From NCBI GenBank assembly GCA_963840745.1, contig CAWJAC010000006.1, positions 33,947 through 97,946 of the forward strand: a stretch of 64,000 nucleotides of DNA. The letters are read 5' to 3'. Below are positions 1-64,000 of the stretch, piece by piece. Source of the stretch: Candidatus Zambryskiibacteriota bacterium (GTDB taxonomy: Bacteria; Patescibacteriota; Minisyncoccia; Phycocordibacterales; WO2-35-19). The position numbers were made by a program, and so were the translations under genes. Under the pieces are notes generated by a model. That model did not search any database, was not told the DNA's origin, and saw only the letters and a program-made list of their open reading frames with translations. Position 1 is the first letter of the stretch. Each line of letters opens with the position of its first letter.

Positions 1-672
1 GGCCAATTCTTTCATTACCGACTTTCTGAATTTTTCCAACTTTTCCAATTTTTCATTGTAGCTTTTTTTAAAGACTGAAGATATTTCATCGTAACCTTCT
101 TTGTCAGCGTAAGGGAAGGAGAGATCTTCTAATTCACGGGCGAGTTTTCTTATACCAAGCCGGTTGGCGATGGGGGCATAGATTTCAATCGTTTCTTTGG
201 CGATTCTTTTTTGTTTTTCGGGCGGAATGAAAGCTAGCGTTTTTATGTTATGCAACCTATCGCAGAGCTTGACGATGAGCACTCTCAAATCTTTGGATGT
301 GGCTAAGAGTAGCTTGCGCAATGATTCATTGTAACGGTCGGCGCCGTGGTATTTGAGTGTGCCTAGTTTAGAAACTCCTTCTACTATAAACAGCACCTCC
401 TTGCTGAATTCTTTTTCTATAGTTTTGGCTTCAGTCTTCGTGTCTTCTAATATGTCATGCAAGAAGCCGGCGGCAACAGTCGTCGCATCCATGCCCAGCT
501 CGGCTATATTTTTGGCAGTTTCAAATAAGTGATTGAAATATGGTTCACCACTAAGTCTCGTCTGTTCATCGTGTGCCCTTTTGGCAAAATCATAGGCCTT
601 TTTTACAAGTTCTTTGTCTTCAACACTTGTATCTGTCAAAAGAGATAATATCTTTTCAACGTCGTTTTCCAT
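1..672 (-). CDS. RelA/SpoT-family protein, N-terminal HD (ppGpp hydrolase) domain; 3' part lies outside the window
   Basis: Own minus-strand translation from ATG (plus cat 670-672): MENDVEKILSLL...AYDFAKRAHDEQTRLSGEPYFNHL...AAGFLHDILEDT...LIVKLCDRLHNIKTL. This is the HD-domain pattern of RelA/SpoT homologs. Absent from the ORF track because it is open to the window edge. Confidence 0.8.
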   Translation of the reverse strand, partial: MENDVEKILSLLTDTSVEDKELVKKAYDFAKRAHDEQTRLSGEPYFNHLFETAKNIAELGMDATTVAAGFLHDILEDTKTEAKTIEKEFSKEVLFIVEGVSKLGTLKYHGADRYNESLRKLLLATSKDLRVLIVKLCDRLHNIKTLAFIPPEKQKRIAKETIEIYAPIANRLGIRKLARELEDLSFPYADKEGYDEISSVFKKSYNEKLEKLEKFRKSVMKELA

Positions 673-674
673 TT

Positions 675-2849
675 TTATTTTTTCTTTTGCCATCTGCCAC
701 GGCTGACTTTTTTGGGCTCGCGCAAGATTTCGAGAGCGCGGGGGAAAGTGATGGTGTAGACATCATCTGTTTTGAGCGAGCGAAAATCTTTTTGATGCAC
801 AATGTAAGGGCCGAAGCGGCCGATATTTGCTGAAATCATTTCGTGAGTTTCAGGATGTTTACCCAATTCTCTCGGCAAGCTCAAATATTTGACAGCTTCT
901 TCAAGTGTCACTGATTTTGGATCTTTGTCTTTGGGTATGCTAGACCGGCTCGGTTTTTTATTTTTTTCATCTTTAACCCCGAGCTGTACATAAGGCCCAA
1001 ACCTTCCATCCATCACAAATATCGGCAATCCTGTGGCGGGATCTGCACCGATCGTCTCAGCTTCTTTTATTTCACTGCCATCTATATTTCTCATACCTTT
1101 ACAGTCAGGAAATTTTTCGCAACTCAGAAACTTTCCTCCTCTGCCGAGTTTTATTATCATATCTGATCCACAGATTGGACACTTAATTTTGGGATCAGCA
1201 TCACCCAACGTAGTGAGCTTAGCGGTTTTTTCTTTTTCTTTAACATCTTTCAAAAAAGGTTTGTAAAATTCGCGCAGTGTCGGCTCATACTCCCTCTTGC
1301 CGTCGGCGATTTGGTCAAGCTCATCTTCCATTTCGGCAGTGAAAGTGTCGCTTATGTAATTCTCAAAATTATTTTCCAAAAATGTAGACACCACATCGCC
1401 GACATCTGTCGGCTTGAGAGTCCGGCCGTCTTTTTCTACATAACCTCGCTCTACGATAGTGCCGATGATGGAAGCATAAGTGGAGGGTCGGCCGATGCCT
1501 CTTTTCTCCAATTCTTTTATAAGCCCGGCTTCGCTGTATCTGTTTGGCGGCTCGGTTTGCTTTTTTTCATTATTTAAATTAAGTAAAGATAGAGGATCGT
1601 TTGCTTTAACTTTTGGCAACAAAACATCTTCACCTTTGGCTTGCGGATCTGCCAAAAGCCAACCGCTTTTTATAACGCGCGATCCGTTGGCGACGAAATC
1701 GGGAATCGTATCAACAGCTGCGATAATTTTAGTCCTCATTATCTCAGCATCCTTCATTTGAGAGGCGACGGCTCTCTGCCAAATGAGAGCATAAACCCTT
1801 TTTTGGTCATCGGTTGTGCCGCAATTTTCTTTATCGAAATGTGTTGGGCGAATAGCCTCGTGCGCTTCCTGCGCATTTTTAGATTTAGTTTTGTAAGTGC
1901 GGAATTGATGCATTTCTTCTCCGAACTTTTTTACCACTGCACCTTTGATTTGCCCCAAGGCCACAGACGCCATATTTAAGCTGTCGGTACGCATATAAGT
2001 AATATGTCCGGCTTCATAAAGTTTCTGGGCTGTCATCATTGTGCGTTTTGGTGAAAAGCCAAGCCGAGTGGAAGCCGCTTGTTGCAAAGTGGAAGTAGTA
2101 AATGGCGCATAAGGAGCCCTTTTGGCCGCCGTCTCTACCACGTCTTTGACAGACCATTTCCCGTTTTTTGCCACATTATAAATTTCATCTGCCTCTTTTT
2201 TTGTTTTTGGTTTTTCTTCGCACTCAACTATAATTTTTTCTTTTTTTTCTGTCTCAACATCTGCGCTTATTACAAAAAAAGTTTCCGGTTTAAAGGCTCT
2301 GATTTCTCTTTCTCTTTCCATTAATATTCTCAGAGCGGGGGATTGAACCCGGCCGGCCGAAAGCCCGTATCTAACTTTTTTCCAGATCAGTCCCAGACGA
2401 GATCATAACCCACCAAGTCGGTCCAAAACTCTCCTGGCCTCCTGAGCCTTTCTCAAATTTTGGTCAATGGCGCGAGGGTGTTTGAGCGCTTCTTCAATCG
2501 CTTCTTTGGTTATCTCATGATAAGTAACTCTTTGGGGTTTTATATCAGAATCTTTTTTTAAAATTTCGGCTAAGTGCCAGGCAATAGCTTCTCCTTCTCG
2601 ATCGGGGTCAGTGGCAAGCAGTATTTCGTCAGCCTTCTTGGCTAACTGTCTTATTTCTGCCACCACTCTTTCTTTGCCTTTTGAAATTTCATAATGGGGA
2701 ATAAAACCGCCTTCTATATCGATGGCCTTTTTGTTTGACTTGGGCAAATCGCGGACATGGCCAACACTGGCGACCACGGTATAATCGCTACCGACATACT
2801 TGCCGATAGTTTTGGCTTTGGCTGGTGATTCAACGATCAGTAATTTCAT
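675..2849 (-). CDS. topA: DNA topoisomerase I, interrupted by one in-frame TGA as assembled
   Basis: ORF 2403-2849 has the TOPRIM domain (MKLLIVESPAKAKTIGKY, DPDREGEAIAWH). ORF 675-2321 has the core plus C-terminal zinc ribbons (KCPICGS, FLSCEKFPDC). Both are in the same frame. The gap 2322-2402 is open and reads SRLGLIWKKVRYGLSAGRVQSPALRIL. Confidence 0.9.
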
Positions 2850-2892
2850 AATTGACTAAGCATAATGAAAAATAAAATAAAAAGCAAAAACC

Positions 2893-3780
2893 TCACCCCA
2901 AACGGATTTCACCGAGGGTTTCTTTGATAAGGCCTTTAAGTTCAAGGAGGGAAAGTAAAGTTTGGGTTTCGCCTATGGAAATTTGATGCTCCAAATTTGC
3001 CCGACGTAAAATTTCGTCGCGAGGAAGAGGCTCAATCAAAAGTTTTATAATAAACATCTCCTTTGGGGAGCAGTCAAAATATTTTTTCTCTTCATCTTCT
3101 TCACTTTCTTCGCCATTTTCTTTTTCCAAATGCAAAGCTTCCAAGATATCATAGCTATCGCGAATGGGTGTTGCGCCGAGACGAATGAGCATATGGGGCC
3201 CCTGACTTGTCGTATTGAATATACTTCCGGGAAGGGCAAGAACATCCCTGTTGTATTCAGTGGCAAGTCGCGCAGTAATTAAAGTGCCGGACTTTTTCTC
3301 AGCTTCTATTATAAGTGTGGCATGGCACATACCGGCCATAATTCTATTTCTTTGTGGGAAGCTCCATTGAGTCGCTTTAAATTCAGGATCAAATTCGTTC
3401 ATGATCATGCCGCCTTTTTCTACAATTTCTTGCGCTAGACGAGTATGAGATTGGGGATGCAAAACTTCTAGAGAAATTCCCGAGCCTGGCACTGAAATAG
3501 TAGGTAGATTATTTTTTAAAGCGGCTCTATGAGCAACGGAATCAATTCCAAGAGCTAGGCCGGAGATAATTGTTATGGGATAACCGCGCAAGCCGTCTAT
3601 GAAAGTTTCCACAGCTTCTTTGCCATAACTTGTATTTTTGCGAGCGCCGACTATGCAAAGAAGTTTTCTTGACCAATCAGCGATTTTGCCGGCATAAAAC
3701 AGTTGTTTTGGCAACTGATTTATTTCTTCGAGCAAAGGCGGCCAATCTTTTCTTGCTAGTTTTTTTATTTCATATTTCAT
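2893..3780 (-). CDS. dprA: DNA processing protein DprA/Smf
   Basis: 295 aa; SGLALGIDSVAHRAAL and the Rossmann-like DprA core. Confidence 0.85.
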   Translation of the reverse strand: MKYEIKKLARKDWPPLLEEINQLPKQLFYAGKIADWSRKLLCIVGARKNTSYGKEAVETFIDGLRGYPITIISGLALGIDSVAHRAALKNNLPTISVPGSGISLEVLHPQSHTRLAQEIVEKGGMIMNEFDPEFKATQWSFPQRNRIMAGMCHATLIIEAEKKSGTLITARLATEYNRDVLALPGSIFNTTSQGPHMLIRLGATPIRDSYDILEALHLEKENGEESEEDEEKKYFDCSPKEMFIIKLLIEPLPRDEILRRANLEHQISIGETQTLLSLLELKGLIKETLGEIRLG

Positions 3781-3827
3781 TTGTTTGTGGCACTCGCATT
3801 TATTGTAGCATTTGATATTATTTAAGC

Positions 3828-5099
3828 ATGCTAGATATTAAGTTTATAAGAGAAAACGCTGAGCTGGTGGCCGAAGGAGCCAAAAAGAAACACATAGAAT
3901 TTGATGTGCAAAAACTTATAGAAGTTGACGATAAGAGAAAAGCTATAAGTTTAAAACTTGATTTAAGAGAAGAGAGCAAGCAGAACGAAGCAAGCCAAAA
4001 AATTCCTCAGACGGTCAGACACCGGAAGAAAAAGAGCATTAATAAAAAAGATGCATGCCTTTTAAAGAAGAGATGCAAAAACTGGAAGAAGAGCTTAAGG
4101 GGGTGATGATTGAATGGCAAAAATTGATGGTATGCGGTGCCTAACATTCCGGATGTTTCGGTACCCGAAGGAAGTGAGGATAAAGATAACAAAGAGGTTA
4201 AAGTATGGGGAAGTATTCCAAAATTTGATTTTAAGCCCAAAAGCCATATTGAAATTATGCAAAATTTGGATATGGTTGATCTGGAAAGGGGGACAAAGGT
4301 TGCCGGGTTTAGGGGATATTTTTTGAAAAACGACGGAGTGCTTCTATCATTTGCCATTTGGCAGCATGCTCTCAGTCATTTTTTGAAAAAAGGTTTTACG
4401 CCTATGATAGTGCCATCGCTTGTCCGCCGAGAACCCTTTGTTGGTTCCGGATATTTGCCGCAAGGGGAAGAAGATTTATACAAAACTCAAGATGGAGAAT
4501 ATCTCTCCGGCACAGCGGAGGTGGCAACCATGGCTTTTCATATGGATGAAATTTTGGACAAAAAAAGTTTGCCTAAAAAGTTTTTATCATTTTCCCCGTG
4601 TTTTAGAAGAGAAGCGGGCGCATACAGTAAAGATGTTAAAGGTCTGATCAGGGTCCATGAATTTTATAAAGTGGAGCAAGTTATTTTGTGTGAGGCCAGC
4701 CACGAAGAATCAGTTAAATACCATGAATTTTTGCATCGCAACACAGAAGAATTCATCGAAACTCTCGGTATTCCTTATCACACAGTAATCAATTGTGCCG
4801 GTGATCTCGGTTTGGGCCAAGTTAAAAAATATGACATTGAATTATGGGTGCCTCTTGAAGAAAAGTATCGTGAGATAGGTTCAACATCATATTTTCATGA
4901 TTTTCAAACACGCAGATTGGGAATCCGTTATAAAGACGATGATGGTAAAATGAAATATACTCACTCTCTCAATAGTACGGCCATTCCAACACCACGCATA
5001 CTTGTGTCCTTAATTGAAAACTATCAACAGGCTGATGGCTCCATAATCATTCCGGAAGTTTTGAGGCCTTATATGGGTGGAAAAAGCAAAATAGAATAA
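3828..5099 (+). CDS. serS: Seryl-tRNA synthetase, at least two frame changes between about 3990 and 4137 as assembled
   Basis: The N-terminal arm (MLDIKFIRENAELV...) loses sense after about 3990. KEEMQKLEEELKGVMIEWQKLMV is readable in a second frame. The class II core is in ORF 4137-5099 (FSPCFRREAG, GLIRVHEF). Confidence 0.85.
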
Positions 5100-5120
5100 C
5101 ACCCCCGGACTTCGTCTCGA

Positions 5121-5141
5121 CCCCTCTTATGTTAAGAGGGG
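5121..5141. repeat. CCCCTCTTA-N3-TAAGAGGGG palindrome (family copy a)
   Basis: Perfect 9-bp arms read directly: cccctctta tgt taagagggg. Located just after serS. Confidence 0.8.
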
Positions 5142-5182
5142 TAAAAAAGATAGAAAAATAAAAATTCTCCACTTAATATTTC

Positions 5183-5590
5183 ATGAAAATCAGCGAATAT
5201 ACAAAAGAATATACTGCTGGTAAACCGATCACATTTTACAACGTAATCATGGAGGCAAATGAACTAATAGTAGAAATTGTAAATATAAGATGGGATGGTA
5301 TGAAGGAAGAATTTGAAGATGTATTTCATTTCTTGCAGTTATGGTTATATTCGAAATTTGGAGTAGATGGGGAAATATGGAAAATTACAAAACATTCTGT
5401 AAAGAAATTTATGGACAGAAAACTGATTTGGAATAAGATTTATGTATTTGTTGGATTGTCAGAAAATATTTCAGGTTTTGTTGGAAACTACAAGAAGATA
5501 GAAAAAGTGGTAAACCATCTTCAAAAATTCGGGATAGACAGAACAAAAGCTGAGGAAGCTTATGGTAAAATTGTGGCAAATAAACAGTAA
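5183..5590 (+). CDS. Hypothetical protein, possibly MazG-like all-alpha NTP pyrophosphohydrolase fold
   Basis: 135-aa ORF; the acidic helix pattern ANELIVEIV...MKEEFEDVFHFLQLW is weakly MazG-like. No firm motif. Confidence 0.4.
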   Translation: MKISEYTKEYTAGKPITFYNVIMEANELIVEIVNIRWDGMKEEFEDVFHFLQLWLYSKFGVDGEIWKITKHSVKKFMDRKLIWNKIYVFVGLSENISGFVGNYKKIEKVVNHLQKFGIDRTKAEEAYGKIVANKQ

Positions 5591-5603
5591 GATCCCCAAT
5601 TTA

Positions 5604-5990
5604 ATGAATTCAAAATTTCTTTACAATAATAAAGTCTTGAAAGATCGCAGGAAGGAATTAAGAAATAACTCAACTGAAACGGAAAAGATTCTTTGGGATA
5701 ATTTGAAACACAGCAAGCTTGGAGGTTTGAAATTTGTGAGGCAATACAGTGCTGGGCCATATATTTTAGATTTTTATTGCCCGAAACTTAGATTGGCGAT
5801 AGAATTAGATGGTAGACAGCATGGTGAGATAGAAGCCGTTTTGTATGATAAAGATAGAGAAGATTATTTAAATACTGTGCATATAGAAACTATTAGATTT
5901 TGGAACAAAGAAATAATAAATGATATAAAAGGATCGCTTAATAGAATTTTAATTCAAGCTATGAAAATGGCGAACCCCCTCTTAAGATAA
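5604..5990 (+). CDS. DUF559 endonuclease-domain protein (Vsr-like fold)
   Basis: FVRQYSAGPYILDFYCPKLRLAIELDGRQH...DKDREDYL...IRFWNKEI matches the DUF559 pattern. Start chosen at MNSKF to avoid overlap with the upstream gene. Confidence 0.75.
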   Translation: MNSKFLYNNKVLKDRRKELRNNSTETEKILWDNLKHSKLGGLKFVRQYSAGPYILDFYCPKLRLAIELDGRQHGEIEAVLYDKDREDYLNTVHIETIRFWNKEIINDIKGSLNRILIQAMKMANPLLR

Positions 5991-5997
5991 GAGGGGG
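5975..5997. repeat. CCCCCTCTTA-N3-TAAGAGGGGG palindrome (family copy b)
   Basis: Perfect 10-bp arms; overlaps the 3' end of the DUF559 gene. Confidence 0.8.
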
Positions 5998-6008
5998 TAG
6001 GGGGTGAT

Positions 6009-6833
6009 ATGAAAACAAGTAGATACAAAAAAGCATCTTCTAGAATTTCTAAACGGCAGAAAACAAGAAAATATGCCGGCATGTTTTTGAAGATAGCATT
6101 GCCGGTTGTTGTCTTGGTCGGCTTCGTTTTTCTCCTGCGGGCTAATTTTTTGCAGATAAAAAATTTTGAAATTCAGGGAACCGAAACCATACCACAGGAA
6201 AATATAAAAAATACAGCCTTAAGCTTTGCTTCTGGCACCAATTTTTTGGTTATACCAAAATCAAATATATTCTTTTTAAGTGAGAGCGGATTGGCAAACG
6301 CTTTGCTCGCTTCCAACCCAAGAATAGAAAAAGTTGATGTTGGTAAAAACTTTTTCAGTCAAAGCGTTGAGTTGTCGGTAGTTGAGAGGAAAGGAGATTT
6401 TCTGTGGTGCTCTGCGGATGGTAGTTGTTATTTTATGACCAAAGAGGGATTGGTATTCGAGAAATTAGACAGTAATTCGCCCAACTTCGCTGAAGCTTCG
6501 CTGGGTAAAATTCACTTCACAGGAATTTTAGACGGAAATCCCATTATGAAAAGTTTTGCCACTCCGGCAGAAATCCAAAATTATTTGAAACTGGTTGATG
6601 TTTTTAAAAATGCCAAGATTACTGTTACTGAAATAAATATTGAGTTAATAGATAAGGCTACGGCCAAAACGGATGTGGGCGACATAATATTTAATCCTGA
6701 AGATTCCGACCTATCAGTTGCGGCCCAAAATGCCATTCTCCTTATAAACGACGTGAAGAGTAAAAATGCTTCCGCTCGTTTCAATTATGTTGATGTCCGC
6801 TTCGGCAACAAAATGTTTTATAAGCTGATATAA
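6009..6833 (+). CDS. ftsQ: Cell division protein FtsQ-like (N-terminal TM segment plus POTRA domain)
   Basis: Basic N-terminus, one TM segment, then LQIKNFEIQGTETIPQENIKN, typical of the FtsQ POTRA start. Confidence 0.65.
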   Translation: MKTSRYKKASSRISKRQKTRKYAGMFLKIALPVVVLVGFVFLLRANFLQIKNFEIQGTETIPQENIKNTALSFASGTNFLVIPKSNIFFLSESGLANALLASNPRIEKVDVGKNFFSQSVELSVVERKGDFLWCSADGSCYFMTKEGLVFEKLDSNSPNFAEASLGKIHFTGILDGNPIMKSFATPAEIQNYLKLVDVFKNAKITVTEINIELIDKATAKTDVGDIIFNPEDSDLSVAAQNAILLINDVKSKNASARFNYVDVRFGNKMFYKLI

Positions 6834-6840
6834 TAAATAC

Positions 6841-7242
6841 ATGTCTGAAGCTTATGAGAGAGAACCGTTTTTTTTGGCTTATATAAAATGGCACTACGGA
6901 GAAGGGCTGAGGGAATTCTTCGGCGTAGTCGGAAATTTTTTGTGGTTTGTTACGAATTTTTTCTCATTCAAGCTTCTGCTCAAAACTTTATTTGCCCCTT
7001 GGAAAAGGATGGGCGAACATTATGAGGGCGGTCTTGATTTTGGCGCTCTTGCCTCAACACTTATAATCAACACTCTGATGAGAATAGTCGGCTTCTTGAC
7101 CAAAGTTGTGGTTTTACTGGTTGGGCTCGTCTCTTATATTTTGGTTTTGATCTTTTCATTCTTTCTTTCCGTCATTTGGATTTTCGCGCCCGCAATCCTT
7201 TTGGGATGCATCGTTCTTTCAGCCACATTTTTTGTTGTATAA
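6841..7242 (+). CDS. Small integral membrane protein, unknown function
   Basis: 133 aa with several hydrophobic segments. Confidence 0.5.
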   Translation: MSEAYEREPFFLAYIKWHYGEGLREFFGVVGNFLWFVTNFFSFKLLLKTLFAPWKRMGEHYEGGLDFGALASTLIINTLMRIVGFLTKVVVLLVGLVSYILVLIFSFFLSVIWIFAPAILLGCIVLSATFFVV

Positions 7243-7246
7243 AGCT

Positions 7247-9664
7247 ATGACTTTTAAAAAACTCAAAGAAACATCAAGACCGCATTATTACTGCCTTTTT
7301 CTGGATAAGTTTTTTCCGAGAAAACTGCGCAGCTCTTTAAGGGGTGCCTCGGCCCTTTTTGCTCTTATCTCTTTTGCTCTTTCTTTTAATGTCCTGCCGC
7401 TTTATTTCGGAGGTGCCGATGGTTTCTTTTTCCTTTTCATTTTTATTTATATGGCTCTTTCTTTCCTTGAATTTTTCTACCGCTCAATGGCCAATGAAGG
7501 CCTGCGGGTCAGAATAAACGAAAGCCTCCTTAGTAAAAACAAAAATATAGATTATGCTCTTTCAAGCATATTATTTGTTACAGACGAAATTAATATCACT
7601 TCAGCCTTGTTTGAATCAAAAGTCGGTGCAGAAGTTCTCGTGAGGTCTGGTATATTGCCTGAAAATTTCAAAAATTTTATATATTCGGAGAAGTCGCCCA
7701 TTATGTCTTCATCTTTAAATCTTGACAGCGATTTCGTCGATCTTTCTTTTTACCTGAGTGCTCTCTATGATGCCGATAAATCTTTAGAATCCTTCCTTTC
7801 TCAAAATTCTGTGAATAAAGAAGAGTTTGTCGGCGCGGCCGCTTGGGTTATGAATATGGAGGAACAGAAGCTTCGCAAAGAGAGATTTTGGAGCCGGGAA
7901 AATTTGGGGGCGATACCATCTATCGGCACCAGCTGGTCTTATGGAGTGTCTACCGATCTCGGCAAATTTGGAGTCTCATTCGAAAAGCTGACCAACATAT
8001 CTTCTCTTGATGTTGAAAATGGTTATCGAAGCAAAGAGGTGGCAGCTCTGGAAGGAATTCTTGAAAGGAGAGAAGAAGCCAACGCTATAATAATTGATGA
8101 TGACGAAGCGATAGCCAAAGACATCATCGGCCGGTTTTTAAAAAGAATTGACTTGGGTATTTCCCCTCCATCCCTTGAACATAAAAATGTCATTGAACTC
8201 GATTGGAATGCTCTGGCCGCTTTCTATAAAAACAAAGGCGAGCTTGAGAGTGAACTTCTGAAAATATTGAACCAATCGGTTTCTGCCGGCAATGTCATTC
8301 TATATATGAGAGATTTGTCGGGATTTATATCGAGTGTCAAATCTTTGGGTGTAAACTTGCCGTCACTTTTGTCTCCTTATCTTGCTTCCAGGAATTTGCA
8401 AGTCATAGCTTCGGCCACTAACACGGATTTTCATTTCTTTATTGAGCAAAGCCCGACTCTTCTGGAAAGGTTTGAAAGGATCATTCCTGACCCAGCAGGG
8501 GCTAATGCCTCAATGGGCGTCCTTTTGGAGCAGGCACCTTCTTTGGAAAGCCAATACGGCTTTTATTTTTCTTTCCCAAGTATTTTGGCGATTGCAAATA
8601 GTGCTGATCGTTTCGTCACTTATGGCGAGATGCCGGGCAAAGCGCTTGATATGATGACGGAGATCGCTCCTTGGGCGGCGGAGAGGAAAATATTTATTCT
8701 GAAGGAAAATGACGTTTCAATCTTTGTTTCGGAAAAGACAGGCATTACTACCGGAGCCATCAAAGAAAAAGAAGCGGAAAAAATCGAACATCTGGAAGAA
8801 TTGTTGCACCAAAGAGTGGTCGGCCAAGATGAAGCGGTCAGTGGCATTGCCAATGCCATAAGGAGGGCTCGCTCGGGCATAGACAATCCAAAGCGGCCGC
8901 TTTCTTCTTTCCTTTTCATTGGTCCAACCGGAGTGGGCAAAACAGAAGTGTCAAAAGCTTTAGCTGAAAGTTTTTTTGGCGACGAAAAGAAGATGATCCG
9001 ATTTGATATGACCGAATACAACGGACCGGATGCTCTCTCGCGTCTTATTGGAGATTTTGCTATGAGCAGAAGCGGCCTTTTGGCCAGTAAGATAAGAGAT
9101 AATCCATATAGCGTTCTTCTTTTGGATGAATTTGAAAAAGCGGCGCCGGATGTTTTGGATTTGTTCTTGCAAATATTGGACGAAGGCATTTTTACCGATG
9201 CTCTCGGCAGGCAAGTGGGGTGCCGCAATCTTATCATTATCGCTACCTCGAACGCCGGCAGTTCGCTTATTTGGGAGATAATTAAATCAGGCAAAGATTT
9301 GGTTCAATCAAAAGACTTGATTATCAATTCAATTATAAAAGATAAAATATTCAGGCCGGAACTTTTGAACCGTTTTGACGGCGTTATACTTTTTCATCCT
9401 CTGCAAAATAAGGAACTTGAGGATATCGCTAAACTTGAACTTGAAAAATTGGCGGGGAGGCTCAAAGGGCAAAATATTGATCTGATTATTAACGACGAAG
9501 TGATAAATTTCTTGGTAGAAAAGGGGAGCGACCCCCAATTTGGCGGCCGCTCTATCAATCGTGCTATTCAAAATGACATAGAAAATATAATTGCTCGCAA
9601 AATTGTCAGCGGGCAAGCCAAGCCGGGAAGCAAAATTGAAATAAAAAGAGAAGAACTTGTGTGA
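7247..9664 (+). CDS. Clp/Hsp100-family AAA+ ATPase with hydrophobic N-terminus and degenerate first ATPase module
   Basis: The D2 module is intact: VVGQDEAV...FLFIGPTGVGKTE...LLLDEFEKA...ATSN. The D1-like region keeps LQVIASATNTDFHFF...LLERFERI but has IIDDDEAIAKDIIG where a Walker A would sit. The N-terminus is hydrophobic (LFALISFALSF...FFFLFIFIYMALSF). Confidence 0.8.
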   Translation: MTFKKLKETSRPHYYCLFLDKFFPRKLRSSLRGASALFALISFALSFNVLPLYFGGADGFFFLFIFIYMALSFLEFFYRSMANEGLRVRINESLLSKNKNIDYALSSILFVTDEINITSALFESKVGAEVLVRSGILPENFKNFIYSEKSPIMSSSLNLDSDFVDLSFYLSALYDADKSLESFLSQNSVNKEEFVGAAAWVMNMEEQKLRKERFWSRENLGAIPSIGTSWSYGVSTDLGKFGVSFEKLTNISSLDVENGYRSKEVAALEGILERREEANAIIIDDDEAIAKDIIGRFLKRIDLGISPPSLEHKNVIELDWNALAAFYKNKGELESELLKILNQSVSAGNVILYMRDLSGFISSVKSLGVNLPSLLSPYLASRNLQVIASATNTDFHFFIEQSPTLLERFERIIPDPAGANASMGVLLEQAPSLESQYGFYFSFPSILAIANSADRFVTYGEMPGKALDMMTEIAPWAAERKIFILKENDVSIFVSEKTGITTGAIKEKEAEKIEHLEELLHQRVVGQDEAVSGIANAIRRARSGIDNPKRPLSSFLFIGPTGVGKTEVSKALAESFFGDEKKMIRFDMTEYNGPDALSRLIGDFAMSRSGLLASKIRDNPYSVLLLDEFEKAAPDVLDLFLQILDEGIFTDALGRQVGCRNLIIIATSNAGSSLIWEIIKSGKDLVQSKDLIINSIIKDKIFRPELLNRFDGVILFHPLQNKELEDIAKLELEKLAGRLKGQNIDLIINDEVINFLVEKGSDPQFGGRSINRAIQNDIENIIARKIVSGQAKPGSKIEIKREELV

Positions 9665-9676
9665 TAGAATGGCAGG

Positions 9677-10737
9677 ATGAATTTTTGGCAAAAAATGAAG
9701 AAACCCATTTTGTGTTTGGCGCCCATGGCCGATGTCACTGACGTGGCTTTTAGATTTATTATTGCTAAGTATTCGAAAGAATTGCAGAAGGTGCCCTTCT
9801 GCAATTATGTAACTTACACAGAATTTGTTTCGGCTGATGGGCTGGTGAGAGCGCCGGAGGCAGGTCGCAAGAAACTTTTGAAAGATTTGGAATATTCTGA
9901 AATTGAAAGACCTATTGTAGCTCAGTTTTTTACAAGCAAACCTGAAATGATGGAAAAGGCGGCGGCCTTGGCGGTTGAGCTTGGTTTTGACGGCATTGAT
10001 ATAAATATGGGCTGCCCAGATAAAAGTATTGAAAAGCAAAATGCCGGCGCGGCCTTAATGAAGAACTCTGAATTGGCTAGAGAAATAATTTTGGCGGCAA
10101 AACAGGGCGCCGGTAAATTACCGGTGTCGGTCAAGACTAGGGTTGGCTATAACAAAGATGAATTAGAAACATGGTTGCCAGAATTACTTGCTGAAAATCC
10201 GGCGGCGATAATTATTCATGCCCGCACTCGCAAAGAGATGTCTAAAGTGCCGGCTCAGTGGGCGCGCATAGCGCGGGCAGTTGAAATTCGTAATGATATA
10301 CAGAATTCAGAAAAATCAGAAAACATTGTTCCTGCGTCGGGTCTAAGGATAAGGCTCTTGAAACAATATTTTCTGATTTTTCTTTTCGAACTTTAATAAT
10401 AGGAAACGGTGATGTTGAAAATGTTGAAGATGCGATTAAAAAATGCGAAGAGAGCGGAGCCGATGGGGCAATGCTTGGTAGAGCAGTTTTTGGCAACCCG
10501 TGGTTATTTGCGGATTATCAGCCTACACTCGAAGAAAGGATTAAAGTTCTGTTGGAACATACCAAAACTTTTGAAGAAAAATTCAGCGGAGTAAAAAGTT
10601 TTGCTATTATGAAAAAGCATTTCAAAGAGTATTTGAAAGATTCTAACCTGAGAGACTTGAGATTTAAGCTCATGAAAGCCGAAAATTCTAAAGAAGTTGA
10701 GGAAATAATTTCAAATTTTGGGTTTCCAACTGAGTAG
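9677..10737 (+). CDS. dus: tRNA-dihydrouridine synthase, reading frame broken by an 80-nt hairpin insert
   Basis: ILCLAPMADVTD, GIDINMGCP, VKTRVG in ORF 9677-10396. IIGNGDVENVEDA...GADGAMLGRAVFGNPWLF is in a different frame (open from 10285). Removing 10310-10389 joins them in frame. Confidence 0.85.
10310..10382. other. Hairpin element copy 1: 21-bp stem (10310-10330 / 10362-10382) with a 31-nt conserved loop
   Basis: Arms gaaaaatcagaaaacattgtt / aacaatattttctgatttttc are complementary except one C/A, which is a G-U on the minus strand. The loop contains ctgcgtcgggtctaaggataaggctcttga. Confidence 0.75.
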
Positions 10738-11262
10738 CTTTCTTGTTTTTCTGTCTACAATGATGCCTATGAGTATCCAAATCAGCCCTACTATATATCC
10801 GGCTAAAACATCTGATAAATAATGCACTCCCAAATATAATCTACTCACTCCTACCATAATAATTAAAATAGATAGAAAAATAATAAAAGGATTTTTCAAA
10901 TGATGTTTGTCTGCACGCCAAATGGCATAAATCAGAAATCCGTATAATGCCATTGCTGCCGTGGCGTGGCCGCTTGGGAAAGATGGATCGGTTTCGAGAT
11001 AAAGCATATCTGCAAAAGGCGGCCTGCCGCGGTTCACGATGATTTTAAGTATGGCAGTTGTCACCGCGGCTCCTCCGACGGAAATAATAAGGGGAAGTAT
11101 TTTTATATAGTGCTTATGGATGTAAAAAGAAATTGCTGAAAGAAAAGTCAGACCGGAGACTATAAGATAACTACCTGAATATGTGATAACGAGCATTACA
11201 AAAGTAAGCCATTCAAATCTGTTATTTACAAAAAAATTTAAAACAGCTTGATCAATGTTCAT
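10711..11262 (-). CDS. PAP2-family phosphatase (undecaprenyl-diphosphatase-like)
   Basis: RGRPP...PSGHATAA...SRLYLGVHYLSDV are the three PAP2 motifs. Multiple TM segments. Confidence 0.8.
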   Translation of the reverse strand: MNIDQAVLNFFVNNRFEWLTFVMLVITYSGSYLIVSGLTFLSAISFYIHKHYIKILPLIISVGGAAVTTAILKIIVNRGRPPFADMLYLETDPSFPSGHATAAMALYGFLIYAIWRADKHHLKNPFIIFLSILIIMVGVSRLYLGVHYLSDVLAGYIVGLIWILIGIIVDRKTRKLLSWKPKI

Positions 11263-11299
11263 AAAAATTATTATATCACTTTTCCTAACCTCTCCCTAT

Positions 11300-11322
11300 C
11301 CCCCTCCTTATATTAAGGGGGG
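11300..11322. repeat. CCCCCTCCTTA-N3-TAAGGGGGG palindrome (family copy c, imperfect)
   Basis: Read directly. Part of a larger imperfect inverted repeat spanning 11285-11405. Confidence 0.7.
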
Positions 11323-11365
11323 TAACTATAACCTGAATTAATTGTTGAGTGTTAAATGTGAGATA

Positions 11366-11390
11366 CCCCTCCCTTAAAGTAAGGGAGGGG
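11366..11390. repeat. CCCCTCCCTTA-N3-TAAGGGAGGGG palindrome (family copy d)
   Basis: Perfect 11-bp arms. Confidence 0.8.
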
Positions 11391-11428
11391 AAAGGGGTGG
11401 GTTAGTAATATGCTAATATAATAAAATT

Positions 11429-12161
11429 ATGGAAGGCATTATGCGCTGCAGCAGGTATTCATTTGGACCCAACCGCCTTCATTATTGCGGACCGGATGCC
11501 AATAGGGAACTGCGGGAACTCATAGAAAAAGACGGAGATAATTTTGGCCTCTCACATATTCTCAAACAATTTAAAACTCTTTTTCCTTACCTGCGTTATA
11601 TTGCTCACATAAATAATATAAAAGATCCTTTTAACAGTAGGGTAGTCGAGGCTTATTGGCTCGGCAATGATCTTTTGGAAAAAGTGGAACAAAGGACTCT
11701 TTTTGATTTTTTGATTGATGATTTGAAAGTTAAAGATAAACTTAGAAGCAAAGAATTCAATTGGCTGGAGGAAAAAATAAAAAATGGAGCAGTGCCTCAC
11801 CATTCATTTCATGTTTTAAATATCTGGCAGCAAGCCGGTCATAACGATTTGCTCGACGATCTAGTGAGGATGGATGAATGCCGGATTTCTTCAGGCATGG
11901 TGACTGAAGTGAAAGGACCTGAAATTAATGTATCAACAGAACCACTGGTTTATACGAATGGTAAATTTGCTTTGGGTGCTCGCCATTTCAAAAACTTTGA
12001 TTCGCCAATTAGAATCTGAGTACGATATCGAGCAAATCAAACCCGGGCAAATCGTATCCATCCACTGGAGCGTGCCGTGTGAAGTCATCACTCTCGCTCA
12101 AGCCTCGACTCTCCGCAAATATACTCTCCAAAACATCGCCTTCGCCAATCTCACTGTTTAA
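11429..12161 (+). CDS. Conserved hypothetical protein (DUF6390-like), one frame change near 11975-11985
   Basis: MRCSRYSFGPNRLHYCGPD...VVEAYWLGNDLL in ORF 11429-12019. It continues as ISKTLIRQLESEYDIEQIKPGQIVSIHWSVPCEVIT in ORF 11928-2161's frame (ORF 11928-12161). Family name given from memory. Confidence 0.5.
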
Positions 12162-12165
12162 AACT

Positions 12166-12210
12166 ACAATCCACAAAATCGCTTGGCAGATGTTTTTGTG
12201 AGTATATACT
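12166..12210 (+). promoter_or_regulatory. Island module copy A (partial): TTGGCA-16-TATACT promoter
   Basis: caatccacaaaatcgcttggcagatgtttttgtgagtatatact aligns with copy C (14009-14063). -35 at 12183-12188, -10 at 12205-12210. Confidence 0.6.
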
Positions 12211-12237
12211 TTATATGTAACTAAGAAAGAGACCCTT

Positions 12238-12702
12238 ATGCAGATACGTCTGCATTGGGGGCTCTTTCATTTTATCTGGAGAAATAATACAATTTATTGC
12301 TTAATGAATGAAGCTGAAATTATTTTATTAAACCGTCATTATCGCCGTGTTCGTTTTTATGTAAAACTTGAAAAGCTTGGATATCATCTGGTACTTAAAC
12401 CAGTCAAAACCTTTGACGACCCTGAGGGCAACCCAGTGCGTAAGGCAAATTGCGATGTTGATATGACACTTATGCTAGCCACAAAGAAAAATGATTTTGA
12501 CCGAGCTATCATTCTTTCGGGGGATGGTGATTTTCTGCCAGTTCTCAAATATTTGAAAGAGAGTGGAAAAGAGGTTTTGGTTTTGGCCAGAGGTCCGAGA
12601 ACCGCGAAGGAAATAAAACAATTTGCTGGGAATAAGTTTATGGACTTTGAATACTTACGGGAAAGGTTGAAACGAACTGACATAAGCGGACAGGAGATAT
12701 AA
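12238..12702 (+). pseudogene. NYN/LabA-like (PIN-like RNase fold) domain protein, N-terminally truncated
   Basis: KANCDVDMTLML...AIILSGDGDFLPVLKYLKESGKEVLVLA matches the NYN core. The N-terminal FIDGxN segment seen in the paralog at 14108-14631 is missing and replaced by module A plus a hairpin. Confidence 0.6.
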
Positions 12703-12807
12703 AAGCGAACGGCACCCATATAGGATGCCGTTCAGGTCTGATATGGAAAGTATATCAAACTGAAAATGAAAGTCAAATGAAGTATTGTGTATAAATGATG
12801 GTTTTCT

Positions 12808-12895
12808 TAACAAAATCATTTTCCACAGCAAAAACACGGCTAGAATAAGGGCTAAAATGACAATCCACAAAAAGACCCAAAATTGCTTTCAATAA
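12808..12895. repeat. Island module copy B (promoter part degenerate)
   Basis: cacagcaaaaacacggctagaataagggctaaaatgacaatccacaaaaag aligns with copies C and D. Confidence 0.7.
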
Positions 12896-12919
12896 AAAAT
12901 GACCGCAGAGAAACAAATC

Positions 12920-13093
12920 TCAGCGGCCGACTCTCCTTAGTGACAAGAGGAAAGCGAGAGTGAAGAACGCACCCATCAGTCCATACAATGGATAATGTGG
13001 TACGTCTCCGTCAATAAAAGCGTTTGATTTTAGCGTAGCCATCACGGCCATTATTGCTAAGACCAGAGACAAGACGGTTATCCTGGTTTTCAT
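12920..13093 (-). CDS. Small membrane protein (57 aa), below the ORF-track cutoff
   Basis: Own translation: MKTRITVLSLVLAIMAVMATLKSNAFIDGDVPHYPLYGLMGAFFTLAFLLSLRRVGR. GAGG lies 8 nt upstream of the ATG. Visibly GC-richer than its surroundings. Confidence 0.5.
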   Translation of the reverse strand: MKTRITVLSLVLAIMAVMATLKSNAFIDGDVPHYPLYGLMGAFFTLAFLLSLRRVGR

Positions 13094-13177
13094 ATGTCTT
13101 AACCTCTAATTTAGATAATAACCAAAATTATGGCTGTTGTACAGAATAAAATTCTTCTGCATTTATTGTCAAAAATT

Positions 13178-13576
13178 TTATATGTTTTCCAATATTACTT
13201 TTTCGTAATTTTTATTTATTCTATGATCTCCTTTGGGCACGATAATCATTTTTACATTTTTTTTGCATAATGGTTTGAATATTTTTTGCAAAAATTTTTC
13301 TTTTTCACCGATTATAAAAATTACTTGTTTAGCTTTGCATTTACCTAATGATTCAAATGGTGTCGGTGAACAAAGAATAAGTTTTTTTAGTTTTCTTTTC
13401 AGAGATATTTCAAGAGAAAAAACAGCTCCGAGAGAAAAACTAACAACCGTATCGCAGTTTTTTGATGATGTCGCTTTTCCCGTATTCCAATCAATATCAG
13501 CCACAATTAAATGCTTGGATAATGATTTATAATTTTCTTTTGTTTCTCCTAATCCTGGATAAAATATTGTTTTCAT
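13178..13576 (-). CDS. Small alpha/beta-hydrolase-like protein
   Basis: Start at MKTIFYPGLGE. Possible nucleophile elbow SFSLG and late GDH. The upstream part of ORF 13178-13672 overlaps the DUF397 gene and looks spurious. Confidence 0.45.
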   Translation of the reverse strand: MKTIFYPGLGETKENYKSLSKHLIVADIDWNTGKATSSKNCDTVVSFSLGAVFSLEISLKRKLKKLILCSPTPFESLGKCKAKQVIFIIGEKEKFLQKIFKPLCKKNVKMIIVPKGDHRINKNYEKVILENI

Positions 13577-13623
13577 AAATAAAAATAAATAGTGATGGGG
13601 AGCTCCGAGAACTCCCCATTGGA

Positions 13624-13824
13624 CTAGACATCGAACTCGCCCGCTTTGACGCCGCTGACGAACGCTTTCCACTCGGCTCGAGTGAAGAACGCCGTGGTTT
13701 TAGTCGGATCGTTGCTGTTGCGGACAGCTACGCCATTTGTCTTCACTGCCACAGCAACGCAGGTTTTGGGATTGTTTTTGGACCAAGACGAAACCCTGAA
13801 GTCCTGGTCTCGTACTTCAAACAT
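13624..13824 (-). CDS. DUF397 domain protein
   Basis: FRVSSWSKNNPKTCVAVAV...VAVRNSNDPTKTTAFFTRAEWKAFVSGVKAGEFD fits the DUF397 pattern typical of actinobacteria. GC-richer by eye. Strong SD (gaggaaaggtgg). Confidence 0.75.
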   Translation of the reverse strand: MFEVRDQDFRVSSWSKNNPKTCVAVAVKTNGVAVRNSNDPTKTTAFFTRAEWKAFVSGVKAGEFDV

Positions 13825-13954
13825 ATTTTTCCACCTTTCCTCAAGGAATGTCTAGCTAGAAACACTCCTATCCAAAGTACAAGTTGCCTTGTCTGATTTA
13901 AATATACGCCTTGGATTATTGTTGTCAATTTTTAAAATCAAAAGGTGAACAAGA

Positions 13955-14063
13955 CGAACAATTTTATTTTCAACAGCAAAAATACGGCTAAGATAATGGA
14001 TAAAATGGTAATCCACAGGAAAACATCAAAAATCGCTTGACAGAATTTTTAGTGCATATATAC
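13955..14063 (+). promoter_or_regulatory. Island module copy C (complete): conserved block plus TTGACA-16-TATACT promoter
   Basis: -35 at 14036-14041, -10 at 14058-14063. The upstream block aacagcaaaaatacggctaagataatggataaaatggtaatccaca is shared with copies B and D. Confidence 0.65.
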
Positions 14064-14107
14064 TATAGGAGTACTATTACGAAAAAGGAACCAAACGGTG
14101 TTAGTGC

Positions 14108-14631
14108 CTAAGGTCCCTTTTTCTTTTTATGCAGATATTCTATTTTTGATTTTATATCAACGGTGTCTAAATAATCAAAAAATCTTACGGTTAGGTGTTT
14201 ATACAAAGAAGAGGCTGATTTTTTATCGGGGAAAAGTATTTTAATAAATAAATTTTTACCCATCAAATAATCAACCAGTTTTCTATAATCTCCATCACCA
14301 GACACCAAAACAATTTTATCAAAATCTTTGTTATCAACAATATTTTTCATCACTTCAAAAACAATATCCGTATCAACATTTCCTTTTTTCTCCGTTATCA
14401 AATTTAAACTATGATATTTAAATATAATAACAAAACCAGCTTGTTGCAGGTTTTTGTATAAATCGTTTTGTGTTTCGGATGTAAACCCTAGAAAATAATA
14501 TGCTTCTCTGACTTTATACTTATCTTTCAAATAAATCCTAAATTTTTTAAAATCCACTTTCCAATTATTTTGAGTTGTTCCAAAGGTAGGTTTTGCCCGT
14601 CTATAAAGGCGAGATTATTTTCTTTTTTCAT
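14108..14631 (-). CDS. NYN/LabA-like domain protein, one frame change near 14575-14590
   Basis: ATG at 14631 gives MKKENNLAFIDGQNL. A frame switch then gives TFGTTQNNWKVDFKKFRIYL...GNVDTDIVFEV...IVLVSGDGDYRKLVDYL. Confidence 0.7.
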
Positions 14632-14761
14632 GATTTAAAGTATATCAAATTGTTGACAAAAATATTTTAAGTAATACCATTAAATACAGACAGAGTTTGT
14701 AAAATCTGTACTTTGGATAGGAGAGCCACTCAGAGCTTTCCTTGAGGAAAGGTGGAAAAGT

Positions 14762-14896
14762 ATGTATATACCATCAGGCGAAATTCGGGAACCCGATGTT
14801 CTCTGTACCGTCTATCGCGCCGGGGACGACGACTCGGTTTCTTCCGATGACTATGGTGAAGACAGCGATGCCGACAGCGGCGAACAGGATTGCTAA
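14762..14896 (+). CDS. Candidate 44-aa acidic peptide
   Basis: MYIPSGEIREPDVLCTVYRAGDDDSVSSDDYGEDSDADSGEQDC. It has the same leader, SD and ATG context as the DUF397 gene. Followed by the hairpin aagacccctc...gaggggtctt. An overlapping minus-strand ORF is an alternative reading. Confidence 0.35.
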   Translation: MYIPSGEIREPDVLCTVYRAGDDDSVSSDDYGEDSDADSGEQDC

Positions 14897-14919
14897 CAGC
14901 ACACCCAAGACCCCTCGCA

Positions 14920-15511
14920 TTTAGAGGGGTCTTAATTTGTCTCTAAAAAATTTTAGTATATTTTCGTAAGGTTCAGAAAGCTTGTAAGCCTTTTTGTAAT
15001 CTTCGCTGTATTTTATATCAGCAACTATTTTAAGCATATCAGGTTCATCTTCAAAAACTTTACGAAGTACGGCGAATACCAATATATGAGAGTTAACCGT
15101 ATCGCTATCTCCTTTTACAAGTAAAAAATCGTTATTTATTTTAAATAAATCTTTATTGGAAGCTAAAAGTCTGTGAGTAAGTTCGTGGGTGAGAAGTGAC
15201 TATAAAATTTTTAGGACCTTTGTGAGAACTAATTATTAATGGATTAGACATATCGCGATTAACTCCAGCAACTGCATAAACATTAATATCTTCCTTAAAG
15301 GACAAGTCCAGAGCAGAACAAATTCCATTTAGAACTTTCTCTTCATATTTAGCCCATATATCTTTATAAGCCTGTATCCTTTTCTCCATTTTTTCTTTAT
15401 CTGGAGGAACCCACCTTTCCATCCAGAACTTTTTACGTCAGGACTATTTTTTACATAAAAGTTAAAAAATGGTTCTAAAAGTTTGCCGTGTTGTATTATA
15501 ATCTTTACCAT
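14920..15511 (-). pseudogene. HExxH (HELTH) metallopeptidase-like gene with two frame changes
   Basis: MVKIIIQHGKLLEPFF... then FWMERWVPPDKEKMEKRIQ... then LTHELTHRLLASNKDL...KFFRDKLRPL, read in three frames. Confidence 0.5.
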
Positions 15512-15574
15512 CTTTATATTATAACAGAAATTTTTATATTTTAAAAATAGGGAACACGTTTTGAATAAAAAACA

Positions 15575-15650
15575 GAACAAAATTATTTTGATAGTCTAAA
15601 ATACGGCTAAGATAATGGATAAAATGGCAATCCACAAAAAGGGTTCAAAA
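15575..15650. repeat. Island module copy D, left part (separated from its promoter part by the IS)
   Basis: ctaaaatacggctaagataatggataaaatggcaatccacaaaaag. The promoter part resumes at 16673 (cttgacag...). Confidence 0.7.
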
Positions 15651-16672
15651 TGTTTTAGGCACACACATATGGCGGATTGATTAACTGATAATTTCTTAGG
15701 AATTCGTTGGGCGTTTTGCCGTTTAATCCGCAATGTTCTAGATCATTGTAATACATCATTCCACACTTTCATTTAATTTGCAAATCTGTTGAAGTTTTTG
15801 AATTTGTATTTTTCGTAGAATTTTTCTTGATCTTCCCTATGACTTCTCTCCACAGTTCCGTTTTGAGCCGGTTTTCCCGGATCAATCAGATAATGGAGAA
15901 TATTGTGTTTGGCAGAAAATTCATCAAGGGAATGGAGGTTTCTTGAAGAAAGATCGGATCGTCTGTATGACCGAAATATTAGTTTGTGAAAATCTGACCA
16001 TTGTCTGTTTTAATGGCTTGGATTTTGTATTTGAATATTCTCCATCACATTTTCAGAAAAACAACCGAATGAAAATTTGATTTCTTCGTCGAATATACTG
16101 CCAGATGTCTCCAGCGAGAAGCGGTATCAATAGCGGTATATTGGTAATATCTTTTGTTTTCAACACGTCCTGGAACGTATTTAACATCAATTTCGACTAA
16201 TTCTCCCGGCTTGTCTCTAGTGCTTTGATGTATTTGTATGAAATCTTTCTTGACTCGGTATTTGTGTACCAAATTTTCTTTTTCAAAATCTTGCCGATAG
16301 TTCGTAGGTGAATTTAAAGTTCCTTCTTTTTTTAATTGCCAGTGTATTTTGAGAGCACACTTTTTGGTTTTCTTTCTGATCAAATGACTCTTTCCTTGAT
16401 CCATATCGGAGTCTCTCTGGTCTGAGTCTTGGGTTCAGTTGATTTGGGTTCCAAGTGACCAATCTCCATGCTTCTTGCACTTAGCCAGCCATCTCTCGAG
16501 ACTGCGTTTGCTGTGTGGACAGACCTTTACCACATCCACTAATCTTAACTGTCTGTATGCGATGGGGAGCACCCATCTCAATCTCTCTTCTTTGATTGTT
16601 TTTGCCATATGTATTGCCATTGCCCCATTCTAGGGGAAAACCGCCAAAAGAGTGTACACATTACCTAAAACA
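15651..16672 (-). mobile_element. IS481-like insertion sequence, decayed
   Basis: Terminal inverted repeats TGTTTTAGG at 15651-15659 and its reverse complement at 16664-16672. HTH fragment in ORF 16435-16620. rve core DVKYVPG...YYQYTAIDTASRW in ORF 16045-16404. Further fragments down to about 15660 carry stops and frame changes. Confidence 0.75.
15660..16620 (-). pseudogene. IS481-family DDE transposase, multiple frameshifts and stops
   Basis: As above. The C-terminal part (KTDNGQ..., YNDLEHCGLNGKTP) is readable only across broken frames. Confidence 0.7.
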
Positions 16673-16673
16673 C

Positions 16674-16701
16674 TTGACAGTATTTGTGGGTTTGATATAT
16701 T
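16674..16701 (+). promoter_or_regulatory. TTGACA-16-TATATT promoter (right part of module D) for the downstream secreted-protein gene
   Basis: cttgacagtatttgtgggtttgatatatt aligns with the module C promoter. AAGGAG SD lies 5 nt before the ATG at 16763. Confidence 0.6.
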
Positions 16702-16762
16702 TGTGGACGGAGAGAAATAAACGGATCTTTGAATTTTGAATTTTTGGTTTCAAGGAGCAGTT

Positions 16763-17674
16763 ATGACCACGACGACTCGAATTTTCGTGTTGTGCATGGT
16801 GGCCGTTGTGGTCACCGTGAGTGCGGTCGCGCAAGCACCGCAAAACTTCAATCGGCCGACGGCCGACGAACTCTTCAACCGCGCCGGCCTCACGGGTCCG
16901 CGCCACATCGCGTCTGCCATAGCGTCTGTCATGGCCGAAGTTAATGTCGCTGGGCAACCGCAGTTGGTGGAGCCCATTGCTGTTCTTCGCTCGCCGGGTA
17001 ACATCGTGTCGACGTCAACGGCACCGATTAACATTGACGTGAAGAAGGACTATGGGAGGTCAGTGTGGGTAGCTGGGGAGGTATACCGCAACGGCCAAAA
17101 GATCGGCGAAGCGGCATACGCGAACAAGAAGTACGCGCAGACCGCTTTCGGGCCCGGGTATTACACTTCCCTTACCGGCGGCGGCATCATTCCCTTTGAC
17201 GATGTGTCTACCGGCAACGCTGGGGACTGCACCATCGTGATCGTCCAGCTTTTTGACAGCGAGAACGGCGGCGCGCCCATTGGGCCGCCTATGACTACCA
17301 CGTTCTGGAATCGCGTCAAGCCCGTGTCTGCTGTTGCCCCGATGGTCGTGAACTCCGCCAGCATTTTGGCGGACGGCGCTTCCATGCAGGTGAACGGCAA
17401 CGGTTTTCCGACCGGCGGTCAGGCGATCATCGTCGAAACCGGGGATCCGGAGTGGGACAGCGGTTTTGTCGCCACCACCTCGGCCGACGGCAAGACCCTG
17501 CGTTTCGCAATCCCGACCGGCAAAACCGGCAACTTCCTCTATCCGAGGATGTGGGCGGCCCAGTCCAATTGGACTGTAGTCGTGACCACCCTGGACGGCA
17601 CGAGTGTAACCGCCCCCAACCTGCTCCAGGTTCAGGGCAACAGTCGCGACCTGACAGTCGCCCAAGTTCCATAA
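16763..17674 (+). CDS. Secreted protein with signal peptide and C-terminal IPT/TIG-like beta domain
   Basis: MTTTTRIFVLCMVAVVVTVSAVAQAP signal. Visibly GC-rich. Followed by a hairpin terminator (aaaacctcga...tcgaggtttttt). Confidence 0.7.
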   Translation: MTTTTRIFVLCMVAVVVTVSAVAQAPQNFNRPTADELFNRAGLTGPRHIASAIASVMAEVNVAGQPQLVEPIAVLRSPGNIVSTSTAPINIDVKKDYGRSVWVAGEVYRNGQKIGEAAYANKKYAQTAFGPGYYTSLTGGGIIPFDDVSTGNAGDCTIVIVQLFDSENGGAPIGPPMTTTFWNRVKPVSAVAPMVVNSASILADGASMQVNGNGFPTGGQAIIVETGDPEWDSGFVATTSADGKTLRFAIPTGKTGNFLYPRMWAAQSNWTVVVTTLDGTSVTAPNLLQVQGNSRDLTVAQVP

Positions 17675-17835
17675 CTTTCTCGCGCCAAACGGCGCTCGCT
17701 AACCAAAACCTCGATAGTATGGATTGTCTACGGACAGTTCATACCGTCGAGGTTTTTTCTTTATCCACTTTTTTTGTTGACCTCCAACCCGAACACTTAT
17801 ATAATATTTGTATATTTAATTTTATAAAATAATTT

Positions 17836-18369
17836 ATGGAAAATATTGAAAATAATCCATATCCTACTTCTTCCACTTCTCCTCGCAAAACAAACAAACG
17901 ACTAATTATTCTTGTTTGCATTTTGATAATTGCGGCTGCGGGCTGGGCTTATTATGCCTATAAAATCAAAAGTAAAAATAATGCAAGCCAACATCTGCCT
18001 CAAACTTTCTCGTTTACTGCCGAAACCAAACTTGCTTCTTCCCAGCTTCCCTCCGGATTTCCCAAAGATTTTCCGGCAAATAACGAAGTGGCATACGTTC
18101 TTTATAACTACAATGGCGAAACTAACGACAAGCTTGCGGGCGTGAGGGAATTTACCACCACAAGGTCGGTGCAGGAAGCTTACCAATTTTACCATAGTTA
18201 TTTTTCACAATTGGGATGGACAATGGACCCCTCCCAGCAACTGTCCACTAACCACATAGATACCTATGCGACGAATGGTTCATTTTACGCTTCCATCAAA
18301 ATCGACTCTTATCCCCAAGCTTCCAAACATGTGAAGGCACTGGTATTAATAGTCATTACTTCCGATTAA
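17836..18369 (+). CDS. Membrane-anchored hypothetical protein
   Basis: 177 aa; one TM segment (LIILVCILIIAAAGWAYYAY) after a polar N-terminus. Confidence 0.55.
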   Translation: MENIENNPYPTSSTSPRKTNKRLIILVCILIIAAAGWAYYAYKIKSKNNASQHLPQTFSFTAETKLASSQLPSGFPKDFPANNEVAYVLYNYNGETNDKLAGVREFTTTRSVQEAYQFYHSYFSQLGWTMDPSQQLSTNHIDTYATNGSFYASIKIDSYPQASKHVKALVLIVITSD

Positions 18370-18387
18370 AAGTAACTTATTTTTGCC

Positions 18388-20872
18388 ATGAAAAAATTTC
18401 AGTGGTTTCGCATAGCTGTTGGTTTTAGCCTATTTTTTAGCCTATTTTTATTTTTTGGCGCCAAGAGCCTGCATGCTGACAGCATTTGCAGCAACCCCAC
18501 TTGCAATACTGATTATTATTGCGACAACGGTACTTGCGTATGCAGCAGTCAATCGTTGTGCGGCAACAATTGCGATAACGGCAACGGCGTTTTATGCTCC
18601 GACGGCACTTGCGTTTCTGATGTTGCGGATTGTGGAGCCGGTCATGGGTGTCCGCAAGAAGCGCCGTGCTATGATAGCGGTAGCGGTACTTGTTGCGCTG
18701 CTGATCCCAACGGTTCCATTGGCTGTAGTCTAGGGTGCGGAGGAAGCACTGGAGGCGGTACGTGCACCGGCGATTCGGATTGCACCGGCGGCGCGCGTTG
18801 CGTAAACGGGGGTTGTACCACTGCTTGTACTGTGACGTGCAACAACAATTCGGATTGCGGGACGGATGAGTGGTGTGATGATCCGGGCGCTTGCGGAGCC
18901 TATTGCGTGTCTAATTTTGAACACAGCGTATGTGAAGGCTCTTCCTGTAGGACATATTCAGGCCCCGGTGACATGGACTGCGGTTCCGATGCCGATTGCG
19001 CTCCCAGTCCAACTTGCGTCAACGACGGCACTTGCCACAGCGGGGAAACCTGCAATCTTTGCCCCGTTGATTGCGGCGCCTGCATTGTTAACGGAGCCTG
19101 CCAAAATCCTCCCAACGGCAACATCTATGTTACGGCTCCGACCGGGACTTTATGCAGTAGCGGCATCGCTAGCCCTTCCACCCTTAGCGGCAGCGGCCCC
19201 TGGTCTTGGCAATGTACCAGCCCTAACGGTGGCACCACTGCTTCCTGTTCCGCCTCCGTTCCCAATCAGCCCACGCCCACATTACCGCTACCCCGGACTT
19301 CCTGCCAAGCACAGGAGGCGCCACCCAAGTTTACGCGGCTTCTACCAATGCCAATAATTGTTATGTGACTTCCAGCCCCACTGTGGACGCGGGGTTCTGG
19401 ACAACGCTTGGGCCATACACATACAATCCTTACATAAACATCTCCGATGTAACCCAAACTACCGTTTTTACCGAAACCTGCACCTATAACAGCCCGGCTT
19501 ATCCCTACTACATTCTTGGCCCCGTGACCAGTTCCGTGACGGTCAGTGTCGGTACAATCATTGGAACTTTAACCCCCTGCGAAACCGATATGTGTGCCAT
19601 GACTTATTATGGCGACGGGACAAATCCGGCCAACGCCACCTATCTTTACTATCCGTCCCATGATCAAATGATTTCCAGTTATTGTATTCCAGTATACGAC
19701 AATTGCAGCAGCCCGGCTTACAACATCAACGGCACGAATTATTGGATTAGGGAAGGCGGCAAAGACACCACGACTTGTTTAAACCTGCAAACGCCGGTTC
19801 CGGCTTGCGTGGTTCCTCCTCCGACCGGTCTTACCGGCACTTGTCCTTCTCCGAACACCACGGCCAACTTGAGTTGGACTGCTCCTTCGGGCTACAATAC
19901 TTTTTATGTTCGCTTAAATTCCACTGAAATGGCGGTTATACATGGCCGATTCCGAGCGGAATATCCACGTCAGTCACTGGTACCACATGGAATCCTCCAA
20001 CCACCGCGGGTCAAACTTACTCTTGGTGGGTGAGTACCGCCGGCCCAAGTGGAACTTACAGCAGCGATGCTGTTGGAAGTATCAGTTGTATCACTATCCC
20101 CACCACTCCCACCGGCCTCTCGGTCACTCCCAGCACCTGCGGCAACAACTGGCTCAACATTTCTTGGAACGCTTCTGCCGGAGCCACTTCATATCAGGTC
20201 TATCGCGATGGAGGACCTTTTCCTGTCTACAACGGATCAAGTCTGGCTTTCTCTGACACCGGACTTGCTTTAGGATCAAATCATTCATATACAGTTAAAG
20301 CTACAAACGCGCAAGGTTCTTCATCTTTAAGTGCTTCGGTGTCTAATACAGTAGCGTCTGCCTGTGCGGTTGCCACTGCCAATATAAGTGCTGATTCAAA
20401 TAGTATTCCATACAATACCTCTACCACTTTGCATTGGTCATACTCCAATGCCACTTCCTGCACCATTACTCCACCGGCTACTATCGGAGGTTATCCAAGC
20501 GGTTCGGGCAGTGTTTCCACCGGCAATTTAACAGTTAGCAGAACGTACACCATTTCTTGCAACCCCGGGAATACAAATTCCAGCGCTACAATTAATGTTA
20601 CAGGCGGGTCAAATGATTTATGTATTACAAAGTCAGGGCAAGGGACGGTTACTCTTAATCCTGTGGGAACACCGGATTCAACTTGTTGGAGTTATGGTTC
20701 AGGCGCTACAGTTCAACTTACTGAAAATCCTGGATCAGGCAGGGTATTTACCGGGTGGGGAGGTGACTGTGCTTCCTTTGCTAAAAGTGTAAGCTGTAAT
20801 TTAATAATGAATACCTCCAAAAGTGTTATTGCCAACTTCATGGTAATAGATCCTAATTACAAGGAGTTTTAA
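18388..20872 (+). CDS. Large secreted cysteine-rich protein with FN3-like and InlB B-repeat-like C-terminal domains; two frame changes as assembled
   Basis: Signal peptide, then dense Cys repeats (CDNGTCVC, CTGDSDCTGGARCVNGGC). FN3-like segment LSVTPSTCGNNWLNISWNASAGATSYQVYRDG. C-terminal GRVFTGWGGDC...VIANF. Frame switches near 19260-19285 and 19926-19930 (gaaatgg, an A-run). Confidence 0.7.
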
Positions 20873-20877
20873 ACTTC

Positions 20878-21243
20878 GTGAATGTTTTTGTATTTGGAAA
20901 TATAAATTTAGACAATGATTCGCTGCCATTGCGAATTTTGCCGCGGCTGCAGGAGAAGTTTCCCGATATTGAGTTTGAAATTAGGGATCCAAACGAAGAG
21001 TGGGAGGTACCGGAAGAGTTTGTCATTATTGACACCGTTATTGGTATAAAAGGAGTAAGGGTTTTTAAAACTTTGGATAAATTTTTGTCTGCGCCTCGGG
21101 TCTCAATGCACGACTTTGATTTTTTAACTAATCTGCAATATCTATCCAAGCTCGGCAAAATTAAAAAAATAAAAATCATCGGCGTGCCGCCGGATATGAA
21201 AGAATCAGAAGCTATAAAAAAAGTGAGCGCTATCTTGCGATAG
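20878..21243 (+). CDS. Hydrogenase maturation endopeptidase-like protein
   Basis: VFVFGNINLDNDSLPLRI...EFVIIDTV...SMHDFD resembles the HycI/HoxW pattern. Adjacent to hydrogenase genes. Confidence 0.55.
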   Translation: MNVFVFGNINLDNDSLPLRILPRLQEKFPDIEFEIRDPNEEWEVPEEFVIIDTVIGIKGVRVFKTLDKFLSAPRVSMHDFDFLTNLQYLSKLGKIKKIKIIGVPPDMKESEAIKKVSAILR

Positions 21244-21646
21244 CGCCCTGCTCGACTTTTTCTATGGGGATTAGTTTGTGCAGATAAACTCTGTCCCCTT
21301 TTTTGAGATCCAAATTGTAAATGTTTGGTTTGTAAAGTCTTGTGCCTTCACAATCCATTAAGACACTCAGAGTTATTTTGTTGGCAGAAACTACAAAGGC
21401 AACTTTCGTCGCACAATCGCCACCGGAGCCCTGGTGTTGATGCCAATATTCAGCGACAGTCGGAAAATTAAGCGATTCCCGAAAAGCTTTCGGAAAACAA
21501 CGTTCCAGAAGCTCTGGGGCCGGCTTCATTTTATTTTCTACCAGCCATTTCAAGTTCCCGAAATCTTCCTGGCTTATTTTACCAGCTCGTAACTTGTTTT
21601 CGGCACAAACCCAGGCATAACGCATAAAAAGCAAACCATTGCTCAT
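21230..21646 (-). CDS. Hypothetical protein; C-terminal part resembles the 11429-12161 protein
   Basis: AAAGGAG SD. EYWHQHQGSGGDCATKV / KKGDRVYLH loosely parallel NIWQQAGHNDLL...CRISSG / KPGQIVSIHW. By-eye similarity only. Confidence 0.45.
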   Translation of the reverse strand: MSNGLLFMRYAWVCAENKLRAGKISQEDFGNLKWLVENKMKPAPELLERCFPKAFRESLNFPTVAEYWHQHQGSGGDCATKVAFVVSANKITLSVLMDCEGTRLYKPNIYNLDLKKGDRVYLHKLIPIEKVEQGAIAR

Positions 21647-21659
21647 GACGAACTCCTTT

Positions 21660-22969
21660 CTATTTCCACTTTACCTTAAGAAAATGCGAAGCGCAAGACA
21701 TACAGGGGTCGTAAGCACGGATTAATTTTTCCATTTCAAAAGTAGATTTTATTTTTGTCCTCAACATATTCTGGTTTTTCTATCAAACTCTGAACCAAAA
21801 CACCAATATCTCTTTCTATATTTATTTGATTTTGACCGGTCGGCACCACCACTTCGCCTTCTTTGATTTTACCATTGCTTCCCAAAACAATTTTGTGATA
21901 AAGAGTGCCGCGCGGCGCTTCCACTACGCCTATTCCAACCGCATTTTTCTTGGCCTCGCCTTTTATAATATCTTCGTGTACAAATTTATTATTTGAAAGA
22001 ATATCAATCGATTCATCTACGCTGTGCAATATTTCAATGGCTTGAGCTAAGTTGTTGTAATAAATGTCTGTTGACGGAAAAAGTTTGAGAGATTCGGCGG
22101 CTGATTCCTTTGTTTTGGCATGCAATTTGTCTTTTGTAAATTGAGTACGAGCCAAAGCTGCCCACCATATATCCTTCACCTTCGTATGTATAGCCCATAG
22201 CTTCGGAATAAGGTATGACGGTGTTTTCCAAATGAAAGCGGAAATCTTTTTCTTCTATTTTTTTCCCATCACTTGCTTCAATAATACCTTGTATATATCC
22301 AAAAGAATTTTCCGGCACTAGGGCGATATATTTGGTCTTGCGGTCAAAATGGTTGGGTGCGTTTTTAAAAATTTCTATAAGTCTCAAGACTGCCGGCCTT
22401 ATATTTTGCAATTTACTAATCGCTTCATTTACACCGGTCTTGATCGGGGAAATGCAAAAAGCCGCCTATGACAGGGTTGGTGGCATGAACGCTTCCGCCC
22501 GGCAATAAGGGTTGCCAGGAAGTTGCCGGCAGACTTGGTGTCAAAGCCGTCATGAAGGAGCTGGTGCTCTACCGGATTATTTTCGTCGAAATCAAGAAAA
22601 GCATCTTTGCCAAAAATATCTGGCATGGAAAATAAATATAAGTGCAGAGCATGATCACGAATCATAAGCCCGTGCATAACCAGAGTTCGCAGGAGCATTG
22701 TTTGCGGAGAAGGAGTGATATTAAGCGCATTTTCACAAGCTTCTATACTGCACATGATGTGGGCGTTGGAGCAGGTGCCGCAAATGCGCGCCAGGTGGGC
22801 GGGGAATGGCGGCGATATCTTTGCCTTTCATGGCCTCAGTAAAAAATCTTTTGTATTCAGTGATGGCAAATTTAACGTCAGTCACTTTGCCGTCAACCAC
22901 TTTCAAATTGAGGGTGGCGTTGCCCTCGATTTTGGTTATATGTTCAAGCGATAAATCAAATGTGTGCAT
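21660..22969 (-). pseudogene. [NiFe]-hydrogenase large subunit, eroded (at least five frame changes)
   Basis: N-terminal ITKIEGNATLNLKVVDGKV. RICGTCSNAH motif (read from the underlying sequence) in a second frame, beginning just upstream of ORF 22429-22755 and ending at that ORF's M. Then SVHATNPVIGGF, LARTQFTKDKL...VEAPRGTLYH, and the C-terminal DPCMSCASH, each in a different frame. Frames of the pieces run 1,0,x,1,0,2. Confidence 0.8.
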
Positions 22970-23453
22970 GTTGTGGTCGTAATTCTGCTACTAATGCGTT
23001 AACTTTTTCCAAAAAAACCTCTGGGCTCATGGGACAGCCGGGTATTTCAACATCAACTTTGATCACGTCTGAAACTTTTTTGACTTCGGCAGACAAGCCG
23101 AATTTGGTAACCAAAAAATCAATATTTTCTTTTTGTTCTGGTGTAAAATTATTTCTCTGGCTGGCCGGAAGCCCAGAAACGGCGCAAGCGCCGACGGCCA
23201 CAACTTTTTTTGAAATATTCCTGATTTCTTTTATTTTATCTTCCTGCTCTTGCGAAGCGACAGCTCCCTCGATAAAAGCAATATCAAACTCATCAAAAGT
23301 ATTTTTTGACTGAAAAATACGCACATGGCGGAAATCAAAAATCTTTTTCCACTCCTGCCAATGGTCGTTGAGCACCTCTGTCATCACAATAGTATTATCC
23401 TCGCAGCAACTAAACGAAAACCATCCGATTTTGATTTTATCATTTTCCATCAT
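22956..23453 (-). CDS. [NiFe]-hydrogenase small subunit, cytoplasmic (group 3-like, HoxY/delta type)
   Basis: 165 aa with no signal peptide. FSFSCCEDN...GACAVSG...EIPGCPMSPE cysteine pattern of the NuoB-like small subunit. Confidence 0.7.
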   Translation of the reverse strand: MMENDKIKIGWFSFSCCEDNTIVMTEVLNDHWQEWKKIFDFRHVRIFQSKNTFDEFDIAFIEGAVASQEQEDKIKEIRNISKKVVAVGACAVSGLPASQRNNFTPEQKENIDFLVTKFGLSAEVKKVSDVIKVDVEIPGCPMSPEVFLEKVNALVAELRPQHAHI

Positions 23454-23475
23454 TTTTATTATATCACGTCAAAAA

Positions 23476-24144
23476 TTAATCAAGAGTGTCAAAGGTTCCC
23501 TTTGACACTATCCTTTTATATAATTTTGTGTTTTCATTTATGAAATTTTTGGTGCCCCCAAATATTTCGGTTAGAAATTGTTTGTGAACTATATGGTTTT
23601 TTCTATCAAAAATAAAATCATTATAACTGCTCCATTTGTATTCTTGCGGTTCATTCACAACTTTATCTTTTACTGGGTTCATATGAATATAGGAAGAGAT
23701 GAGCATCAATTGCGGATCAGTTTTTATTGGTACAGCTTTGAAAGCATCTTGAAAAACATGCCCAACTCTTTTGTGTTTTAGGTTTATGTATTTGGAGAAA
23801 CTGGTAAATACTTTTAATACAAGTTTTGAAATTGATTCCTCCCCACATTGTTCTATTAAAAGATGTATGTGATTTGGCATTAAACAGAAAGCATGTAATT
23901 TAAAACTTTTTGATTCTAAACTTTCTATTCTTATCCTTGATTTGGGGGATTTGGTTATTTCACTTTTATTTAAATCTCCTTTTTCAATCCCAAGACCCAA
24001 CCCTAATCTGAAAAGGAAAGCTCGATAGTCCTGTTCATCGCGGAATATGATCTCCTTGTTATTCCCACGGTTATAAAGATGATATATAGAACCTTTGGCA
24101 AAGTTTTTATAATCTCTGTTTCCCATACCATAGTTATACCACAA
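23476..24144 (-). CDS. IS200-like Y1 transposase of the REP-associated (RAYT) type
   Basis: FCLMPNHIHLLIE (HUH motif) and SSYIHMNPVK (catalytic Tyr region). Flanked on both sides by the same hairpin. Confidence 0.8.
   Translation of the reverse strand: MWYNYGMGNRDYKNFAKGSIYHLYNRGNNKEIIFRDEQDYRAFLFRLGLGLGIEKGDLNKSEITKSPKSRIRIESLESKSFKLHAFCLMPNHIHLLIEQCGEESISKLVLKVFTSFSKYINLKHKRVGHVFQDAFKAVPIKTDPQLMLISSYIHMNPVKDKVVNEPQEYKWSSYNDFIFDRKNHIVHKQFLTEIFGGTKNFINENTKLYKRIVSKGTFDTLD
23485..23509. repeat. REP hairpin, left of RAYT: agtgtcaaagg ttc cctttgacact
   Basis: Perfect 11-bp arms. Overlaps the RAYT stop region (codes VSKGTFDTL). Confidence 0.85.
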
Positions 24145-24150
24145 ATAGAA

Positions 24151-24172
24151 GTGTCAAAGGTTCCCTTTGACA
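24151..24172. repeat. REP hairpin, right of RAYT: gtgtcaaagg ttc cctttgacat
   Basis: Same core as 23485-23509; 9-10 bp arms. Confidence 0.85.
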
Positions 24173-24229
24173 TCTTTCGGTTATAGCAAATCTTGTGCTT
24201 GGGCGCACAGTTAGTGTTATAATAATTTT

Positions 24230-25684
24230 ATGTCTGAGAATATACATAGTGAAATATTTACCATAGGCGTCGGCGGGGCGGCCGGAGATGGTGTCAAAAG
24301 GATTGGCGGCAATATAGGGTCGCTTTTGCGCGATATGGGATTTGAAGTTTATTTGTCAGTGGAATATCCATCGCTTATTCGTGGTGGCCACAATTTTGTC
24401 CGCTTGAGTTGTAGTAAAAATAAGGTTTGGAATGACTATTCTAAACTGGATATTTTGGTCTGCTTGAACGAAGAAACTAAAGAAATTCATAAAGATGAAT
24501 TAAAAGAGGGCGCGTGGGTTCTTTCCGGTTTAACTCCAGAAGAAATTTCTGTAAAAATTAAAGAATTTTTAAATGAAAAAGGATTAACCGCCTCCGCTCT
24601 AAGCTTCGGCACGTCGAAGGAACTAATAGATGGCAACAAAGCTTTTAGCAAAGGTCTTATGGCGGCTGGTCTTGATTTTTATATCGCTTATCCTATGACT
24701 CCGGCCACTTCTATTTTGCATTATCTGGCAAGCAAGCAGACACCGGGCGGACTTAAAGTAATTCAGCCGGAGAATGAAATCTCTGTTATAAACATGGCTC
24801 TTGGTGCAGTTTATGCAGGCAAAAGAACGGCGGTCGGATCTGCAACGGGTGGTTTTGCTTTGATGCAGGAAGCTTTTAGTTTTGCGGGTCAGGCTGAGCT
24901 ACCGCTCGTGGTGGCTGTTTGCCAAAGACAGGCGCCGGCGACAGGTGTGCCGACCCGTTCTTCCCAATCAGATTTGAGATTTGTTATACACGCCGGTCAT
25001 GGCGAGTTTCCTAGAATTGTTATTGCCCCCGGAGATCCGGAGGAATGTTTCAGGGCCGGCGCTGATGCTCTAAACCTGGCTTGGAAATTCCAAACTCCAG
25101 TAATTGTTTTGCTTGATAAAATTTTATCCGAACATATGATGAGTCTTCCCGCTGCCGATATTGCAGGTGCTTTGCAAGCAGACCCTCCAAGTCCAATGGT
25201 TTTTCCGGGCACTCCCAATGTGGTGGTCAAAGTAACGAGTTATGAACATGACGAGGAAGGTCTGACTACCGACAGAGCTGAGGATGTAAAGAAAAATGTA
25301 GAAAAAAGATTTGAAAAGATGGCAAAGATTGAAGAAGAAATGAAAAATAAAGATAGCGTAAAAATTTACGGAGATGCAGATAGTGAAAATGTTATTGTCT
25401 TTTTTGGCTCTACTAAAAGTCCGGTTCTTGAAGCATCAAAATATTTTGATAAGCCAACCAAACTTTTGCAGATTGTTTGGCTTGAGCCATTTGATACAGA
25501 AAGAGTTAAAAAAGAACTTGAGGGCAAGCGGATGATTTGTGTTGAAGGAAATCACAATGGCCAACTAGCCTCACTTATTCGTGAAAAAACAAGTATTGAA
25601 ATAAAAGATAAAATTTTGAAGTACGATTCATCGCCTTTTGATCCATTGGAATTAGCCAAACAAATAAACATAATATGGAACTAA
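24230..25684 (+). CDS. 2-oxoacid:ferredoxin oxidoreductase, fused gamma-alpha subunit
   Basis: 484 aa. N-terminal gamma-like FTIGVGGAAGDGV, then the alpha domain (AYPMTPATSIL). Confidence 0.8.
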   Translation: MSENIHSEIFTIGVGGAAGDGVKRIGGNIGSLLRDMGFEVYLSVEYPSLIRGGHNFVRLSCSKNKVWNDYSKLDILVCLNEETKEIHKDELKEGAWVLSGLTPEEISVKIKEFLNEKGLTASALSFGTSKELIDGNKAFSKGLMAAGLDFYIAYPMTPATSILHYLASKQTPGGLKVIQPENEISVINMALGAVYAGKRTAVGSATGGFALMQEAFSFAGQAELPLVVAVCQRQAPATGVPTRSSQSDLRFVIHAGHGEFPRIVIAPGDPEECFRAGADALNLAWKFQTPVIVLLDKILSEHMMSLPAADIAGALQADPPSPMVFPGTPNVVVKVTSYEHDEEGLTTDRAEDVKKNVEKRFEKMAKIEEEMKNKDSVKIYGDADSENVIVFFGSTKSPVLEASKYFDKPTKLLQIVWLEPFDTERVKKELEGKRMICVEGNHNGQLASLIREKTSIEIKDKILKYDSSPFDPLELAKQINIIWN

Positions 25685-26467
25685 AAGATCTGACAACAAA
25701 AGTAAAAATAACGTGGTGCCCGGGTTGCCCAAACTCGCAGATTTTGGTTGCTTTCAGGCAAGCCGTCAAAGAGTTGGTTGAAAATGGTAATTTAAATATT
25801 GAGAATCTGGTGGCTTTCGCTGGTATAGGCTGTCATGGCAAAATTTCAGATTATATAAATATCAATTCTTTCACATCTCTCCATGGTCGGCTCATTCCGG
25901 CTATGACAGGCGCCAAATGCGCCAATCGGAACCTGACCATTGTCGGCTTTTCCGGTGATGGCGATTCTTACGACGAAGGCATTGAACATTTGATTCACGC
26001 CGCTAAAAGAAATTCAGATATAAATCTTTTTGTTCATGACAATCGTGTTTTTGCTCTGACTACCGGCCAATTTGATGCCATGAGTCCCAAGGGATTTAAA
26101 AGCAAATCAACCCCATTTGGCAGTATTGAAGAGCCATTTAACCCGCTGCTCCTCATGCTTGCCTCTGGAGCCACATTTGTGGCGCGCACTTATGCTGGAG
26201 ATATTTCCGGCACAAAAAAAATAATGCAGGCCGCTATTGCTCACAAAGGATTTTCATATGTGGATATTATTCAGCCTTGTCTTACTTTTTACGATACTCG
26301 AGATTATTTTAAGAAAAAGGTTTATTGGCTGCACGGAAGATTTTCCCAAATACGATCTGAAAGCGGCAATGGAAAAAGTGCAGGAAAATGAGGACGAGAA
26401 AGTTCCGCTGGGAATATTTTATGAAGTACAAAAACCGACATTTGAAGAAGAATTATGGAAAATTTAG
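25675..26467 (+). CDS. 2-oxoacid:ferredoxin oxidoreductase beta (TPP-binding) subunit, one frame change near 26320-26340
   Basis: WCPGCPNSQIL, GIGCHGK, GDGDSYDEG. The C-terminus EDFPKYDLKAAMEKV...FEEELWKI continues in the frame of ORF 26237-26467. Confidence 0.8.
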
Positions 26468-28470
26468 AAAAATTTTTTAATCCTAAATCGGTCGCAGTTA
26501 TCGGAGCAAGTTCTGATAAAAATAAAGTTGGCTTTGCTTTGATGGCGAATCTGCTTGCCGGCAAGAAGAGGGAAATTTATCCTATTACTCTGGGCGAAAA
26601 AGAAATACTCGGCATTCCTGCTTTTGTCTCGGTTTTAGATGTATCTGAAAAAATTGATTTGGCTATTATTGCCGTCCGGGCCGATATTGTGCCTCAAGTG
26701 TTGTCCGACTGTGGTAAAAAGGAAATACCAAATATCATTGTTGTCTCGTCAGGTTTTAAAGAAATAGGTCCGGCAGGCAAAAAGCTTGAAAATCAAATTG
26801 CAGCCATAGCCAAGCAAAACAACATGACAATTTTAGGGCCAAATTGTCTTGGAGTTATTGATACAAAAAATGATTTGAATGCCTCCTTTTCTCCGCAAAA
26901 ACCACTTGCCGGAAAAATCGCTCTTTTGTCTCAATCGGGCGCTTTGGGCACGGCAATGCTCGACTGGGCTATCGGCGAAGGGGTCGGTTTTTCAAAATTT
27001 GTAAGTTTGGGCAATGAGGCACAGCTGACAGAAATAGATTTCCTTAAGTTTTTGAAAGATGACGACGATACGGATTCCATTTTAATTTATTTGGAAAAAG
27101 TTAGCGATGGTCCGGAATTAATGCGTCTTTTAAAATCAATAACACCAAAAAAGCCGGTTGTCATACTCAAAGCCGGAGTGAGCGATTATGGAGCTTCTGC
27201 CATTATGTCCCACACTGGCTCTTTAGCGCCGGAATCCAGAGTTTTTACTGCTGCTTGTCAGCAAGCCGGTGCCATTATGGTGCCTTCGCTCCGCAAGTTT
27301 TTTAATATTTCCAAACTCTTATCACTTGGAGTCAAGGTAAACGCGCCCATTTCGCGCCTCATAGTTTTGACCAATGGAGGCGGACCATCCGTCATTGCTG
27401 CCGATGAGATCGGACTTTCCCGTTCCTTGTCTTTGGTTTCAATTCATGAAGATGTCAAAGAGAAATTAAGAGGGGTTCTACCGAGCATGGCGGCGGTCGG
27501 CAATCCTGTCGATATAATAGGCGATGCCTTGGCGGAACGATACGAAAAGGCTCTCGATATTTTATGCGGTGTCAAAGATGCAGACGGCATTATCGTAATG
27601 CTCACTCCGCAAATGATGACCGAGGCGGAAGCGACGGCTCATTTGCTTTCAAAATATAAAAATAAGAAAAAAATATTTCCAGTATTTATTGGCGGTCCAT
27701 CTATACAAGCTGGCCGTAGTGACTTGCTGCAGTCTGGCCTTGTTAATTTTGCTTTTTCAAAAGATGTGGTTTATGGGTTGGACAGCTTGGCAAACTATGC
27801 TCCAAAAATTTTGCTGTCAAAGACGGCCTTTGTCTTTGACAGTGTCTCTCAGATGCCATTTGAAGATATGACTAAAATTTTAGGTGAATATAATATTTCA
27901 ATAAAAGGAAAATTCATAAACAGAAAAGAAGATTTAGAAAACGCTCTCAGAGAATGCGGAGAAGGTCCTTATGCTATGAAAGCCATATCAAATAATATAG
28001 TTCACAAAATTGATGTTGGTGCTGTCAAGTTAAATATTTCAAATTTGGAAGAAGCTAATGTTGTTTGGGAAGAAATGTGGCAAAAATTTGTGCAGCTGGA
28101 TGGCATATTGATTCAAAAAATGGCTGAGGGCAAGGAAGTTATAATTGGTATGAAAAGAGATGCAACATTTGGCCCAACAATTCTTTTTGGTTTGGGTGGC
28201 ATTTTGGCAGAAGCTATAAAGGATACCGCTTTGCGAATTGCTCCTATAGAAAAAGAAGAAGCCTTTAAAATGATGCAAGAAATAAAAGGCATCAAAATAT
28301 TACAAGGTATGCGTGGCGAGCCGCCCGTAAATTTTGATTTGCTTGCTGATATTATCATAAATCTCTCTCGCCTCGCTCTTGACCATCCCGAAATAAAAGA
28401 AATAGACCTCAATCCCGTCATAGCCGCCGAATCTTCTGCGGCTATTGTTGATGTTAGATTAATGATTTAA
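26455..28470 (+). CDS. ADP-forming acetyl-CoA synthetase (fused alpha/beta; CoA-binding plus ATP-grasp)
   Basis: 671 aa. FNPKSVAVIGAS, SQSGALG, HTGSLA, then the C-terminal ATP-grasp part. Confidence 0.8.
   Translation: MENLEKFFNPKSVAVIGASSDKNKVGFALMANLLAGKKREIYPITLGEKEILGIPAFVSVLDVSEKIDLAIIAVRADIVPQVLSDCGKKEIPNIIVVSSGFKEIGPAGKKLENQIAAIAKQNNMTILGPNCLGVIDTKNDLNASFSPQKPLAGKIALLSQSGALGTAMLDWAIGEGVGFSKFVSLGNEAQLTEIDFLKFLKDDDDTDSILIYLEKVSDGPELMRLLKSITPKKPVVILKAGVSDYGASAIMSHTGSLAPESRVFTAACQQAGAIMVPSLRKFFNISKLLSLGVKVNAPISRLIVLTNGGGPSVIAADEIGLSRSLSLVSIHEDVKEKLRGVLPSMAAVGNPVDIIGDALAERYEKALDILCGVKDADGIIVMLTPQMMTEAEATAHLLSKYKNKKKIFPVFIGGPSIQAGRSDLLQSGLVNFAFSKDVVYGLDSLANYAPKILLSKTAFVFDSVSQMPFEDMTKILGEYNISIKGKFINRKEDLENALRECGEGPYAMKAISNNIVHKIDVGAVKLNISNLEEANVVWEEMWQKFVQLDGILIQKMAEGKEVIIGMKRDATFGPTILFGLGGILAEAIKDTALRIAPIEKEEAFKMMQEIKGIKILQGMRGEPPVNFDLLADIIINLSRLALDHPEIKEIDLNPVIAAESSAAIVDVRLMI
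27814..27842. repeat. REP-like palindrome inside the acetyl-CoA synthetase ORF: ctgtcaaagac ggccttt gtctttgacag
   Basis: Perfect 11-bp arms. Core TGTCAAAG shared with the RAYT-flanking REPs. Translated in frame as LSKTAFVFDS. Confidence 0.75.
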
Positions 28471-29698
28471 GGTCAAAGTTTGGATCGGACAATTCTGATT
28501 CGTGGCCGGAGACTTTGAAGTTGGATTCAATCAGTTTGTTTACGATAGACATATCTTGTGTGCGGTTGATAAATGTGGCGCCTATGATTTCGTCATTGCT
28601 ATCCACAATAATCCGCGCGAACCCGCCTTCGCCAAGCTTCGGCGAGGCAAGGCCGCGTTTTATTACTTTTTTTGAAGAGTCAACTCTCACGTCTCCAGAC
28701 ATAGCAATATTCAAACCAAAGCCCATGGCCGTGTAAAAAGAAACCATCCTAAATTGATTTATTTGGCCAAGCATATTTAAGGCAGCAGTACGGCCTTGCA
28801 TCTGGGCATTAACCCAATTGCCAAGCTGGACTCTTTCGCCCAACACAAGATCATTAAATTCAGCTACATCGCCAGCGGCATAAATATTCGGAATATTTGT
28901 TGCTAAATACTCGTTGGCTAAAATACCTTTGTTTGTTTCAATGCCGGCTTGCTTTAACCAATCCAAATGGCAAATTAATCCTATGCCGACGAGAGCCAAC
29001 TGGCAGGGAATCTGAGTGCTATCTTTTAAAACAACACCTTCAATTTTTTGGTCTCCCAAAATTTCAGAAACTTCAGCTTCACGCAAAATTTTAATACCAC
29101 CATTTTCCATGCCGGATTCAATCATTTTGGCAGACTCTTCATCCAAAAGTGGATACCAATAATATGGCTCGCGCATGATAAGAGTCACAGGAAGTCCGGC
29201 CAGACGCATCATCTCGCACATTTCAAAACTGACAAATCCTGAGCCGATAGCGATGGCTTGTTTTGCTGTTTTAATATTTTCCATAAGCACTTCAGCCTCA
29301 CTCAAGTCGCGCAAGTAACAAATACCTTTTTTGTCAGATCCGGGAATTTGCCAAGGTCTGGCTTCGCCACCGGTAGCGAGTAAAAGCTTTTCGTATTTTA
29401 AGATTTTACTGTTATTAAGTTCAATAGTTTTCAATTTTATATCTAACTTATTAGCCACTACGCCTTCAATAAATTCAATTTTGTTTTCTTCATACCATTC
29501 TTTTTTGCGCAGCCAAACGGAATCAAATGGAATTTTACCTAAAAAGAAATTTGGTTTGGAGAGCATAATGCGTGAATAAAAACGCGGCTCATCGGAAACT
29601 ATGGCGATACTTCCGTCTTTATCATTTTGGCGCAAAGTTTCAGCGGCCGTCGTACCGGCCACTCCACCGCCTATTATGAGATATTTATATTCACTCAT
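28454..29698 (-). CDS. FAD/NAD(P)-dependent pyridine nucleotide-disulfide oxidoreductase
   Basis: YLIIGGGVAGTTAAE and AIGSGFVSFE dinucleotide folds, AAGDVAEF. Confidence 0.75.
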   Translation of the reverse strand: MSEYKYLIIGGGVAGTTAAETLRQNDKDGSIAIVSDEPRFYSRIMLSKPNFFLGKIPFDSVWLRKKEWYEENKIEFIEGVVANKLDIKLKTIELNNSKILKYEKLLLATGGEARPWQIPGSDKKGICYLRDLSEAEVLMENIKTAKQAIAIGSGFVSFEMCEMMRLAGLPVTLIMREPYYWYPLLDEESAKMIESGMENGGIKILREAEVSEILGDQKIEGVVLKDSTQIPCQLALVGIGLICHLDWLKQAGIETNKGILANEYLATNIPNIYAAGDVAEFNDLVLGERVQLGNWVNAQMQGRTAALNMLGQINQFRMVSFYTAMGFGLNIAMSGDVRVDSSKKVIKRGLASPKLGEGGFARIIVDSNDEIIGATFINRTQDMSIVNKLIESNFKVSGHESELSDPNFDLKSLI

Positions 29699-29713
29699 AT
29701 TTTGATTATAACA

Positions 29714-29787
29714 AAAAACAACAGAAACATCATTTCTGCGTTAGGTCGCAAGGATAAGGCTCTTGAAATGATATTTCTGTTGTTTTT
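29714..29787. other. Hairpin element copy 2: 23-bp stem (29714-29736 / 29765-29787) with a 28-nt conserved loop
   Basis: aaaaacaacagaaacatcatttc / gaaatgatatttctgttgttttt with one C/A (a G-U on the minus strand). Loop tgcgttaggtcgcaaggataaggctctt. Intergenic, within a minus-strand operon. Confidence 0.75.
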
Positions 29788-29794
29788 CTCCTCT

Positions 29795-30055
29795 CTATTT
29801 GGGAAAAACTTGCACGCCTGATTTATCAAACAAAAGAATAGCTTTGGTTGGGCAGGATTCGGCTGACATAAGAAGGGCGGCATCATCTGCCGCGTCCGCA
29901 TGGGTTACTACTACTTTGTTTTCACCATCAAGTTCGTAAGTTTCGCCGGAAACAGCGATGCAAGAAGCGGCGCCGATGCACAAACCTCTATCAATCACAA
30001 TTTTACCAATATTTGATCCTTCTTTGTTGCGAGCGTATTCTTTTAAATCTGCCAT
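29795..30055 (-). CDS. Small ferredoxin
   Basis: 86 aa; DRGLCIGAASC...AESCP cluster ligands. Confidence 0.7.
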   Translation of the reverse strand: MADLKEYARNKEGSNIGKIVIDRGLCIGAASCIAVSGETYELDGENKVVVTHADAADDAALLMSAESCPTKAILLFDKSGVQVFPK

Positions 30056-30072
30056 GTTATTTAAATTAATTA

Positions 30073-30294
30073 CTAATTTTCTATAATAATTTGTTTTATT
30101 TCCGGAACTTCTTCTTTAATCATTCCGCCAATCATTTCATTGAATGTCTCATCGGAGAAAGAACAACCAACGCAAGCCCCTGACACCTTAAGTTTAACAA
30201 CTCCCTCTTTAATGTCCACCAAAGAAACATCCCCGCCGTGCATAACTATGTATGGCCGCATTTTTTCTATTATTTTTTTAATTTTGTTTTCCAT
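30073..30294 (-). CDS. NifU C-terminal-domain (Nfu-type) Fe-S assembly protein
   Basis: MRPYIVMHGGDVSLVDI...LKVSGACVGC. Confidence 0.75.
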   Translation of the reverse strand: MENKIKKIIEKMRPYIVMHGGDVSLVDIKEGVVKLKVSGACVGCSFSDETFNEMIGGMIKEEVPEIKQIIIEN

Positions 30295-30943
30295 AATACT
30301 TCTCCGTATAAAATCTTATTAATTCTTCTACTTTTGGCAGACATTCAGGATAGCCTATGCCGACTTTGGTGCGTTTTTGGACAGCGAGAAGGGTAGTGGC
30401 GCCTTCCAAAACCGCTTCTTCAATGTCGGCTTCTGTGGTTTTGGTATTTGGGTCTATAATTTGGGTGCCTTCTACAATAATTCTACTAAATTGCTTCGTT
30501 TTTTTGAACCAATCATTTATAGCGGCCCGCAATGCTTTGTCGCCCAGGACTGAGCAATGAATTTTCCTGTCAGGCAATCCTCCCAATCTTTTAATAATAT
30601 CCTGCGGTTTTATTTTAAGCGCTTTATCAATTTTCATGCCACCTTTTTCAGTAACCATGATCGAGAGCATTGAAGTTGAGGCTATGGCCGAAGCGCAGCC
30701 GAAGGTGCGCCATTTGAAATCAGTGACTGTGTCATTTTTTAAATTTATGTTGAGCCAGACTCGCATTACGTCACCGCAGGCGGGGGAGCCGACAATGCCC
30801 TCAGCATCATATTTAGCCTCCTTTGGATTTTCCCACAAGATATTTTTAGGTTTAAAAAAATGCTCCTTTACTTCTTTTGAGTAAGCCCAAGTATTGCCGG
30901 TAAACTTGTTTACTACATCTATTTTTTTATTTTGTTTTGCCAT
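30278..30943 (-). CDS. IscU/NifU N-terminal scaffold protein with C-terminal extension
   Basis: GSPACGDVMRVWL, FGCASAIASTS, KIHCSVLG. Confidence 0.8.
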   Translation of the reverse strand: MAKQNKKIDVVNKFTGNTWAYSKEVKEHFFKPKNILWENPKEAKYDAEGIVGSPACGDVMRVWLNINLKNDTVTDFKWRTFGCASAIASTSMLSIMVTEKGGMKIDKALKIKPQDIIKRLGGLPDRKIHCSVLGDKALRAAINDWFKKTKQFSRIIVEGTQIIDPNTKTTEADIEEAVLEGATTLLAVQKRTKVGIGYPECLPKVEELIRFYTEKYYGKQN

Positions 30944-32127
30944 TTTTTTCTGTTTGATGAAAAATCAAGGGAAGAAATTTGACGCAATTTTTTAACGACA
31001 ACGGGAAGATGCTTTAAAACATATTTTACATCTGCCATTGAGTTTCCAAGACCCAAAGTAAATCGGAGACTGCCGTGTATGTACTCATAAGAATTGCCTA
31101 AAGCCGCTAGAATATATGACGGCTCCAAATTCTGAGAGTTACAGGCCGAACCGGTGGCAACCATTATACCAAGTTCATCCAAATGCAAAAGCATGGCCTC
31201 ACCTTCAACATCTAAAATAGAAATATTCAAAAAATTTGGCAGACGTTTCTTTGGATGGCCGTTTAAAACTACTTTGGGAATAGATTTAAAAATACCTTTC
31301 TCTAAAGTGTCGCGTAGTTTTTTAATTTTAAAGGCTTGTGTCTTTTTATTTATTTCGCAGAGGCTTAAAGCCTTTGCGAAACCAACAATAGCCGGCACAT
31401 TTTCTGTGCCGCTCCGTAATTGTCCTTGCTGGCCGCCGCCGTAAATTATTGGATTTATTTTTGTGCCGTGCCTGACATATAAACCGCCAATGCCTTTGGG
31501 CCCGTAAATTTTGTGAGCTGATAAAGTCATCAGATCAACGCCGAGTTTATCTACATTTACATCCAAATATCCGGCCGCCTGGCTTGTGTCGGTGTGGAGG
31601 TAAGGAGCCCCACCCTTAAAATTTTTTATTATTTCTGAGATTTCCGGAATAGGCTGAATGGTGCCGGTTTCGCTGTCGGCCATAGTAATGGAAACTAAAA
31701 TTGTATTTTCACTCAATTCTTTTTTTAATTCATTTAAATCAACCAGACCATTTTTTAAAACATGCAATCTGGCAATTTCAAATCCCTCCTTTTCTAACAC
31801 ATCACAGACGGCCAAAATGCCTTTGTGCTCAATACTGGAGACGATTATTTTTCCTTTGTTTTTGTTGGCTCTTGCCACCCCCAAAATAGCCAAATTATCG
31901 GCTTCGGTGGCTGAGCCGGTATAAATAAATTCTTCTGGTCGGCAGCCTAAAATTTTGGTAATTGTTTTTGTCGCCTCCGATACCGCTCTGCCAGCATTTC
32001 TTCCCATTTCATATAAATTGGACGGATTGCCAAAATCATTTTTGAAATAGGGAAGCATGGCTAAAAAAACCTTTGAATCTAAAGGTGTAGTGGCAGCATA
32101 ATCAAAATAGCATTGCTTTTTTGACAT
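30919..32127 (-). CDS. Cysteine desulfurase (NifS/IscS class)
   Basis: FTGSATEADN, SAHKIYGPKG (PLP lysine), SGTENV, GSAC. Confidence 0.85.
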   Translation of the reverse strand: MSKKQCYFDYAATTPLDSKVFLAMLPYFKNDFGNPSNLYEMGRNAGRAVSEATKTITKILGCRPEEFIYTGSATEADNLAILGVARANKNKGKIIVSSIEHKGILAVCDVLEKEGFEIARLHVLKNGLVDLNELKKELSENTILVSITMADSETGTIQPIPEISEIIKNFKGGAPYLHTDTSQAAGYLDVNVDKLGVDLMTLSAHKIYGPKGIGGLYVRHGTKINPIIYGGGQQGQLRSGTENVPAIVGFAKALSLCEINKKTQAFKIKKLRDTLEKGIFKSIPKVVLNGHPKKRLPNFLNISILDVEGEAMLLHLDELGIMVATGSACNSQNLEPSYILAALGNSYEYIHGSLRFTLGLGNSMADVKYVLKHLPVVVKKLRQISSLDFSSNRKKWQNKIKK

Positions 32128-32165
32128 GGGCATATCTTACCATAAAAAAGAACGACGTTGACTTT

Positions 32166-32729
32166 TCAGTCAACGTCACTAGTCTTACCAACCCACTTGA
32201 TATTGATTCCCAGCAATTTCTTTTGATTAGGACTATGCCAGGCTTCTCCTCGGAGAATCTCATTTTTATGTTCATCGCCGAAAAGTGCCGGAACCCAAAA
32301 GCGATCTGATGGAGGCATTTCTTTTATCGGCAGTCTATAAGTCTTGTACCACCTGGGGTCTATTACCTCACTCTTTTTGAGTTTTGGTTTACCCCTCCAT
32401 TTATTCAGAATGAAGATGTAAACCCTGACTATGAACCAACCACCGCCTTCTTTCTTTTCTCTCTGGTTGTGGAAGGTCATGACTCCCTTAAACTCGAGAT
32501 CTTTCTTTAGGGCTACCAGACCGGATTCTTCATAGAGCTCTCTCATCGCGCAAGTCCGAGGGGTTTCTCTTTTGTCCAATGAACCGCCTAACCCGGTGCG
32601 GCGGCGAACTATTAACTTTTTAACTTTTCTTGGTAGAAAAGTTTTTTGTTTTCCACCCTCTCCTTTGACAAGAAAAACTAAAGTGGCGTCGATTTTGTTT
32701 TTGCTCAGATCCATAATGTTCTTCTCCAT
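32166..32729 (-). CDS. NUDIX hydrolase
   Basis: GLGGSLDKRETPRTCAMRELYEESGL is a Nudix box. Confidence 0.75.
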   Translation of the reverse strand: MEKNIMDLSKNKIDATLVFLVKGEGGKQKTFLPRKVKKLIVRRRTGLGGSLDKRETPRTCAMRELYEESGLVALKKDLEFKGVMTFHNQREKKEGGGWFIVRVYIFILNKWRGKPKLKKSEVIDPRWYKTYRLPIKEMPPSDRFWVPALFGDEHKNEILRGEAWHSPNQKKLLGINIKWVGKTSDVD

Positions 32730-32831
32730 GTTTAAAATATACTTTTTTCAAAATATTGCAACAACGTTAATTTTTGGTACAATAATCAAATCATTGAAAA
32801 TAAGTATTATAAGTGAGATAAAGTGGCTGGC

Positions 32832-32906
32832 TCCGCGGTGGCGCAGCGGTAGCGCAGTCGCCTGTTAAGCGATTGGTCGTTGGTTCGAATCCAACCCGCG
32901 GAGCCA
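32832..32906 (+). tRNA. tRNA-Asn (anticodon GUU), CCA encoded
   Basis: Hand-folded cloverleaf: acceptor tccgcgg/ccgcgga, D stem gcgc/gcgc, anticodon stem gtcgc/gcgat with loop cuGUUaa, T arm gttgg-ttcgaat-ccaac, discriminator g, cca. Confidence 0.9.
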
Positions 32907-33032
32907 GCCACTTTATCAAAAGCAAGAGTTAATTCAGGGAATTTAATTTAAATCAAAATTAATTTGCAACAATAGAAATATTATGGTTAAATCACATCAG
33001 GTCTGATCTTTGACCTAGAAAGGATGTGGTGT

Positions 33033-34406
33033 ATGAGACTCAAACAGAGTCCGTTTTTGCATATTGTCCCTGTTGGGGAGGGTTATGTTGCCCTTTACAA
33101 CAGCCTAAGTCTTGAGGTTGCATTCCTTGATGAAGGTTTTATTCAGAAACACAGCAGAGGACAGTTCTTTGAACCGTCTGATACTGATTCTGAGCAAACT
33201 CTCGAACAACTCCAAAATCTAGGATTTCTTATCGAAGAAACATCCGATGGTAATGAGTTGTACAAGCAGTACCAAACCGCACTTGGCAAACCAGCGATCA
33301 ATATTCTTTACCTTCTGCTCTCTGATGCTTGTAACATTAGGTGCCGGTATTGTTATTTCTTGGCTCCGATGCCAATTGGTTATCGACCGTCTTTGATGAC
33401 AAAAGAAATAGCAATTAAAGCACTTGATTTGTTCGCTCGGTGCGTACGGCGAAGTGTTGAGAAGGGGCACAAGGAACAACATATCGTGCTTTATGGCGGA
33501 GAACCAACCACGAATAAAAAAGTGTTGGTTGAAGCACTTCGATACATCGATGTGCTAAAAAGAAAAGACGAGCTCCTAAAAGAGATCGGGGTTACTCTAA
33601 ATACCAACGGGCTCCTTCTTGATAAAGCTATTCTCGAACAGTGCAAGATTTCAGGAGCAACTGTGGCGATTTCCATTGACGGCCCACAGGAAATTCACGA
33701 CAAAATGCGTGTGTTCGCATCCGGTGCTGGCACTTTCGATCAGGTTATTCGTGGATATCGGTTTGCGAAAGAAAAAGGAGTTAAGACCGGCGTTTGCGTG
33801 ACTGTAGACCACCACAATTTGTTCAAGATGAAGGAGATTGTGAAATGGCTATCAATCGAGCTTGGGGCCAAGGGATTGGGTTTTAATATCCTCATCGACA
33901 ACAAGTGCCAACATCCAATGGGTGACGCTGTAAACTACTCCGAGGTTATTGCGGAACAACTCATCGAGAGTTTTAAGGTGGCTCGTGAACTCGGTGTTTA
34001 TGAAGATCGAATTATGCGTCGTGTGAAAAATTTTCTCGAAAAGACACCTGTTCTGAGCGATTGCGGAGCTTGCGGTCTTCAAATTGTTGTGAGCCCAGAC
34101 GGCAAGATTGGCGTATGCCAAGCTTTCTGTGGGAGTAAGGAGTTTTTTGTCACAGAACAATTTGAGACGTTTGAGCCCGAGAGCCACCCATTTTGGAAAC
34201 AGTGGCGAGGGCGATCACCTTTCAGTAATAAGACTTGCAGGGAGTGCATTGCTCTTGGAAACTGTGGCGGTGGTTGTCCATACAACGCATATCAAACAAA
34301 TGGGTCAATTAATGCTCTTGATGAACGGTTCTGTACTCATGCGAAAGCCACCACCTTGTTTCTGATTAAGGATTTGTGGGAAAAACAGACAGAGGAAAAG
34401 GTGTAA
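33033..34406 (+). CDS. Radical SAM / SPASM-domain peptide maturase (SCIFF-maturase-like)
   Basis: LLLSDACNIRCRYCYF (CX3CX2C). C-terminal auxiliary-cluster cysteines CGACGL...GVCQAFCG...CRECIALGNCGGGCPYNAY. 457 aa from MRLKQ, with an AAGGA SD. Confidence 0.8.
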   Translation: MRLKQSPFLHIVPVGEGYVALYNSLSLEVAFLDEGFIQKHSRGQFFEPSDTDSEQTLEQLQNLGFLIEETSDGNELYKQYQTALGKPAINILYLLLSDACNIRCRYCYFLAPMPIGYRPSLMTKEIAIKALDLFARCVRRSVEKGHKEQHIVLYGGEPTTNKKVLVEALRYIDVLKRKDELLKEIGVTLNTNGLLLDKAILEQCKISGATVAISIDGPQEIHDKMRVFASGAGTFDQVIRGYRFAKEKGVKTGVCVTVDHHNLFKMKEIVKWLSIELGAKGLGFNILIDNKCQHPMGDAVNYSEVIAEQLIESFKVARELGVYEDRIMRRVKNFLEKTPVLSDCGACGLQIVVSPDGKIGVCQAFCGSKEFFVTEQFETFEPESHPFWKQWRGRSPFSNKTCRECIALGNCGGGCPYNAYQTNGSINALDERFCTHAKATTLFLIKDLWEKQTEEKV

Positions 34407-34448
34407 TGAATTAGCGGGAATGGGGGAGGTTGTTGCCTTCCCCCTTTT

Positions 34449-35147
34449 TTATTTAACGATTGATAATGTTCTCAAAATAAAATCTTTTGCGTTTTTAGAT
34501 TTTTTAAATTCTTTCTCAAATTGATTGAGATATTTCTTATGATCAGGATACGGCCTGACGTTTTTTTTATCAATAATCTTTCCATACAAAGAAGAACGCA
34601 AAACAATCACATTAAAAATCTCGGACAAAGCCCATAACTGGTCCTCGGTTAAATTTTGGGTCTCCTTTTTGATTTTTTTGTTAACAAAATCATAGAAAAT
34701 GAAGTGGAGTAATTCATGAGCTATCGTGTGAATTGTATCTGGTACAGACTTCTTATAATAAAATTGAAAAGTCTTCGACTCTAGAAATCTTGGGTTACAG
34801 TTAATAATCGAAGCATAGGCAACATACATACCGTCTGGAAACCTGTAGCCATTAAAATATTGTTCCGTTATGCGGACATAATCACTCTCAATTTTTTGCC
34901 AATTATGTTTTACCAATTGAACTTTTTTTTGAATTGGCTCCTGGTTCGTTTTGTAATAATTTGTAAAATATTTCTTTATAATTGCTTTTTTTATAGTAGT
35001 ATTTTCCGCGAGAGCCGTCTTTTTTAAATTTGGGTGTGTTTTGATTATACCTGCTCCAAAGTCTACTCCACCACCTTTTATATTAAGAAATTGGTCAGTC
35101 ATCAATTCATCCAATCCTTTATTAATATTAAATCTTAGCTTTTTCAT
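34449..35147 (-). CDS. HExxH-motif protein (putative metallopeptidase), unknown family
   Basis: 232 aa; TIHTIAHELLHFIFYDF. Immediately downstream of the Cys-rich peptide gene on the same strand. Confidence 0.5.
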   Translation of the reverse strand: MKKLRFNINKGLDELMTDQFLNIKGGGVDFGAGIIKTHPNLKKTALAENTTIKKAIIKKYFTNYYKTNQEPIQKKVQLVKHNWQKIESDYVRITEQYFNGYRFPDGMYVAYASIINCNPRFLESKTFQFYYKKSVPDTIHTIAHELLHFIFYDFVNKKIKKETQNLTEDQLWALSEIFNVIVLRSSLYGKIIDKKNVRPYPDHKKYLNQFEKEFKKSKNAKDFILRTLSIVK

Positions 35148-35211
35148 AAATATTTATATAAAAAATTTGAGCAGTTTTCGGACATGCTCAGGTCTTTGGT
35201 GGTTCGCGGTG

Positions 35212-35355
35212 TTACTTACAAGGCGTGCAGCGACACGAGTTACAAGCGGTGCAGTCGCATGGTTTGGAATTGGCGGCATTCTGCCAATCGATCTGGCCAG
35301 CGATTCTCGCCTTTGCTTTTAGGTCAGGAATTAGGAGGGTTCTTAGATTTTTCAT
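35212..35355 (-). CDS. Six-cysteine RiPP precursor candidate (SCIFF/ranthipeptide-like), 47 aa
   Basis: MKNLRTLLIPDLKAKARIAGQIDWQNAANSKPCDCTACNSCRCTPCK. AGGAG lies 8 nt upstream of ATG 35355. TTGCAT-17-TATATT upstream. The longer ORF-track version (to 35451) has no SD. Confidence 0.65.
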   Translation of the reverse strand: MKNLRTLLIPDLKAKARIAGQIDWQNAANSKPCDCTACNSCRCTPCK

Positions 35356-35515
35356 ACCCTCTCTCCTTTCTAGATCCTGATAAACAGGTCTACTGGAAAA
35401 TATAACAGAATTATCTGATATATGCAAATATTTAAACTCAAATAATCCCATTTATTCAATTAATACATGTTCTAACTTCGTTCGGCATGCGGAGCAAATT
35501 TTTATAAGTTTTTAA

Positions 35516-35743
35516 TTAATGATCTAATTTTGCATTTGCCACTTTTTCTTCGCTCTTCTTTTCTAATGCTTCTTTTTGGGCGGTCTCACTTTTGGTGTGC
35601 GCATGATCAGCCTCTTCTTGGAGTCGTTTTCTTTCCGCATCTGTTTTTCTATTTTGTTCTTCTTGCAGATGTGATCTTTCGTCGGCTTGTTTTTTTTCAA
35701 GATCTCTTTGTTCTCTTGCCTGACCATCGTTTGATGTACTCAT
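35516..35743 (-). CDS. Small highly charged coiled-coil-like protein
   Basis: 75 aa, E/K/R/Q-rich (EQRDLEKKQADERSHLQEEQNRKTDAERKRLQEE). Confidence 0.4.
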   Translation of the reverse strand: MSTSNDGQAREQRDLEKKQADERSHLQEEQNRKTDAERKRLQEEADHAHTKSETAQKEALEKKSEEKVANAKLDH

Positions 35744-35954
35744 AATTTTATTTTTTTAACTAATAATATACTAATAATATAATGTAACACACAATAAGCC
35801 GGTGTGGTGTGTGTTTAATTACATACACCAAGTTTTATCATCTATCAGACATAACTAGCTTGGGACAAGCTTCTTTTATCTATCAACAGTTTATACACTT
35901 AATATACAGATAAGTATAGTTGACTATATAAAATATAGGGTGCTATACTCTCCG

Positions 35955-36514
35955 ATAGACAGATCGATCAGGTACTAAAAGACTGTATTGATTAGGGGGC
36001 GTGAGGGAATATCTCGCTCCTAAGGTTAAAAGCCAATAATCAGTGGAGAAGAAATTCTCCTTCAAAGGGTTCATCGTAAGGTGAATCCGAAACACGAGCA
36101 GTCCTGCGTATCATATTTGACTAACCGAAAAATTATTTCTGTAGGGTTAATCTCCAAATCCAAAGAGATTCTTGCAGAAATAAATGTCCCTGAAACGCGA
36201 GTAAGGATAAATCGCGTTTGGTTTAAAGCCAAAAGCTTAAAACCAACAGAAGACTAGGAAGCCAAAAGTATCCTCATCCTGGGAGCCGAAGGCAAAAACC
36301 CACTTGCCGATGGTACAAGGGATATCTTTGGGCGTTCAACAGAACGACCAACGGATGCGAAAGTATCAGGAGGTTGGGGAAACCCACCAAAATGTAGCCA
36401 AACAGTTAACATCTGAATGGTCAACATTAGGTGGAATAACCCACCCCCTGATCTGAGCGAGAAGTCTCGAAAGAACAAAGCCCCCAAGGAGTAAAAATCC
36501 TGGGGACTTTTTTG
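35955..36514 (+). ncRNA. Unclassified structured RNA of about 560 nt
   Basis: TTGACT(35920-35925)-18-TATACT(35944-35949) promoter. No credible ORF. Many local stems, including GNRA hairpins GGAGAA-GAAA-TTCTCC (36045-36060) and TGGG-GAAA-CCCA (36375-36386). 5'/3' closing helix gatcagg (35966-35972) / cctgatc (36447-36453). Terminator hairpin plus T-run at 36481-36513. Confidence 0.6.
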
Positions 36515-36606
36515 TTAAAATTGAAATGAATACTACGTATTATTGACAAAAACCAAAAAATGATTATAGTCAAGGGCTCTGGCATTTAGAATGCCCGAGT
36601 TTTTAT

Positions 36607-37608
36607 ATGAAAAATAAACTTATTAAATTGCTTGAAAAACCTAAAATAGTTATTCCTGCAGTTTTCATTATTGCAGTTATCATCGGAGCGATATCATATA
36701 GGTTTATCGGCCAAGCTCCGGTTGCAATGCTTTCTAATGATGTAAATCTTGCTTCTTCATCAGTTGGCTCCACAGACAATTCAGTCGATTTGGCTTTCTC
36801 CAAAACCGGACGTTTGGGAGCAATAGGAGTAAGTGTCGGCAGTCTGGTAAAGAAAGGTGATATTCTCGCATCGCTTGATGCGGGTGATTCTCTAGGTGCT
36901 GTTAATCAGGCAAAGGGCGCGCTTGAGCTTGCCAAAGCTCAGTATGCTTCAATGAATGTTCAATATGCAAATACCAAAACACAACAAGATGTGCTTGTTG
37001 CAAATGCTTATCGGACGCTTCTGTCAAGCAATCTTGTTGCAGTTTCGAAAGACAATTCAGTTAATGTTGATAGCAGTCAGGCCCCGCAAATTAGCGGCAC
37101 CTATACATGCAGTAAAGAAGGCAGTTATGAAATAGACCAGTATGCTTCTGGGGTTTCATCCGGCTATTCATTTACTTTAAGTGGTCTTGAAAATGGGACT
37201 GGCAATGTAGTATATAATACTCCTCAACCGCTTGGATCATGCGGGTTATTTATTCAATTTCCGGCCGGATATTCTTATGGATTCGTACGATGGATAATTA
37301 ATATACCAAACACAAGATCGCCGGGCTATGTCGCAAATAAAAATGCCTATGATTTAGCAGTAGCAACTCGTGATCAGGTTTTAAAACAGTTTGAAGCTAA
37401 TCTCGGTGAAAACGGATCATATAATGCTAACATCGCCCAAGCGGCAGTTGATTCCGCGCAGGGTGCGTACGAAACGGCTCTGGCTGCATATCGCAATAAT
37501 CTTATTGTGGCCCCCATAGATGGAGTAGTAACCTTTGTTGACTCTGATCTTAAAATCGGGCAATCGGTTAATGCAAACAAAACCGTCATAACTATCGTTA
37601 AGAAATGA
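36607..37608 (+). CDS. HlyD/membrane-fusion-family periplasmic adaptor-like protein
   Basis: N-terminal TM segment, lipoyl-like GDILASLD, coiled-coil region, C-terminal APIDGVVTFVD. Confidence 0.6.
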   Translation: MKNKLIKLLEKPKIVIPAVFIIAVIIGAISYRFIGQAPVAMLSNDVNLASSSVGSTDNSVDLAFSKTGRLGAIGVSVGSLVKKGDILASLDAGDSLGAVNQAKGALELAKAQYASMNVQYANTKTQQDVLVANAYRTLLSSNLVAVSKDNSVNVDSSQAPQISGTYTCSKEGSYEIDQYASGVSSGYSFTLSGLENGTGNVVYNTPQPLGSCGLFIQFPAGYSYGFVRWIINIPNTRSPGYVANKNAYDLAVATRDQVLKQFEANLGENGSYNANIAQAAVDSAQGAYETALAAYRNNLIVAPIDGVVTFVDSDLKIGQSVNANKTVITIVKK

Positions 37609-38250
37609 TTATGGAAGATGATAAATCAAAAAAAAGTTTCCTCAGAAAACCTTGGGTACAAAGTCTTGCGGGTATTGTTTTAATAGTGGTCGCTCTTTTT
37701 GGGATCCTCTATTGGAAATCAACTTCATCTTATGTCGCTATCGACATGTCCCAAATTTCAGCTCCGATTATTGCTGTTGGCCCCGAATCAGAGGGGGTGC
37801 TTTCTGAAGTGTATGTGAAGCCGGGTGACACGGTTGTCTCCGATGAGCCTCTCGCGCGGGTTGGCGGAGAAACTCTTTCAGCTAAAACTTCCGGTGATTA
37901 TTATCAGTACGGAAAATATGCCTGGCCAAATTTTTATGCCGGGAAGCCCGGTGGTGTCCATGATTGACCCAAATCAACTCCGAGTGGTGGGAAAAATTGA
38001 CGAGAACAAAGGTTTATCCAGTATCAAAATCGGAGACCCGGCAACGTTTACGGTGGATGCGTTTGGCGGGACGGAATTTACCGGTATTGTCGATGAAATC
38101 AGTCCCACCTCGGACCAGTCAAGCGTGGTGTTCAGCATTTCCGATAAGCGCGAGATTAAACAGTTTGACTTAAAAGTTCGTTACGACATTGCGCTCCATC
38201 CTGAATTTAAAAACGGCATGTCCGCAAAGTTAAGGATTTATGCAAGATAA
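37605..38250 (+). CDS. HlyD/EmrA-family adaptor, one frame change near 37880-37890
   Basis: ORF 37605-37967 (TM segment, VKPGDTVVSDEPLARV) continues as VIISTENMPGQIF...VVGKIDENKG...FTVDAFGG in the frame of ORF 37825-38250. Confidence 0.65.
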
Positions 38251-39730
38251 ACACGGCAAAGGAGAAAACCTGCGATGGTGGATATTGCTTACCGTCATCA
38301 TTGGCACTTTTCTCGGCAGGCTGGATCAGACAATTGTTAATTTAGCATTACCAAAAATCATTACTGATTTCGGTATTACCGTTTCTGCCGCCGGGTGGAT
38401 CGCCACCGCTTATATATTGGCTAACGCCGTTTTTGTCCCCATTTGGGGTAAGCTTGGAGACACCCTTGGCCGAAAGAAAATTTATATTTTGGGTTTTTCC
38501 ATTTTTATTTTCGGTTCAGTTTTGGCCGGTATTTCATGGAACCTTTCATCACTTATTGTTTTTCGCATAATTCAAGCGATTGCGGGATCGGCAGATTATC
38601 CTACGGCGATGGCGATACTTGCCGTAACATTCAAAGAAGGCAAAGAACGCGCCCAAGCACTCGGAATTTGGTCGTCATCATTTGCGGCAGCGATAGTGTT
38701 TGGACCATTACTCGGCGGACCGCTTATTGATAACTTCGGCTGGCGATCTGTTTTTCTTGTAAATTTGCCGATTGGAATTTTAGGTATTTTCATGGCGCTT
38801 CGTTTTATTAACGAATCACGCTCGGAAATAAAAACAAGATTCTTTGATTGGTGGGGCGCACTCACTTTGGGAGGCATGCTCTCTGCCCTCGTTTTGGTTT
38901 TGGATCAAGGGTCTAGCTGGGGGTGGCTCTCGGTGGCAAGTTTGATATGCTATTTCTTAATCGTTACGCTTCTCGGACTTTTTATTAAAATTGAACAGAA
39001 GGTTCCTGAACCGATCGTTGACCTTAAATTTTTCAAAATTCCGGCATTCGTCAACGCTCTTGTAAATAACTTTGTGGTATTCATGGGCATGATGGGTGGC
39101 GTCTTTTTAATACCGGTCTTTGCCCAAACTTTTCTTGGATACTCTGCGACAGAGTCGGGATATCTTTTCATGCCAATGGCAGCAGCCATGATGCTTGCTG
39201 CTCCGCTCGGTGGAACGCTTACTGGAAAAGTAAAATCCAAGTACATAATATTTGCGAGTACCATCGTTGCCTCAATAGGCATTTTTCTTTTTACCGGACT
39301 TGATCCAAAATCAACTGCGCTTGATATTATAATTCCTTTGACGATTATGGCATTCGGAATCGGATTCGGTATGGCCCAGCGCACCAATATTATTGCGTCC
39401 GTTGTTCCTCAAAGCGAGATTGGCATTGCTTCATCTATCCTTGCTCTGGTGCGAAATATAGCGGGTGCATTCGGTATAGCTATCTTTGCGACCATATTGA
39501 ATAACAGGATTACCACCAATGTTCTTTCCATCAACAGGCTAAGCCAGCTTTACAGCCACAACCCGCTTGACGTTGCAAAATACATTTCACTCATAACTCT
39601 GAAAGCTCAGATAGACGCTTATGATTATGTTTTCCTGATTGCCTCCATCATAATCTTTATCGGCTCGTTCACCATACTTTTCCTTAAAGTGAAAAACGAA
39701 CGCATTGATATCAAAGTACAAGTTGAGTAG
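38240..39730 (+). CDS. MFS drug:H+ antiporter, DHA2 (EmrB/QacA, 14-TMS) type
   Basis: 496 aa. LDQTIVNLALP, GKLGDTLGRKK, about 14 hydrophobic segments. Confidence 0.8.
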   Translation: MQDKHGKGENLRWWILLTVIIGTFLGRLDQTIVNLALPKIITDFGITVSAAGWIATAYILANAVFVPIWGKLGDTLGRKKIYILGFSIFIFGSVLAGISWNLSSLIVFRIIQAIAGSADYPTAMAILAVTFKEGKERAQALGIWSSSFAAAIVFGPLLGGPLIDNFGWRSVFLVNLPIGILGIFMALRFINESRSEIKTRFFDWWGALTLGGMLSALVLVLDQGSSWGWLSVASLICYFLIVTLLGLFIKIEQKVPEPIVDLKFFKIPAFVNALVNNFVVFMGMMGGVFLIPVFAQTFLGYSATESGYLFMPMAAAMMLAAPLGGTLTGKVKSKYIIFASTIVASIGIFLFTGLDPKSTALDIIIPLTIMAFGIGFGMAQRTNIIASVVPQSEIGIASSILALVRNIAGAFGIAIFATILNNRITTNVLSINRLSQLYSHNPLDVAKYISLITLKAQIDAYDYVFLIASIIIFIGSFTILFLKVKNERIDIKVQVE

Positions 39731-39787
39731 TTATTGACTAATATATTTGCTTATTATATGATCCTTGTCGGGAAAGGAGTAATTCTC

Positions 39788-40129
39788 ATGTTCAAAATGC
39801 TGTGTTTGCCGGTTCTTTTAATTGTCGGTTTGGTATTTGGCCAAGAGAAAGTGATGCCGCGGGTTGCCTCGGTTGGACCAGCCAGTGGCCAGGCTGGAGA
39901 CACATTAACTGCGTCGGGGGAGAACCTCGACCAAACTAATGTAGCCGAGCTTCGTCTGACTGATGGCACTAATGACTTCAAGATTGTCATTGTCAGTCAG
40001 ACGACAACTACCATCAAGTTTAAGATTCCGGATGAAATCAAACCGGGTCGGTACGGTCTCGTGACCATATCAGCCAAGAGGACTCCTCCTCTTGAGATCG
40101 AGCAACCTGTTAAGGTTACGGTCAAATGA
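39788..40129 (+). CDS. Small secreted IPT/TIG-like domain protein
   Basis: Signal MFKMLCLPVLLIVGLVFG. SVGPASGQAGDTLTASGENL...IKFKIPDEIKPGRYGLV. AAAGGAG SD. GC-richer by eye. Confidence 0.6.
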   Translation: MFKMLCLPVLLIVGLVFGQEKVMPRVASVGPASGQAGDTLTASGENLDQTNVAELRLTDGTNDFKIVIVSQTTTTIKFKIPDEIKPGRYGLVTISAKRTPPLEIEQPVKVTVK

Positions 40130-40291
40130 GGTGTTACCCATATGCCTGAAAACACCATCCACCACTCAACGAAAAGCCACTTTTTGTTTGAGTGGTTTTC
40201 GTTTTTATTTTTATAAAAAATAATAAAAAAAGAGTCTGTGGCTTGAGAAGCTACAGACTCGCAAATCAATGACAACTATTAGTTATCATCT

Positions 40292-40783
40292 TTACTTCGG
40301 AACAAGTTCCTCAGGAATGCTTTTTATGGGGATGCCTTTGGCGTGGGCAAATCCCAGTTTCCACTGCACATTGAGCGACCTCTCTGAACTAGGCATGAGA
40401 CACAATGTGTCAATTTTCCCGGATTGGAAAATCGGCGCGTAAAGTTTGTCTCGTAACCGCTCCTGTAGTTTATATTCCTCCATCTTTGACAACTTTCTGT
40501 ATCCAAATTCTCTCTTCAGGATTTTGGTTGCCTGTTTCTGTAAAAGGAGGTGGTTAATAACGGTTACCCCTTTTATCTTGAAGCGTTCTATAGTGTCGCG
40601 CAGCCTCTTTCTATTTTCTTCGTTTGTTCTTGAGCCGGACGTGATGGGTCCGGCTACCCAAAACACGGGTTTGGGCATACGAGATAGTACAGTCAGAGCT
40701 ATTCGTACAAGTTCTTCCAGCGTCTGAGCATTCGAGATGTCAATGAGATCATCTTCCCCGTAATAACTCAATGGTTTTTTCAT
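40292..40783 (-). CDS. Hypothetical protein, possibly DUF4406 / nucleoside 2-deoxyribosyltransferase-like fold
   Basis: PVFWVAGPITSGS resembles the IAGPMTG motif of that fold. Weak evidence. Confidence 0.35.
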   Translation of the reverse strand: MKKPLSYYGEDDLIDISNAQTLEELVRIALTVLSRMPKPVFWVAGPITSGSRTNEENRKRLRDTIERFKIKGVTVINHLLLQKQATKILKREFGYRKLSKMEEYKLQERLRDKLYAPIFQSGKIDTLCLMPSSERSLNVQWKLGFAHAKGIPIKSIPEELVPK

Positions 40784-40909
40784 TTCACTCCTGATTTCTG
40801 TTTGTATTGTATCAGTAAAGATAATGTCGTCAACACGAATAAAATATTATTGTATTATTTGAAATAACCGCGCAGAAATGGTAAGATTTTGGTATTAAAT
40901 AAAAAACAT

Positions 40910-42365
40910 ATGTCAAAAATATTTAAATCGAAAATAACGATCAGTATCATAGTTGCGCTTGTTGTCTGTGTGGGCGGGTACTTTTTATTTTTTCACAAAA
41001 GTCCGACCTATCAATTCGTCATTGTAAAGCGCGGATCTATCACTGAATCAGTCTCTATTACTGGCAATACCACACCCTCACAAAGCGTTTCTCTCTCATT
41101 TGGCAGTAGCGGCATAATTTCTCACACCTACTCCGATCTTGGAAAGAAAGTGCAGGCCGGAGAGGTGCTGACAGAGCTTAACATAAATGACCTTACGGCG
41201 GGGCTTCACCAAGCGCAAGCCAATGTAGACCAGCAGCAGGCCAAGCTCAACTCGCTTCAAAGCGGCTCTCAGCCGTCTGACGCTTCTTCTGCATTTATTA
41301 TTTCCATGCGCGATGCATATCTCCAAACCGAAAGCTCGGTTCTCCGTTATGCCGATATTCTCTTCACTAATGCCGTTTCAGTTATCCCGATTATTAATAT
41401 CAGGACTCAGAGCCAAGATGAAAAGCAAGCCATAGATGCGGAACGTCTTGTTGTTGGTGAAAAAATTAAAAAATGGAAAGATGCCCTGGCAAATCTAAGC
41501 GCTTCATCTGATAATAAAACCATATCCGATGCTGGTTTGATTGGAAAAGATACCACAGTTTCAGTTTCAGATTTTCTCGACTATCTTGGCACCATAACCG
41601 GAAATCTGGATACGAGCAATTCTGGCTTGTCGCAGGATCAGATTGATACTTACAGGCAAACTGTAAATACTGCGGCCCAGGCTGCAAGCGCTGCAGCGTC
41701 CGCCGAGCAAAGCGCCTACGATGCTTGGACTTCAGCACCCCAAAATATTGATGCTCAAGAAGCCGCTGTTGAAGCGGCACAAGCCAGCGTCGAGAGCGCC
41801 AAAGGTGAAGATAGTGAACGCTCAAATCATTGCTCCCATAAGCGGCACTATTACTCAATTTGACGCGAAAGTAGGACAATCAGCTTCTCCGAATGTACCT
41901 CTTGTTTCCATAATGTCGGATGCCGGTTATGAAGTGGATGCCGGTGTTTCTGAAACTGATGTCGGCAAGGTCTCAGTCAATGATACTGTCACCATGACAC
42001 TTGATGCCTTCCAGAACGAAATTTTTTCCGGGTCGGTCTTTTATATTGCGCCGGCGGAAACCAATACTCAAGGAGTGGTCAATTATCTAATCAAAATTTC
42101 ATTCAGCAAATCCGATCCGCGGCTCAAGAGCGGATTGACGGCAAATATTGATATTCAAACAAAACATAAGGACAATGTACTGATTCTTCCGCAATATGCC
42201 ATTTTGCAAAATGACTCGGGAACGTTCGTGGAGACACTTGAAAATAATACAGTCAAACAAAATCCGGTGACTTTAGGTATTGCCGATCAGAAGGGGAATG
42301 TCGAGATAATCTCCGGCGTGACCGAGGGCGAGCAAGTTCTCAATATCGGACTGAAAGCGCAATAA
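40910..42365 (+). CDS. Efflux periplasmic adaptor (MacA/HlyD family), one frame change near 41800-41815
   Basis: TM segment, lipoyl GEVLTELN, long coiled coil, then IIAPISGTITQFDAKVGQ... in the frame of ORF 41721-42365. The change lies at gccaaaggtg. Confidence 0.7.
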
Positions 42366-43072
42366 TGATTGAGGTAAATGATTTAAAAAAAGAATATATT
42401 GAAGAAGAAACGCCGACCCAAGCTCTGCGGGGCGTTACTTTTAGTATTGATAAAGGCGAATTTGTTTCCATCATGGGGCCTTCGGGCTCGGGCAAATCAA
42501 CACTCCTTCATATATTGAGTTTTCTCGATCGACCTAGCGGCGGCTCTTACAAATTTCAAGGCAAAAGCATTGACGATATGACAGACAAAGAACTGGCGCG
42601 CGTTCGCAACAAAGATATGGGTTTCGTTTTTCAATCATTCAACCTGCTCTCCCGGCTGGATGTATATGATAATGTCGAAATACCTCTGCTTTATTCAGAT
42701 GTTCCTTCGGGCAAGCGTGAGGCATTGGTAATTGAAGCTGTCCGAGCGGTCGGGCTGGAAGAAAAACTGCGTGTTGAAGCCGGCAAACTTTCCGGCGGCC
42801 AAAAACAAAGAGTCGCTATCGCCCGAGCTTTGGTAACCGACCCGAATGTTATTTTTGCCGATGAACCCACCGGCAATCTTGATTCAGAGTCTGGCTTGCA
42901 GGTTATGGAAATATTGGAATCACTTAATAGCAAGGGTCGCACGGTGGTTTTGGTGACCCACGAAACTCAAACTGCCGAATTTGCCAATCGCATTATTAGA
43001 ATAAAAGATGGAAAAGTAGAAAGTGATAAAGCCATCACCCCCAATCGCATCCATCAGGGCAATCTTAAATAA
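42365..43072 (+). CDS. ABC transporter ATP-binding protein (MacB/LolD type)
   Basis: [35 protein letters not shown]. Confidence 0.85.
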
Positions 43073-43087
43073 TTATGCAATAAAAAA

Positions 43088-44338
43088 ATGATAGTTAGAG
43101 ACGCATTCAAAACCGCCACTCGCAGCCTCACGCATGGCAAAATGCGTTCTATTTTGACGATGCTCGGCATTGTCATCGGCATCGCTTCAGTCATAATTCT
43201 TATGTCCATCGGCCAGTCGGCTCAAGATTTGATTTTAGGACAAGTGCAAAGCATCGGTTCCAATCTTATTATCATAATACCGGGCGCGCCGAGCAATGGA
43301 AGATTCAGTTCTCCCGCCTCTGCTCAAGGCATAGTTATCACCAGTTTACAGCAAAGAGATGTTGATGCCCTAGAACGCGAGCCTTCGGTTAATCTCGCCG
43401 TGCCGGAAGTGCGCGGGCAAGCCGATGCCGTTTATGGTAATAATAATGTGACGGTCGGCTTCACCGGCTCTACCGCGGATTTTTTTCAAGTCAGCAATCT
43501 GGCAAAAGTTTCAGTGGGCCAAACCTTTTCAAAAAGCGATGTTGATTCCGGAAATCACGTGATAGTCATAGGTCCTGATTTGGCAAATACTTTATTTGGG
43601 CCAAATATAAATCCGATTGATAAAACCGTTCATCTAAAAGGCGTTTCCTTCCGTGTTATCGGTGTTTTGGCTAAAGGAGGAACGGGCGCCTTCGGTGTTG
43701 ACATAGGCAATCTGGTAGTGATGCCTTTGAGTGTCGCACAGAAACAGCTTTTGGGCATTGATTATTTTAACGTGATCATTGTCCAAGCCAATTCAAACTA
43801 TGATGTAAATTTTGTAAAAACCCGCATGACTTTTGCTTTGCGCCAAGATCATGGCATAACCGATCCCAAAAAAGACGACTTTAGCATACAAACACAAGCA
43901 GATATCCTCTCTATTTTGGGCAGCATCACTTCAATCCTGACGCTCTTTCTGGCGGCTATTGCTTCCATATCACTTATTGTCGGCGGCATAGGCATCATGA
44001 ACATTATGCTTGTTTCTGTCACAGAACGGACACGTGAGATCGGACTTCGCAAAGCAGTCGGGGCAACTAATGGCGATATTTTGCAGCAATTTCTAATTGA
44101 ATCGGTCTTGCTGACTTTTGCCGGTGGGGTAGTGGGTATTGCTATAGGCGCAGGCGCTGTGACTCTAGTCTATTTTATTCTCTCAACTTTCTTTTCTATA
44201 GGCTGGGTTTTTGCTTTTCCCATCTCGTCTGTAATTCTTGGACTCTTGGTGTCGGGTATCGCTGGTATTGCCTTCGGCATTTATCCGGCGCGCCAAGCTG
44301 CGCGAAAGAACCCCATTGATGCGCTGCGATATGAATAG
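43088..44338 (+). CDS. ABC transporter permease (MacB/FtsX-like)
   Basis: 416 aa. N-terminal TM segment, large periplasmic domain, C-terminal FtsX 3-TM bundle (TERTREIGLRKAVGA). Confidence 0.8.
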   Translation: MIVRDAFKTATRSLTHGKMRSILTMLGIVIGIASVIILMSIGQSAQDLILGQVQSIGSNLIIIIPGAPSNGRFSSPASAQGIVITSLQQRDVDALEREPSVNLAVPEVRGQADAVYGNNNVTVGFTGSTADFFQVSNLAKVSVGQTFSKSDVDSGNHVIVIGPDLANTLFGPNINPIDKTVHLKGVSFRVIGVLAKGGTGAFGVDIGNLVVMPLSVAQKQLLGIDYFNVIIVQANSNYDVNFVKTRMTFALRQDHGITDPKKDDFSIQTQADILSILGSITSILTLFLAAIASISLIVGGIGIMNIMLVSVTERTREIGLRKAVGATNGDILQQFLIESVLLTFAGGVVGIAIGAGAVTLVYFILSTFFSIGWVFAFPISSVILGLLVSGIAGIAFGIYPARQAARKNPIDALRYE

Positions 44339-44375
44339 TTTCGGGAGATTTCTGTTTTTGTGCTAGGATTATCTT

Positions 44376-45233
44376 ATGGCAGAAAAAAACCGTAAATACG
44401 AAAAACAAACTTTTATCGCTGTTTTGGTTATAGCTATTTTAGGGTTTTCGGCTGGCGGATACATTTATTATGGAATTGCTAAAAACATAGTTCAAAATAC
44501 AACAGATCTTGAGGGGAAAGTATTGGAGCTTCAGGATAAAAATATTACTCTAGCCCAGACACTTAAAGCAGAACAGCAAAAAAATGGAGCGTTTGAATAT
44601 CAGATCGGACAAATAGCCAGCACCGTAGGCACTCTTGATAAATTGTCCAAAACAGATAAAGAGCTTTTGCAGAAATATTCCAAAGTATATTTTTTAAACG
44701 AAAATTATGTGCCGGAAAGTCTTACAGATATACCGTCGAAATATCTTTATGATAAAAGCAAAGAAACCAAGATACACACAAAAGTGCTTCCTTATCTTGA
44801 AGATCTTATGGCAGAGGCTCAAAGAAACGGCATAAATTTGCAGATAATTTCAGCTTACCGCTCATTTGGAGAACAAAGCACTTTGAAGAGCACTTATATT
44901 GTGACTTATGGCAGCGGAGCCAATGCCTTTTCGGCTGACCAGGGATATTCCGAACACCAATTGGGCACGGCGGTTGATTTTACCACTTCAGAACTCGGAG
45001 CCGGATTTTCCGATTTCAAAAATACCGATGGTTATAAATGGCTCCTTCAAAATGCGTATTTATACGGATTTATTCTTTCTTATCCGGAAGGGAACTCTTA
45101 CTATCAATTTGAACCATGGCACTGGCGTTTTGTCGGCAAAAGCTTGGCTAATATGCTTCACCAGGAAAACAAGAATTTTTATGATGAGGACCAGCGTACT
45201 ATAGATAGTTATTTAATAAATATTTTTGATTAG
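44376..45233 (+). CDS. D-alanyl-D-alanine carboxypeptidase, M15B (VanY-like)
   Basis: SAYRSFGEQ, SEHQLGTAVDF, EPWHWRFVG. Confidence 0.8.
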   Translation: MAEKNRKYEKQTFIAVLVIAILGFSAGGYIYYGIAKNIVQNTTDLEGKVLELQDKNITLAQTLKAEQQKNGAFEYQIGQIASTVGTLDKLSKTDKELLQKYSKVYFLNENYVPESLTDIPSKYLYDKSKETKIHTKVLPYLEDLMAEAQRNGINLQIISAYRSFGEQSTLKSTYIVTYGSGANAFSADQGYSEHQLGTAVDFTTSELGAGFSDFKNTDGYKWLLQNAYLYGFILSYPEGNSYYQFEPWHWRFVGKSLANMLHQENKNFYDEDQRTIDSYLINIFD

Positions 45234-45234
45234 T

Positions 45235-45633
45235 ATGAAAATAAATATAAAAGCGACCGGCACAACACTTACTCCGTCCATATCCGAATATATCAATAAA
45301 AAAGTTGATATGCTGGATAAATTTTTTGAGGGAAAAGAAGTTTTGGTGAACGTGGAAGTCGGTAAAATATCCAAACATCACAAATCAGGAGATATATTTA
45401 GAGCCGAGATTCATATTGCCGATGGCGGACAAGAATACTATGCAGTGGCGGAGGCGGAGGATCTTTATGCCGCTATTGATGAAGTAAAAGATGAAATTGT
45501 CCATGAGCTGACATCAAAAAGAAGAAAATCCTTGCATCTTTTCAGACGCGGTGGCGCTCAAATAAAAAACTTAATGAAAGGCATAATAAATATAGGGGAC
45601 AGAAGCTGGCGGAGGTTCAGGAAAAAGAAATAA
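45235..45633 (+). CDS. hpf: Ribosome hibernation promoting factor / RaiA family
   Basis: MKINIKATGTTLTPSISEYINKKV...VNVEVGK...FRAEIHI. Confidence 0.8.
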   Translation: MKINIKATGTTLTPSISEYINKKVDMLDKFFEGKEVLVNVEVGKISKHHKSGDIFRAEIHIADGGQEYYAVAEAEDLYAAIDEVKDEIVHELTSKRRKSLHLFRRGGAQIKNLMKGIINIGDRSWRRFRKKK

Positions 45634-45706
45634 AATCCAAAAAATCAATCTATTGACAAAATGGAGTGTTTAGGGGTATAATCCACAACAGAAAGGATAG
45701 TTGTTT

Positions 45707-46192
45707 ATGAATTTACCAAAGACCCAACCTGAAAGCCTAAAAGCCGACTGGTTTAGGCTGACAATTATTATTGTTTTTGTATGTGTCCTTGTTGGATTCA
45801 TTGTTGCTGTGGTGTGGAATGGGGTTAACGGAGCTAAACGAGAAAAAGAAGCTCGGTTGACACGTAATATGCTTGAGCAGCGATTCCAGCAGGACATTGA
45901 TCGGGCCAAGCGAGCAACCGCCGACCCGTGCGCGACTGTGCCATTTGATTTCGCAAAGCCGGCGGCAGAGATTGGAGAATCAACCAAACTGTTTATTTTT
46001 GGGAACGAAATTCCTTTCTCTGCTGGATCTTTTGACCCCGCGATGTATCAATTTCGCCCCAACAAAGATCGCACCGAACTTTGGGTCAACGTTATAGCTG
46101 CGCAACGATACGGCGAGGCATCACACACATGGATGAAAATTGGTGAGAAGATTTGGCCACCGGACAACAATCCAGCCTGTAAGGGCAAGTAA
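45707..46192 (+). CDS. Membrane-anchored hypothetical protein
   Basis: Consensus TTGACA-18-TATAAT promoter upstream. One TM segment. Terminator hairpin plus T-run near 46213-46250. Confidence 0.5.
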   Translation: MNLPKTQPESLKADWFRLTIIIVFVCVLVGFIVAVVWNGVNGAKREKEARLTRNMLEQRFQQDIDRAKRATADPCATVPFDFAKPAAEIGESTKLFIFGNEIPFSAGSFDPAMYQFRPNKDRTELWVNVIAAQRYGEASHTWMKIGEKIWPPDNNPACKGK

Positions 46193-46308
46193 TCTTCTCG
46201 ACCAGACACTCTGGACCCGTTTGCTTAGGCAGGCGGGCCCTTTCTTTTTTTAAATTAATGTACACATCATTATTGCTATCGCTATATTTGCGTGTATAAT
46301 TAATAATT

Positions 46309-46908
46309 ATGGAAAAGATGTCAAAATTAAAATCAGAATCAAAAATCAGTCTCGAAAGGGAATCAGCAAAACGCAGCAAAAGAAGCAATTTGCGTAAAAT
46401 GATTTTAGAAACGGTAAAAGTTACCGGGTTAATCGGAGTAGCACTTCTTGCTCCGAATATGATTTGGGCCATGAAAAAACTTGGCATCATGCCACGGCTT
46501 AGAGAAAGGGAACTCATATTAAGGTCAAGAGATCGCCTTATTAAGAAAGGTTTTTTGAAATATGAAAAAGGAATGCTAATGATTACAAATGACGGTAAAA
46601 GATTCCTCATGAAAGAAACTTTATTTGAAAAATTAAAAGATGATAAAAATAAAAAATGGGATGGTAAATGGCGAGTTTTAATATTTGATATACCGGAAAA
46701 AAGAAAAATTGACCGGGAGCATATCAGATATATTTTAATTTCAATAGGGTTTATGTGTTTACAAAAAAGCGTTTGGATTTATCCTTATGATTGTGAAGAT
46801 TTGATCACTTTACTCAAGGCAGATCTTAAAATAGGGAAAGATGTGCTTTATATGATAGTAGATGCATTAGAATATGACAAACCGGTAAAAAAACATTTTA
46901 ATCTCTAA
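46309..46908 (+). CDS. PaaX-like / Cas2-fold DNA-binding protein
   Basis: KWDGKWRVLIFDIPEKRKIDREHIRYILISIGFMCLQKSVWIYPYD is the PaaX C-terminal-type signature. The ATG lies 8 nt after a TATAAT box. Confidence 0.6.
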   Translation: MEKMSKLKSESKISLERESAKRSKRSNLRKMILETVKVTGLIGVALLAPNMIWAMKKLGIMPRLRERELILRSRDRLIKKGFLKYEKGMLMITNDGKRFLMKETLFEKLKDDKNKKWDGKWRVLIFDIPEKRKIDREHIRYILISIGFMCLQKSVWIYPYDCEDLITLLKADLKIGKDVLYMIVDALEYDKPVKKHFNL

Positions 46909-46959
46909 TACACACAAACATTGCTATCACCATATACACGTGTATTTAAAAATGGATAA

Positions 46960-47851
46960 TTATTTTTGGCCACGGAGGAAATCTTCAAAAGGCATTTCTT
47001 TTTTACCTTCAGGTATAACTGAAAGTATTTTTAGTGAATCATTTTCCAAAGTTGCATCTGTAATAATCACCCTCATTTTTTTTCCATTTCTTTCAAGGAA
47101 AAAATAAGCCGTCGGCCACTCTTCAAAAGCTTTTATTTTTAAAAGATTTTGATAAGCGTCTTTTTCTAGATTACTCAAATCAATTTGAAGCTCACCGTCT
47201 TCTTTTTCTACTTTTTTGCATAAGGTTGCCTTGCTTTCATCCTGCGCTGTTAGTTTAATTTTCCCATCTAACCATTCTGGCAAAATTTGAGCGAATAATT
47301 TTGCACCTTCTATGGCCAATATTTTTTCGAGTTCTTTTCTATTTGGAATTTGGAATTTGTCATTTGAAATTTCCAGTTGTCGTGCAACGACAACTGGTCC
47401 TGTATCCATCCCCTCATCAATTTGCATAATGGTTACTCCAATCTCTTTTTCATCATTCAAAATTTGGCTTTGAATGGGGGAGGCGCCGCGATATTTTGGC
47501 AGGAGGGAAGGATGAATGTTTAAAGTTTTATGCTCAGGGATTTCAAAAATTTCTTTGGGAATTATTTTACCGTATGAGGCAACAAGGAAAAGATTATAGT
47601 TATTTGGATGACAGATTATAGATAAGAGAAGCGTTATCTTTTTTTAGAGAGACAGGATTGATAACTTCAATATTGTTATTTTGTGCCCAGACTTTTACTG
47701 GTGTCGGAGTGAGCACCAATTTTCTTCCTTTTGGTTTATCTGGCGTAGTAATAACAAGCTCAGGCAAAATACCACGAGCTCTTAATTCATCTAGAACATA
47801 AACACTAAATTGTGAACCTCCAAAAAATACCCAGTTTATTTTATTTGTCAT
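46960..47851 (-). CDS. fmt: Methionyl-tRNA formyltransferase, one frame change near 47610-47645
   Basis: N-terminal VFFGGSQFSV. After a frame switch: LFLVASYGKIIP...LNIHPSLLPKYRGASPIQ...IMQIDEGMDTGPV. Confidence 0.85.
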
Positions 47852-48423
47852 TTTATTTTTTCTTTTGATGGAACCATTTCTTTCAAATCAATTGCTTTGT
47901 CTGTAAAAAGAATTCCGTTAAGATGATCGGTTTCGTGCTGGAATGCCTGAGAGAGTAGGCCCGAACCGCCCATAGTAAACAATTTACCGTTTTCATCATA
48001 AGCCCTAATTAAAGTTTTTTTGGGCCTTTCTACTTTACCGTAAAGCCAACGCACCGAAAGGCAGCCTTCATCGGTCAACATTTTCTTTTTTGAAGTTTTT
48101 ATTATTTCCGGATTTATGAAAACCATATCTTTATATTCCGGTTTTTCTTTTGCAAATTGCTCCAAATCTTCTCTTTTGGAACCTTTGCCTTTTGTTTTTT
48201 CCTCATCCATTATTTCAAATATTTTTTTGGACACCACGAAAATCCTCAAATTTTCACCGATTTGCGGAGCGGCGATAGCTACGCCGTCTTCCTGACTATC
48301 CAGAGCTTTTATCATTCTTCTTATTATGGTTTCTATTTTGCGACTGTTAATATCTTCAATAGATACCGGCTTAGCCACTTTCCTCAAAATCTTATTTTCT
48401 TTTTGCACAATCTCGTTTGCCAT
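47848..48423 (-). CDS. def: Peptide deformylase (with internal insertion)
   Basis: GVAIAAPQIG, EGCLS, HETDHLNG. Start taken at MANEIVQ. Confidence 0.85.
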   Translation of the reverse strand: MANEIVQKENKILRKVAKPVSIEDINSRKIETIIRRMIKALDSQEDGVAIAAPQIGENLRIFVVSKKIFEIMDEEKTKGKGSKREDLEQFAKEKPEYKDMVFINPEIIKTSKKKMLTDEGCLSVRWLYGKVERPKKTLIRAYDENGKLFTMGGSGLLSQAFQHETDHLNGILFTDKAIDLKEMVPSKEKIK

Positions 48424-48464
48424 AAGCGTATTATACAATAAAATCCTTCTAAAATCTATTAAAA

Positions 48465-50390
48465 TCACAATAAATTATTGGGGTCTACTTTTAGTTCAAA
48501 GTGGGGAGGGAGAGATTTTAAAATTGCTAGCAAATTTTGATCTACCCATTTTTCTTTAGGCAATTTTATGACAGCATTAACGGCTGATTGCTCACCTCGT
48601 TTTTCGTGAGTAGAGGGAAAGATAGCTGGGTTGTAATCTTTAAAAATATTTTTTAAATTTTCAGATTCTTTAGCCACGAAATTTCTAGTACCCCTGACTG
48701 TTATTTTTATAAAAATACCGAATGGCGGATAGCCCAAAACTTCTCGGTCCTCTATTTCTTTTTTATAAAATTCTATAAGGTTGCCACTTACAGCAAATTC
48801 CACAGTAGGATCATTTGGATTGCGAGTTTGTATTAAAAAATTTTCTTTGGCTATATTTTTGGTCTGTACAATTAGGCGAAATATTTTTTCTCTGATGCAA
48901 AAGTCTGGGATAGAGAAAAGGGAATCAAAAGAAGCTATAGCAGTAGTCGCCACTTTTTTTCGGAGGAATGAGAAAGCCATTTCAGTGCCCAAAAGCACTC
49001 CGCCTCTGTTTTCATAAAACTTTTCCGCAGTGGCAGATGCTTTAGTATCGGTTGGAGTGATGTCTTTGTGGATTTCAAAAAGATTTATGTTTGGAATGCT
49101 TTTCCTTATCTCATCAGCTACTCGGTCTAGCCCCGCGCCAAAGGCCGCCAGTTTCCAGCTGCCGCAATTTTGGCAGACCTCGGCTGCATCGCGCATCTCT
49201 CCGCATTGATGGCATTTAAAAGCGCCACCGTCCCTTGTCTTATATAAAATCATAGGCGACGAGCAGTTGTTGCATTTGACTTGCTCGCCGCAATCGCGGC
49301 AGACAGTGACAGAAGAGAGACCTTTCCTAGCGGCAAAAATAAACATATTAGAGCTTTTTTCCGTGTTTTCTTTTATCATATTCAGCAATTCCGGAGATAA
49401 AGTTTTAAATTCTTTTCCTTGCCCTGAACTTGTCGAAGGGTCTTTCTTGCTTGATTCTCTCAAATCCACTACCTCTGTTTTAACTTCAGACGGCAGTCTC
49501 CATTTGACGCTTTCAAACTCTCCGACTTCTCCTTGTTTGTATCTATACAAAGTTTCTGTTCGGAGGAATGAATCCCCAATTACTGCGCGTATATTTTTTT
49601 TGTTCGCCAAAATCTCGGCAAAAAATCGCAGATCCATGAACGGCCGTGATAAAGTTTTCCAACCGTTTTCATTTTCTTTGTCTATAATCACAGTGCCAAA
49701 ATCATTTCTTGGCAAAAATAGCCATTTAGCGGTGGCGATGACGAGTATCGGATGCGGAGTCAAACAAGCTTTTTTCCATTCCTCTTTCAGTTCTTTTTTG
49801 TTCATTTCATTATGGAAAGAGCAGACGAATAATTCTATGCCGCGTTCCAAGTTTTCTTTGATGAGTTTGACGTCTTCATTTTGCGGCAGGCAGAGAAAGA
49901 CCGATCTTTTTTTAGCAAACTCTTCTCTGATAAGCGATCTGTAGAGAGACAGTCTTTCTTCGTCCGGAGCCTGAAGCACAGTCACTTCGTTTTTGGTGTT
50001 GTCAAAGACGGTCTTTGACAGTTGTCCCGAAAAGACTGTCTTTGACAACACGCTTGGATTTTCCAAAACAAAAGAAGGAATTAATTGGGACAAAACGCTT
50101 CCTTGGTTGGTAGCAAAATATTCTGCCGTTTCTTTGACTACCTCCAAAAATTCTTTTTGCAAAAATGGTTTGGCTGTGACGGCTGAAATTTTTTTGAGCT
50201 GGAAATCGGCTGACTTTATTTCAGATTTTGCTTCTGTGACATCTCGGCTCTCTAAAACCAGTGCTGATACTGCTTTGCTTCTAATATTTATTTTGACGAG
50301 AGAACCTGGTTCCAAATATTTTGGTCCGAAGTAGGAGAGTGATTCCTTATTCAACCCCTTTGAAAATGGGAGACATTCGATAATAAACAT
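48465..50390 (-). CDS. priA: Primosomal protein N' (PriA helicase)
   Basis: 641 aa. Cys-rich zinc region CRDCGEQVKCNNCSSPM...CHQCG...CQNCGS and helicase-like core. Confidence 0.8.
   Translation of the reverse strand: MFIIECLPFSKGLNKESLSYFGPKYLEPGSLVKINIRSKAVSALVLESRDVTEAKSEIKSADFQLKKISAVTAKPFLQKEFLEVVKETAEYFATNQGSVLSQLIPSFVLENPSVLSKTVFSGQLSKTVFDNTKNEVTVLQAPDEERLSLYRSLIREEFAKKRSVFLCLPQNEDVKLIKENLERGIELFVCSFHNEMNKKELKEEWKKACLTPHPILVIATAKWLFLPRNDFGTVIIDKENENGWKTLSRPFMDLRFFAEILANKKNIRAVIGDSFLRTETLYRYKQGEVGEFESVKWRLPSEVKTEVVDLRESSKKDPSTSSGQGKEFKTLSPELLNMIKENTEKSSNMFIFAARKGLSSVTVCRDCGEQVKCNNCSSPMILYKTRDGGAFKCHQCGEMRDAAEVCQNCGSWKLAAFGAGLDRVADEIRKSIPNINLFEIHKDITPTDTKASATAEKFYENRGGVLLGTEMAFSFLRKKVATTAIASFDSLFSIPDFCIREKIFRLIVQTKNIAKENFLIQTRNPNDPTVEFAVSGNLIEFYKKEIEDREVLGYPPFGIFIKITVRGTRNFVAKESENLKNIFKDYNPAIFPSTHEKRGEQSAVNAVIKLPKEKWVDQNLLAILKSLPPHFELKVDPNNLL
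49996..50051. repeat. Nested REP-like palindromes inside priA
   Basis: gtgttgtcaaagac (49996-50009) pairs perfectly with gtctttgacaacac (50038-50051). Inner tgtcaaagac / gtctttgaca at 50000-50020. Translated as LSKTVFSGQLSKTVFDNT. Confidence 0.75.
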
Positions 50391-50462
50391 ACAAAGATTG
50401 TGGCAGAGATTTATACAAAGCTCAAGATTGCCGAATGTCGGAGTGTCTTGTAGTATTTGAGC

Positions 50463-51476
50463 ATGGCATTTTTCTCTAAAAAATTGGGCATTGATCTGGG
50501 TACGGCTAATACTCTAGTTTTCGTGCCGGGCAAGGGGGTGGTTTTAAACGAGCCTTCGGTGGTCGCTATTTCTCTTGAAGACAACAAAATTTTGGCGGTT
50601 GGCAATGAGGCAAAAACAATGATAGGCCGTACACCAAAAGCCATAGTCGCTTACAGGCCGATGAAAGATGGCGTGATCGCTGATTATAAAGTAACGGAGG
50701 TGATGCTTTCTTATTATATGAAAAAAGCCTTGGGCGGCTGGCAGTTTATAAAACCGGAAGTGCTGATTTCAGTGCCGGCGGGAGTGACTTCTACCGAACG
50801 GCGAGCGGTGATAGAAGCAGCCATGAAAGCGGGAGCCAAGAACGCTTATGTGGTTAAAGAGCCAATACTGGCTGCCATCGGAGCCGGCATTCCCATTTAT
50901 GAAGCCAAAGGTCACATGGTGGCCGATATTGGCGGAGGCACTACCGATGTGGCGGTGATATCGCTCGGCGGCATTGTTTCGGCCACTTCAGTAAAATGCG
51001 CCGGCAACAAAATTGACGAAAGCATAACTGATTACGTAAAAAAAACTTTCAATCTGGCCATTGGAGATAAAACAGCTGAAGATATAAAAATTAAAATAGG
51101 ATCAGCTTTGCCTATAGACGAAGAACTCTCCATTGTCATAAAAGGCCGGGATCTTATTTCGGGTCTGCCGCGATCGGTTGAAATAAAAACCAACGAAATT
51201 GTGAAAGCAATTTCAAGAGAATTGAGGGAAATAATAAAAGCAATCAAAGACGTCTTGCAGGAAACACCGCCGGAATTGGCGTCAGATATAATGGACGAAG
51301 GACTCATTATGACCGGAGGAACTTCTGCTCTTCGAAACCTTCCTGAACTGGTTTTCAGAAGGGTTGGGGTAAAAGCCATCATGGCAGAAAATCCTCTTTA
51401 TTGTGTTGCCAAAGGCACCGGTATTGCTCTAGAGCATCTGAATGCTTATAAAAGAGTGATTGTCGCCAAAAGATAA
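50463..51476 (+). CDS. mreB: Rod shape-determining protein MreB (paralog 1)
   Basis: LGIDLGTANTLV, DIGGGTTDVAVISLGG, MTGGTSALRNL. Confidence 0.9.
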   Translation: MAFFSKKLGIDLGTANTLVFVPGKGVVLNEPSVVAISLEDNKILAVGNEAKTMIGRTPKAIVAYRPMKDGVIADYKVTEVMLSYYMKKALGGWQFIKPEVLISVPAGVTSTERRAVIEAAMKAGAKNAYVVKEPILAAIGAGIPIYEAKGHMVADIGGGTTDVAVISLGGIVSATSVKCAGNKIDESITDYVKKTFNLAIGDKTAEDIKIKIGSALPIDEELSIVIKGRDLISGLPRSVEIKTNEIVKAISRELREIIKAIKDVLQETPPELASDIMDEGLIMTGGTSALRNLPELVFRRVGVKAIMAENPLYCVAKGTGIALEHLNAYKRVIVAKR

Positions 51477-51482
51477 ATAAAA

Positions 51483-52115
51483 ATGCATCACGCCAATATC
51501 ATAATAAACAAAGGGAGTTGCAAAGATTTTGTTTTTGATATTTTAGAAAAAGATTTAAATTTTAATGTTAAAGCCAATCCGGATTTTTTACTCTTTGAAA
51601 ATGAATCTTTTGGCATTGATGATGCTCGGGATTTGGCGCTGTGGACGATCGGCAAACCCCTAGTTGGCGAGATGAAAGTTTCTCTGCTCATAATAAAATC
51701 GATCACCCCAGAGGCCCAAAACGCTTTGCTTAAAGTTTTGGAGGAGCCGCCGCCGGGGACTTATATTTTTATCAATTTAGAAAGTTTAGGCGGCATTTTA
51801 CCAACTTTTCTTTCCAGAGTGAGGATTTTAGATTTGATCGGGATTTCTGAAAAATCCGACGTATCGTCGAGTAAAGACATCGGCTCCAAATTTCTTCATT
51901 CCGATATAAAAGAGAAGTTCTCAATTGCTCGTTCTCTTTCAAAAAAAGAAGATAAGAATGAAATGAAGGAGCTGATCAAAAATTTTGAGGAAATTGCTTA
52001 TAAAAATAATTTTAAACCGACAGATTTGAAAAATATTCTCACCGCCAAAATTTTTGCTTCCACTAGAGGCTCTTCTCCCAAAATGCTTATTGAATGGCTC
52101 TCGTGTGTGATATAA
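51483..52115 (+). CDS. holB: DNA polymerase III delta-prime-like subunit
   Basis: SITPEAQNALLKVLEEPPPGTYIF...LPTFLSRVR. Confidence 0.65.
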   Translation: MHHANIIINKGSCKDFVFDILEKDLNFNVKANPDFLLFENESFGIDDARDLALWTIGKPLVGEMKVSLLIIKSITPEAQNALLKVLEEPPPGTYIFINLESLGGILPTFLSRVRILDLIGISEKSDVSSSKDIGSKFLHSDIKEKFSIARSLSKKEDKNEMKELIKNFEEIAYKNNFKPTDLKNILTAKIFASTRGSSPKMLIEWLSCVI

Positions 52116-52122
52116 TTTACAT

Positions 52123-52671
52123 ATGTTTGATTTTTCAGATTTAAAAGAAAAAAGCAAAGATATTGAAAATTGGCTAGCCAAAGAACTGTCGGTTATTCGT
52201 ACCGGCAGAGCGACTTCGGCTATTCTCGATTTTGTACAGATAGAAGCTTACGGCTCAAAAATGGCTATTAAAGAATTGGCTAATATTACGGTGGAAGATG
52301 CCAAAACAATAAGAATAGAACCGTGGGATCTAAGTATTGGTAAAAGCATTGAGAAAGCCATAATTTCTTCCAATTTGGGACTCTCGGTTTCGCCGTTTGA
52401 TAAGGGTTTGAGAATTATTTTTCCTGATCTGACTGCTGAAAGGCGAGAGCAATTTATAAAAGTATCCAGACAAAAATTTGAAGAAGCCAAAGTGTCACTG
52501 CGAAATTTGCGGGACAAAACCTGGAAAGCAATAGAAGAAAAAGAAAAAAGCGGTGGCATGGGCGAAGATGATAAATTCAGATTGAAAGAAGAAATGCAGA
52601 AAATAATAGATGAGAGTAATAAAAAACTGGAAGAATTAACTGCGAGAAAAGAAACAGAGATTAAAATTTAA
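52123..52671 (+). CDS. frr: Ribosome recycling factor
   Basis: 182 aa. LSVIRTGRATSAILD...IRIEPWD...IFPDLTAERREQ. Confidence 0.9.
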   Translation: MFDFSDLKEKSKDIENWLAKELSVIRTGRATSAILDFVQIEAYGSKMAIKELANITVEDAKTIRIEPWDLSIGKSIEKAIISSNLGLSVSPFDKGLRIIFPDLTAERREQFIKVSRQKFEEAKVSLRNLRDKTWKAIEEKEKSGGMGEDDKFRLKEEMQKIIDESNKKLEELTARKETEIKI

Positions 52672-52675
52672 ATAA

Positions 52676-53785
52676 ATGGCCTTTATAATTTTTTTGATTG
52701 TTTTGGGTGTTCTTGTGTTTGTCCACGAGCTCGGGCATTTTTTGGTTGCCAAAAGGGCGGGAGTGAAGGTGGATGAATTCGGATTTGGCTATCCGCCTAG
52801 AGCTTGGGTAATCGGCGAGAAATGGGGGACTTTGTTTACTTTGAACTGGGTTCCATTTGGCGGCTTTGTAAAAATTGTTGGGGAAGATTATGAGCCGCCT
52901 TCGCCAGAAGAATCTGGCTTCGGCGAGCCAAAGGAAAATCTTTCCTTTACTCAAGTTTCCAAAAAATGGCAGGCGGCAATGCTTGTGGCTGGAATCACTT
53001 TCAATATTCTTTTTGCTTGGCTGCTTTTTTCTTTGGGTTTTATGATTGGGTTGCCGACTCCGGTAGATAATAATTTCGGTGGAGAAGTCAAAAATCCGGC
53101 CCTAACTATAACTGGTCTTCTCGATAGCTCTCCGGCTCAAAAAGCGGGTCTCAAAACCGGTGATAAAATCAAAAATATTTCTTTAGCAAACGGAAAAGTG
53201 CTTCAGGCATTAAATCCCGAAGATGTTTCAAATTTTATAAATAACTCTTTAGGTCAAGTTGATGTGGAGGTTCTTCGCGGAGGAAAAATTTTGGATTTCA
53301 AACTCACACCGGAAATGGAGATAGAAAATGGTAGAAAAATAATAGGCATCAGTATGGATATGGTTGGCACCCTCTATTTGCCGATTCACAAAGCTATTTA
53401 CGAAGGAGGCAAAACCACTTTAAGACTCTCTTATCTGACAGTTGCGGGAATTGCAAATTTAATCAAAGATGCGGTGAGGGGTCATGCGGATATTTCTCAA
53501 GTAGCCGGTCCAGTTGGTATTATTGGTTTAGTGGGGGATGCATCAAAGCTCGGCTTCGCATATCTGCTTACTTTCACGGCTCTTATTTCTGTGAATTTAG
53601 CAATAATAAATTTAATACCATTCCCGGCTCTCGACGGCGGCCGCATTCTTTTCGTCGCCATTGAGGGCATCACCAAAAGAAAAATCAATCCTAAAGTGGC
53701 CCACACTTTAAACACCATCGGCTTCGCTCTCCTTATCGTTGTTATGCTTATAGTCACCTATCGTGATGTTTTAAGATTGTTTTAA
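52676..53785 (+). CDS. rseP: Site-2 (M50) intramembrane metalloprotease RseP with PDZ domain
   Basis: VFVHELGHFLVAK (HExxH), PDZ GLKTGDKI, NLIPFPALDGG. Confidence 0.85.
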   Translation: MAFIIFLIVLGVLVFVHELGHFLVAKRAGVKVDEFGFGYPPRAWVIGEKWGTLFTLNWVPFGGFVKIVGEDYEPPSPEESGFGEPKENLSFTQVSKKWQAAMLVAGITFNILFAWLLFSLGFMIGLPTPVDNNFGGEVKNPALTITGLLDSSPAQKAGLKTGDKIKNISLANGKVLQALNPEDVSNFINNSLGQVDVEVLRGGKILDFKLTPEMEIENGRKIIGISMDMVGTLYLPIHKAIYEGGKTTLRLSYLTVAGIANLIKDAVRGHADISQVAGPVGIIGLVGDASKLGFAYLLTFTALISVNLAIINLIPFPALDGGRILFVAIEGITKRKINPKVAHTLNTIGFALLIVVMLIVTYRDVLRLF

Positions 53786-53814
53786 AATACTTGTTTTTGG
53801 AGTATTATAAGAAT

Positions 53815-55053
53815 ATGAGACAATCGCAACTTTTTACTAAAACTAGGCGCGAAGCGCCGGCAGATGAGACGGCCAAAAATGCGCAACTTTTGGTTAGAGG
53901 GGGGTTTATTCATAAAGAAATGGCAGGAGCATATGATTTTCTGCCGCTTGGACTTCTGGTTTTGAAAAAAATTGAAAATATTATACGCGAAGAAATGAAT
54001 GCTATCGGCGGACAGGAAATACTGATGACTTCTCTTCAAGATCCGGAAATTTGGAAGGCGACCAATAGATGGGATATTGAAAAAGTAGACACTTGGTTTA
54101 AAACAAAACTTCAAAACAATACGGAACTCGGTTTGGCATTTACTCACGAAGAGCCGATCACGCGGATTATGGTCAATCAAATTCGTTCGTACAAAGATTT
54201 GCCTTTTTCGGCCTATCAATTTCAAACTAAATTCAGAAATGAATCAAGGGCCAAGAGCGGCATTTTGAGAGTAAGAGAATTCATCATGAAAGATTTGTAT
54301 TCTTTTGATAAAGATGAAGAAGGTCTCAATGATTTTTACGAAAAAGCCTCTGATGCTTATATCAAAATTTTCAACAGGGTTGGCTTGGGCGATAAAACAT
54401 ATAAAACATTTGCCTCCGGCGGAGTATTTTCAAAATACAGCCATGAATTTCAAACTCTTTGCGAAACTGGCGAGGACATTATTTTTGTAAATGAAAACAA
54501 AAAATTTGCGGTCAATAAAGAAGTATTCACTGACGAAGTTCTAGTTGACTTAGGTGTTTCCAAGAATGAATTTGTAGAAAAGAAAGCGATTGAAGTCGGA
54601 AATATTTTCAAACTTGGCGCCAGATTTTCTGAAGCTCTGGGTTTATTTTATATTTCTGAAAATGGAGAAAAATTACCGGTGGTCATGGGTAGCTATGGCA
54701 TTGGTCCATGCAGAGTCATGGGCACTATCGTGGAGTTGTTCGCAGACGAGAAAGGAATTGTCTGGCCAGAGTCTGTGGCACCGTTTAAATTGCATTTGAT
54801 TGAAATTACTTCGGATAAACCTGAAGTTAAAGAAATGACGGAAAAGATTTATAAAGAAATAGGTGAAAGCAATGTTTTGTATGATGACCGCGATCTGCGC
54901 GCCGGAGAAAAATTCGCCGATGCAGATCTTTTGGGTATGCCTTACCAGATTATTGTAAGCGAGAAAAACATAGCTCAAGGAAAATTGGAATTGAAAACCA
55001 GAAAGACAGGTGAGACAAAAATGGTCTCTGAAGCCGAAATTTTTTGTCTGTGA
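53815..55053 (+). CDS. proS: Prolyl-tRNA synthetase (short form)
   Basis: MRQSQLFTKTRREAP...AGAYDFLPLG...QFQTKFRNESRAKSGILRVREF. Confidence 0.85.
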   Translation: MRQSQLFTKTRREAPADETAKNAQLLVRGGFIHKEMAGAYDFLPLGLLVLKKIENIIREEMNAIGGQEILMTSLQDPEIWKATNRWDIEKVDTWFKTKLQNNTELGLAFTHEEPITRIMVNQIRSYKDLPFSAYQFQTKFRNESRAKSGILRVREFIMKDLYSFDKDEEGLNDFYEKASDAYIKIFNRVGLGDKTYKTFASGGVFSKYSHEFQTLCETGEDIIFVNENKKFAVNKEVFTDEVLVDLGVSKNEFVEKKAIEVGNIFKLGARFSEALGLFYISENGEKLPVVMGSYGIGPCRVMGTIVELFADEKGIVWPESVAPFKLHLIEITSDKPEVKEMTEKIYKEIGESNVLYDDRDLRAGEKFADADLLGMPYQIIVSEKNIAQGKLELKTRKTGETKMVSEAEIFCL

Positions 55054-55084
55054 CGAACTCCTAAATTTATGCTAGATTATCCGT

Positions 55085-56152
55085 ATGTTCAAAGAGAAAT
55101 TGGAGCAATGGAAACGCGTTTTGCGCAATGATATAGGTATTGATTTGGGAACGGCCAATATGCTGGTTTATGTGCGCGGCAAAGGCATCATCTTAAACGA
55201 GCCCTCGGTGGTTGCCGTCAATCAAAAAACCGGTCAGGTCGTCGCTGTCGGAGCGGAAGCAAAAAATATGCTCGGCCGAACGCCGCCGCACATTATCGCG
55301 GTGCGGCCCATTGTTGATGGAGTTATTTCTGATTTTGAAGTAACGGAAGAAATGATTCATTACCTTTTAAACAAAGCTCAAGCGATATCAAAAAAAATAT
55401 TAGGACCGAGAGTGGTAGTAGGAGTGCCTTCCGGTATTACCAATGTGGAGACAAGAGCAGTCAGAGATGCTACCAGAAATGTTGGGGCCAGCGAAGTGCA
55501 CATAGTAGAAGAGCCTATGGCGGCTGCTATTGGCATGCACTTGCCAATAAACGAACCTATTGGCAATATGGTTATTGACATAGGGGGCGGCACGGCTGAT
55601 ATTGCCGTCATATCTTTGGGGGGTGTTGTCAGTTCTAAAAATGTGCGCATCGCCGGAGACAAATTAAATAATGACATTGCTTCTTATATAAGAAGCGAAT
55701 TTAAAATAGTTATTGGAGAAAAAACGGCTGAAAGCATTAAAATAGCCATCTGCTCTCTTTTGCCGGAAGAATCTCCGCTCGAGACATCTGCCAGAGGTCG
55801 GGATCTTATCACCGGACTGCCGCGGGAAGTGGTGGTCACTGATTCCGATGTGAGAGATGCAGTTTCGCGTTCAATTGAAAGGCTGGTTGAAGCTACCAAA
55901 GAAGTACTGGAAATCACTCCGCCGGAAATACTTTCTGATATTATGCATCGCGGCATTTATCTTGCCGGCGGGGGTGCTCTTATAAAAGGGTTTTCCAAAG
56001 TTTTGGAACAAGAAATAAAAATACCGGTTTATATTGCAGATGATCCTCTAACTTGTGTGGTTCGCGGTACCGGCATAATTTTGGAAAAACTTGAGAAGTT
56101 CAAAGAAATATTAATTACTGATGAAAATGACATTTCTAATAAAGCATACTAA
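55085..56152 (+). CDS. mreB: Rod shape-determining protein MreB (paralog 2)
   Basis: IGIDLGTANMLV, DIGGGTADIAVISLGG, LAGGGALIKG. Confidence 0.9.
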   Translation: MFKEKLEQWKRVLRNDIGIDLGTANMLVYVRGKGIILNEPSVVAVNQKTGQVVAVGAEAKNMLGRTPPHIIAVRPIVDGVISDFEVTEEMIHYLLNKAQAISKKILGPRVVVGVPSGITNVETRAVRDATRNVGASEVHIVEEPMAAAIGMHLPINEPIGNMVIDIGGGTADIAVISLGGVVSSKNVRIAGDKLNNDIASYIRSEFKIVIGEKTAESIKIAICSLLPEESPLETSARGRDLITGLPREVVVTDSDVRDAVSRSIERLVEATKEVLEITPPEILSDIMHRGIYLAGGGALIKGFSKVLEQEIKIPVYIADDPLTCVVRGTGIILEKLEKFKEILITDENDISNKAY

Positions 56153-56933
56153 ACAAAACTTATTTGAAAGAAGTTTTTTTAAAATACTCATAATATTTTT
56201 ACTGATTTTAATATTTGTTTTTACATTCGGTTTTTCTAATACGGTCCGTTCTTTGGCATTAAACACTCTGTCTCCTTTATTTTCTACCGGTGATTATTTT
56301 TATAAAAATCTAGATCAAATACCAAATTTCTTTTCTGACAAAAATAAACTAATGGAAGAAAATACGGCATTATCGTCAGAATTAGAAAATTTACGTATTA
56401 GTATTGCCGATTATGAATCCATAAAATCTGAAAACCAAGTTTTACGCGAAGAGCTTAAAATAAAGCCGGCAGAAAATTCTATAACAGCTGCAGTTTACGC
56501 CAGACCTCCACAAATACCGCTCGATTCCTTGCTTTTAGATAAGGGTATGGCGGATGGATTAAATAACGGTGATCTGATTTTGGCCGGTGAAAGAGTTTTG
56601 ATCGGCAAAATTGTCAAAGTTTCCAAAAACAGAGCAACGGCAGCTCTCAATTCTTTTGTCGGAGCCACTACTTATGGTTATATAGCCAGAACCAATGAAC
56701 CAATAGAAGTGAGTGGGGTAGGTGGCGGCGGCATAGAAGCCAAAGTACCCATCGATTTTGATATCGCAGTCGGAGATCAAATAATGACAACTGGTTCTGT
56801 TCGATATCTAACTGCAGTTGTCGGATCAATCGAAGAAGATCGTTCATCTGGTATTAAAAATGTTTTGATGTCTTTGCCGGTCAACGTCTCAGAAGTTAAC
56901 ATTGTATTCATCTCTCCCCTTATTAGCGAGTAA
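56121..56933 (+). CDS. mreC: Rod shape-determining protein MreC
   Basis: TM segment, coiled coil (ENTALSSELENLR), beta-rich C-terminus. Position between mreB and mreD. Confidence 0.7.
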   Translation: MKMTFLIKHTKQNLFERSFFKILIIFLLILIFVFTFGFSNTVRSLALNTLSPLFSTGDYFYKNLDQIPNFFSDKNKLMEENTALSSELENLRISIADYESIKSENQVLREELKIKPAENSITAAVYARPPQIPLDSLLLDKGMADGLNNGDLILAGERVLIGKIVKVSKNRATAALNSFVGATTYGYIARTNEPIEVSGVGGGGIEAKVPIDFDIAVGDQIMTTGSVRYLTAVVGSIEEDRSSGIKNVLMSLPVNVSEVNIVFISPLISE

Positions 56934-56946
56934 TTTTAATTAAATA

Positions 56947-57207
56947 ATGTACAGAGTTTTATTTTTTATCGCTATTATAATTATTCCGGTTATTTTCAGC
57001 TGGTGGCTTTTTATACCGATGGCTTTGCTTTATGTTTATCTCGCCAAATTGCCGTATGAAATGATATTGGCCGGAATCATACTTGACTCTGTTTATTATT
57101 TTGGCAATGGATTTTGGGCTAAATACCCATTAACCATATTTTCTCTAATCCTCATTATTTTAGCTTTCTTTTTGAGCAAAAGAATCCATTGGTCGGAAGT
57201 TATATAA
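56947..57207 (+). CDS. mreD: MreD-like small membrane protein
   Basis: 86 aa, 3 hydrophobic segments. Call rests on synteny after mreC. Confidence 0.5.
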   Translation: MYRVLFFIAIIIIPVIFSWWLFIPMALLYVYLAKLPYEMILAGIILDSVYYFGNGFWAKYPLTIFSLILIILAFFLSKRIHWSEVI

Positions 57208-57219
57208 TACAAAATAAAC

Positions 57220-58935
57220 ATGATCGGGACTTTTAAAAGGATTACACACAAGTTTAAGAAGAGGAATTACAAGGACATAGATCCCGATGAAATTTTTCTT
57301 GACTCAAAAAATCTGCCGGAGTTTGATGCTAATCAGTTTGAAGGCCGATTGGAAAAGCCGATTTCTCCAAAAGCCTTTACGATTTTTGGTGTCGTCTGCC
57401 TTTTTGTAGTTACTGTTTTTTTGATAAAATTCGGATCTTTACAAATAGTTCAAGGTTCTGAATATAGAGAAAGAAGCGAAAATAATATGTTGAAGCAGAT
57501 CTTGATAGTGGCCCCAAGGGGCGCCATATATAGTCGAGACGGAGTTGAACTTGCCTGGAACAAACAATCCGAAATTGGAGATGATTATCCATTGCGCGAG
57601 TATATTGGGGTCTCGGGTTTTGGGAGTCTTCTAGGATTTGTAAAATATCCGGCTAAGGACAAGTCAGGATTTTATTACGAAGAAGAAATTTTACCAAAAG
57701 ACGGAGCGGAACTTTATTTGAATGAAATACTTGCCGGCAAAAATGGCTCAAAGCTCACCGAGACTTCTGTTAGCGGAGAAATAATTTCTCAAAGCGTTGC
57801 AGAGCCTCCTCAAAATGGTGAGAACGCGACTCTTTCAATAGACAGTCGGGTTCAGCAAAAATTTTACGAAATAATGAGCGGCTTGGCTGGTCAAGTCGGT
57901 TTCCAGGGCGGAGCCGGAGTGATTATGGACGTGAATTCAGGAGAAATATTGGCCATGAGCAGCTTTCCTAGTTATGATTCTGCGACAATGACTCTCGGCA
58001 GCGATGTGCAGAAAATAGAAAGTTATTACAATGACCCGAGTAATCCATTTTTAAACAGGGTGATATCGGGACTTTATGCTCCGGGTTCAATAGTCAAACC
58101 ATTTTTGGCTTTGGCCGCTCTGCAGGAAAAAGTTATTACTCCGGAAAAGATAATAATCAGCACCGGCCAAATTGAAGTACCCAACCCGTATGATTCTAGT
58201 AAGCCTTCTATTTTTAAGGACTGGAGAGTCAATGGTCCGGTGGATATGAGACGCGCTATCGCTGTTTCTTCAGATGTTTATTTTTATGAAATTGGCGGCG
58301 GATTTGGCGACCAGCCCGGGCTTGGTATAGACAGAATTAAAAAATATTTGGAAGCTTTTGGTTTTACTAAAAAAACAGGATTTGATACCCAAAAAGAGGC
58401 GACTGGTGTAATTCCCGATCCGGCCTGGAAAGCAAAAACTTTCCCGGGTGATATGTGGCGAATTGGGGATACTTACAATACCGCTATCGGTCAATATGGC
58501 GTTCAGATCACTCCCATCCAGGCGGTGGTTGCCGTCTCTGCCATCGCCAATGGGGGAACATTGCTGACTCCGTCGATGCTTTTTACTTCCACTTCTACAG
58601 TTGCAACAGGAACAAAAGTTCCCATAGACCAAGCAAATTTTCAAATAGTGAGAGAAGGAATGCGACAAGGTGTGACTGAAGGCGGCACAGCTGCCGGTTT
58701 AAATACCAGCGGCGTTGATGTTGCCGGTAAAACCGGTACGGCGGAGTTGGGTTCAAAAAAGCAATTTGTAAATTCTTGGGTCATAGGCTTTTTCCCTTAC
58801 GAAAAACCCAAATATGCTTTTGCAGTTGTTATGGAAAAGGGCCCGGTCACAAATCTTCTTGGCGGCACCTACGTCATGCGCACTCTCCTCGACTGGATGG
58901 CGATCAACACGCCGGAGTATTTGAAGAATGAATAA
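57220..58935 (+). CDS. mrdA: Penicillin-binding protein 2 (class B transpeptidase)
   Basis: APGSIVKP (SxxK), SSDVYF (SxN-like), GKTGTAE (KTG). Confidence 0.85.
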   Translation: MIGTFKRITHKFKKRNYKDIDPDEIFLDSKNLPEFDANQFEGRLEKPISPKAFTIFGVVCLFVVTVFLIKFGSLQIVQGSEYRERSENNMLKQILIVAPRGAIYSRDGVELAWNKQSEIGDDYPLREYIGVSGFGSLLGFVKYPAKDKSGFYYEEEILPKDGAELYLNEILAGKNGSKLTETSVSGEIISQSVAEPPQNGENATLSIDSRVQQKFYEIMSGLAGQVGFQGGAGVIMDVNSGEILAMSSFPSYDSATMTLGSDVQKIESYYNDPSNPFLNRVISGLYAPGSIVKPFLALAALQEKVITPEKIIISTGQIEVPNPYDSSKPSIFKDWRVNGPVDMRRAIAVSSDVYFYEIGGGFGDQPGLGIDRIKKYLEAFGFTKKTGFDTQKEATGVIPDPAWKAKTFPGDMWRIGDTYNTAIGQYGVQITPIQAVVAVSAIANGGTLLTPSMLFTSTSTVATGTKVPIDQANFQIVREGMRQGVTEGGTAAGLNTSGVDVAGKTGTAELGSKKQFVNSWVIGFFPYEKPKYAFAVVMEKGPVTNLLGGTYVMRTLLDWMAINTPEYLKNE

Positions 58936-58950
58936 AGTATAATTAAAAAT

Positions 58951-60156
58951 ATGAAATCTGTTTTTAAAAATATTTTAGTTAAAATTTTGGGATGGCAGGT
59001 CAGGAGGTTAAGAAAGAAAAATGATTTTAAAATTATAGGAGTGGTAGGGAGCATAGGAAAGACGAGTACCAAATTGGCTATTGCCAAAGTTTTGGAATCG
59101 GGGAAGAAGGTGAGATATCAGGAGGGAAATTACAATGAGATAATAAGCGTACCCCTGATATTTTTTGGCCACAAAATGCCGGAGATTTGGAATATTTTTG
59201 AATGGATAAAAATTATTTTTCAAAATGAGTGGCAAATATGGAGAGAATTTCCTTTTGATGTTGTAGTGACAGAACTTGGTACTGACGCGCCGGGGCAGAT
59301 AAGCCAATTTAGAAAGTATTTACTTTTGGATATTGCTGTTATTACTGCTATCGCTCCGGAGCATATGGAATTTTTTAAAACTATTGAAAATGTTGCTGAA
59401 GAAGAGTGGTCCGTGAGATATTTTAGCGATCTCACCTTTGTAAACAGGAATTTATGTCGGATTTTACCTAAAGATTTTGACCACAGCAATGTAATTTTTT
59501 ACGGCAAAGATTTTGACCCTATTTATAAATATGAAGCAGTCTCTCCGGTGCAATTATATTCTATAAGTATAGCTATTATTATTGCCAAAAATTTAAATAT
59601 TTCTAATGACAAAATTATAAAAGCTGTGAGCGAAATAAAAAGTTTTTCAGGCAGAATGGCTAAACTGAAAGGAATAAAAAATTCCACAATAATAGACGAC
59701 ACTTATAATGCCAGCCCCGATGCAGTCAAAATGGCTCTTGATACTCTCTATAATTGGCCAGCTTCGCAGAGAATAGCCATTTTGGGAATGATGAATGAGC
59801 TTGGCGCTGTATCGGAAGAAGAACACAAAAAAGTGGGGCAATATTGCAATCCTAAATTTTTGGATTTTGTCGTGACAGTTGGCAAAGATGCAGATCTATT
59901 TTTAGCCAAGGCAGCAAAAGAAAACGGCTGTTTAGTTTACGAAGCAAAAAACTCTACTGATGCCGGCAAATTTGTAGCGGAAAAAATAAAAGAAGGCGCC
60001 GTCATTTTAGCCAAGGGTTCCCAAAATGGGGTTTTTACCGAAGAAGCTCTTAAACCTCTACTTGCCGACAAATCAGACATTTCCAAGCTCGTCCGCCAAG
60101 ACAAATATTGGATGGACAAAAAACAGTTGACCCCACTCAGCGAGGTTGACTTTTAA
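58951..60156 (+). CDS. murF: Mur ligase family protein (MurF-like)
   Basis: IIGVVGSIGKTSTK P-loop, GNYNEIISVPL, DDTYNASPDA. Confidence 0.6.
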   Translation: MKSVFKNILVKILGWQVRRLRKKNDFKIIGVVGSIGKTSTKLAIAKVLESGKKVRYQEGNYNEIISVPLIFFGHKMPEIWNIFEWIKIIFQNEWQIWREFPFDVVVTELGTDAPGQISQFRKYLLLDIAVITAIAPEHMEFFKTIENVAEEEWSVRYFSDLTFVNRNLCRILPKDFDHSNVIFYGKDFDPIYKYEAVSPVQLYSISIAIIIAKNLNISNDKIIKAVSEIKSFSGRMAKLKGIKNSTIIDDTYNASPDAVKMALDTLYNWPASQRIAILGMMNELGAVSEEEHKKVGQYCNPKFLDFVVTVGKDADLFLAKAAKENGCLVYEAKNSTDAGKFVAEKIKEGAVILAKGSQNGVFTEEALKPLLADKSDISKLVRQDKYWMDKKQLTPLSEVDF

Positions 60157-60201
60157 CTCTAACCGCCTATAATACTGATTCCATTATTTTAATTTAATAA
60201 C

Positions 60202-60666
60202 ATGGAGGAAAAAGAATACCTGACAAAAGAAAAATATAAGACTCTTTCTGAAGAGTTTGATTATTTGAGGAAAACAAAGCGCAGAGAAGTAGCTGAGCAA
60301 TTGGAATACGCCAAATCTTTGGGCGATCTTTCCGAAAATGCCGAGTACCACGAGGCACGCGATATGCAGGGGGTGGTGGAAGACAGGATTCAAAAATTGG
60401 AAGATATCCTTAAAAATGCCGTCATAATATCTTCCCATGGAACCGAAGCTGTTGTCATCGGATCTGAAGTGACGGTAACTAAAAACGAGAATAAAGATGA
60501 AAAAATATACACAATAGTCGGGGGTGAAGAGTCGGATCTTTTTTTGGGCAAAATATCAGTACATTCTCCGTTCGGGGAAGCTATAATGGGTAAGAAAAAA
60601 GGCGAGTCTTTCACCTATAATGCACCTTCCGGCCCTATCACTTATAAAATAATTGAGATAAAATAG
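60202..60666 (+). CDS. greA: Transcription elongation factor GreA
   Basis: GDLSENAEYHEARD, C-terminal VHSPFGEAIMGKKKGE. Confidence 0.9.
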   Translation: MEEKEYLTKEKYKTLSEEFDYLRKTKRREVAEQLEYAKSLGDLSENAEYHEARDMQGVVEDRIQKLEDILKNAVIISSHGTEAVVIGSEVTVTKNENKDEKIYTIVGGEESDLFLGKISVHSPFGEAIMGKKKGESFTYNAPSGPITYKIIEIK

Positions 60667-60670
60667 AAGC

Positions 60671-62152
60671 ATGGCTTCTTTGGAAGAAATCCGTGCCGCT
60701 AGGTTAAAAAAACTAGAGACTCTTAAAGGAATGGGTGTTGATCCTTATCCCGCAAAAACAGAGAGGGATTTTGAAATTGGGAAATTAGTAGAAAACTTTG
60801 AAAAATTACTGAACGAAAATAAAAAAGTAACCATTGCCGGCAGAATAATGGCTCTGCGGGCCCAGGGGGCGATTATCTTTTGCGATCTTTTTGACGGTAC
60901 CCATTTGACAGGCTCAGGGCAAGTGGGTAAGTTCCAAATATTATTAAAAAAAGGCGAGGGGGTTGATGAAAAAAGTTTTGATTTATTTTTGGAGGTGGTT
61001 GATATAGGAGACTTCATTCAGGCGACTGGCACTCTTTTTACCACCAAAAGGGAAGAAAAGACTCTCCAAGTTTCCAGTTGGAAAATGCTGACCAAAAGCT
61101 TGCGGCCGCTGCCCGAGAAATGGCACGGTCTTACCGATATAGAAGAACGTTATCGTAGAAGATATTTGGATTTTTTGATGGATAGCGAATTGCGGGATTT
61201 GATCGTCAAAAAATCCAAATTTTGGGATGTGACACGCGAGTTTATGAAAAAAGAAGGATTTTTGGAAGTGGAAACACCAACACTGGAACTGACAACCGGC
61301 GGGGCAGAGGCAGAACCGTTCAAGACGCATCACAACGATTTTGATTTGGATATGTATCTGCGCATTTCGGTCGGTGAGCTATGGCAAAAAAGGCTCATGG
61401 CGGCCGGTTTCCCCAAGACTTTTGAAATAGGCAGAATTTATAGAAACGAAGGCAGCAGCCTGGAACATTTGCAAGAATTTACCAATATGGAATTTTACTG
61501 GGGCTATGCTGACTACCGCGACGGCATGGAACTGGTAAAAAGACTTTATAGAAAAGTAGCTCAGGAGGTTTTTGGTAAAACAAAATTTACCACTCGCGGA
61601 CACACTTTTGATTTGGCGGATGAATGGGTTTTGATTGATTATACCGAAGAAATGAAAAAACAAATAAGCATCGATATAAATACCGCTACTGTAAAAGAAA
61701 TGGAGAAAAAGTTGGATGAACTTCATATAAAATACGAAGGTGAAAATAAAGAACGCCTGACAGATTCGCTTTGGAAATATTGCCGTAAAAATATTTCAGG
61801 CCCGGCCTTTTTGATCAATCACCCTGTTCTTATTGCACCTTTGGCAAAATCAAATCCAGATGGAAAGACTGTCCAAATGTTTCAGCCGATAATAGCCGGA
61901 AGTGAAATGGGCAGGGGATATTCGGAACTCAATGACCCAATGGACCAAAAATTGCGTTTTGAAGCTCAGCAAAAATTGATTGATTCGGGAGACAAAGAAG
62001 CCATGATGCCCGACTGGGAATTTGTAGAAATGCTCGAACATGGTATGCCTCCCACATGTGGATTTGGTTATCCAGAGAGACTCTTTGCTTTTCTCGCGGA
62101 CAAACCCGTCCGTGAACTGCAAACTTTCCCTCTCATGCGTCCGAAAGAATAA
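60671..62152 (+). CDS. lysS: Lysyl-tRNA synthetase (class II)
   Basis: 493 aa. ERYRRRYLD, FLEVETP, IGRIYRNEG, PPTCGFG. Confidence 0.9.
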   Translation: MASLEEIRAARLKKLETLKGMGVDPYPAKTERDFEIGKLVENFEKLLNENKKVTIAGRIMALRAQGAIIFCDLFDGTHLTGSGQVGKFQILLKKGEGVDEKSFDLFLEVVDIGDFIQATGTLFTTKREEKTLQVSSWKMLTKSLRPLPEKWHGLTDIEERYRRRYLDFLMDSELRDLIVKKSKFWDVTREFMKKEGFLEVETPTLELTTGGAEAEPFKTHHNDFDLDMYLRISVGELWQKRLMAAGFPKTFEIGRIYRNEGSSLEHLQEFTNMEFYWGYADYRDGMELVKRLYRKVAQEVFGKTKFTTRGHTFDLADEWVLIDYTEEMKKQISIDINTATVKEMEKKLDELHIKYEGENKERLTDSLWKYCRKNISGPAFLINHPVLIAPLAKSNPDGKTVQMFQPIIAGSEMGRGYSELNDPMDQKLRFEAQQKLIDSGDKEAMMPDWEFVEMLEHGMPPTCGFGYPERLFAFLADKPVRELQTFPLMRPKE

Positions 62153-62269
62153 TTTAAAAAAATCTAAACTCAAAAATCCGCTCTAAAATATGGCGGATTT
62201 TTGTTTTATAGAAAAGAAAATAAGTTATCCACTTATCCACAGGTGGAAGTGGTAGACGAGTATAGTGAG

Positions 62270-62309
62270 GTGGTATAAGATGGAACCAAGTGGGAAGAAG
62301 TGGATAACG
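62270..62309 (+). promoter_or_regulatory. Candidate MraZ operator: four (G/A)TGG boxes at 10-bp spacing
   Basis: GTGGTATAAG ATGGAACCAA GTGGGAAGAA GTGGATAACG, with boxes at 62270, 62280, 62290 and 62300. Two more GTGG at 62243 and 62249. Directly upstream of the mraZ ATG at 62334. Confidence 0.5.
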
Positions 62310-62333
62310 TGTTTTGGGGTAAATTTTAATCCA

Positions 62334-62771
62334 ATGCTCATAGGAGAATATACACACAGTATAGATGACAAGAACAGAGTTTCTCTGCCATCTAAGTTTC
62401 GTTCTCTTATGGGCAAGAAGATTGTAGTTACTCCAGGCTTGGATCAATGTTTGTTTGTCTTCACGGTTAAAGAGTGGGAAAAAATTTCAGAGAGGATGTC
62501 GGAGAATTCTTCAATGCTTAGTGCCGACATGAGGAGCTTCACCAGATATATGTTCGGTGGAGCAAGCGAAGTTGAAGTGGATAATATCGGACGAGTTCTA
62601 GTTCCGGATTTCCTGCGGGAGCGCGCCAATCTCAAAACCAAAGTGGTTTTGATTGGAGTGCAGAACCGGGTGGAAATATGGAACGAGAAGTCGTGGACCG
62701 ATTACAAGAAGCAAGTGGAGAAGGGAGCTGATAGTTTGGCAGAAAAATTATCAGGTCTGGGCATCATGTAA
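62334..62771 (+). CDS. mraZ: Transcriptional regulator MraZ
   Basis: MLIGEYTHSIDDKNRVSLPSKFR...LVPDFLRE (two SpoVT-AbrB halves). The ORF-track start at 62265 reads through the operator repeats and is unlikely. Confidence 0.85.
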   Translation: MLIGEYTHSIDDKNRVSLPSKFRSLMGKKIVVTPGLDQCLFVFTVKEWEKISERMSENSSMLSADMRSFTRYMFGGASEVEVDNIGRVLVPDFLRERANLKTKVVLIGVQNRVEIWNEKSWTDYKKQVEKGADSLAEKLSGLGIM

Positions 62772-62781
62772 GGATACACTT

Positions 62782-63681
62782 ATGGCTCACGAAAGTGTTC
62801 TTTTAAAAGAAACAATAGACGGACTCTCTCTTGTTGATGGAGACATCTACTTGGATGCTACTGTTGGTTCCGGCGGCCATATGGAGGAAGTTTGGAGAAG
62901 GATGAAAGATAGAGTGGTGATTTCTGGGATCGATGCGGATGAAATGTCCATTTCGATAGCCAAAGAAAAACTAGACCTATCCGGAGCCAAACCAAAACTT
63001 GCGGTGCTTAACTTTAGAAATATTGATAAAGCGCCTGAAATTCTTGGCATTCAAAATCCAACCAAAATTTTATTTGATCTTGGTTGGAGCACCGACCAAT
63101 TTGATGAAGGTGGAAGAGGTTTCAGCTTCCAAAAAGATGAGCCGCTCATCATGACTTTCAAAAGCAATGCTGGAGATGAAGACACGACCGCTTACGATGC
63201 AGTGAATTTTTGGAGTGAAGAAAATCTGGCGAGTGTTTTGTACGGATATGGAGAGGAAAGATATGGGAGGAGAATTGCCAAGGCCATTGTAGAGAGGAGG
63301 AGAGAGAAAGCCATTGAAACCTCAAGTGAGCTGTCTGAAATTGTGAAAAACGCGGTACCCATATTTTATCGCTTCGGCAGAATTAATCCGGCTACCAAGA
63401 CTTTTCAAGCCATACGAATAGCGGTTAACGACGAATTGCGCGCCTTGGAGGAAGGCATTAAAAAAGGCTTTGAAATTTTAGGGAATGGCGGGCGGATGGC
63501 GGTGATTTCATTTCATAGTTTGGAGGACAGAATAGTTAAGAATTCTTTCAAATCGTTAGCGGTAGAAAATAAAGGAGAAATTATAAATAAAAAGCCAATT
63601 ACGCCAAGCATTGATGAAATAAACAGAAATCCAAGATCTCGAAGCGCCAAACTGAGGATCCTTCAAAAAATTTCAGGATAA
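62782..63681 (+). CDS. rsmH: 16S rRNA (cytosine1402-N4)-methyltransferase RsmH
   Basis: MAHESVLLKETIDGL...YLDATVGSGGH...DLGWSTDQ...ISFHSLEDR. Confidence 0.9.
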   Translation: MAHESVLLKETIDGLSLVDGDIYLDATVGSGGHMEEVWRRMKDRVVISGIDADEMSISIAKEKLDLSGAKPKLAVLNFRNIDKAPEILGIQNPTKILFDLGWSTDQFDEGGRGFSFQKDEPLIMTFKSNAGDEDTTAYDAVNFWSEENLASVLYGYGEERYGRRIAKAIVERRREKAIETSSELSEIVKNAVPIFYRFGRINPATKTFQAIRIAVNDELRALEEGIKKGFEILGNGGRMAVISFHSLEDRIVKNSFKSLAVENKGEIINKKPITPSIDEINRNPRSRSAKLRILQKISG

Positions 63682-63689
63682 ATAAAAAA

Positions 63690-64000
63690 ATGAACAATAT
63701 TATAATACAAAGAACAAAAGCGCTGGTGATGCATAAAACCTCTAATTATGCATTGATCGCTCTTATTTTTGCTGCTGCTCTCTCTTATGTATATTTTGCA
63801 AATGTGGCTGTTCGCACTCTGACTGTTCTCCAAAAAACCAATGAGCAGGTTCAATCTCTAAGTGTAGAAGTAAGTGAGATGGAATCAGAGCACCTTTCAG
63901 TTGAAAATAATATAAATGCAGCAAAAGCAGTGCAACTCGGTTTTGTGGAGGTTAATAATCCGACCTTTATAATGAAAACTTCTAAAAATACTGCTCTTTC
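63690..64000 (+). CDS. FtsL-like small membrane protein, partial (runs off window)
   Basis: Own translation from ATG 63690: MNNIIIQRTKALVMHKTSNYALIALIFAAALSYVYFANV...QSLSVEVSEMESE. A TM segment plus coiled coil in the dcw position after rsmH. Confidence 0.5.
   Translation, partial: MNNIIIQRTKALVMHKTSNYALIALIFAAALSYVYFANVAVRTLTVLQKTNEQVQSLSVEVSEMESEHLSVENNINAAKAVQLGFVEVNNPTFIMKTSKNTAL

What the first reader, a model, noticed from the sequence alone, without database searches (positions are those of the whole stretch)
10310..10389. An 80-nt hairpin-containing insert breaks the tRNA-dihydrouridine synthase reading frame
**Seen in the sequence**
- The dus ORF reads ...AVEIRNDIQNS and then enters the sequence gaaaaatcag...ttttcga, which contains a 21-bp hairpin.
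- It terminates at 10396.
- The conserved continuation TLIIGNGDVENVEDA...GRAVFGNPWLF is in another frame.
- Deleting exactly 10310-10389 (80 nt) gives the in-frame junction ...RNDIQNS|TLIIGNGDV..., which matches the usual spacing before the NGD motif.

**Inference**
The insert is either a small mobile or structured element that has inactivated dus, or an intervening sequence removed at the RNA level. It is too small for a group I or group II intron.

Unlike the other disrupted genes in this window, this is not a 1-nt indel. Sequencing error does not explain it.
Basis: partly seen in the sequence, partly recalled or inferred. Interest (0 to 1): 0.7.

Follow-up and report, generated by a model that had tools for sequence, protein, structure and literature searches.

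The report
In-frame palindromic repeat element in dus
The 80-base hairpin inside the dus gene is one copy of an apparently undescribed family of about 81-base palindromic repeats in Paceibacteria (candidate phyla radiation) that normally sit between genes or are read through in frame as a 27-residue loop, and the frame is broken here only because this copy lacks one base.

Summary
Window 10310-10389 is an extra 80 nt in dus, with 22-nt inverted arms (10309-10330 and 10362-10383). Removing it restores a full 326-residue Dus.

It is neither an intron nor a one-off. It belongs to a multi-copy family found in Nomura-, Zambryski- and Paceibacteria MAGs:
- I found 43 distinct copies, plus 2 with diverged centres.
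- A second copy lies in this window at 29712-29789, between two genes.
- Each copy has a roughly 30-nt conserved centre, CTGCGTTAGGTCNNAAGGATAAGGCTCTTG.
- The centre is flanked by 20-28 bp arms that differ between copies but stay complementary (22 of 24 pairs show changes on both sides).

Most copies sit in short spacers between distinct genes. Seven copies at three sites (Dus, DNA polymerase I, RseP protease) lie inside ORFs. In six of them the element is read through in the one stop-free frame (...ALGHKDKAL...); the window's dus copy is the exception.

The nearest relative contig (L020) has the same element at the same dus site, but 81 nt long and in frame. The window copy lacks one A (GGTC^TAAGG) and has three substitutions in the centre.

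So the frameshift is a 1-nt deletion inside the element. It is either real or an assembly error. SerRS, a hydrogenase and other genes in this window are frameshifted too.

The closest analogue is the Rickettsia palindromic elements. How the family spreads is unknown.

The parts
9677..10309 (+). dus (tRNA-dihydrouridine synthase), 5' part up to the insert. The frame runs on through the insert to a stop at 10394-10396.
   Evidence: ORF 9677..10396. PF01207 homologs at up to 79% BLASTP identity (91% in alignment A2).
10310..10389 (+). The boundaries can slide to 10307-10386. It is copy 1 of the palindromic element family.
   Evidence: Removal restores a 326-residue Dus. Empty site in L021 and 81-nt in-frame version in L020. 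Covariance model R1 scores 81.5 bits at 10305-10387.
10309..10330 (+). Left arm of the hairpin (A-rich).
10331..10361 (+). Family centre. Here it reads CCTGCGTCGGGTC^TAAGGATAAGGCTCTTGA. One A is missing between 10343 and 10344, and 10331, 10338 and 10339 differ from L020 and from the family consensus.
10362..10383 (+). Right arm of the hairpin (T-rich).
10390..10737 (+). dus 3' part (TLIIGNGD... to the stop), in the frame reached only if the insert is 81 nt or is removed.
29712..29789 (+). Copy 2 of the same family. It is intergenic, between two minus-strand genes (an FAD-dependent oxidoreductase-type ORF by its motifs at 28454..29698; an 86-aa Cys-rich ORF at 29795..30055). Arms are 29714-29736 and 29765-29787.
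   Evidence: R1 scores 87.6 bits.

Best explanation
The insert is a copy of a non-coding, palindromic repeat element family of Paceibacteria-class candidate phyla radiation bacteria. The usual unit is about 81 nt: a roughly 30-nt conserved centre flanked by 20-28 bp complementary arms, A-rich on the left and T-rich on the right.

Shown:
- Copies lie mostly in the short spacers between distinct genes.
- A minority lie inside genes. At those three sites the element is in the only orientation and frame that is stop-free.

Inferred: such a copy is transcribed and translated with its host gene and adds about 27 residues (...SEKSENIVSALGHKDKALETIFSDFS...) to a surface loop. This is the same behaviour as Rickettsia palindromic elements.

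In dus the element sits between a helix and the strand TLIIG that precedes the NGD motif. The allele that carries the element appears to have moved between lineages by homologous recombination of its flanks (inferred).

In this window the copy has lost one base in its centre. The frame therefore shifts and Dus would end at 239 residues. That single-base difference is either a real, recent inactivating mutation of a dispensable gene or an error of an indel-prone assembly. I cannot tell which.

How new copies arise is not shown. Candidates are a trans-acting enzyme that recognises the centre on a hairpin, or recombination.
For: Family and anatomy:
- The 19-mer centre occurs twice in the window, 0.07 expected.
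- Exact-pattern scans gave 15 true copies in Nomura-, Zambryski- and Paceibacteria MAGs and 49 metagenome loci. That is 43 distinct copies.
- A covariance model found 2 further copies with diverged centres.
- 22 of 24 arm pairs show changes on both sides. 82.8% of cells are paired against 62.8% in shuffles, and pairing drops to 45-65% when partners are slid by 1-3 columns.

In-frame use:
- L020 dus carries the element at the same site, 81 nt long, with the ORF intact (370 aa).
- DNA polymerase I (L028, L060) and RseP-type protease (L043, L059, L016) carry it in the same frame.
- Only that frame of the centre is stop-free on this strand (read directly from the sequence).
- An AlphaFold2 model of P0001 has mean pLDDT 89. 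The insert (residues 228-255) has pLDDT about 57 and lies between helix 212-227 and strand 257-261.

Intergenic copies are truly intergenic. Their flanking ORFs are different complete genes, recognised by eye from their sequences: L10 and L7/L12, MurE and MurD, IF2 and RbfA, FtsZ and TrxB.

Cause of the frame break: the only differences from L020 in 10190-10470 are 3 substitutions and 1 deletion, all in the centre.

Recombination: identity to L020 is about 80-85% in the background but 100% in blocks around the element.
Against: - No target-site duplication, no conserved terminal repeat and no candidate transposase was found, so mobility is inferred only from presence/absence and copy number.
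- Arms vary while the centre is conserved. This is unlike typical MITEs and could instead point to a functional RNA or a protein-binding site.
- Conservation of 20 of the 30 centre bases is partly imposed by my search pattern. Only the 2 copies found with the model are unbiased, and their centres are about 90% conserved.
- Translation of the insert is inferred from open frames, not observed.
- The window copy itself is not in frame.
Confidence: 0.8

Rival explanations
1. The hairpin is an intervening sequence removed from the mRNA. For example, a double-strand-specific RNase could cut at the base of the 22-bp stem and a ligase could rejoin the ends. Both the 80-nt and the 81-nt versions would then give the same mature dus mRNA, and the frame of the insert would not matter.
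For: Removing either the 80 nt (window) or the 81 nt (L020) gives the same in-frame junction ...IQNS|TLII.... A long perfect stem is a plausible RNase III substrate (general knowledge). This reading would explain the window copy without invoking an error or a pseudogene.
Against: - At all three independent ORF sites, in six orthologs, the element is in the one stop-free frame and orientation. Excision would not require this; the chance is about (1/3)^3 or less.
- No other copy splits a gene. Flanking ORFs of the other copies are distinct complete genes.
- Most copies are intergenic and occur in both orientations.
- No Rfam intron or ribozyme family matches.
- The stem has no bulge-helix-bulge motif.
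Confidence: 0.05
2. The family is primarily a functional structured RNA or a protein-binding DNA site, for example a processing, stability or termination hairpin in operon spacers with a recognised apical loop. The copies inside ORFs would be incidental.
For: - The centre is conserved across genera while the arms co-vary.
- Inside ORFs, pairing is kept at the cost of amino-acid changes. Compare L028 and L060: T/V against S/E.
- Copies sit tightly in operon spacers.
- 16 copies are sense to co-directional neighbours against about 6 antisense.
- A-tract, stem, T-tract is the shape of a two-way terminator. Core-less hairpins of the same shape exist at 17701-17760.
Against: - Copies occur in all four gene-orientation contexts, including divergent spacers.
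- Folding energies show no consistent strand preference.
- Presence varies between orthologous sites.
- Copies inside essential ORFs and inside operons such as rplJ-rplL argue against strong termination.
- Arm complementarity can also be maintained without selection, by hairpin-templated repair (established for quasi-palindromes).

This rival does not exclude the main explanation.
Confidence: 0.12
3. The ribosome recodes across the defect, by a programmed -1 frameshift or by bypassing stimulated by the hairpin, so full-length Dus is still made from the 80-nt copy.
For: A stable hairpin lies just downstream of the point where a -1 shift would be needed. The -1 frame is open from about 10300.
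Against: - The 0 frame has no X XXY YYZ slippery heptamer between 10298 and 10345.
- There are no matched take-off and landing codons (TCA against TCG).
- There is no stop directly after a take-off site.

These three points are read directly. The sister contig needs no recoding.
Confidence: 0.02
4. The whole insert is an assembly chimera or artefact.
For: The contig has many frameshifts.
Against: An independent JGI assembly (L020) has the same element at the same site. 40 or more further copies occur in unrelated assemblies.
Confidence: 0.01

Closest known systems
Rickettsia palindromic elements (RPEs; Ogata et al. 2000, 2002, as summarised in PMC10969869)
   Same: Short palindromic repeats found between genes and also inside unrelated housekeeping ORFs. 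They are in frame, add a peptide segment without destroying the protein, occur in a reduced-genome host-dependent lineage, and have an unknown means of spread.
   Different: - I neither tested for nor expect sequence similarity.
- This family is about 81 nt against about 100-150 nt.
- It has a nearly invariant centre with family-specific, co-varying arms.
- Copy number per genome appears low. The most I saw in one MAG was four exact-centre copies.
- The host is Patescibacteria.
Bacterial MITEs (Correia, ERIC, Coxiella QMITE and others)
   Same: Small non-autonomous inverted-repeat elements. Presence varies between orthologous sites. Intragenic in-frame fusions occur occasionally (PMC10969869, PMC5896051).
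   Different: I found no target-site duplication, no conserved terminal inverted repeat shared by all copies, and no parent insertion sequence.
REP elements mobilised by RAYT transposases, and other hairpin sites recognised by HUH enzymes
   Same: A hairpin that is recognised by shape plus a short conserved motif would explain a conserved centre with variable arms.
   Different: REPs are 20-40 bp with GTAG or CGTC tags (PMC3733652). Neither feature is present here. I did not look for RAYT or HUH genes.
Coding palindromes in Nematomorpha mitochondrial genes (PMC6649704)
   Same: Long inverted repeats embedded in protein-coding sequence and translated.
   Different: Those are long (up to 284 bp) perfect repeats in an organelle, with no conserved centre and no intergenic family.
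rRNA intervening sequences and archaeal bulge-helix-bulge introns
   Same: Small hairpin inserts within genes.
   Different: Those are excised from RNA. Here the in-frame, stop-free state of the ORF copies argues for translation, and the defining motifs are absent.

Membership tests
RPE-type in-frame palindromic repeat (functional class) | Repeated in the genome and in related genomes | tested here: met
   2 copies in the window. 4 in MAG CALQYS01, 3 in JBBTQO01. 43 distinct copies overall.
RPE-type in-frame palindromic repeat (functional class) | Palindromic, hairpin-forming unit | tested here: met
   Covariation in 22 of 24 pairs.
RPE-type in-frame palindromic repeat (functional class) | Inserted in frame in unrelated ORFs without breaking them | tested here: met
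   Met for the family: Dus (L020), Pol I (L028, L060), RseP (L043, L059, L016). Not met for the window copy itself (80 nt, frameshift).
RPE-type in-frame palindromic repeat (functional class) | Insert lies in a surface-exposed segment compatible with the fold | tested here: met
   AlphaFold2 model of P0001: the barrel is confident and the insert (228-255) is a low-confidence excursion between a helix and a strand. This is a prediction only.
RPE-type in-frame palindromic repeat (functional class) | Sequence homology to the ten Rickettsia RPE families | not tested
   No RPE sequences were available in the tools. The claim is 'works like', not membership by descent.
MITE | Terminal inverted repeats conserved among copies | tested here: not met
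   Arms are inverted repeats within a copy but differ strongly between copies. Only the centre is shared.
MITE | Target-site duplication | tested here: inconclusive
   No consistent direct repeat at the edges of the palindromes. The only filled/empty pair (window and L020 against L021) is too diverged at the junction.
MITE | Related autonomous element with a transposase | not tested
No such gene was seen next to the copies I examined.
REP/RAYT | 20-40 bp palindrome with a GTAG or CGTC tag | tested here: not met
   Units are 75-95 nt and the edges are A- or T-runs.
Group I / group II intron or known ribozyme | Match to the family's covariance model | tested here: not met
   At gathering threshold Rfam finds only tRNA-Asn in the window. 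The permissive search finds only generic hairpin (miRNA-precursor) hits far below threshold.
Archaeal-type bulge-helix-bulge intron | Two 3-nt bulges separated by a 4-bp helix at the junctions | tested here: not met
   The predicted stem is continuous with a single mismatch. The junctions lie at or outside the stem base.
Translational bypass (T4 gene 60 type) or -1 frameshift site | Matched take-off and landing codons with an adjacent stop, or a slippery heptamer | tested here: not met
   Read directly from the sequence.

The most novel reading that the evidence does not exclude
Paceibacteria carry several unrelated families of coding palindromes: this one plus at least three others, seen in frame in Dus, ComEC-like and TatD proteins of relatives. 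These families repeatedly colonise the same surface loops of housekeeping proteins. This family's invariant centre on a freely co-varying stem would mark a structure-specific means of spread or a nucleic-acid-level function not yet described for bacterial repeats. A rarer but bolder reading is that the hairpins are cut out of the mRNA.
Probability: 0.3. Interest if true: 0.7.

Novelty: new member of a known kind. Interest (0 to 1): 0.5.

Why it matters
- **Gene calls.** An apparent broken gene or possible intron turns out to be an element that is normally in frame. This corrects how such dus calls in these genomes should be read: one base decides between a pseudogene and an intact gene.
- **Selfish DNA in coding sequence.** Candidate phyla radiation bacteria, like Rickettsia, tolerate selfish palindromes inside essential proteins. 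That gives a second, independent system for asking how such elements spread and how they shape protein loops in reduced genomes.
- **A possible handle on mechanism.** The conserved centre with co-varying arms gives a concrete lead for finding the factor that recognises it.
- **Annotation.** These elements inflate and fragment protein predictions in these MAGs.

Tried and rejected
- **Rfam.** Searched at gathering and at permissive thresholds. Nothing specific.
- **Strand of action.** An early count of A.C against G.U mismatches in 17 copies hinted at the minus strand. Folding all 43 copies on both strands gave no consistent preference: the minus strand was more stable in only 17 of 43. I dropped the idea.
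- **Protein-level census.** A doubled peptide query then found only 5 word-sharing candidates and no scoring hit. So in-frame copies of this centre are rare among predicted proteins, but the search gave no list.
- **Same strain elsewhere.** I looked for this strain in other assemblies to check the missing base. Its own proteins (P0106, PAP2, the 133-aa neighbour) are not in the contig index, and the cluster look-up gave no name.
- **Viral contigs.** No copy.
- **Target-site duplications.** None evident.
- **Other split genes.** I checked whether 'intergenic' copies actually split genes, which would favour excision. They do not.
- **Resemblance to the signal recognition particle RNA apical motif.** Considered and rejected, because the element is multi-copy and Rfam gives no hit.
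- **Literature.** Searches for palindromic or MITE elements in candidate phyla radiation / Patescibacteria found nothing relevant in the held library.

Full report
**1. The observation**

The sequence is as described.
- The dus ORF (9677..10396) reads ...AVEIRNDIQNS and then 28 unrelated residues to a stop.
- The conserved continuation TLIIGNGDV...GRAVFGNPWLF... is in another frame and runs to 10737.
- Joining 9677-10309 to 10390-10737 gives 981 nt, an uninterrupted 326-residue Dus.
- Its best database relatives are Patescibacteria Dus proteins of family PF01207, at up to 79% BLASTP identity.
- The insert contains 22-nt inverted arms (10309-10330 and 10362-10383, one mismatch) around 31 nt.
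- Both strands fold better than shuffled sequence (z = -3.7 and -5.6).
- An ortholog with an empty site, L021, reads IQSK|TLIIGNGD and aligns with a clean gap.

**2. It is a member of a repeat family**

A second hairpin of the same size lies at 29714-29787. It sits between two minus-strand genes.
- Its arms differ from those in dus.
- Its centre is nearly the same as in dus. The 19-mer AAGGATAAGGCTCTTGAAA occurs exactly twice in the window, with 0.07 expected.

Scanning public genomes for GGTC-N(1,2)-AAGGATAAGGCTCTTG gave 19 loci.
- 15 are hairpin elements in MAGs named Nomurabacteria, Zambryskibacteria, Paceibacteria or Patescibacteria, with up to four per MAG.
- 4 are chance hits in other phyla, with no hairpin.

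The metagenome scan gave 49 more loci, and viral contigs gave none. After removing duplicates there are 43 distinct copies.

Anatomy:
- The centre is CTGCGTTAGGTCNNAAGGATAAGGCTCTTG.
- The 8 bases of the centre that my pattern did not fix are also nearly invariant.
- The arms are 20-28 bp, A-rich on the left and T-rich on the right, and specific to each lineage.

Arm pairing is maintained by double changes.
- 22 of 24 pairs show a change on both sides.
- 82.8% of cells are paired, against 62.8% after shuffling and 45-65% when partners are slid by 1-3 columns.
- An irregularity recurs about 9-10 bp from the centre. It is a C.A mismatch or a bulged C.

A covariance model built from the 43 copies (R1) gave three results.
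- It finds only the two copies in the window.
- In the flanks of other loci it finds two more copies with centres about 90% conserved.
- It also finds a related hairpin with a larger, GC-rich centre that contains GGTCCATAAGGAC.

Caveat: part of the centre's apparent invariance is imposed by the search pattern.

Rfam has no matching family.

**3. Where the copies sit**

Most copies fill short spacers between genes, often within 0-20 nt of both neighbours. The neighbours are different, complete genes, which I recognised by eye from their sequences. Examples are L25 and a hydrolase, MurE and MurD, FtsZ and thioredoxin reductase, L11 and dCMP deaminase, S15 and a NYN protein, L10 and L7/L12, and IF2 and RbfA. 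So no other copy splits a gene.

| Context of the copy | Count |
|---|---|
| Sense to co-directional neighbours | 16 |
| Antisense to co-directional neighbours | about 6 |
| Divergent spacer | 5 |
| Convergent spacer | 2 |

Seven copies at three independent sites are inside ORFs:
- Dus (window, L020)
- the linker of DNA polymerase I (L028, L060)
- an RseP-type M50 protease (L043, L059, L016)

Apart from the window copy, the element is read through in the same frame at all these sites, giving ...(S/P)ALGHKDKAL(E/G).... On that strand this is the only frame of the centre without a stop. The other two contain TAG or TAA.

Between orthologs the arms have changed with compensation even when this changes amino acids. 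In L028 the residues are T and V. In L060 they are S and E. So pairing, not the peptide, is what is kept.

**4. Why the frame is broken here**

The closest relative contig is L020 (JGI Ga0334820_011405), which has the same ClpB-Dus-PAP2 gene order. It carries the same element at the same dus site, but 81 nt long. Its Dus (P0001, 370 aa) is intact and reads ...IQNSEKSENIVSALGHKDKALETIFSDFSFRTLIIGNGD.

Over 10190-10470 the two sequences are identical except in the centre, where TTTCTGCGTTAGGTCATAAGG in L020 reads TTCCTGCGTCGGGTC-TAAGG in the window. That is three transitions and one missing A. The break is therefore a 1-nt deletion within an insert that is otherwise in frame.

Two readings remain.
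- **Assembly error.** Compared with syntenic L071 and L072, several genes in this window are frameshifted or carry in-frame stops:
  - seryl-tRNA synthetase, with an out-of-frame stretch at about 4000-4135;
  - DUF6390, at about 11980;
  - the NiFe hydrogenase large subunit, with at least 3 shifts;
  - the PFOR beta subunit, at about 26.3 kb;
  - two HlyD-like genes.

  Several of these sites adjoin A5-A6 runs.
- **Real variant.** The missing base is not in a homopolymer and is accompanied by substitutions. An unrelated intergenic copy, L035, shares the shorter GGTC-TAAGG and the GTC change. This suggests a natural sub-variant, possibly copied in by gene conversion.

I cannot decide between these without reads.

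**5. Structural context**

An AlphaFold2 model of P0001 has mean pLDDT 89 and pTM 0.88.
- The TIM barrel is modelled with high confidence.
- The insert (residues 228-255) is a low-confidence excursion of pLDDT about 57, drawn as two short helices.
- It lies between helix 212-227 and strand 257-261, the TLIIG strand that precedes NGD.

This fits a tolerated surface-loop insertion. It is a prediction only.

**6. Spread**

- Identity between the window and L020 is about 80-85% over clpB and most of dus. It is 100% in blocks at 10190-10470 (around the element), 10570-10760 and 10960-11160.
- This mosaic indicates recent homologous exchange between lineages. The allele that carries the element seems to have travelled that way (inferred).
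- I found no target duplication, no conserved termini and no associated enzyme. The primary means of copying is unknown.
- The architecture of a conserved centre on arms of any complementary sequence would suit a factor that recognises a hairpin by shape plus loop sequence, as with HUH enzymes or structure-specific recombination sites. It would equally suit an RNA-level role. Hairpin-templated repair could also keep the arms complementary without selection.

**7. Comparison with known systems**

The behaviour matches Rickettsia palindromic elements and the occasional in-frame MITE fusions reviewed in PMC10969869. Coding palindromes are also known in Coxiella and in hairworm mitochondria.

It fails the tests for:
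- a classical MITE (no shared terminal repeats, no duplication seen);
- REP/RAYT (wrong size and no tags);
- introns and ribozymes (no Rfam match);
- bulge-helix-bulge introns;
- bypass or frameshift sites.

Searches of the held literature found no description of such elements in candidate phyla radiation bacteria. That library is incomplete.

**8. A wider pattern seen on the way**

Other Dus orthologs carry different in-frame, strongly self-complementary inserts in this same loop and in three other loops. One of them (...QKCTDIFLLENSSCSPQSGSQGIS...) recurs with 100% identity over 73 nt inside a ComEC-like ORF of another contig, and in further loci. Another peptide, KG(V/T)FWDxGISKxPFDTS, occurs in both a Dus and a TatD. 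So several families of coding palindromes coexist in these genomes.

**9. Verdict**

It is a small repeated structured element. It is wrong on the key point: the element is normally in frame, and the break is a single missing base that may be an assembly error.
- The family is a new member of the known class of in-frame palindromic repeats, in a phylum where I found none described.
- Interest is moderate.

Noticed in passing
window 3828-5099 (about 3990-4140): Seryl-tRNA synthetase has an out-of-frame stretch bounded by two compensating shifts, with in-frame stops near 4104. In the correct frame the stretch reads ...LEEELKGVMIEWQKLM.... An essential gene broken like this points to indel errors in the assembly.
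   Followed up: partly
window 11423-12158; 21663-22969; 26309-26461; 37605-38250; 40889-42365: DUF6390, the NiFe hydrogenase large subunit (at least 3 shifts), the PFOR beta subunit and two HlyD-like genes are each split across frames relative to syntenic L071 and L072. Several shift sites adjoin A5-A6 runs.
   Followed up: partly
window 32817-32917: tRNA-Asn (32832-32906, CCA encoded) is enclosed by a perfect 22-nt inverted repeat (32817-32838 and 32896-32917). The repeat extends the acceptor stem by 15 bp of leader-trailer pairing.
   Followed up: no
window 49996-50051 (inside the PriA-like ORF 48465..50390, minus strand): A 21-bp-arm palindrome with a 14-nt loop lies in frame inside the ORF and encodes ...LSKTVFSGQLSKTVF.... 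It may be another coding palindrome.
   Followed up: no
window 17701-17760: A 24-bp-stem, 4-nt-loop hairpin with an A-run before it and a T-run after it lies between two plus-strand genes. It has the same overall shape as the element but lacks the conserved centre.
   Followed up: no
window 5183-5990: About 900 bp not present between serS and the next gene in L071 and L072. It holds two overlapping ORFs, the second a DUF559 / Vsr-like endonuclease domain. It looks like a small inserted selfish gene, possibly frameshifted.
   Followed up: no
window 12160-20875: About 8.7 kb lies between DUF6390 and the next syntenic gene and is absent at this position in L071 and L072. Long ORFs are sparse between 12.7 and 16.7 kb.
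   Followed up: no
L071:8703-8815; L030:2035-2107; L005:4535-4599; L024:1514-1572; L027:8442-8480: A second multi-copy element family, translated as ...QKCTDIFLLENSSCSPQSGSQGIS.... It is in frame in Dus and in a ComEC-like ORF, and is 100% identical over 73 nt between unrelated contigs.
   Followed up: partly
L072:8118-8188 and L072:8724-8852: Two further in-frame self-complementary inserts in a Zambryskibacteria dus. One is a perfect 29-bp-arm hairpin (-46 kcal/mol over the 87 nt folded). The other is a GC-rich structured insert (-68 kcal/mol over the 147 nt folded) at the same loop as the window's element.
   Followed up: partly
L001:2816-2918: A hairpin with 26-bp perfect arms and a larger GC-rich centre that contains GGTCCATAAGGAC. 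This resembles the GGTCATAAGGAT of the family centre and may be a sister family.
   Followed up: no
window 10190-11160 compared with L020: Mosaic identity: blocks of 97-100% within a background of about 80-85%. This indicates recent homologous recombination between lineages across dus and the PAP2 gene.
   Followed up: partly

What the first reader, a model, noticed from the sequence alone, without database searches (positions are those of the whole stretch)
12166..16712. Four copies of an AT-rich promoter-bearing module punctuate a mosaic accessory island
**Seen in the sequence**
- The block (C/T)AACAGCAAAAA(T/C)ACGGCTA(A/G)(G/A)ATAA(T/G)GG(A/C)TAAAATG(G/A)(T/C)AATCCACA... recurs at 12808-12895, 13955-14063 and 15575-15650. 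Its 3' part also occurs at 12166-12210.
- In the best copies it continues into ATCGCTTGACAG-N16-TATACT, a near-consensus promoter pointing rightward.
- Between copies lie unrelated and often damaged or compositionally foreign genes. These are a truncated NYN gene, a 57-aa membrane ORF, a small hydrolase, DUF397, a frameshifted NYN gene, an acidic mini-ORF, a broken HExxH gene, an IS, and a GC-rich secreted protein.

**Inference**
The module behaves like a reusable cassette boundary or portable promoter in a hypervariable region.

**Secondary observation**
- Read on the minus strand, the conserved block encodes a hydrophobic stretch: WIVILALILAVFLLW / WITILSIILAVFLLL / WIAILSIILAVF-stop.
- Several differences between copies are at third codon positions.
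- There is no ATG or SD, so I do not call a gene.
Basis: partly seen in the sequence, partly recalled or inferred. Interest (0 to 1): 0.6.

Follow-up and report, generated by a model that had tools for sequence, protein, structure and literature searches.

The report
Repeated promoter block in insertion hotspot
A roughly 110-base promoter-carrying DNA block is repeated four times, all in one direction, inside an 8.7-kb strain-specific gene island of an ultra-small groundwater bacterium; it most likely marks where foreign gene segments were repeatedly spliced in, not a new kind of mobile element.

Summary
Three full copies (12808-12895, 13951-14073, and 15572-15652 continuing at 16665-16712) and one partial copy (12159-12213) share 77-88% identity. 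None is expected by chance and none lies elsewhere in the window.

New findings:
- The copies lie in an 8.7-kb insertion (12162-20877) between two genes that are adjacent in a relative (L025). Another relative (L026) has a different 1.6-kb insert there.
- A second strain (L029/L005) has two copies of the module at the homologous place, upstream of the same secreted-protein gene, with unrelated cargo between them.
- Five of six copies that reach the promoter position keep a near-consensus sigma-70 promoter. Only the copy before the secreted-protein operon faces an intact co-oriented gene. Three fire straight into terminator hairpins.
- The hydrophobic minus-strand reading is not coding.
- The module has no hairpin and no terminal inverted repeats. 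No recombinase domain was detected among the window's larger ORFs, and no copy turned up in 185,579 reference genomes.

Best reading: this is the operon's promoter and upstream region, reiterated as a recombination anchor while cargo was added or swapped, probably after DNA uptake. The mechanism is inferred, not shown. It is closest to "putative mobile promoters". Interest is moderate to low.

The parts
12159..12213 (+). Module copy c0. It is partial (3' part only) and starts at the TAA stop codon of the DUF6390 gene, which is the left edge of the island. Promoter TTGGCA-16-TATACT lies at 12183-12210.
   Evidence: D3, D4; nhmmer E = 0.0068
12225..12268 (.). Long hairpin with a T-run on both strands (bidirectional terminator-like), about 15 nt after the c0 promoter.
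   Evidence: self inverted match; -26.3 kcal/mol, z = -4.9
12238..12702 (+). Cargo segment 1: a 5'-truncated NYN-domain gene fragment. The Pfam match starts at profile position 53 of 145.
12799..12902 (+). Module copy c1 (subtype B). The promoter part is degenerate (TTTCAA, no -10 hexamer). It abuts the terminator of the minus-strand 57-aa gene.
   Evidence: no + strand promoter listed here; E = 2.7e-24
12920..13824 (-). Cargo segment 2: a 57-aa membrane ORF (12920-13093), a 132-aa alpha/beta-hydrolase-like gene (13178-13576) and a DUF397 gene (13624-13824). The last two are 81% identical in DNA to a gene pair on contigs carrying a protein from the 90% cluster that also holds Candidatus Yanofskybacteria proteins.
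13951..14073 (+). Module copy c2 (subtype A), the most complete. Promoter TTGACA-16-TATACT lies at 14037-14064. It points into the terminator and 3' end of the convergent NYN gene.
   Evidence: E = 2.8e-31
14108..15511 (.). Cargo segment 3: a frameshifted NYN gene (14108-14631, minus), an acidic 44-aa ORF (14762-14896, plus) and a broken gene with an HELTH motif (14921-15511, minus, at least two frameshifts).
15572..15652 (+). Module copy c3 (subtype A), upstream part. It is cut off from its promoter by an insertion sequence.
   Evidence: E = 9e-21
15651..16673 (-). Degenerate insertion sequence (HTH plus rve integrase core, several frameshifts). Its ends are TGTTTTAGG...CCTAAAACA. It is inserted inside c3, directly upstream of the -35 hexamer.
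16665..16712 (+). Module copy c3, promoter part: TTGACA-16-TATATT with TG (16674-16701). It lies 62 nt upstream of the ATG of the secreted-protein gene. In the sister strain this joins directly to the upstream part, with no IS.
16763..20872 (+). GC-rich (49-53%) operon of secreted, Cys-rich and InlB-B-repeat proteins. This is the resident cargo that the last module copy drives.
12162..20877 (.). The whole strain-specific insertion. It lies between the DUF6390 gene (stop at 12159-12161) and the HycI-like gene (GTG at 20878).

Best explanation
The module is the promoter plus about 70 bp of A-rich upstream DNA of the island's secreted-protein operon. It lies in an insertion hotspot between the DUF6390 gene and a HycI-like gene of a Parcubacteria-group (CPR/Patescibacteria) genome.

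The block has been reiterated in direct orientation because it served again and again as the stretch of homology at which incoming DNA was joined. I infer that such DNA was taken up from relatives and added or swapped by homologous recombination in a module, with an illegitimate or microhomology join at the other end.

The copies are therefore mainly recombination anchors or scars. Only the copy next to the operon has a plausible messenger RNA to make. The others fire into terminators or have decayed.

Shown:
- the repeats themselves;
- the hotspot;
- the different cargo in two strains;
- the promoter matches and the hairpins that follow them;
- the absence of coding signal, hairpin structure and a nearby recombinase.

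Inferred:
- the recombination mechanism;
- that the promoters are active.
For: 1. **Hotspot.** In L025 the DUF6390 stop codon overlaps the start of the homolog of window gene 20878-21243. In L026/L027 an unrelated 1.6-kb insert sits at the same spot, flanked by a 16-bp direct repeat.
2. **One orientation, one locus.** All copies point the same way and are confined to this island.
3. **Sister strain.** L029/L005 carries two modules with the same subtype order (B, then A, then operon) but wholly different cargo.
4. **Modules outlast their neighbours.** Modules are 77-88% identical, while flanking genes are unrelated. The two NYN genes share only about 27% amino-acid identity.
5. **Imprecise joints and decay.**
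   - One NYN gene is truncated by about 50 codons next to c0.
   - At least four cargo genes are frameshifted.
   - c0 is joined to the DUF6390 stop at a TAAAA microhomology.
   - These fit illegitimate joins better than precise site-specific cassettes.
6. **Mosaic copy.** By eye, m2 is c2-like on its left and c3-like on its right. The c2 and c3 copies share a 30-nt identical run.
7. **Cargo of foreign origin.** The DUF397-hydrolase pair is 81% identical in DNA to contigs from the Yanofskybacteria-containing protein cluster. That homology stops at the coding-sequence borders.
8. **Uptake is plausible.** DprA is encoded in the window. Competence-mediated uptake has been proposed for Patescibacteria (PMC12455944).
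9. **Functional placement of one promoter.** The operon-proximal promoter sits 62 nt from the start codon, with an AAGGAG ribosome-binding site.
Against: - The left boundary of the module is sharp and shared by c1, c2, c3, m1 and m2. The right boundary coincides with the end of the -10 hexamer. Plain homologous or illegitimate recombination does not predict such discrete edges; a defined functional or mobile unit would.
- Five of six copies keep a 10-11 of 12 promoter match even where the spacer sequence has diverged completely (m1 versus c2). This hints at selection on promoter function in copies that have no obvious gene to drive.
- Copy-to-copy identity is low for RecA-dependent recombination, with at most about 30 identical bases in a row.
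- Only two strains are available, and the rest of this genome could not be searched.
Confidence: 0.5

Rival explanations
1. Selected portable promoter or regulatory unit (a 'putative mobile promoter'). The roughly 110-bp block is a functional unit kept by selection at each cargo border. It would drive or control neighbouring genes, for instance by making short antisense RNAs against the 3' ends of convergent, possibly toxic, cargo genes such as the NYN nucleases.
For: - Five of six copies keep near-consensus -35 and -10 hexamers at the same position, despite a divergent spacer.
- The module edges are discrete.
- Pairs meet the published identity and length cut-off of at least 50 nt at 80% or more (PMC3488235).
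- The promoters of c2 and m1 face the 3' ends of convergent genes and share their terminators. This layout is used by some antisense-regulated toxin systems (my own knowledge of Bacillus type I systems).
Against: - Three promoters meet a terminator within about 15-20 nt of the expected start.
- The short predicted RNAs share no sequence.
- c1 has lost its promoter.
- c0 faces a truncated gene fragment.
- No copy lies outside the island.
- Much of the cargo is pseudogenes, so there is little left to regulate.
Confidence: 0.2
2. Site-specific recombination site. The module is an att-like or integron-like site at which small circular cassettes are inserted by a recombinase encoded elsewhere. c0 would be the hybrid site at the start of the array.
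For: - The copies are direct repeats, one at each cargo border, all in one orientation.
- The left edge is sharp.
- c0 shares only the part to the right of TAAAA..AATCCACA, as an attL-type hybrid would.
- The independent insert in L026 is flanked by a 16-bp direct repeat.
Against: - No tyrosine or serine recombinase domain was found among the ORFs of 150 aa or more that were scanned, which covers all those not nested in a larger annotated gene.
- The module does not fold: z-scores range from -1.9 to +1.4 on both strands.
- It has no consistent inverted repeats, so it is unlike attC.
- Cargo genes are truncated at borders, point both ways and carry their own promoters.
- Copies differ by 12-25%, with no long invariant core beyond AATCCACA.
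Confidence: 0.12
3. Small hydrophobic peptide gene on the minus strand (WIxILSIILAVF...), repeated as a gene family.
For: That frame is open in four of five full copies. Between c1, c2 and c3 several changes are conservative.
Against: - There is no ATG and no ribosome-binding site.
- The upstream frame is broken by a 1-nt indel in L005.
- c3 carries a stop codon.
- m1 reads WIVIPASVLAVFLRL, with Pro and Arg inside the 'helix'.
- Substitutions show no codon periodicity (12/20, 10/21, 11/21).
- The same wobble positions are shared by an equally open plus-strand frame.
Confidence: 0.02
4. Assembly artefact. Alternative cargo from co-existing strains was threaded one after another through a shared repeat in the metagenome assembly.
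For: - The locus is strain-variable.
- The window genome is a metagenome-assembled contig.
- Assemblies of close relatives break near the module: L005 ends 60 nt after it, and L028 starts 26 nt before the gene.
Against: - Copies are only 77-88% identical, with at most 30 identical bases in a row. That is too short to tangle a graph at the usual final k-mer sizes.
- c0 is a partial copy fused to a core gene.
- An independent assembly (L029, ENA) carries two copies on one contig. It agrees with a JGI contig at 99.95% over 2115 nt.
Confidence: 0.04

Closest known systems
Putative mobile promoters (Matus-Garcia, Nijveen and van Passel 2012, PMC3488235)
   Same: - Both are 50-100-nt non-coding blocks, at least 80% identical, that carry promoter signals.
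- Both recur next to non-homologous genes within one genome.
- Small families are typical for both.
   Different: - Those were defined as lying within about 150 nt upstream of co-oriented coding sequences, anywhere in the genome.
- Here all copies sit in one island in tandem order. Most face a terminator or a convergent gene rather than a gene to drive.
Small variable segments and insertion hotspots, with homology-facilitated illegitimate recombination (Touzain et al. 2010, PMC2884548; de Vries and Wackernagel 2002, as cited there)
   Same: - A fixed intergenic junction carries different short inserts in different strains.
- One-sided homology plus microhomology joins would give truncated cargo and short direct repeats, as seen here.
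   Different: - Classical examples replace or add a segment without leaving a reiterated 75-110-bp anchor at every border.
- The mechanism has not been shown in CPR bacteria.
Integron cassette arrays and CALINs (clusters of attC sites lacking an integrase)
   Same: Both are arrays of short, unrelated gene segments, each bounded by a copy of a repeated site, with a promoter at the array.
   Different: - The site here has no hairpin-forming imperfect palindrome and no GTTRRRY core.
- No integrase is present.
- Cargo points both ways, has its own promoters and terminators, and is often truncated.
Promoter-bearing intergenic repeats such as Correia elements or other MITEs (my own knowledge)
   Same: Both are short repeats of about 100 bp that can carry outward promoters and sit between genes.
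   Different: - MITEs have terminal inverted repeats and target-site duplications, and they are scattered in many copies.
- None of these features holds here.

Membership tests
Putative mobile promoter (PMP) | Pairwise alignment of at least 50 nt at 80% identity or more between promoter regions | tested here: met
   c2-c3: 85% over 62 nt. c1-c3: 82% over 67 nt. c2-m2: 87.5% over 88 nt. c1-m1: 81.6% over 76 nt. c1-c2 falls just short at 79%.
Putative mobile promoter (PMP) | Upstream and downstream coding sequences of the copies are not homologous | tested here: met
   A self tblastx of the island finds only the modules, the leader repeat and a 27% NYN-NYN match. The cargo of L029 has no match in the window.
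Putative mobile promoter (PMP) | Each copy lies within about 150 nt upstream of a co-oriented coding sequence that it could drive | tested here: not met
   This holds only for c3 and m2, which precede the same gene. c0 faces a truncated fragment. c1, c2 and m1 face terminators and convergent genes.
Sigma-70 type promoter | TTGACA-like and TATAAT-like hexamers spaced 16-18 nt apart | tested here: met
   Matches of 10-11 out of 12 in c0, c2, c3 and m1. m2 reads TTGACA-17-TACGTT with an upstream TG. c1 is degenerate. Activity was not tested.
Integron attC site / CALIN | Imperfect palindrome that folds into a long hairpin as a single strand | tested here: not met
   Folding z-scores range from -1.9 to +1.4 on both strands for four copies. 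No consistent inverted repeats.
Integron attC site / CALIN | Integron integrase nearby, or at least co-oriented promoterless cassettes | tested here: not met
   No recombinase domain in the window ORFs scanned. Cargo lies on both strands with its own promoters and terminators.
MITE or other small transposable repeat | Terminal inverted repeats, target-site duplication and dispersed copies | tested here: not met
   No terminal inverted repeats. No duplication is seen at the borders. Copies occur only in this island.
Small hydrophobic protein / type I toxin | Start codon with a ribosome-binding site, an intact frame in all copies, and substitutions concentrated at third codon positions | tested here: not met
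   No ATG or Shine-Dalgarno sequence. A stop codon in c3 and Pro/Arg in m1. Variable sites are 12/20, 10/21 and 11/21.
Strain-variable genomic island at an insertion hotspot | Flanking genes conserved and adjacent in relatives, with different content at the same junction | tested here: met
   L025 has no insert and its flanking genes overlap (ATGA). L026/L027 carry an unrelated 1.6-kb insert. The window carries 8.7 kb.
Structured RNA family (Rfam) | Match to a curated covariance model | tested here: not met
   Only tRNA-Asn passes gathering thresholds in the window. Only chance-level hits appear in 12000-17000 and in L029.

The most novel reading that the evidence does not exclude
The module could be the recombination site of a cassette-array system in CPR bacteria that has not been described. 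It would act like an integron but use a non-hairpin site of about 75-110 bp carrying an outward promoter. It would be served either by a recombinase encoded elsewhere in the genome or by the competence and RecA machinery. Small gene segments from other CPR lineages would then be captured and shuffled at a fixed chromosomal hotspot.
Probability: 0.12. Interest if true: 0.75.

Novelty: new member of a known kind. Interest (0 to 1): 0.35.

Why it matters
CPR/Patescibacteria have tiny genomes and cannot be grown alone, so how they gain and lose genes is known mostly from statistics on islands. This locus gives a concrete, sequence-level picture of one hotspot:
- a fixed junction between two core genes;
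- unrelated inserts in each lineage;
- in one lineage, a reiterated promoter block at every cargo border.

If the block really is the anchor for uptake-driven cargo exchange, it would show how a streamlined genome can keep a small 'scratch pad' for foreign genes. The finding is useful as a worked example. It does not open a new field.

Tried and rejected
- **Searches for further copies.**
  - A strict and a loose pattern against GTDB species representatives gave 0 hits and 2 chance hits, in a Mycoplasmataceae genome and a Clostridium CRISPR array.
  - Viral contigs gave 0 hits and 8 chance hits.
  - JGI metagenomes gave 1 true hit and 5 chance hits.
  - Phage and plasmid collections gave none.
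- **More distant homologs of the secreted protein** (36-54% identity; contexts L017-L024, fetched for the 54%, 41% and one 36% homolog) have no module upstream.
- **Concatenated query.** I joined eight cargo proteins into one 940-aa query to save a search. The candidate list filled with 8000 unrelated proteins and nothing scored, so the third protein search was wasted.
- **Exact look-ups of window proteins** (PAP2, the 177-aa protein, P0007) found no contig. The rest of this genome could therefore not be read.
- **RNA structure** of the module is not better than shuffles, and Rfam gives nothing.
- **attC, MITE and peptide readings** were each tested and rejected.
- **Xer/dif-type site.** I considered this by eye only. 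The centre of the module is not a dyad of two 11-bp arms.
- **DNA-uptake sequence.** AATCCACA occurs 7 times in the window on both strands, four of them in the modules, so it is not enriched genome-wide.
- **Inverted partial module.** The minus-strand promoter at 12776-12749 resembles the c3 promoter at 72% (I4). The profile search does not pick it up, so I treat it as an ordinary promoter.

Full report
**1. The observation**

The repeat is real.
- The repeat finder returns a three-copy family of 76 nt at 12808-12883, 13956-14031 and 15575-15650, at 75-80% identity to the reference copy. The 3' part recurs at 12159-12213.
Its promoter half matches two. None is expected in shuffled sequence.
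- A profile built from the copies finds the same sites, plus a detached promoter half at 16665-16710. It finds nothing else in the window.
- I call the copies c0 (partial), c1, c2 and c3.

c3 is split by an insertion sequence.
- A degenerate rve-type IS lies at 15651-16673, with ends TGTTTTAGG...CCTAAAACA and several frameshifts.
- It sits between the upstream part of c3 and its -35 hexamer.
- In a related metagenome contig the two halves are contiguous.

The promoters are near-consensus in three window copies.

| Copy | Sequence | Coordinates | Match |
|---|---|---|---|
| c2 | TTGACA-16-TATACT | 14037-14064 | 11/12 |
| c3 | TTGACA-16-TATATT | 16674-16701 | 11/12 |
| c0 | TTGGCA-16-TATACT | 12183-12210 | 10/12 |
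| c1 | none listed | n/a | degenerate |

- Two NYN-domain genes: one lacks about 50 N-terminal profile positions and one has a frameshift.
- DUF397.
- A small protein whose 90% cluster is named alpha/beta hydrolase.
- A broken gene with an HELTH motif.
- The IS.
- A GC-rich secreted protein.

**2. Where the locus sits**

The flanking gene at 11429-12161 is a frameshifted DUF6390 gene.
- Its homologs are numerous in Patescibacteria. Named hits are Candidatus Zambryskibacteria and Vogelbacteria.
- In the relative L025 (84% protein identity), the DUF6390 stop codon overlaps the ATG of the homolog of window gene 20878-21243. That gene is a weak HycI-like protein and is followed by NiFe-hydrogenase genes.
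- Window bases 12162-20877 (8.7 kb) are therefore an insertion between two genes that are otherwise fused end to start.
- In L026/L027 (81% identity) the same junction holds an unrelated 1.6-kb insert. It is flanked by a 16-bp direct repeat, TAAATATATGATYAAA.

This is an insertion hotspot that was hit independently in different lineages. c0 begins exactly at the DUF6390 stop codon, so the left edge of the island is a truncated module.

**3. A second strain**

One true homolog of the module was found in 241 million metagenome records. This is L005, later extended by an ENA contig, L029, that matches it at 99.95% over 2115 nt.
- One module copy (m2) lies directly upstream of the same secreted-protein gene leader: 97% identity over 33 nt, with no IS.
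- A second copy (m1) lies 2.1 kb further left. It starts at the stop codon of an acyltransferase gene.
- The cargo between m1 and m2 is three minus-strand ORFs and a GNAT gene. It has no counterpart in the window.

The copies fall into two subtypes.

| Subtype | Copies | Identity |
|---|---|---|
| B | c1, m1 | 81.6% |
| A | c2, c3, m2 | 85-88% |

The order B, then A, then operon is the same in both strains.

More distant homologs of the secreted protein (36-54% identity), in the contexts fetched for three of them, have other neighbours and no module. Scans of GTDB species representatives, viral contigs, phages and plasmids found no true copy.

**4. What the module is not**

It is not coding.
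- The hydrophobic minus-strand frame has no ATG or ribosome-binding site.
- Its upstream part is out of frame in L005.
- c3 carries a stop codon, and m1 reads WIVIPASVLAVFLRL.
- Substitutions are spread evenly over the codon positions: 12/20, 10/21 and 11/21 variable sites, and 53, 52 and 54 pairwise differences.

It is not a structured RNA or an attC-like hairpin.
- Folding energies are no better than shuffles on either strand.
- There are no consistent inverted repeats.
- Rfam finds nothing.

It is not a MITE. It has no terminal inverted repeats, no target duplication and no dispersed copies.

No tyrosine or serine recombinase domain was found in any of the window ORFs of at least 150 aa that were scanned. 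The only transposases are the broken IS and an IS200-like gene at 23476-24144.

**5. What the copies face**

- Only c3 and m2 have a plausible message. Their promoter lies 62 nt from the ATG at 16763, with an AAGGAG ribosome-binding site.
- c0 is followed within about 15 nt by a long hairpin with T-runs (12225-12268; z = -4.9), then by a gene fragment.
- c2 is followed by the terminator and 3' end of the convergent NYN gene.
- m1 has a TTGACT-17-TATAAT promoter. It is followed by a very stable two-hairpin element plus a terminator (z = -7.8) and a convergent gene.
- c1 has lost its promoter and abuts the terminator of a convergent 57-aa gene.
- On the left of c1, c2 and c3 there is in each case a minus-strand promoter 27-32 nt away. 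For c2 and c3 it drives the cargo leftwards.

**6. Interpretation**

The facts that need explaining are these:
- direct orientation of all copies;
- confinement to one hotspot;
- different cargo between conserved module subtypes in two strains;
- modules far more alike than anything around them (the two NYN genes share about 27% identity);
- imprecise cargo ends and many pseudogenes.

I think the most likely account is as follows.
- The block is the operon's promoter region.
- It has served as the homologous anchor for repeated addition and exchange of cargo.
- The incoming DNA was probably taken up from the environment. DprA is present, and competence has been proposed for this phylum (PMC12455944).
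- The other end was joined illegitimately, as in homology-facilitated illegitimate recombination (cited in PMC2884548).

Three further points fit this account.
- c0 is joined to the DUF6390 stop at a TAAAA microhomology.
- m2 looks mosaic, c2-like on the left and c3-like on the right.
- The DUF397-hydrolase pair is 81% identical in DNA to contigs carrying a protein from the 90% cluster that also holds Yanofskybacteria proteins. That homology ends at the coding borders.

Two points count against it.
- The module edges are sharp.
- Near-consensus promoters are retained in copies with nothing obvious to drive.

These keep two rivals alive: a selected promoter or antisense unit, and a site-specific recombination site served in trans. 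I put the anchor model at about 0.5, the selected-promoter model at 0.2 and the site-specific model at 0.12.

An assembly artefact is unlikely. The copies share at most 30 identical bases in a row, and two independent assemblies agree for the sister strain.

**7. Comparison with known systems**

- The module meets the published identity and length rule for 'putative mobile promoters', and the rule that flanking genes be unrelated. It fails the rule that each copy sit upstream of a co-oriented gene (PMC3488235).
- It resembles an integron array only in outline.
- I file it as a new member of a known kind: a locus-restricted family of repeated promoter blocks in a variable island.

It is a clear worked example of island turnover in a CPR genome, but not a new type of system on present evidence.

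Noticed in passing
window 13821-13881 (minus) and 14707-14765 (plus): A second reused regulatory block. A 60-nt leader with ribosome-binding site and ATG (TGTACTTTGGATAGGAG...TTCCTTGAGGAAAGGTGGAAAA-TATG) is 82% identical between the two sites, with a 28-nt core at 96%. It sits in inverted orientation upstream of two unrelated GC-rich small genes, DUF397 and an acidic 44-aa ORF. The two copies bracket c2 and the frameshifted NYN gene, so recombination between them would invert that segment and swap the two promoters.
   Followed up: partly
L029 1229-1325: Directly after the m1 promoter lies a very stable element of two hairpins inside a long stem, followed by a terminator (-47 kcal/mol, z = -7.8). 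It has no Rfam match. It may be a small RNA gene or only a compound bidirectional terminator.
   Followed up: partly
window 12183-12275, 14037-14130 and 12776-12700 (minus): In three places a good promoter match is followed within about 10-20 nt of the expected start by a terminator hairpin. The predicted transcripts would be only about 45-60 nt long and share no sequence.
   Followed up: partly
window 13175-13804 versus L031 5873-6504: The DUF397 plus alpha/beta-hydrolase gene pair is 81.4% identical in DNA over 636 nt, and 88-92% in protein. The matching pair lies on contigs carrying a protein from the 90% cluster that also holds Candidatus Yanofskybacteria proteins. There it sits between a sigma-70 gene and DUF8128/TraG-like genes. 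The homology stops at the coding borders, which suggests transfer between CPR lineages.
   Followed up: yes
window 11975-11985: The conserved DUF6390 gene carries a one-base frameshift near an AAAAA run, about 180 nt before the island edge. Relatives have one continuous frame. The public annotation of this genome also ends the protein early at 192 aa.
   Followed up: partly
window 12156-12167 and 20866-20877: The two ends of the 8.7-kb island carry a similar 12-mer, GTTTAAAACTAC and GTTTTAAACTTC (10 of 12 identical). Each contains the stop codon of the gene on its left. It may be the remnant of a target duplication, or it may be chance in AT-rich DNA.
   Followed up: no
L026 4777-4792 and 6354-6369: The independent 1.6-kb insert in a relative is flanked by a 16-bp direct repeat, TAAATATATGATYAAA (15 of 16 identical). 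This repeat is the ancestral DUF6390-stop / next-gene-start junction. The insert carries its own terminator and a TTGACA-17-TATACT promoter.
   Followed up: partly
window 23476-24144 and L024 360-815: An IS200-like Y1 transposase gene lies next to the hydrogenase genes, 2.6 kb from the island's right edge. Another Y1 transposase lies directly upstream of a distant homolog of the secreted-protein gene in L024.
   Followed up: no
window 16763-20872: The right half of the island is GC-rich (49-53%, against about 40% for the window). It encodes a secreted protein, a Cys-rich 326-aa protein and a protein with an InlB B-repeat domain. Homologs of the first gene occur in other groundwater contigs next to different genes, so the operon itself looks horizontally mobile.
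   Followed up: partly

What the first reader, a model, noticed from the sequence alone, without database searches (positions are those of the whole stretch)
23476..24172. RAYT-type Y1 transposase bracketed by its own REP hairpins
**Seen in the sequence**
- An IS200-like HUH/Y1 transposase gene (HIHLLIE, YIHMNP) is flanked at both ends by the same palindrome.
- The palindrome is GTGTCAAAGG-TTC-CCTTTGACAC, at 23485-23509 and 24151-24172.
- One copy overlaps the stop region of the gene.

**Established knowledge**
REP-associated tyrosine transposases sit between REP sequences that they are thought to mobilise.

**Inference**
This is the source element for the related palindromes found elsewhere in the window (27814-27842, 49996-50051). 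REP/RAYT systems are mostly described in proteobacteria. Here one sits between hydrogenase and oxidoreductase operons in a reduced, AT-rich genome.
Basis: partly seen in the sequence, partly recalled or inferred. Interest (0 to 1): 0.55.

Follow-up and report, generated by a model that had tools for sequence, protein, structure and literature searches.

The report
RAYT-like gene with its own hairpins
A single-copy, transposase-derived gene in a tiny "candidate phyla radiation" bacterium is bracketed by two copies of one DNA hairpin, and the same hairpin family is scattered at low copy through related genomes, about half of the copies inside protein-coding genes.

Summary
A 216-aa HUH/Y1 gene (23476-24126, minus strand) is bracketed by GTGTCAAAGG-TTC-CCTTTGACA[C/T] at 23486-23508 and 24151-24173, with none expected by chance. 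The first copy encodes the protein's last residues (VSKGTFDT).

The protein is RAYT-like, not IS200-like:
- It has the YIHMNP (Y---NP) motif.
- NCBIfam REP_Tyr_transpos scores 67 bits against 17 for IS200.
- The only PDB sequence hit and the best fold hit are E. coli TnpA-REP (4ER8).
- No TnpB was found.

The source is a Zambryskibacteria-like Patescibacteria genome. About 35 related species carry the same arrangement. The hairpin stems covary (9 of 11 pairs), and both flanks of a locus share the same variant. The gene is single-copy and largely syntenic.

In a metagenome sample, about 120 of 132 hairpins were not next to the gene. Half lay deep inside ORFs, 60 to 6 in the frame reading [V/L/M]SK..FD. 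The window's other palindromes are such copies, in-frame in linkers of an ADP-forming acetyl-CoA synthetase and PriA. Their inner-stem subtype differs from this gene's own flanks.

Some intragenic copies replace host sequence with no length change, which is unexplained.

Verdict: a REPtron-type system in a new phylum, with a non-canonical REP. It is a new variant of a known kind.

The parts
23476..24126 (-). RAYT-like (class 2 TnpA-Y1) HUH/Y1 gene, 216 aa. An alternative TTG start at 24144 would give 222 aa.
   Evidence: ORF. It is 100% identical to the 216-aa P0001. Pfam Y1_Tnp 1.8e-10. NCBIfam REP_Tyr_transpos 67 bits against IS200 17 bits. The AlphaFold model has pLDDT 85.6 and its best PDB fold match is 4ER8 TnpA-REP.
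24151..24173 (.). Upstream flanking hairpin, GTGTCAAAGG-TTC-CCTTTGACAT. It ends 25 nt before the ATG, in the divergent intergenic region shared with the POR gene.
   Evidence: Orthologous loci carry a hairpin 9-47 nt upstream of the start, mostly 9-30 nt.
23486..23508 (.). Downstream flanking hairpin, GTGTCAAAGG-TTC-CCTTTGACAC (the stem extends to 23485-23509). It lies inside the last codons of the gene and encodes VSKGTFDT.
   Evidence: In orthologs the hairpin also overlaps the 3' end, or its right arm appears to supply the TGA stop.
24133..24141 (-). Extended -10-like box TGGTATAAC, 6 nt before the ATG. This is a possible promoter for a leaderless mRNA (inference only).
   Evidence: Read from the sequence. 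Similar TGnTATAAT boxes follow the upstream hairpin in L003, L005, L008 and L207. The consensus scan did not call it, because it requires a -35 box at 16-18 nt.
27814..27842 (+). Intragenic palindrome of the same family, CTGTCAAAGAC-GGCCTTT-GTCTTTGACAG. It lies in-frame in the ADP-forming acetyl-CoA synthetase gene (LSKTAFVFDS), in the linker between the Ligase_CoA_2 and ATP-grasp domains.
   Evidence: The ortholog alignment shows a hypervariable linker in which only a few orthologs carry hairpin-derived peptides.
49996..50051 (-). Composite palindrome: one complete and one degenerate unit in inverted arrangement, REPIN-like. It lies in-frame in the PriA gene (VLSKTVFSGQLSKTVFDN), after the 3'BD domain.
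   Evidence: It folds as a hairpin of more than 20 bp at -21.3 kcal/mol. In 79 PriA orthologs this linker varies in length; many carry 1-3 hairpin-derived peptides and others carry none.

Best explanation
This is a REPtron-type system in a Zambryskibacteria-like (Patescibacteria/CPR) genome. A single-copy, largely vertically inherited class-2 Y1 HUH enzyme (RAYT-like) is bracketed by two copies of its cognate hairpin: a 21-25 nt perfect palindrome with the core TGTCAAAG-N5-CTTTGACA.

Inferred mechanism, by analogy with E. coli TnpA-REP and IS608 TnpA: the enzyme binds the hairpin when the DNA is single-stranded (for example on the lagging-strand template). It cuts and rejoins next to the hairpin through its HUH metal site and catalytic tyrosine (Y146 in YIHMNP). 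In this way it copies or moves hairpin units, singly or as inverted doublets, to new sites.

Because these genomes have almost no intergenic space, about half of the surviving copies sit inside genes. Only the two stop-free frames are tolerated, and overwhelmingly the frame reading [V/L/M]-S-K-x-x-F-D-x.

Shown here: the gene class, the flanking hairpins, their structural covariation and co-variation with the gene, single-copy status and synteny, dispersal, and intragenic in-frame location.

Inferred only: that this protein cleaves these hairpins and is what disperses them.
For: Protein class:
- Pfam Y1_Tnp.
- NCBIfam REP_Tyr_transpos 1.3e-18 against IS200 0.005; all 16 of 16 family members hit the RAYT model.
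- A profile search of the PDB hits only 4ER8 TnpA-REP.
- The best Foldseek hit is 4ER8 (E = 1e-4, TMt 0.61), ahead of the IS608 and ISDra2 TnpA structures.
- Invariant H86, H88 and Y146 and the Y---NP signature, which Quentin et al. 2018 (PMC6006769) give as the class-2 signature.

Hairpins:
- Two copies bracket the gene, with none expected by chance.
- The same arrangement is seen in about 35 species-level genomes.
- 89.5% of cells are paired and 9 of 11 pairs show compensatory changes; 0 of 500 shuffles reach this, and slid controls give 32-56%.
- Both flanks of a locus share lineage-specific variants, for example TGTCAAGG, TACCAAAGG and ACAAAGGG.

RAYT-like life style:
- One copy in the 64-kb window and in each close locus.
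- About 22 Nomurabacteria-type loci share the same neighbours.
- The window's context (hydrogenase | gene | POR-ACS) recurs in a relative whose protein is 79% identical.

Dispersal:
- In 633 kb of related loci there are 56 perfect and 7 one-mismatch sites, with 0 expected.
- Extra copies usually carry the variant of the local gene (10 of 15). One example is the rare TACCAAAGG variant 9.5 kb from the gene in L027.
- In an unbiased metagenome sample of 132 hairpins, only about 12 flank the gene. The loops fall into a few recurrent subtypes, which indicates copying rather than independent origin.

Intragenic copies:
- 60 are in the SK..FD frame, 6 in CQ..LT and 0 in the stop frame.
- Presence/absence polymorphism is seen in the PriA, ACS and DUF192 linkers.
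Against: - No biochemical or in vivo link between this protein and the hairpins exists.
- The hairpins lack the GT[AG]G foot that E. coli TnpA-REP reads.
- The protein is below NCBIfam's equivalog cut-off (67 against 80 bits).
- By motifs (NH[IF]H, FQ, YIH[ML]NP, SSY) it resembles subclass 2.1 / group 1, for which Quentin et al. found no REPs.
- The window's own dispersed copies carry a different inner-stem subtype from the gene's flanks.
- Copy number is low, roughly 20 per gene copy.
- Loop orientation of the two flanks is the same in about half of the loci and inverted in the other half, unlike a fixed LE/RE or fixed inverted-REP arrangement.
- Several intragenic copies replace host sequence with no change in length. 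Simple insertion does not predict this.
- The whole source genome could not be scanned.
Confidence: 0.7

Rival explanations
1. It is an autonomous IS200-like insertion sequence. The two hairpins are its left- and right-end recognition structures, and the roughly 690-bp unit itself transposes.
For: - The unit has IS200-like size and layout: hairpin, one Y1 gene, hairpin.
- Among close Zambryskibacteria relatives the unit sits in at least four different contexts. In L005 it is inverted relative to the same neighbours.
- Fold matches to the IS608 and ISDra2 TnpA structures are only slightly weaker than to 4ER8.
Against: - The gene is single-copy in the window and in every close locus.
- Synteny is conserved across about 22 species.
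- The Y---NP motif differs from the Y---Q of IS200.
- The IS200 NCBIfam model scores 17 bits against a 55-bit cut-off.
- No tnpB was found.
- The two ends are the same perfect palindrome.
- About 90% of sampled hairpins have no gene next to them.
Confidence: 0.1
2. The palindrome is primarily a functional DNA or RNA motif: an operator for a dimeric DNA-binding protein, a promoter or terminator element, or an uptake-signal-like sequence. It accumulates by selection or biased recombination, and the Y1 gene is merely regulated by it.
For: - The right arm contains TTGACA. The upstream copy sits directly before -10-like boxes and start codons of this and other genes.
- The consensus scan calls the copies terminator-like.
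- The 16 conserved bases form two half-sites around a variable 5-nt centre.
- Several intragenic copies replace host sequence of equal length, and a strong reading-frame bias exists, as is known for uptake sequences in coding DNA (the USS/DUS comparison is from my own knowledge).
Against: - The mismatch spectrum is bimodal: 56 perfect, 7 with one mismatch, and background level by 3-4 mismatches. Gradual mutational accumulation should leave many intermediates.
- The central 5 nt fall into a few discrete subtypes shared by the gene flanks and the dispersed copies, which indicates copying.
- The stems covary while keeping pairing.
- Distant CPR and DPANN homologues of the gene are bracketed by quite different perfect hairpins, so the link is between gene and hairpin rather than with one motif.
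- Density (about 1 per 30-60 kb) is far below that of uptake sequences.
Confidence: 0.13
3. The match of the two flanking palindromes, and their resemblance to the other palindromes in the window, is chance.
For: None beyond the short length of the motif.
Against: - No match in 100 shuffles.
- The arrangement recurs in about 35 species.
- 56 perfect sites are observed against 0 expected.
Confidence: 0.01

Closest known systems
E. coli REPtron: TnpA-REP (RayT/YafM, PDB 4ER8) flanked by REP/BIME sequences (Quentin subclass 2.2, Bertels group 2)
   Same: - A single-copy Y1 HUH gene with the Y---NP motif, bracketed by copies of a palindrome that also occurs elsewhere in the genome.
- It is the best sequence-profile hit and the best fold hit.
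- A REP overlapping the 3' end of the gene has been described for other RAYTs (PMC3733652).
   Different: - Only about 15% identity.
- No GT[AG]G foot on the hairpin.
- The hairpins are short perfect palindromes with 1-5 nt loops.
- There are tens rather than hundreds of copies.
- About half of the copies are intragenic.
- The host is Patescibacteria, not Proteobacteria.
Quentin et al. 2018 TnpA-Y1 subclass 2.1 = Bertels et al. 2017 RAYT group 1 = most TIRYTs of Di Nocera et al. 2013
   Same: - Motif pattern NH[YFI]H, FQ in place of W[EQ], Y[IV]H[LM]NP, and an SS tail motif.
- Length about 210-240 aa.
- Homologues at 33-38% identity in Bacillus and in MAGs labelled Clostridia and Gammaproteobacteria carry exactly these motifs.
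- Flanking 16-mers are of low abundance (about 12 per replicon in group 1).
   Different: - Subclass 2.1 was reported to lack REP-like hairpins and to carry a C-terminal HTH-like domain, or to be flanked by GGGG[AT][CG]A[CG] terminal inverted repeats.
- Here the gene is flanked by perfect hairpins, and no HTH domain is detected by Pfam.
- Membership rests on motifs only; no tree was built.
REPIN-RAYT systems of Pseudomonas (groups 2 and 3)
   Same: - Each gene has its own co-varying hairpin family.
- Inheritance is vertical and the gene is single-copy.
- Some copies form inverted doublets: window 49996-50051, L021, L117, L203 and PriA linkers.
   Different: - Most copies here are singlets.
- Copy number is 10-20 times lower.
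- Many copies are intragenic.
IS200 (IS200/IS605 family, tnpA-only elements)
   Same: A unit of about 700 bp with one Y1 gene and hairpins at both ends. The fold is the same.
   Different: Y---Q against Y---NP. IS200 is multi-copy with near-identical copies, and its ends differ from each other. The membership features tested here were not met.
Intragenic REPs and Rickettsia palindromic elements (RPEs)
   Same: - Palindromic repeats occur in-frame inside genes, often in linkers.
- Di Nocera et al. noted many in replication and repair genes.
- Here the hosts include PriA, LigA-like, TopA, UvrD-like, RecG-, RecR-, HolB- and RNase H-like genes, and aminoacyl-tRNA synthetases. Most of these names are my reading of the sequences, not family scans.
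   Different: - The units are much shorter (7-8 codons).
- One reading frame dominates 10 to 1.
- Some copies replace host codons one-for-one rather than adding length.

Membership tests
RAYT / TnpA-REP (class 2 TnpA-Y1) | HUH motif plus a single catalytic tyrosine on a Y1 (IS200-like) fold | tested here: met
   Pfam Y1_Tnp 1.8e-10. H86, H88 and Y146 are invariant in 54 sequences. The model has pLDDT 85.6, and its top fold hits are 4ER8 and then the IS608/ISDra2 TnpA structures.
RAYT / TnpA-REP (class 2 TnpA-Y1) | Y---NP tyrosine motif (class 2), as opposed to the Y---Q of IS200 (PMC6006769) | tested here: met
   YIHMNP is conserved: Y146, H148 and N150 are invariant, and I147, M149 and P151 are at least 90% conserved.
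RAYT / TnpA-REP (class 2 TnpA-Y1) | Passes NCBIfam's curated equivalog model REP_Tyr_transpos (cut-off 80 bits) | tested here: not met
   67.3 bits, E = 1.3e-18. It is the best family for 16 of 16 members, but below the cut-off.
RAYT / TnpA-REP (class 2 TnpA-Y1) | Gene flanked by REP-like hairpins (REPtron arrangement) | tested here: met
   Window and about 35 orthologous loci. Covariation supports the stem.
RAYT / TnpA-REP (class 2 TnpA-Y1) | The same hairpin family is dispersed in multiple copies elsewhere in the genome | tested here: met
   Extra copies occur in 17 loci. About 120 of 132 sampled hairpins are not next to the gene. 56 perfect sites are observed against 0 expected in 633 kb. 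Abundance is low, and the complete source genome was not available.
RAYT / TnpA-REP (class 2 TnpA-Y1) | Canonical REP with a 5' GT[AG]G tetranucleotide at the foot of the stem | tested here: not met
   The aligned flanks show [A/G]TGTCAAAG...CTTTGACA[T/C] and no GTAG or GTGG foot.
RAYT / TnpA-REP (class 2 TnpA-Y1) | One or few diverged copies per genome, with housekeeping-like vertical inheritance | tested here: met
   One copy in the 64-kb window and in each close locus. Synteny is conserved across about 22 species and across window/L207. Whole-genome counts were not possible.
RAYT / TnpA-REP (class 2 TnpA-Y1) | The protein binds and cleaves its cognate hairpin in ssDNA | not testable with these tools
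   Needs biochemistry.
IS200/IS605 TnpA (class 1) | Passes the IS200 model and has the Y---Q motif | tested here: not met
   NF033573 scores 17 bits against a 55-bit cut-off. The motif is Y---NP.
IS200/IS605 TnpA (class 1) | Multi-copy, near-identical copies, often with a tnpB partner | tested here: not met
   Single copy. The 14 large window ORFs scanned are all housekeeping families, with no OrfB/TnpB.
Quentin subclass 2.1 / Bertels group 1 / TIRYT | Motifs NHVH or NH[YF]H; W[EQ] or FQ; YIELNP or Y[IV]HLNP; SS tail motif; about 238 aa | tested here: inconclusive
   Ours has NH[IFL]H, FQD, YIHMNP, KWSSY and 216 aa. Bacillus and gammaproteobacterial homologues at 34-38% identity have NHLH/NHFH, FQG, YIHLNP and SSY. 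This is a motif match only; no phylogeny with reference members was made.
Quentin subclass 2.1 / Bertels group 1 / TIRYT | C-terminal HTH-like (Bac_DnaA_C / HTH_23 / HTH_28) domain; no REP hairpins, or GGGG[AT][CG]A[CG] terminal inverted repeats | tested here: not met
   No HTH family was detected at E <= 1. The gene is flanked by perfect hairpins, not by such terminal inverted repeats.

The most novel reading that the evidence does not exclude
The hairpins are not only inserted. They are written over coding DNA of equal length, as a patch replacement or gene conversion at sites that partly resemble the hairpin. The same sites in replication, repair and translation genes are rewritten again and again with whichever hairpin variant the genome's Y1 enzyme currently uses. 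This would be a RAYT-linked mechanism that edits protein sequences in-frame, giving the [V/L/M]SKxxFD patches, in ultra-compact CPR genomes. Related gene-hairpin pairs in DPANN archaea would extend it further.
Probability: 0.22. Interest if true: 0.8.

Novelty: new variant of a known kind. Interest (0 to 1): 0.6.

Why it matters
REP/RAYT systems are the best-known case of a transposase that seems to have been domesticated together with its miniature repeats. They have been described almost entirely in Proteobacteria, Cyanobacteria and Bacteroidetes, and I found no paper linking them to CPR bacteria.

This finding adds four things:
- A whole clade of such gene-hairpin pairs exists in Patescibacteria. 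Related pairs with different hairpins occur in other CPR lineages and in two DPANN archaeal MAGs.
- The protein belongs, by motifs, to the large group (2.1 / group 1) that was thought to have no cognate hairpins.
- In genomes with almost no intergenic DNA, the repeats persist largely inside essential genes, in one reading frame.
- Orthologous sites carry different hairpin variants, and some hairpins overwrite equal-length native sequence. This gives a concrete, testable handle on how RAYTs move or renew their repeats, which is still an open question.

Tried and rejected
- Chance: rejected.
- IS200 or IS605 element with TnpB: rejected. The scores favour RAYT, no TnpB is present, and the gene is single-copy and syntenic.
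- Known RNA family at the hairpins: Rfam gave nothing meaningful.
- Sigma-70 promoter using the TTGACA of the right arm: in the window, L003 and L008 the spacing from TTGACA to the -10-like box is 13 nt, and the consensus scan did not call it. It is kept only as a remark.
- Empty-site test for the window: the neighbours of the gene in L003 (DUF192, RRM and others) are not in the window, so no empty ancestral site could be examined.
- Single-sequence PDB search: too weak (E = 0.2). The profile search was needed.
- Gradual mutational origin of the intragenic hairpins (uptake-sequence-like): disfavoured by the bimodal mismatch spectrum and the discrete loop subtypes, but not excluded.
- Whole-genome counts of the hairpin in the source genome: not possible.
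Full report
**1. What is in the window**

The minus-strand ORF 23476..24144 encodes a Y1 HUH protein. The database copy (P0001, 100% identical, on a 174-kb MAG contig) starts at the ATG at 24126 and is 216 aa long. The palindrome GTGTCAAAGG-TTC-CCTTTGACAC is exact at 23486-23508 and recurs at 24151-24173 with one mismatch. No match appeared in 100 dinucleotide shuffles. Both copies fold as stable ssDNA hairpins.

The downstream copy lies within the last codons (VSKGTFDT). The upstream copy ends 25 nt before the ATG, in the divergent spacer shared with the POR gene. Between that hairpin and the ATG lies TGGTATAAC, 6 nt from the ATG. This is an extended -10-like box and would give a leaderless mRNA; I read it from the sequence and it is inference only.

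The neighbours are a NiFe-hydrogenase small subunit on one side, and POR alpha, POR beta and an ADP-forming acetyl-CoA synthetase on the other. Window GC is 40.6%.

**2. What the protein is**

- Pfam gives Y1_Tnp.
- NCBIfam gives REP_Tyr_transpos at 67 bits (E = 1e-18, below the 80-bit cut-off) and IS200 at 17 bits. All 16 diverse family members behave the same way.
- A profile of the family hits only one PDB sequence, E. coli TnpA-REP 4ER8.
- An AlphaFold model (pLDDT 85.6) has 4ER8 as its best Foldseek match, ahead of the IS608, ISDra2 and IS200 TnpA structures.
- The tyrosine motif is YIHMNP. Quentin et al. 2018 give Y---NP as the class-2 (RAYT-like) signature and Y---Q as the IS200 signature.
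- The finer motifs (NH[IFL]H, FQD, YIHMNP, KWSSY) best fit their subclass 2.1 (Bertels group 1). Homologues at 34-38% identity in a Bacillus isolate and in a MAG labelled Gammaproteobacteria carry NHLH/NHFH, FQG, YIHLNP and SSY.
- I did not build a tree, so subclass membership stays open. No C-terminal HTH domain was detected.
- No TnpB is present among the large ORFs of the window.

**3. The arrangement is conserved and the hairpin is a real structure**

About 1000 homologues exist, almost all from Patescibacteria (Zambryskibacteria, Nomurabacteria, Paceibacterota). In about 35 species-level genomes, the gene has a hairpin 9-47 nt upstream of the start (mostly 9-30 nt). A second hairpin overlaps or immediately follows the 3' end. 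In many loci the position of the right arm relative to the stop codon implies that CTTTGACA supplies the TGA stop.

I aligned 64 flanking hairpins. In that alignment 89.5% of cells pair and 9 of 11 pairs show compensatory changes. No shuffle out of 500 reaches the observed values, and slid controls give 32-56% paired. Rare stem variants (TGTCAAGG, TACCAAAGG, ACTCAAAGG, ACAAAGGG) occur on both flanks of the same locus. Loop orientation of the two flanks is the same in about half of the loci and inverted in the rest.

More distant homologues (33-45% identity) in other CPR lineages, and in a Nanoarchaeota and a Woesearchaeota MAG, are bracketed by quite different perfect hairpins. Homologues in MAGs labelled as non-CPR and in the Bacillus isolate show none.

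**4. Life style of the gene**

There is a single copy in the window and in each close locus. About 22 Nomurabacteria-type loci share the same neighbours, including gyrA downstream. Four Zambryskibacteria loci share DUF192 | gene | RRM. The window's context recurs in a relative whose protein is 79% identical. This is the housekeeping-like pattern that Bertels et al. 2017 describe for RAYTs.

The pattern is not absolute. Close relatives show at least four contexts, and L005 has the gene inverted between the same neighbours. Extra genes bounded by further hairpin copies sit next to the gene in several loci: a 340-aa ORF in L207, a 213-aa ORF in L005, and a SAM methyltransferase in L019.

**5. Dispersal**

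In 633 kb of related loci plus the window there are 56 perfect, 7 one-mismatch and 16 two-mismatch matches to TGTCAAAG-N5-CTTTGACA. The expected counts are 0, 0 and 0.15. The counts fall close to background at 3 mismatches (9 against 4.9) and reach it at 4. About 22 copies are not gene flanks. Of 15 extra copies judged, 10 have the same variant as the local gene. One is the rare TACCAAAGG variant 9.5 kb from the gene in L027.

Of the 132 hairpins in them, only about 12 flank a homologue of the gene. That implies roughly 20 dispersed copies per gene copy. The central 5 nt fall into a few recurrent subtypes, identical to the gene-flank subtypes: ACCGT 22, ATGCC 21, AGACA 17, AGCCT 11. The hairpins are therefore copied, not independently evolved.

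**6. Intragenic copies, including the window's other palindromes**

Of the 132 sampled hairpins, 66 lie deep inside ORFs of at least 150 aa. Sixty are in the frame xTG-TCA-AAG...TTT-GAC-A ([V/L/M]SK..FD.), 6 are in the CQ..LT frame, and none is in the third frame, which contains TGA.

The window's palindrome at 27814-27842 encodes LSKTAFVFDS, in the linker between the Ligase_CoA_2 and ATP-grasp domains of the acetyl-CoA synthetase. The composite palindrome at 49996-50051 encodes VLSKTVFSGQLSKTVFDN, after the 3'BD domain of PriA.

In 79 PriA orthologues this linker varies in length. Many carry one to three hairpin-derived peptides of various subtypes (LSKGTFWDRDSLKVPFDS, LSRGTLWGRGNSRVPLDS, LQLSKTVFDN), while others have a hairpin-free LSVLKEEK version. 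The synthetase linker behaves likewise.

The window's two intragenic copies have the GAC-N-GTC inner stem. This is not the subtype of the window's own gene (GG-TTC-CC). It is the subtype that flanks the gene in L006, L023, L026 and L149. They are therefore family members, probably older, and not demonstrably products of the present gene variant.

Host genes of intragenic copies are often replication or repair genes: PriA, LigA-like, TopA, UvrD-like, RecG-, RecR-, HolB- and RNase H-like. Apart from PriA and TopA, these names are my reading of the sequences. Di Nocera et al. 2013 noted the same tendency for intragenic REPs.

**7. What does not fit simple insertion**

Several hairpin-bearing genes could be compared with hairpin-free orthologues among the loci. 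In some of these pairs the hairpin replaces native codons one-for-one:
- A class-II aminoacyl-tRNA synthetase anticodon-domain helix: E-MSKTVFDM-L against E-YARKIFES-L, 24 nt, with no length change.
- A reverse-transcriptase-like ORF.
- A Mur-ligase-like ORF.

LeuRS-like and TopA sites differ by only 1 and 3 codons. The native sequences show partial similarity to the hairpin (CAAA...TTTGA).

The same orthologous site also carries different loop subtypes or orientations in different contigs: L089, L090 and L140; and L106, L132, L139 and L173.

Three readings remain open: insertion followed by compensating deletion, gene-conversion-like overwriting or in-situ renewal by the current variant, and motif accumulation by drive. 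The bimodal mismatch spectrum argues against gradual accumulation.

**8. Comparison with what is known**

The system works like a REPtron or REP-RAYT pair (E. coli, Pseudomonas). It differs in five ways:
- its phylum;
- its hairpin, a short perfect palindrome with no GT[AG]G foot;
- its low copy number;
- the high intragenic fraction;
- its protein subgroup, which looks like 2.1 / group 1, reported to have no REPs.

In-frame REPs, and REPs overlapping RAYT gene ends, are already known. No paper in the searched library connects RAYTs or REPs with CPR bacteria. JGI's automatic annotation already labels some of these proteins 'REP element-mobilizing transposase RayT'.

**9. Verdict**

This is a new variant of a known kind. 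Interest is moderate to fairly high, mainly for the CPR/DPANN extension, the intragenic life style, and the unexplained equal-length replacements.

Noticed in passing
window 21666-22969 (minus strand): The NiFe-hydrogenase large-subunit gene next to the Y1 gene is split over three reading frames. tblastn of the intact 437-aa orthologue from L205 gives pieces in frames -1, -2, -1 and -3. It is either a frameshifted pseudogene or an assembly error.
   Followed up: partly
L207 8860-9977; L005 10620-11294; L019 10608-11214: Extra genes sit directly beside the Y1 gene and are bounded by further copies of the same hairpin: a 340-aa ORF with no Pfam hit, a 213-aa ORF, and a SAM methyltransferase. They look like hairpin-delimited cassettes. 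The 340-aa ORF is absent from the window at the same locus.
   Followed up: partly
L005 versus L003, L008 and L010: The neighbours are the same (DUF192, RRM, S1 and others), but in L005 the Y1 gene is inverted relative to them. This suggests inversion between the flanking palindromes.
   Followed up: no
L042, L045, L046, L049, L056, L057, L063, L066-L068, L070, L071: Distant homologues (33-45% identity) in other CPR lineages, and in Nanoarchaeota and Woesearchaeota MAGs, are each bracketed by their own perfect hairpin, for example TACTGTACAAGGTT, TGTCCAACAC and ATTGCAAGGTC. Homologues in the Bacillus isolate and in MAGs labelled Clostridia or Gammaproteobacteria are not.
   Followed up: partly
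L094 ~11640-11670 versus L115, L019, L195; L089 versus L176; L022 versus L019: Intragenic hairpins replace native codons with no change in protein length, for example E-MSKTVFDM-L against E-YARKIFES-L in an aminoacyl-tRNA synthetase helix. Simple insertion does not predict this.
   Followed up: partly
L088, L113, L121, L131, L147, L163, L177, L182, L198, L200: The palindrome with loop AGCCT/AGGCT recurs in higher-GC contigs (41-53% GC) in one fixed context (GRQRGLMR-LSKSLFDN-V.WALS.C), with no Y1 gene seen nearby. It may be a conserved element of another organism rather than part of this family.
   Followed up: no
L008 9952-9999 and 10643-10690: Here the repeated unit is longer than the hairpin. 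Hairpin plus TTTGGATGTGTGGTATAATTTT, which contains an extended -10-like box, is duplicated on both sides of the gene.
   Followed up: no
L005 10620-10653 and 11274-11306: Dispersed hairpins often sit about 10 nt before the start codons of other genes, and their right arm contains TTGACA. They may have been co-opted as promoter or terminator elements.
   Followed up: no
window 48465-50390 (minus strand): At E <= 0.001, the 641-aa PriA orthologue matches only the 3'BD domain in Pfam, with no helicase-domain hit, although database sources name its orthologues primosomal protein N'.
   Followed up: no
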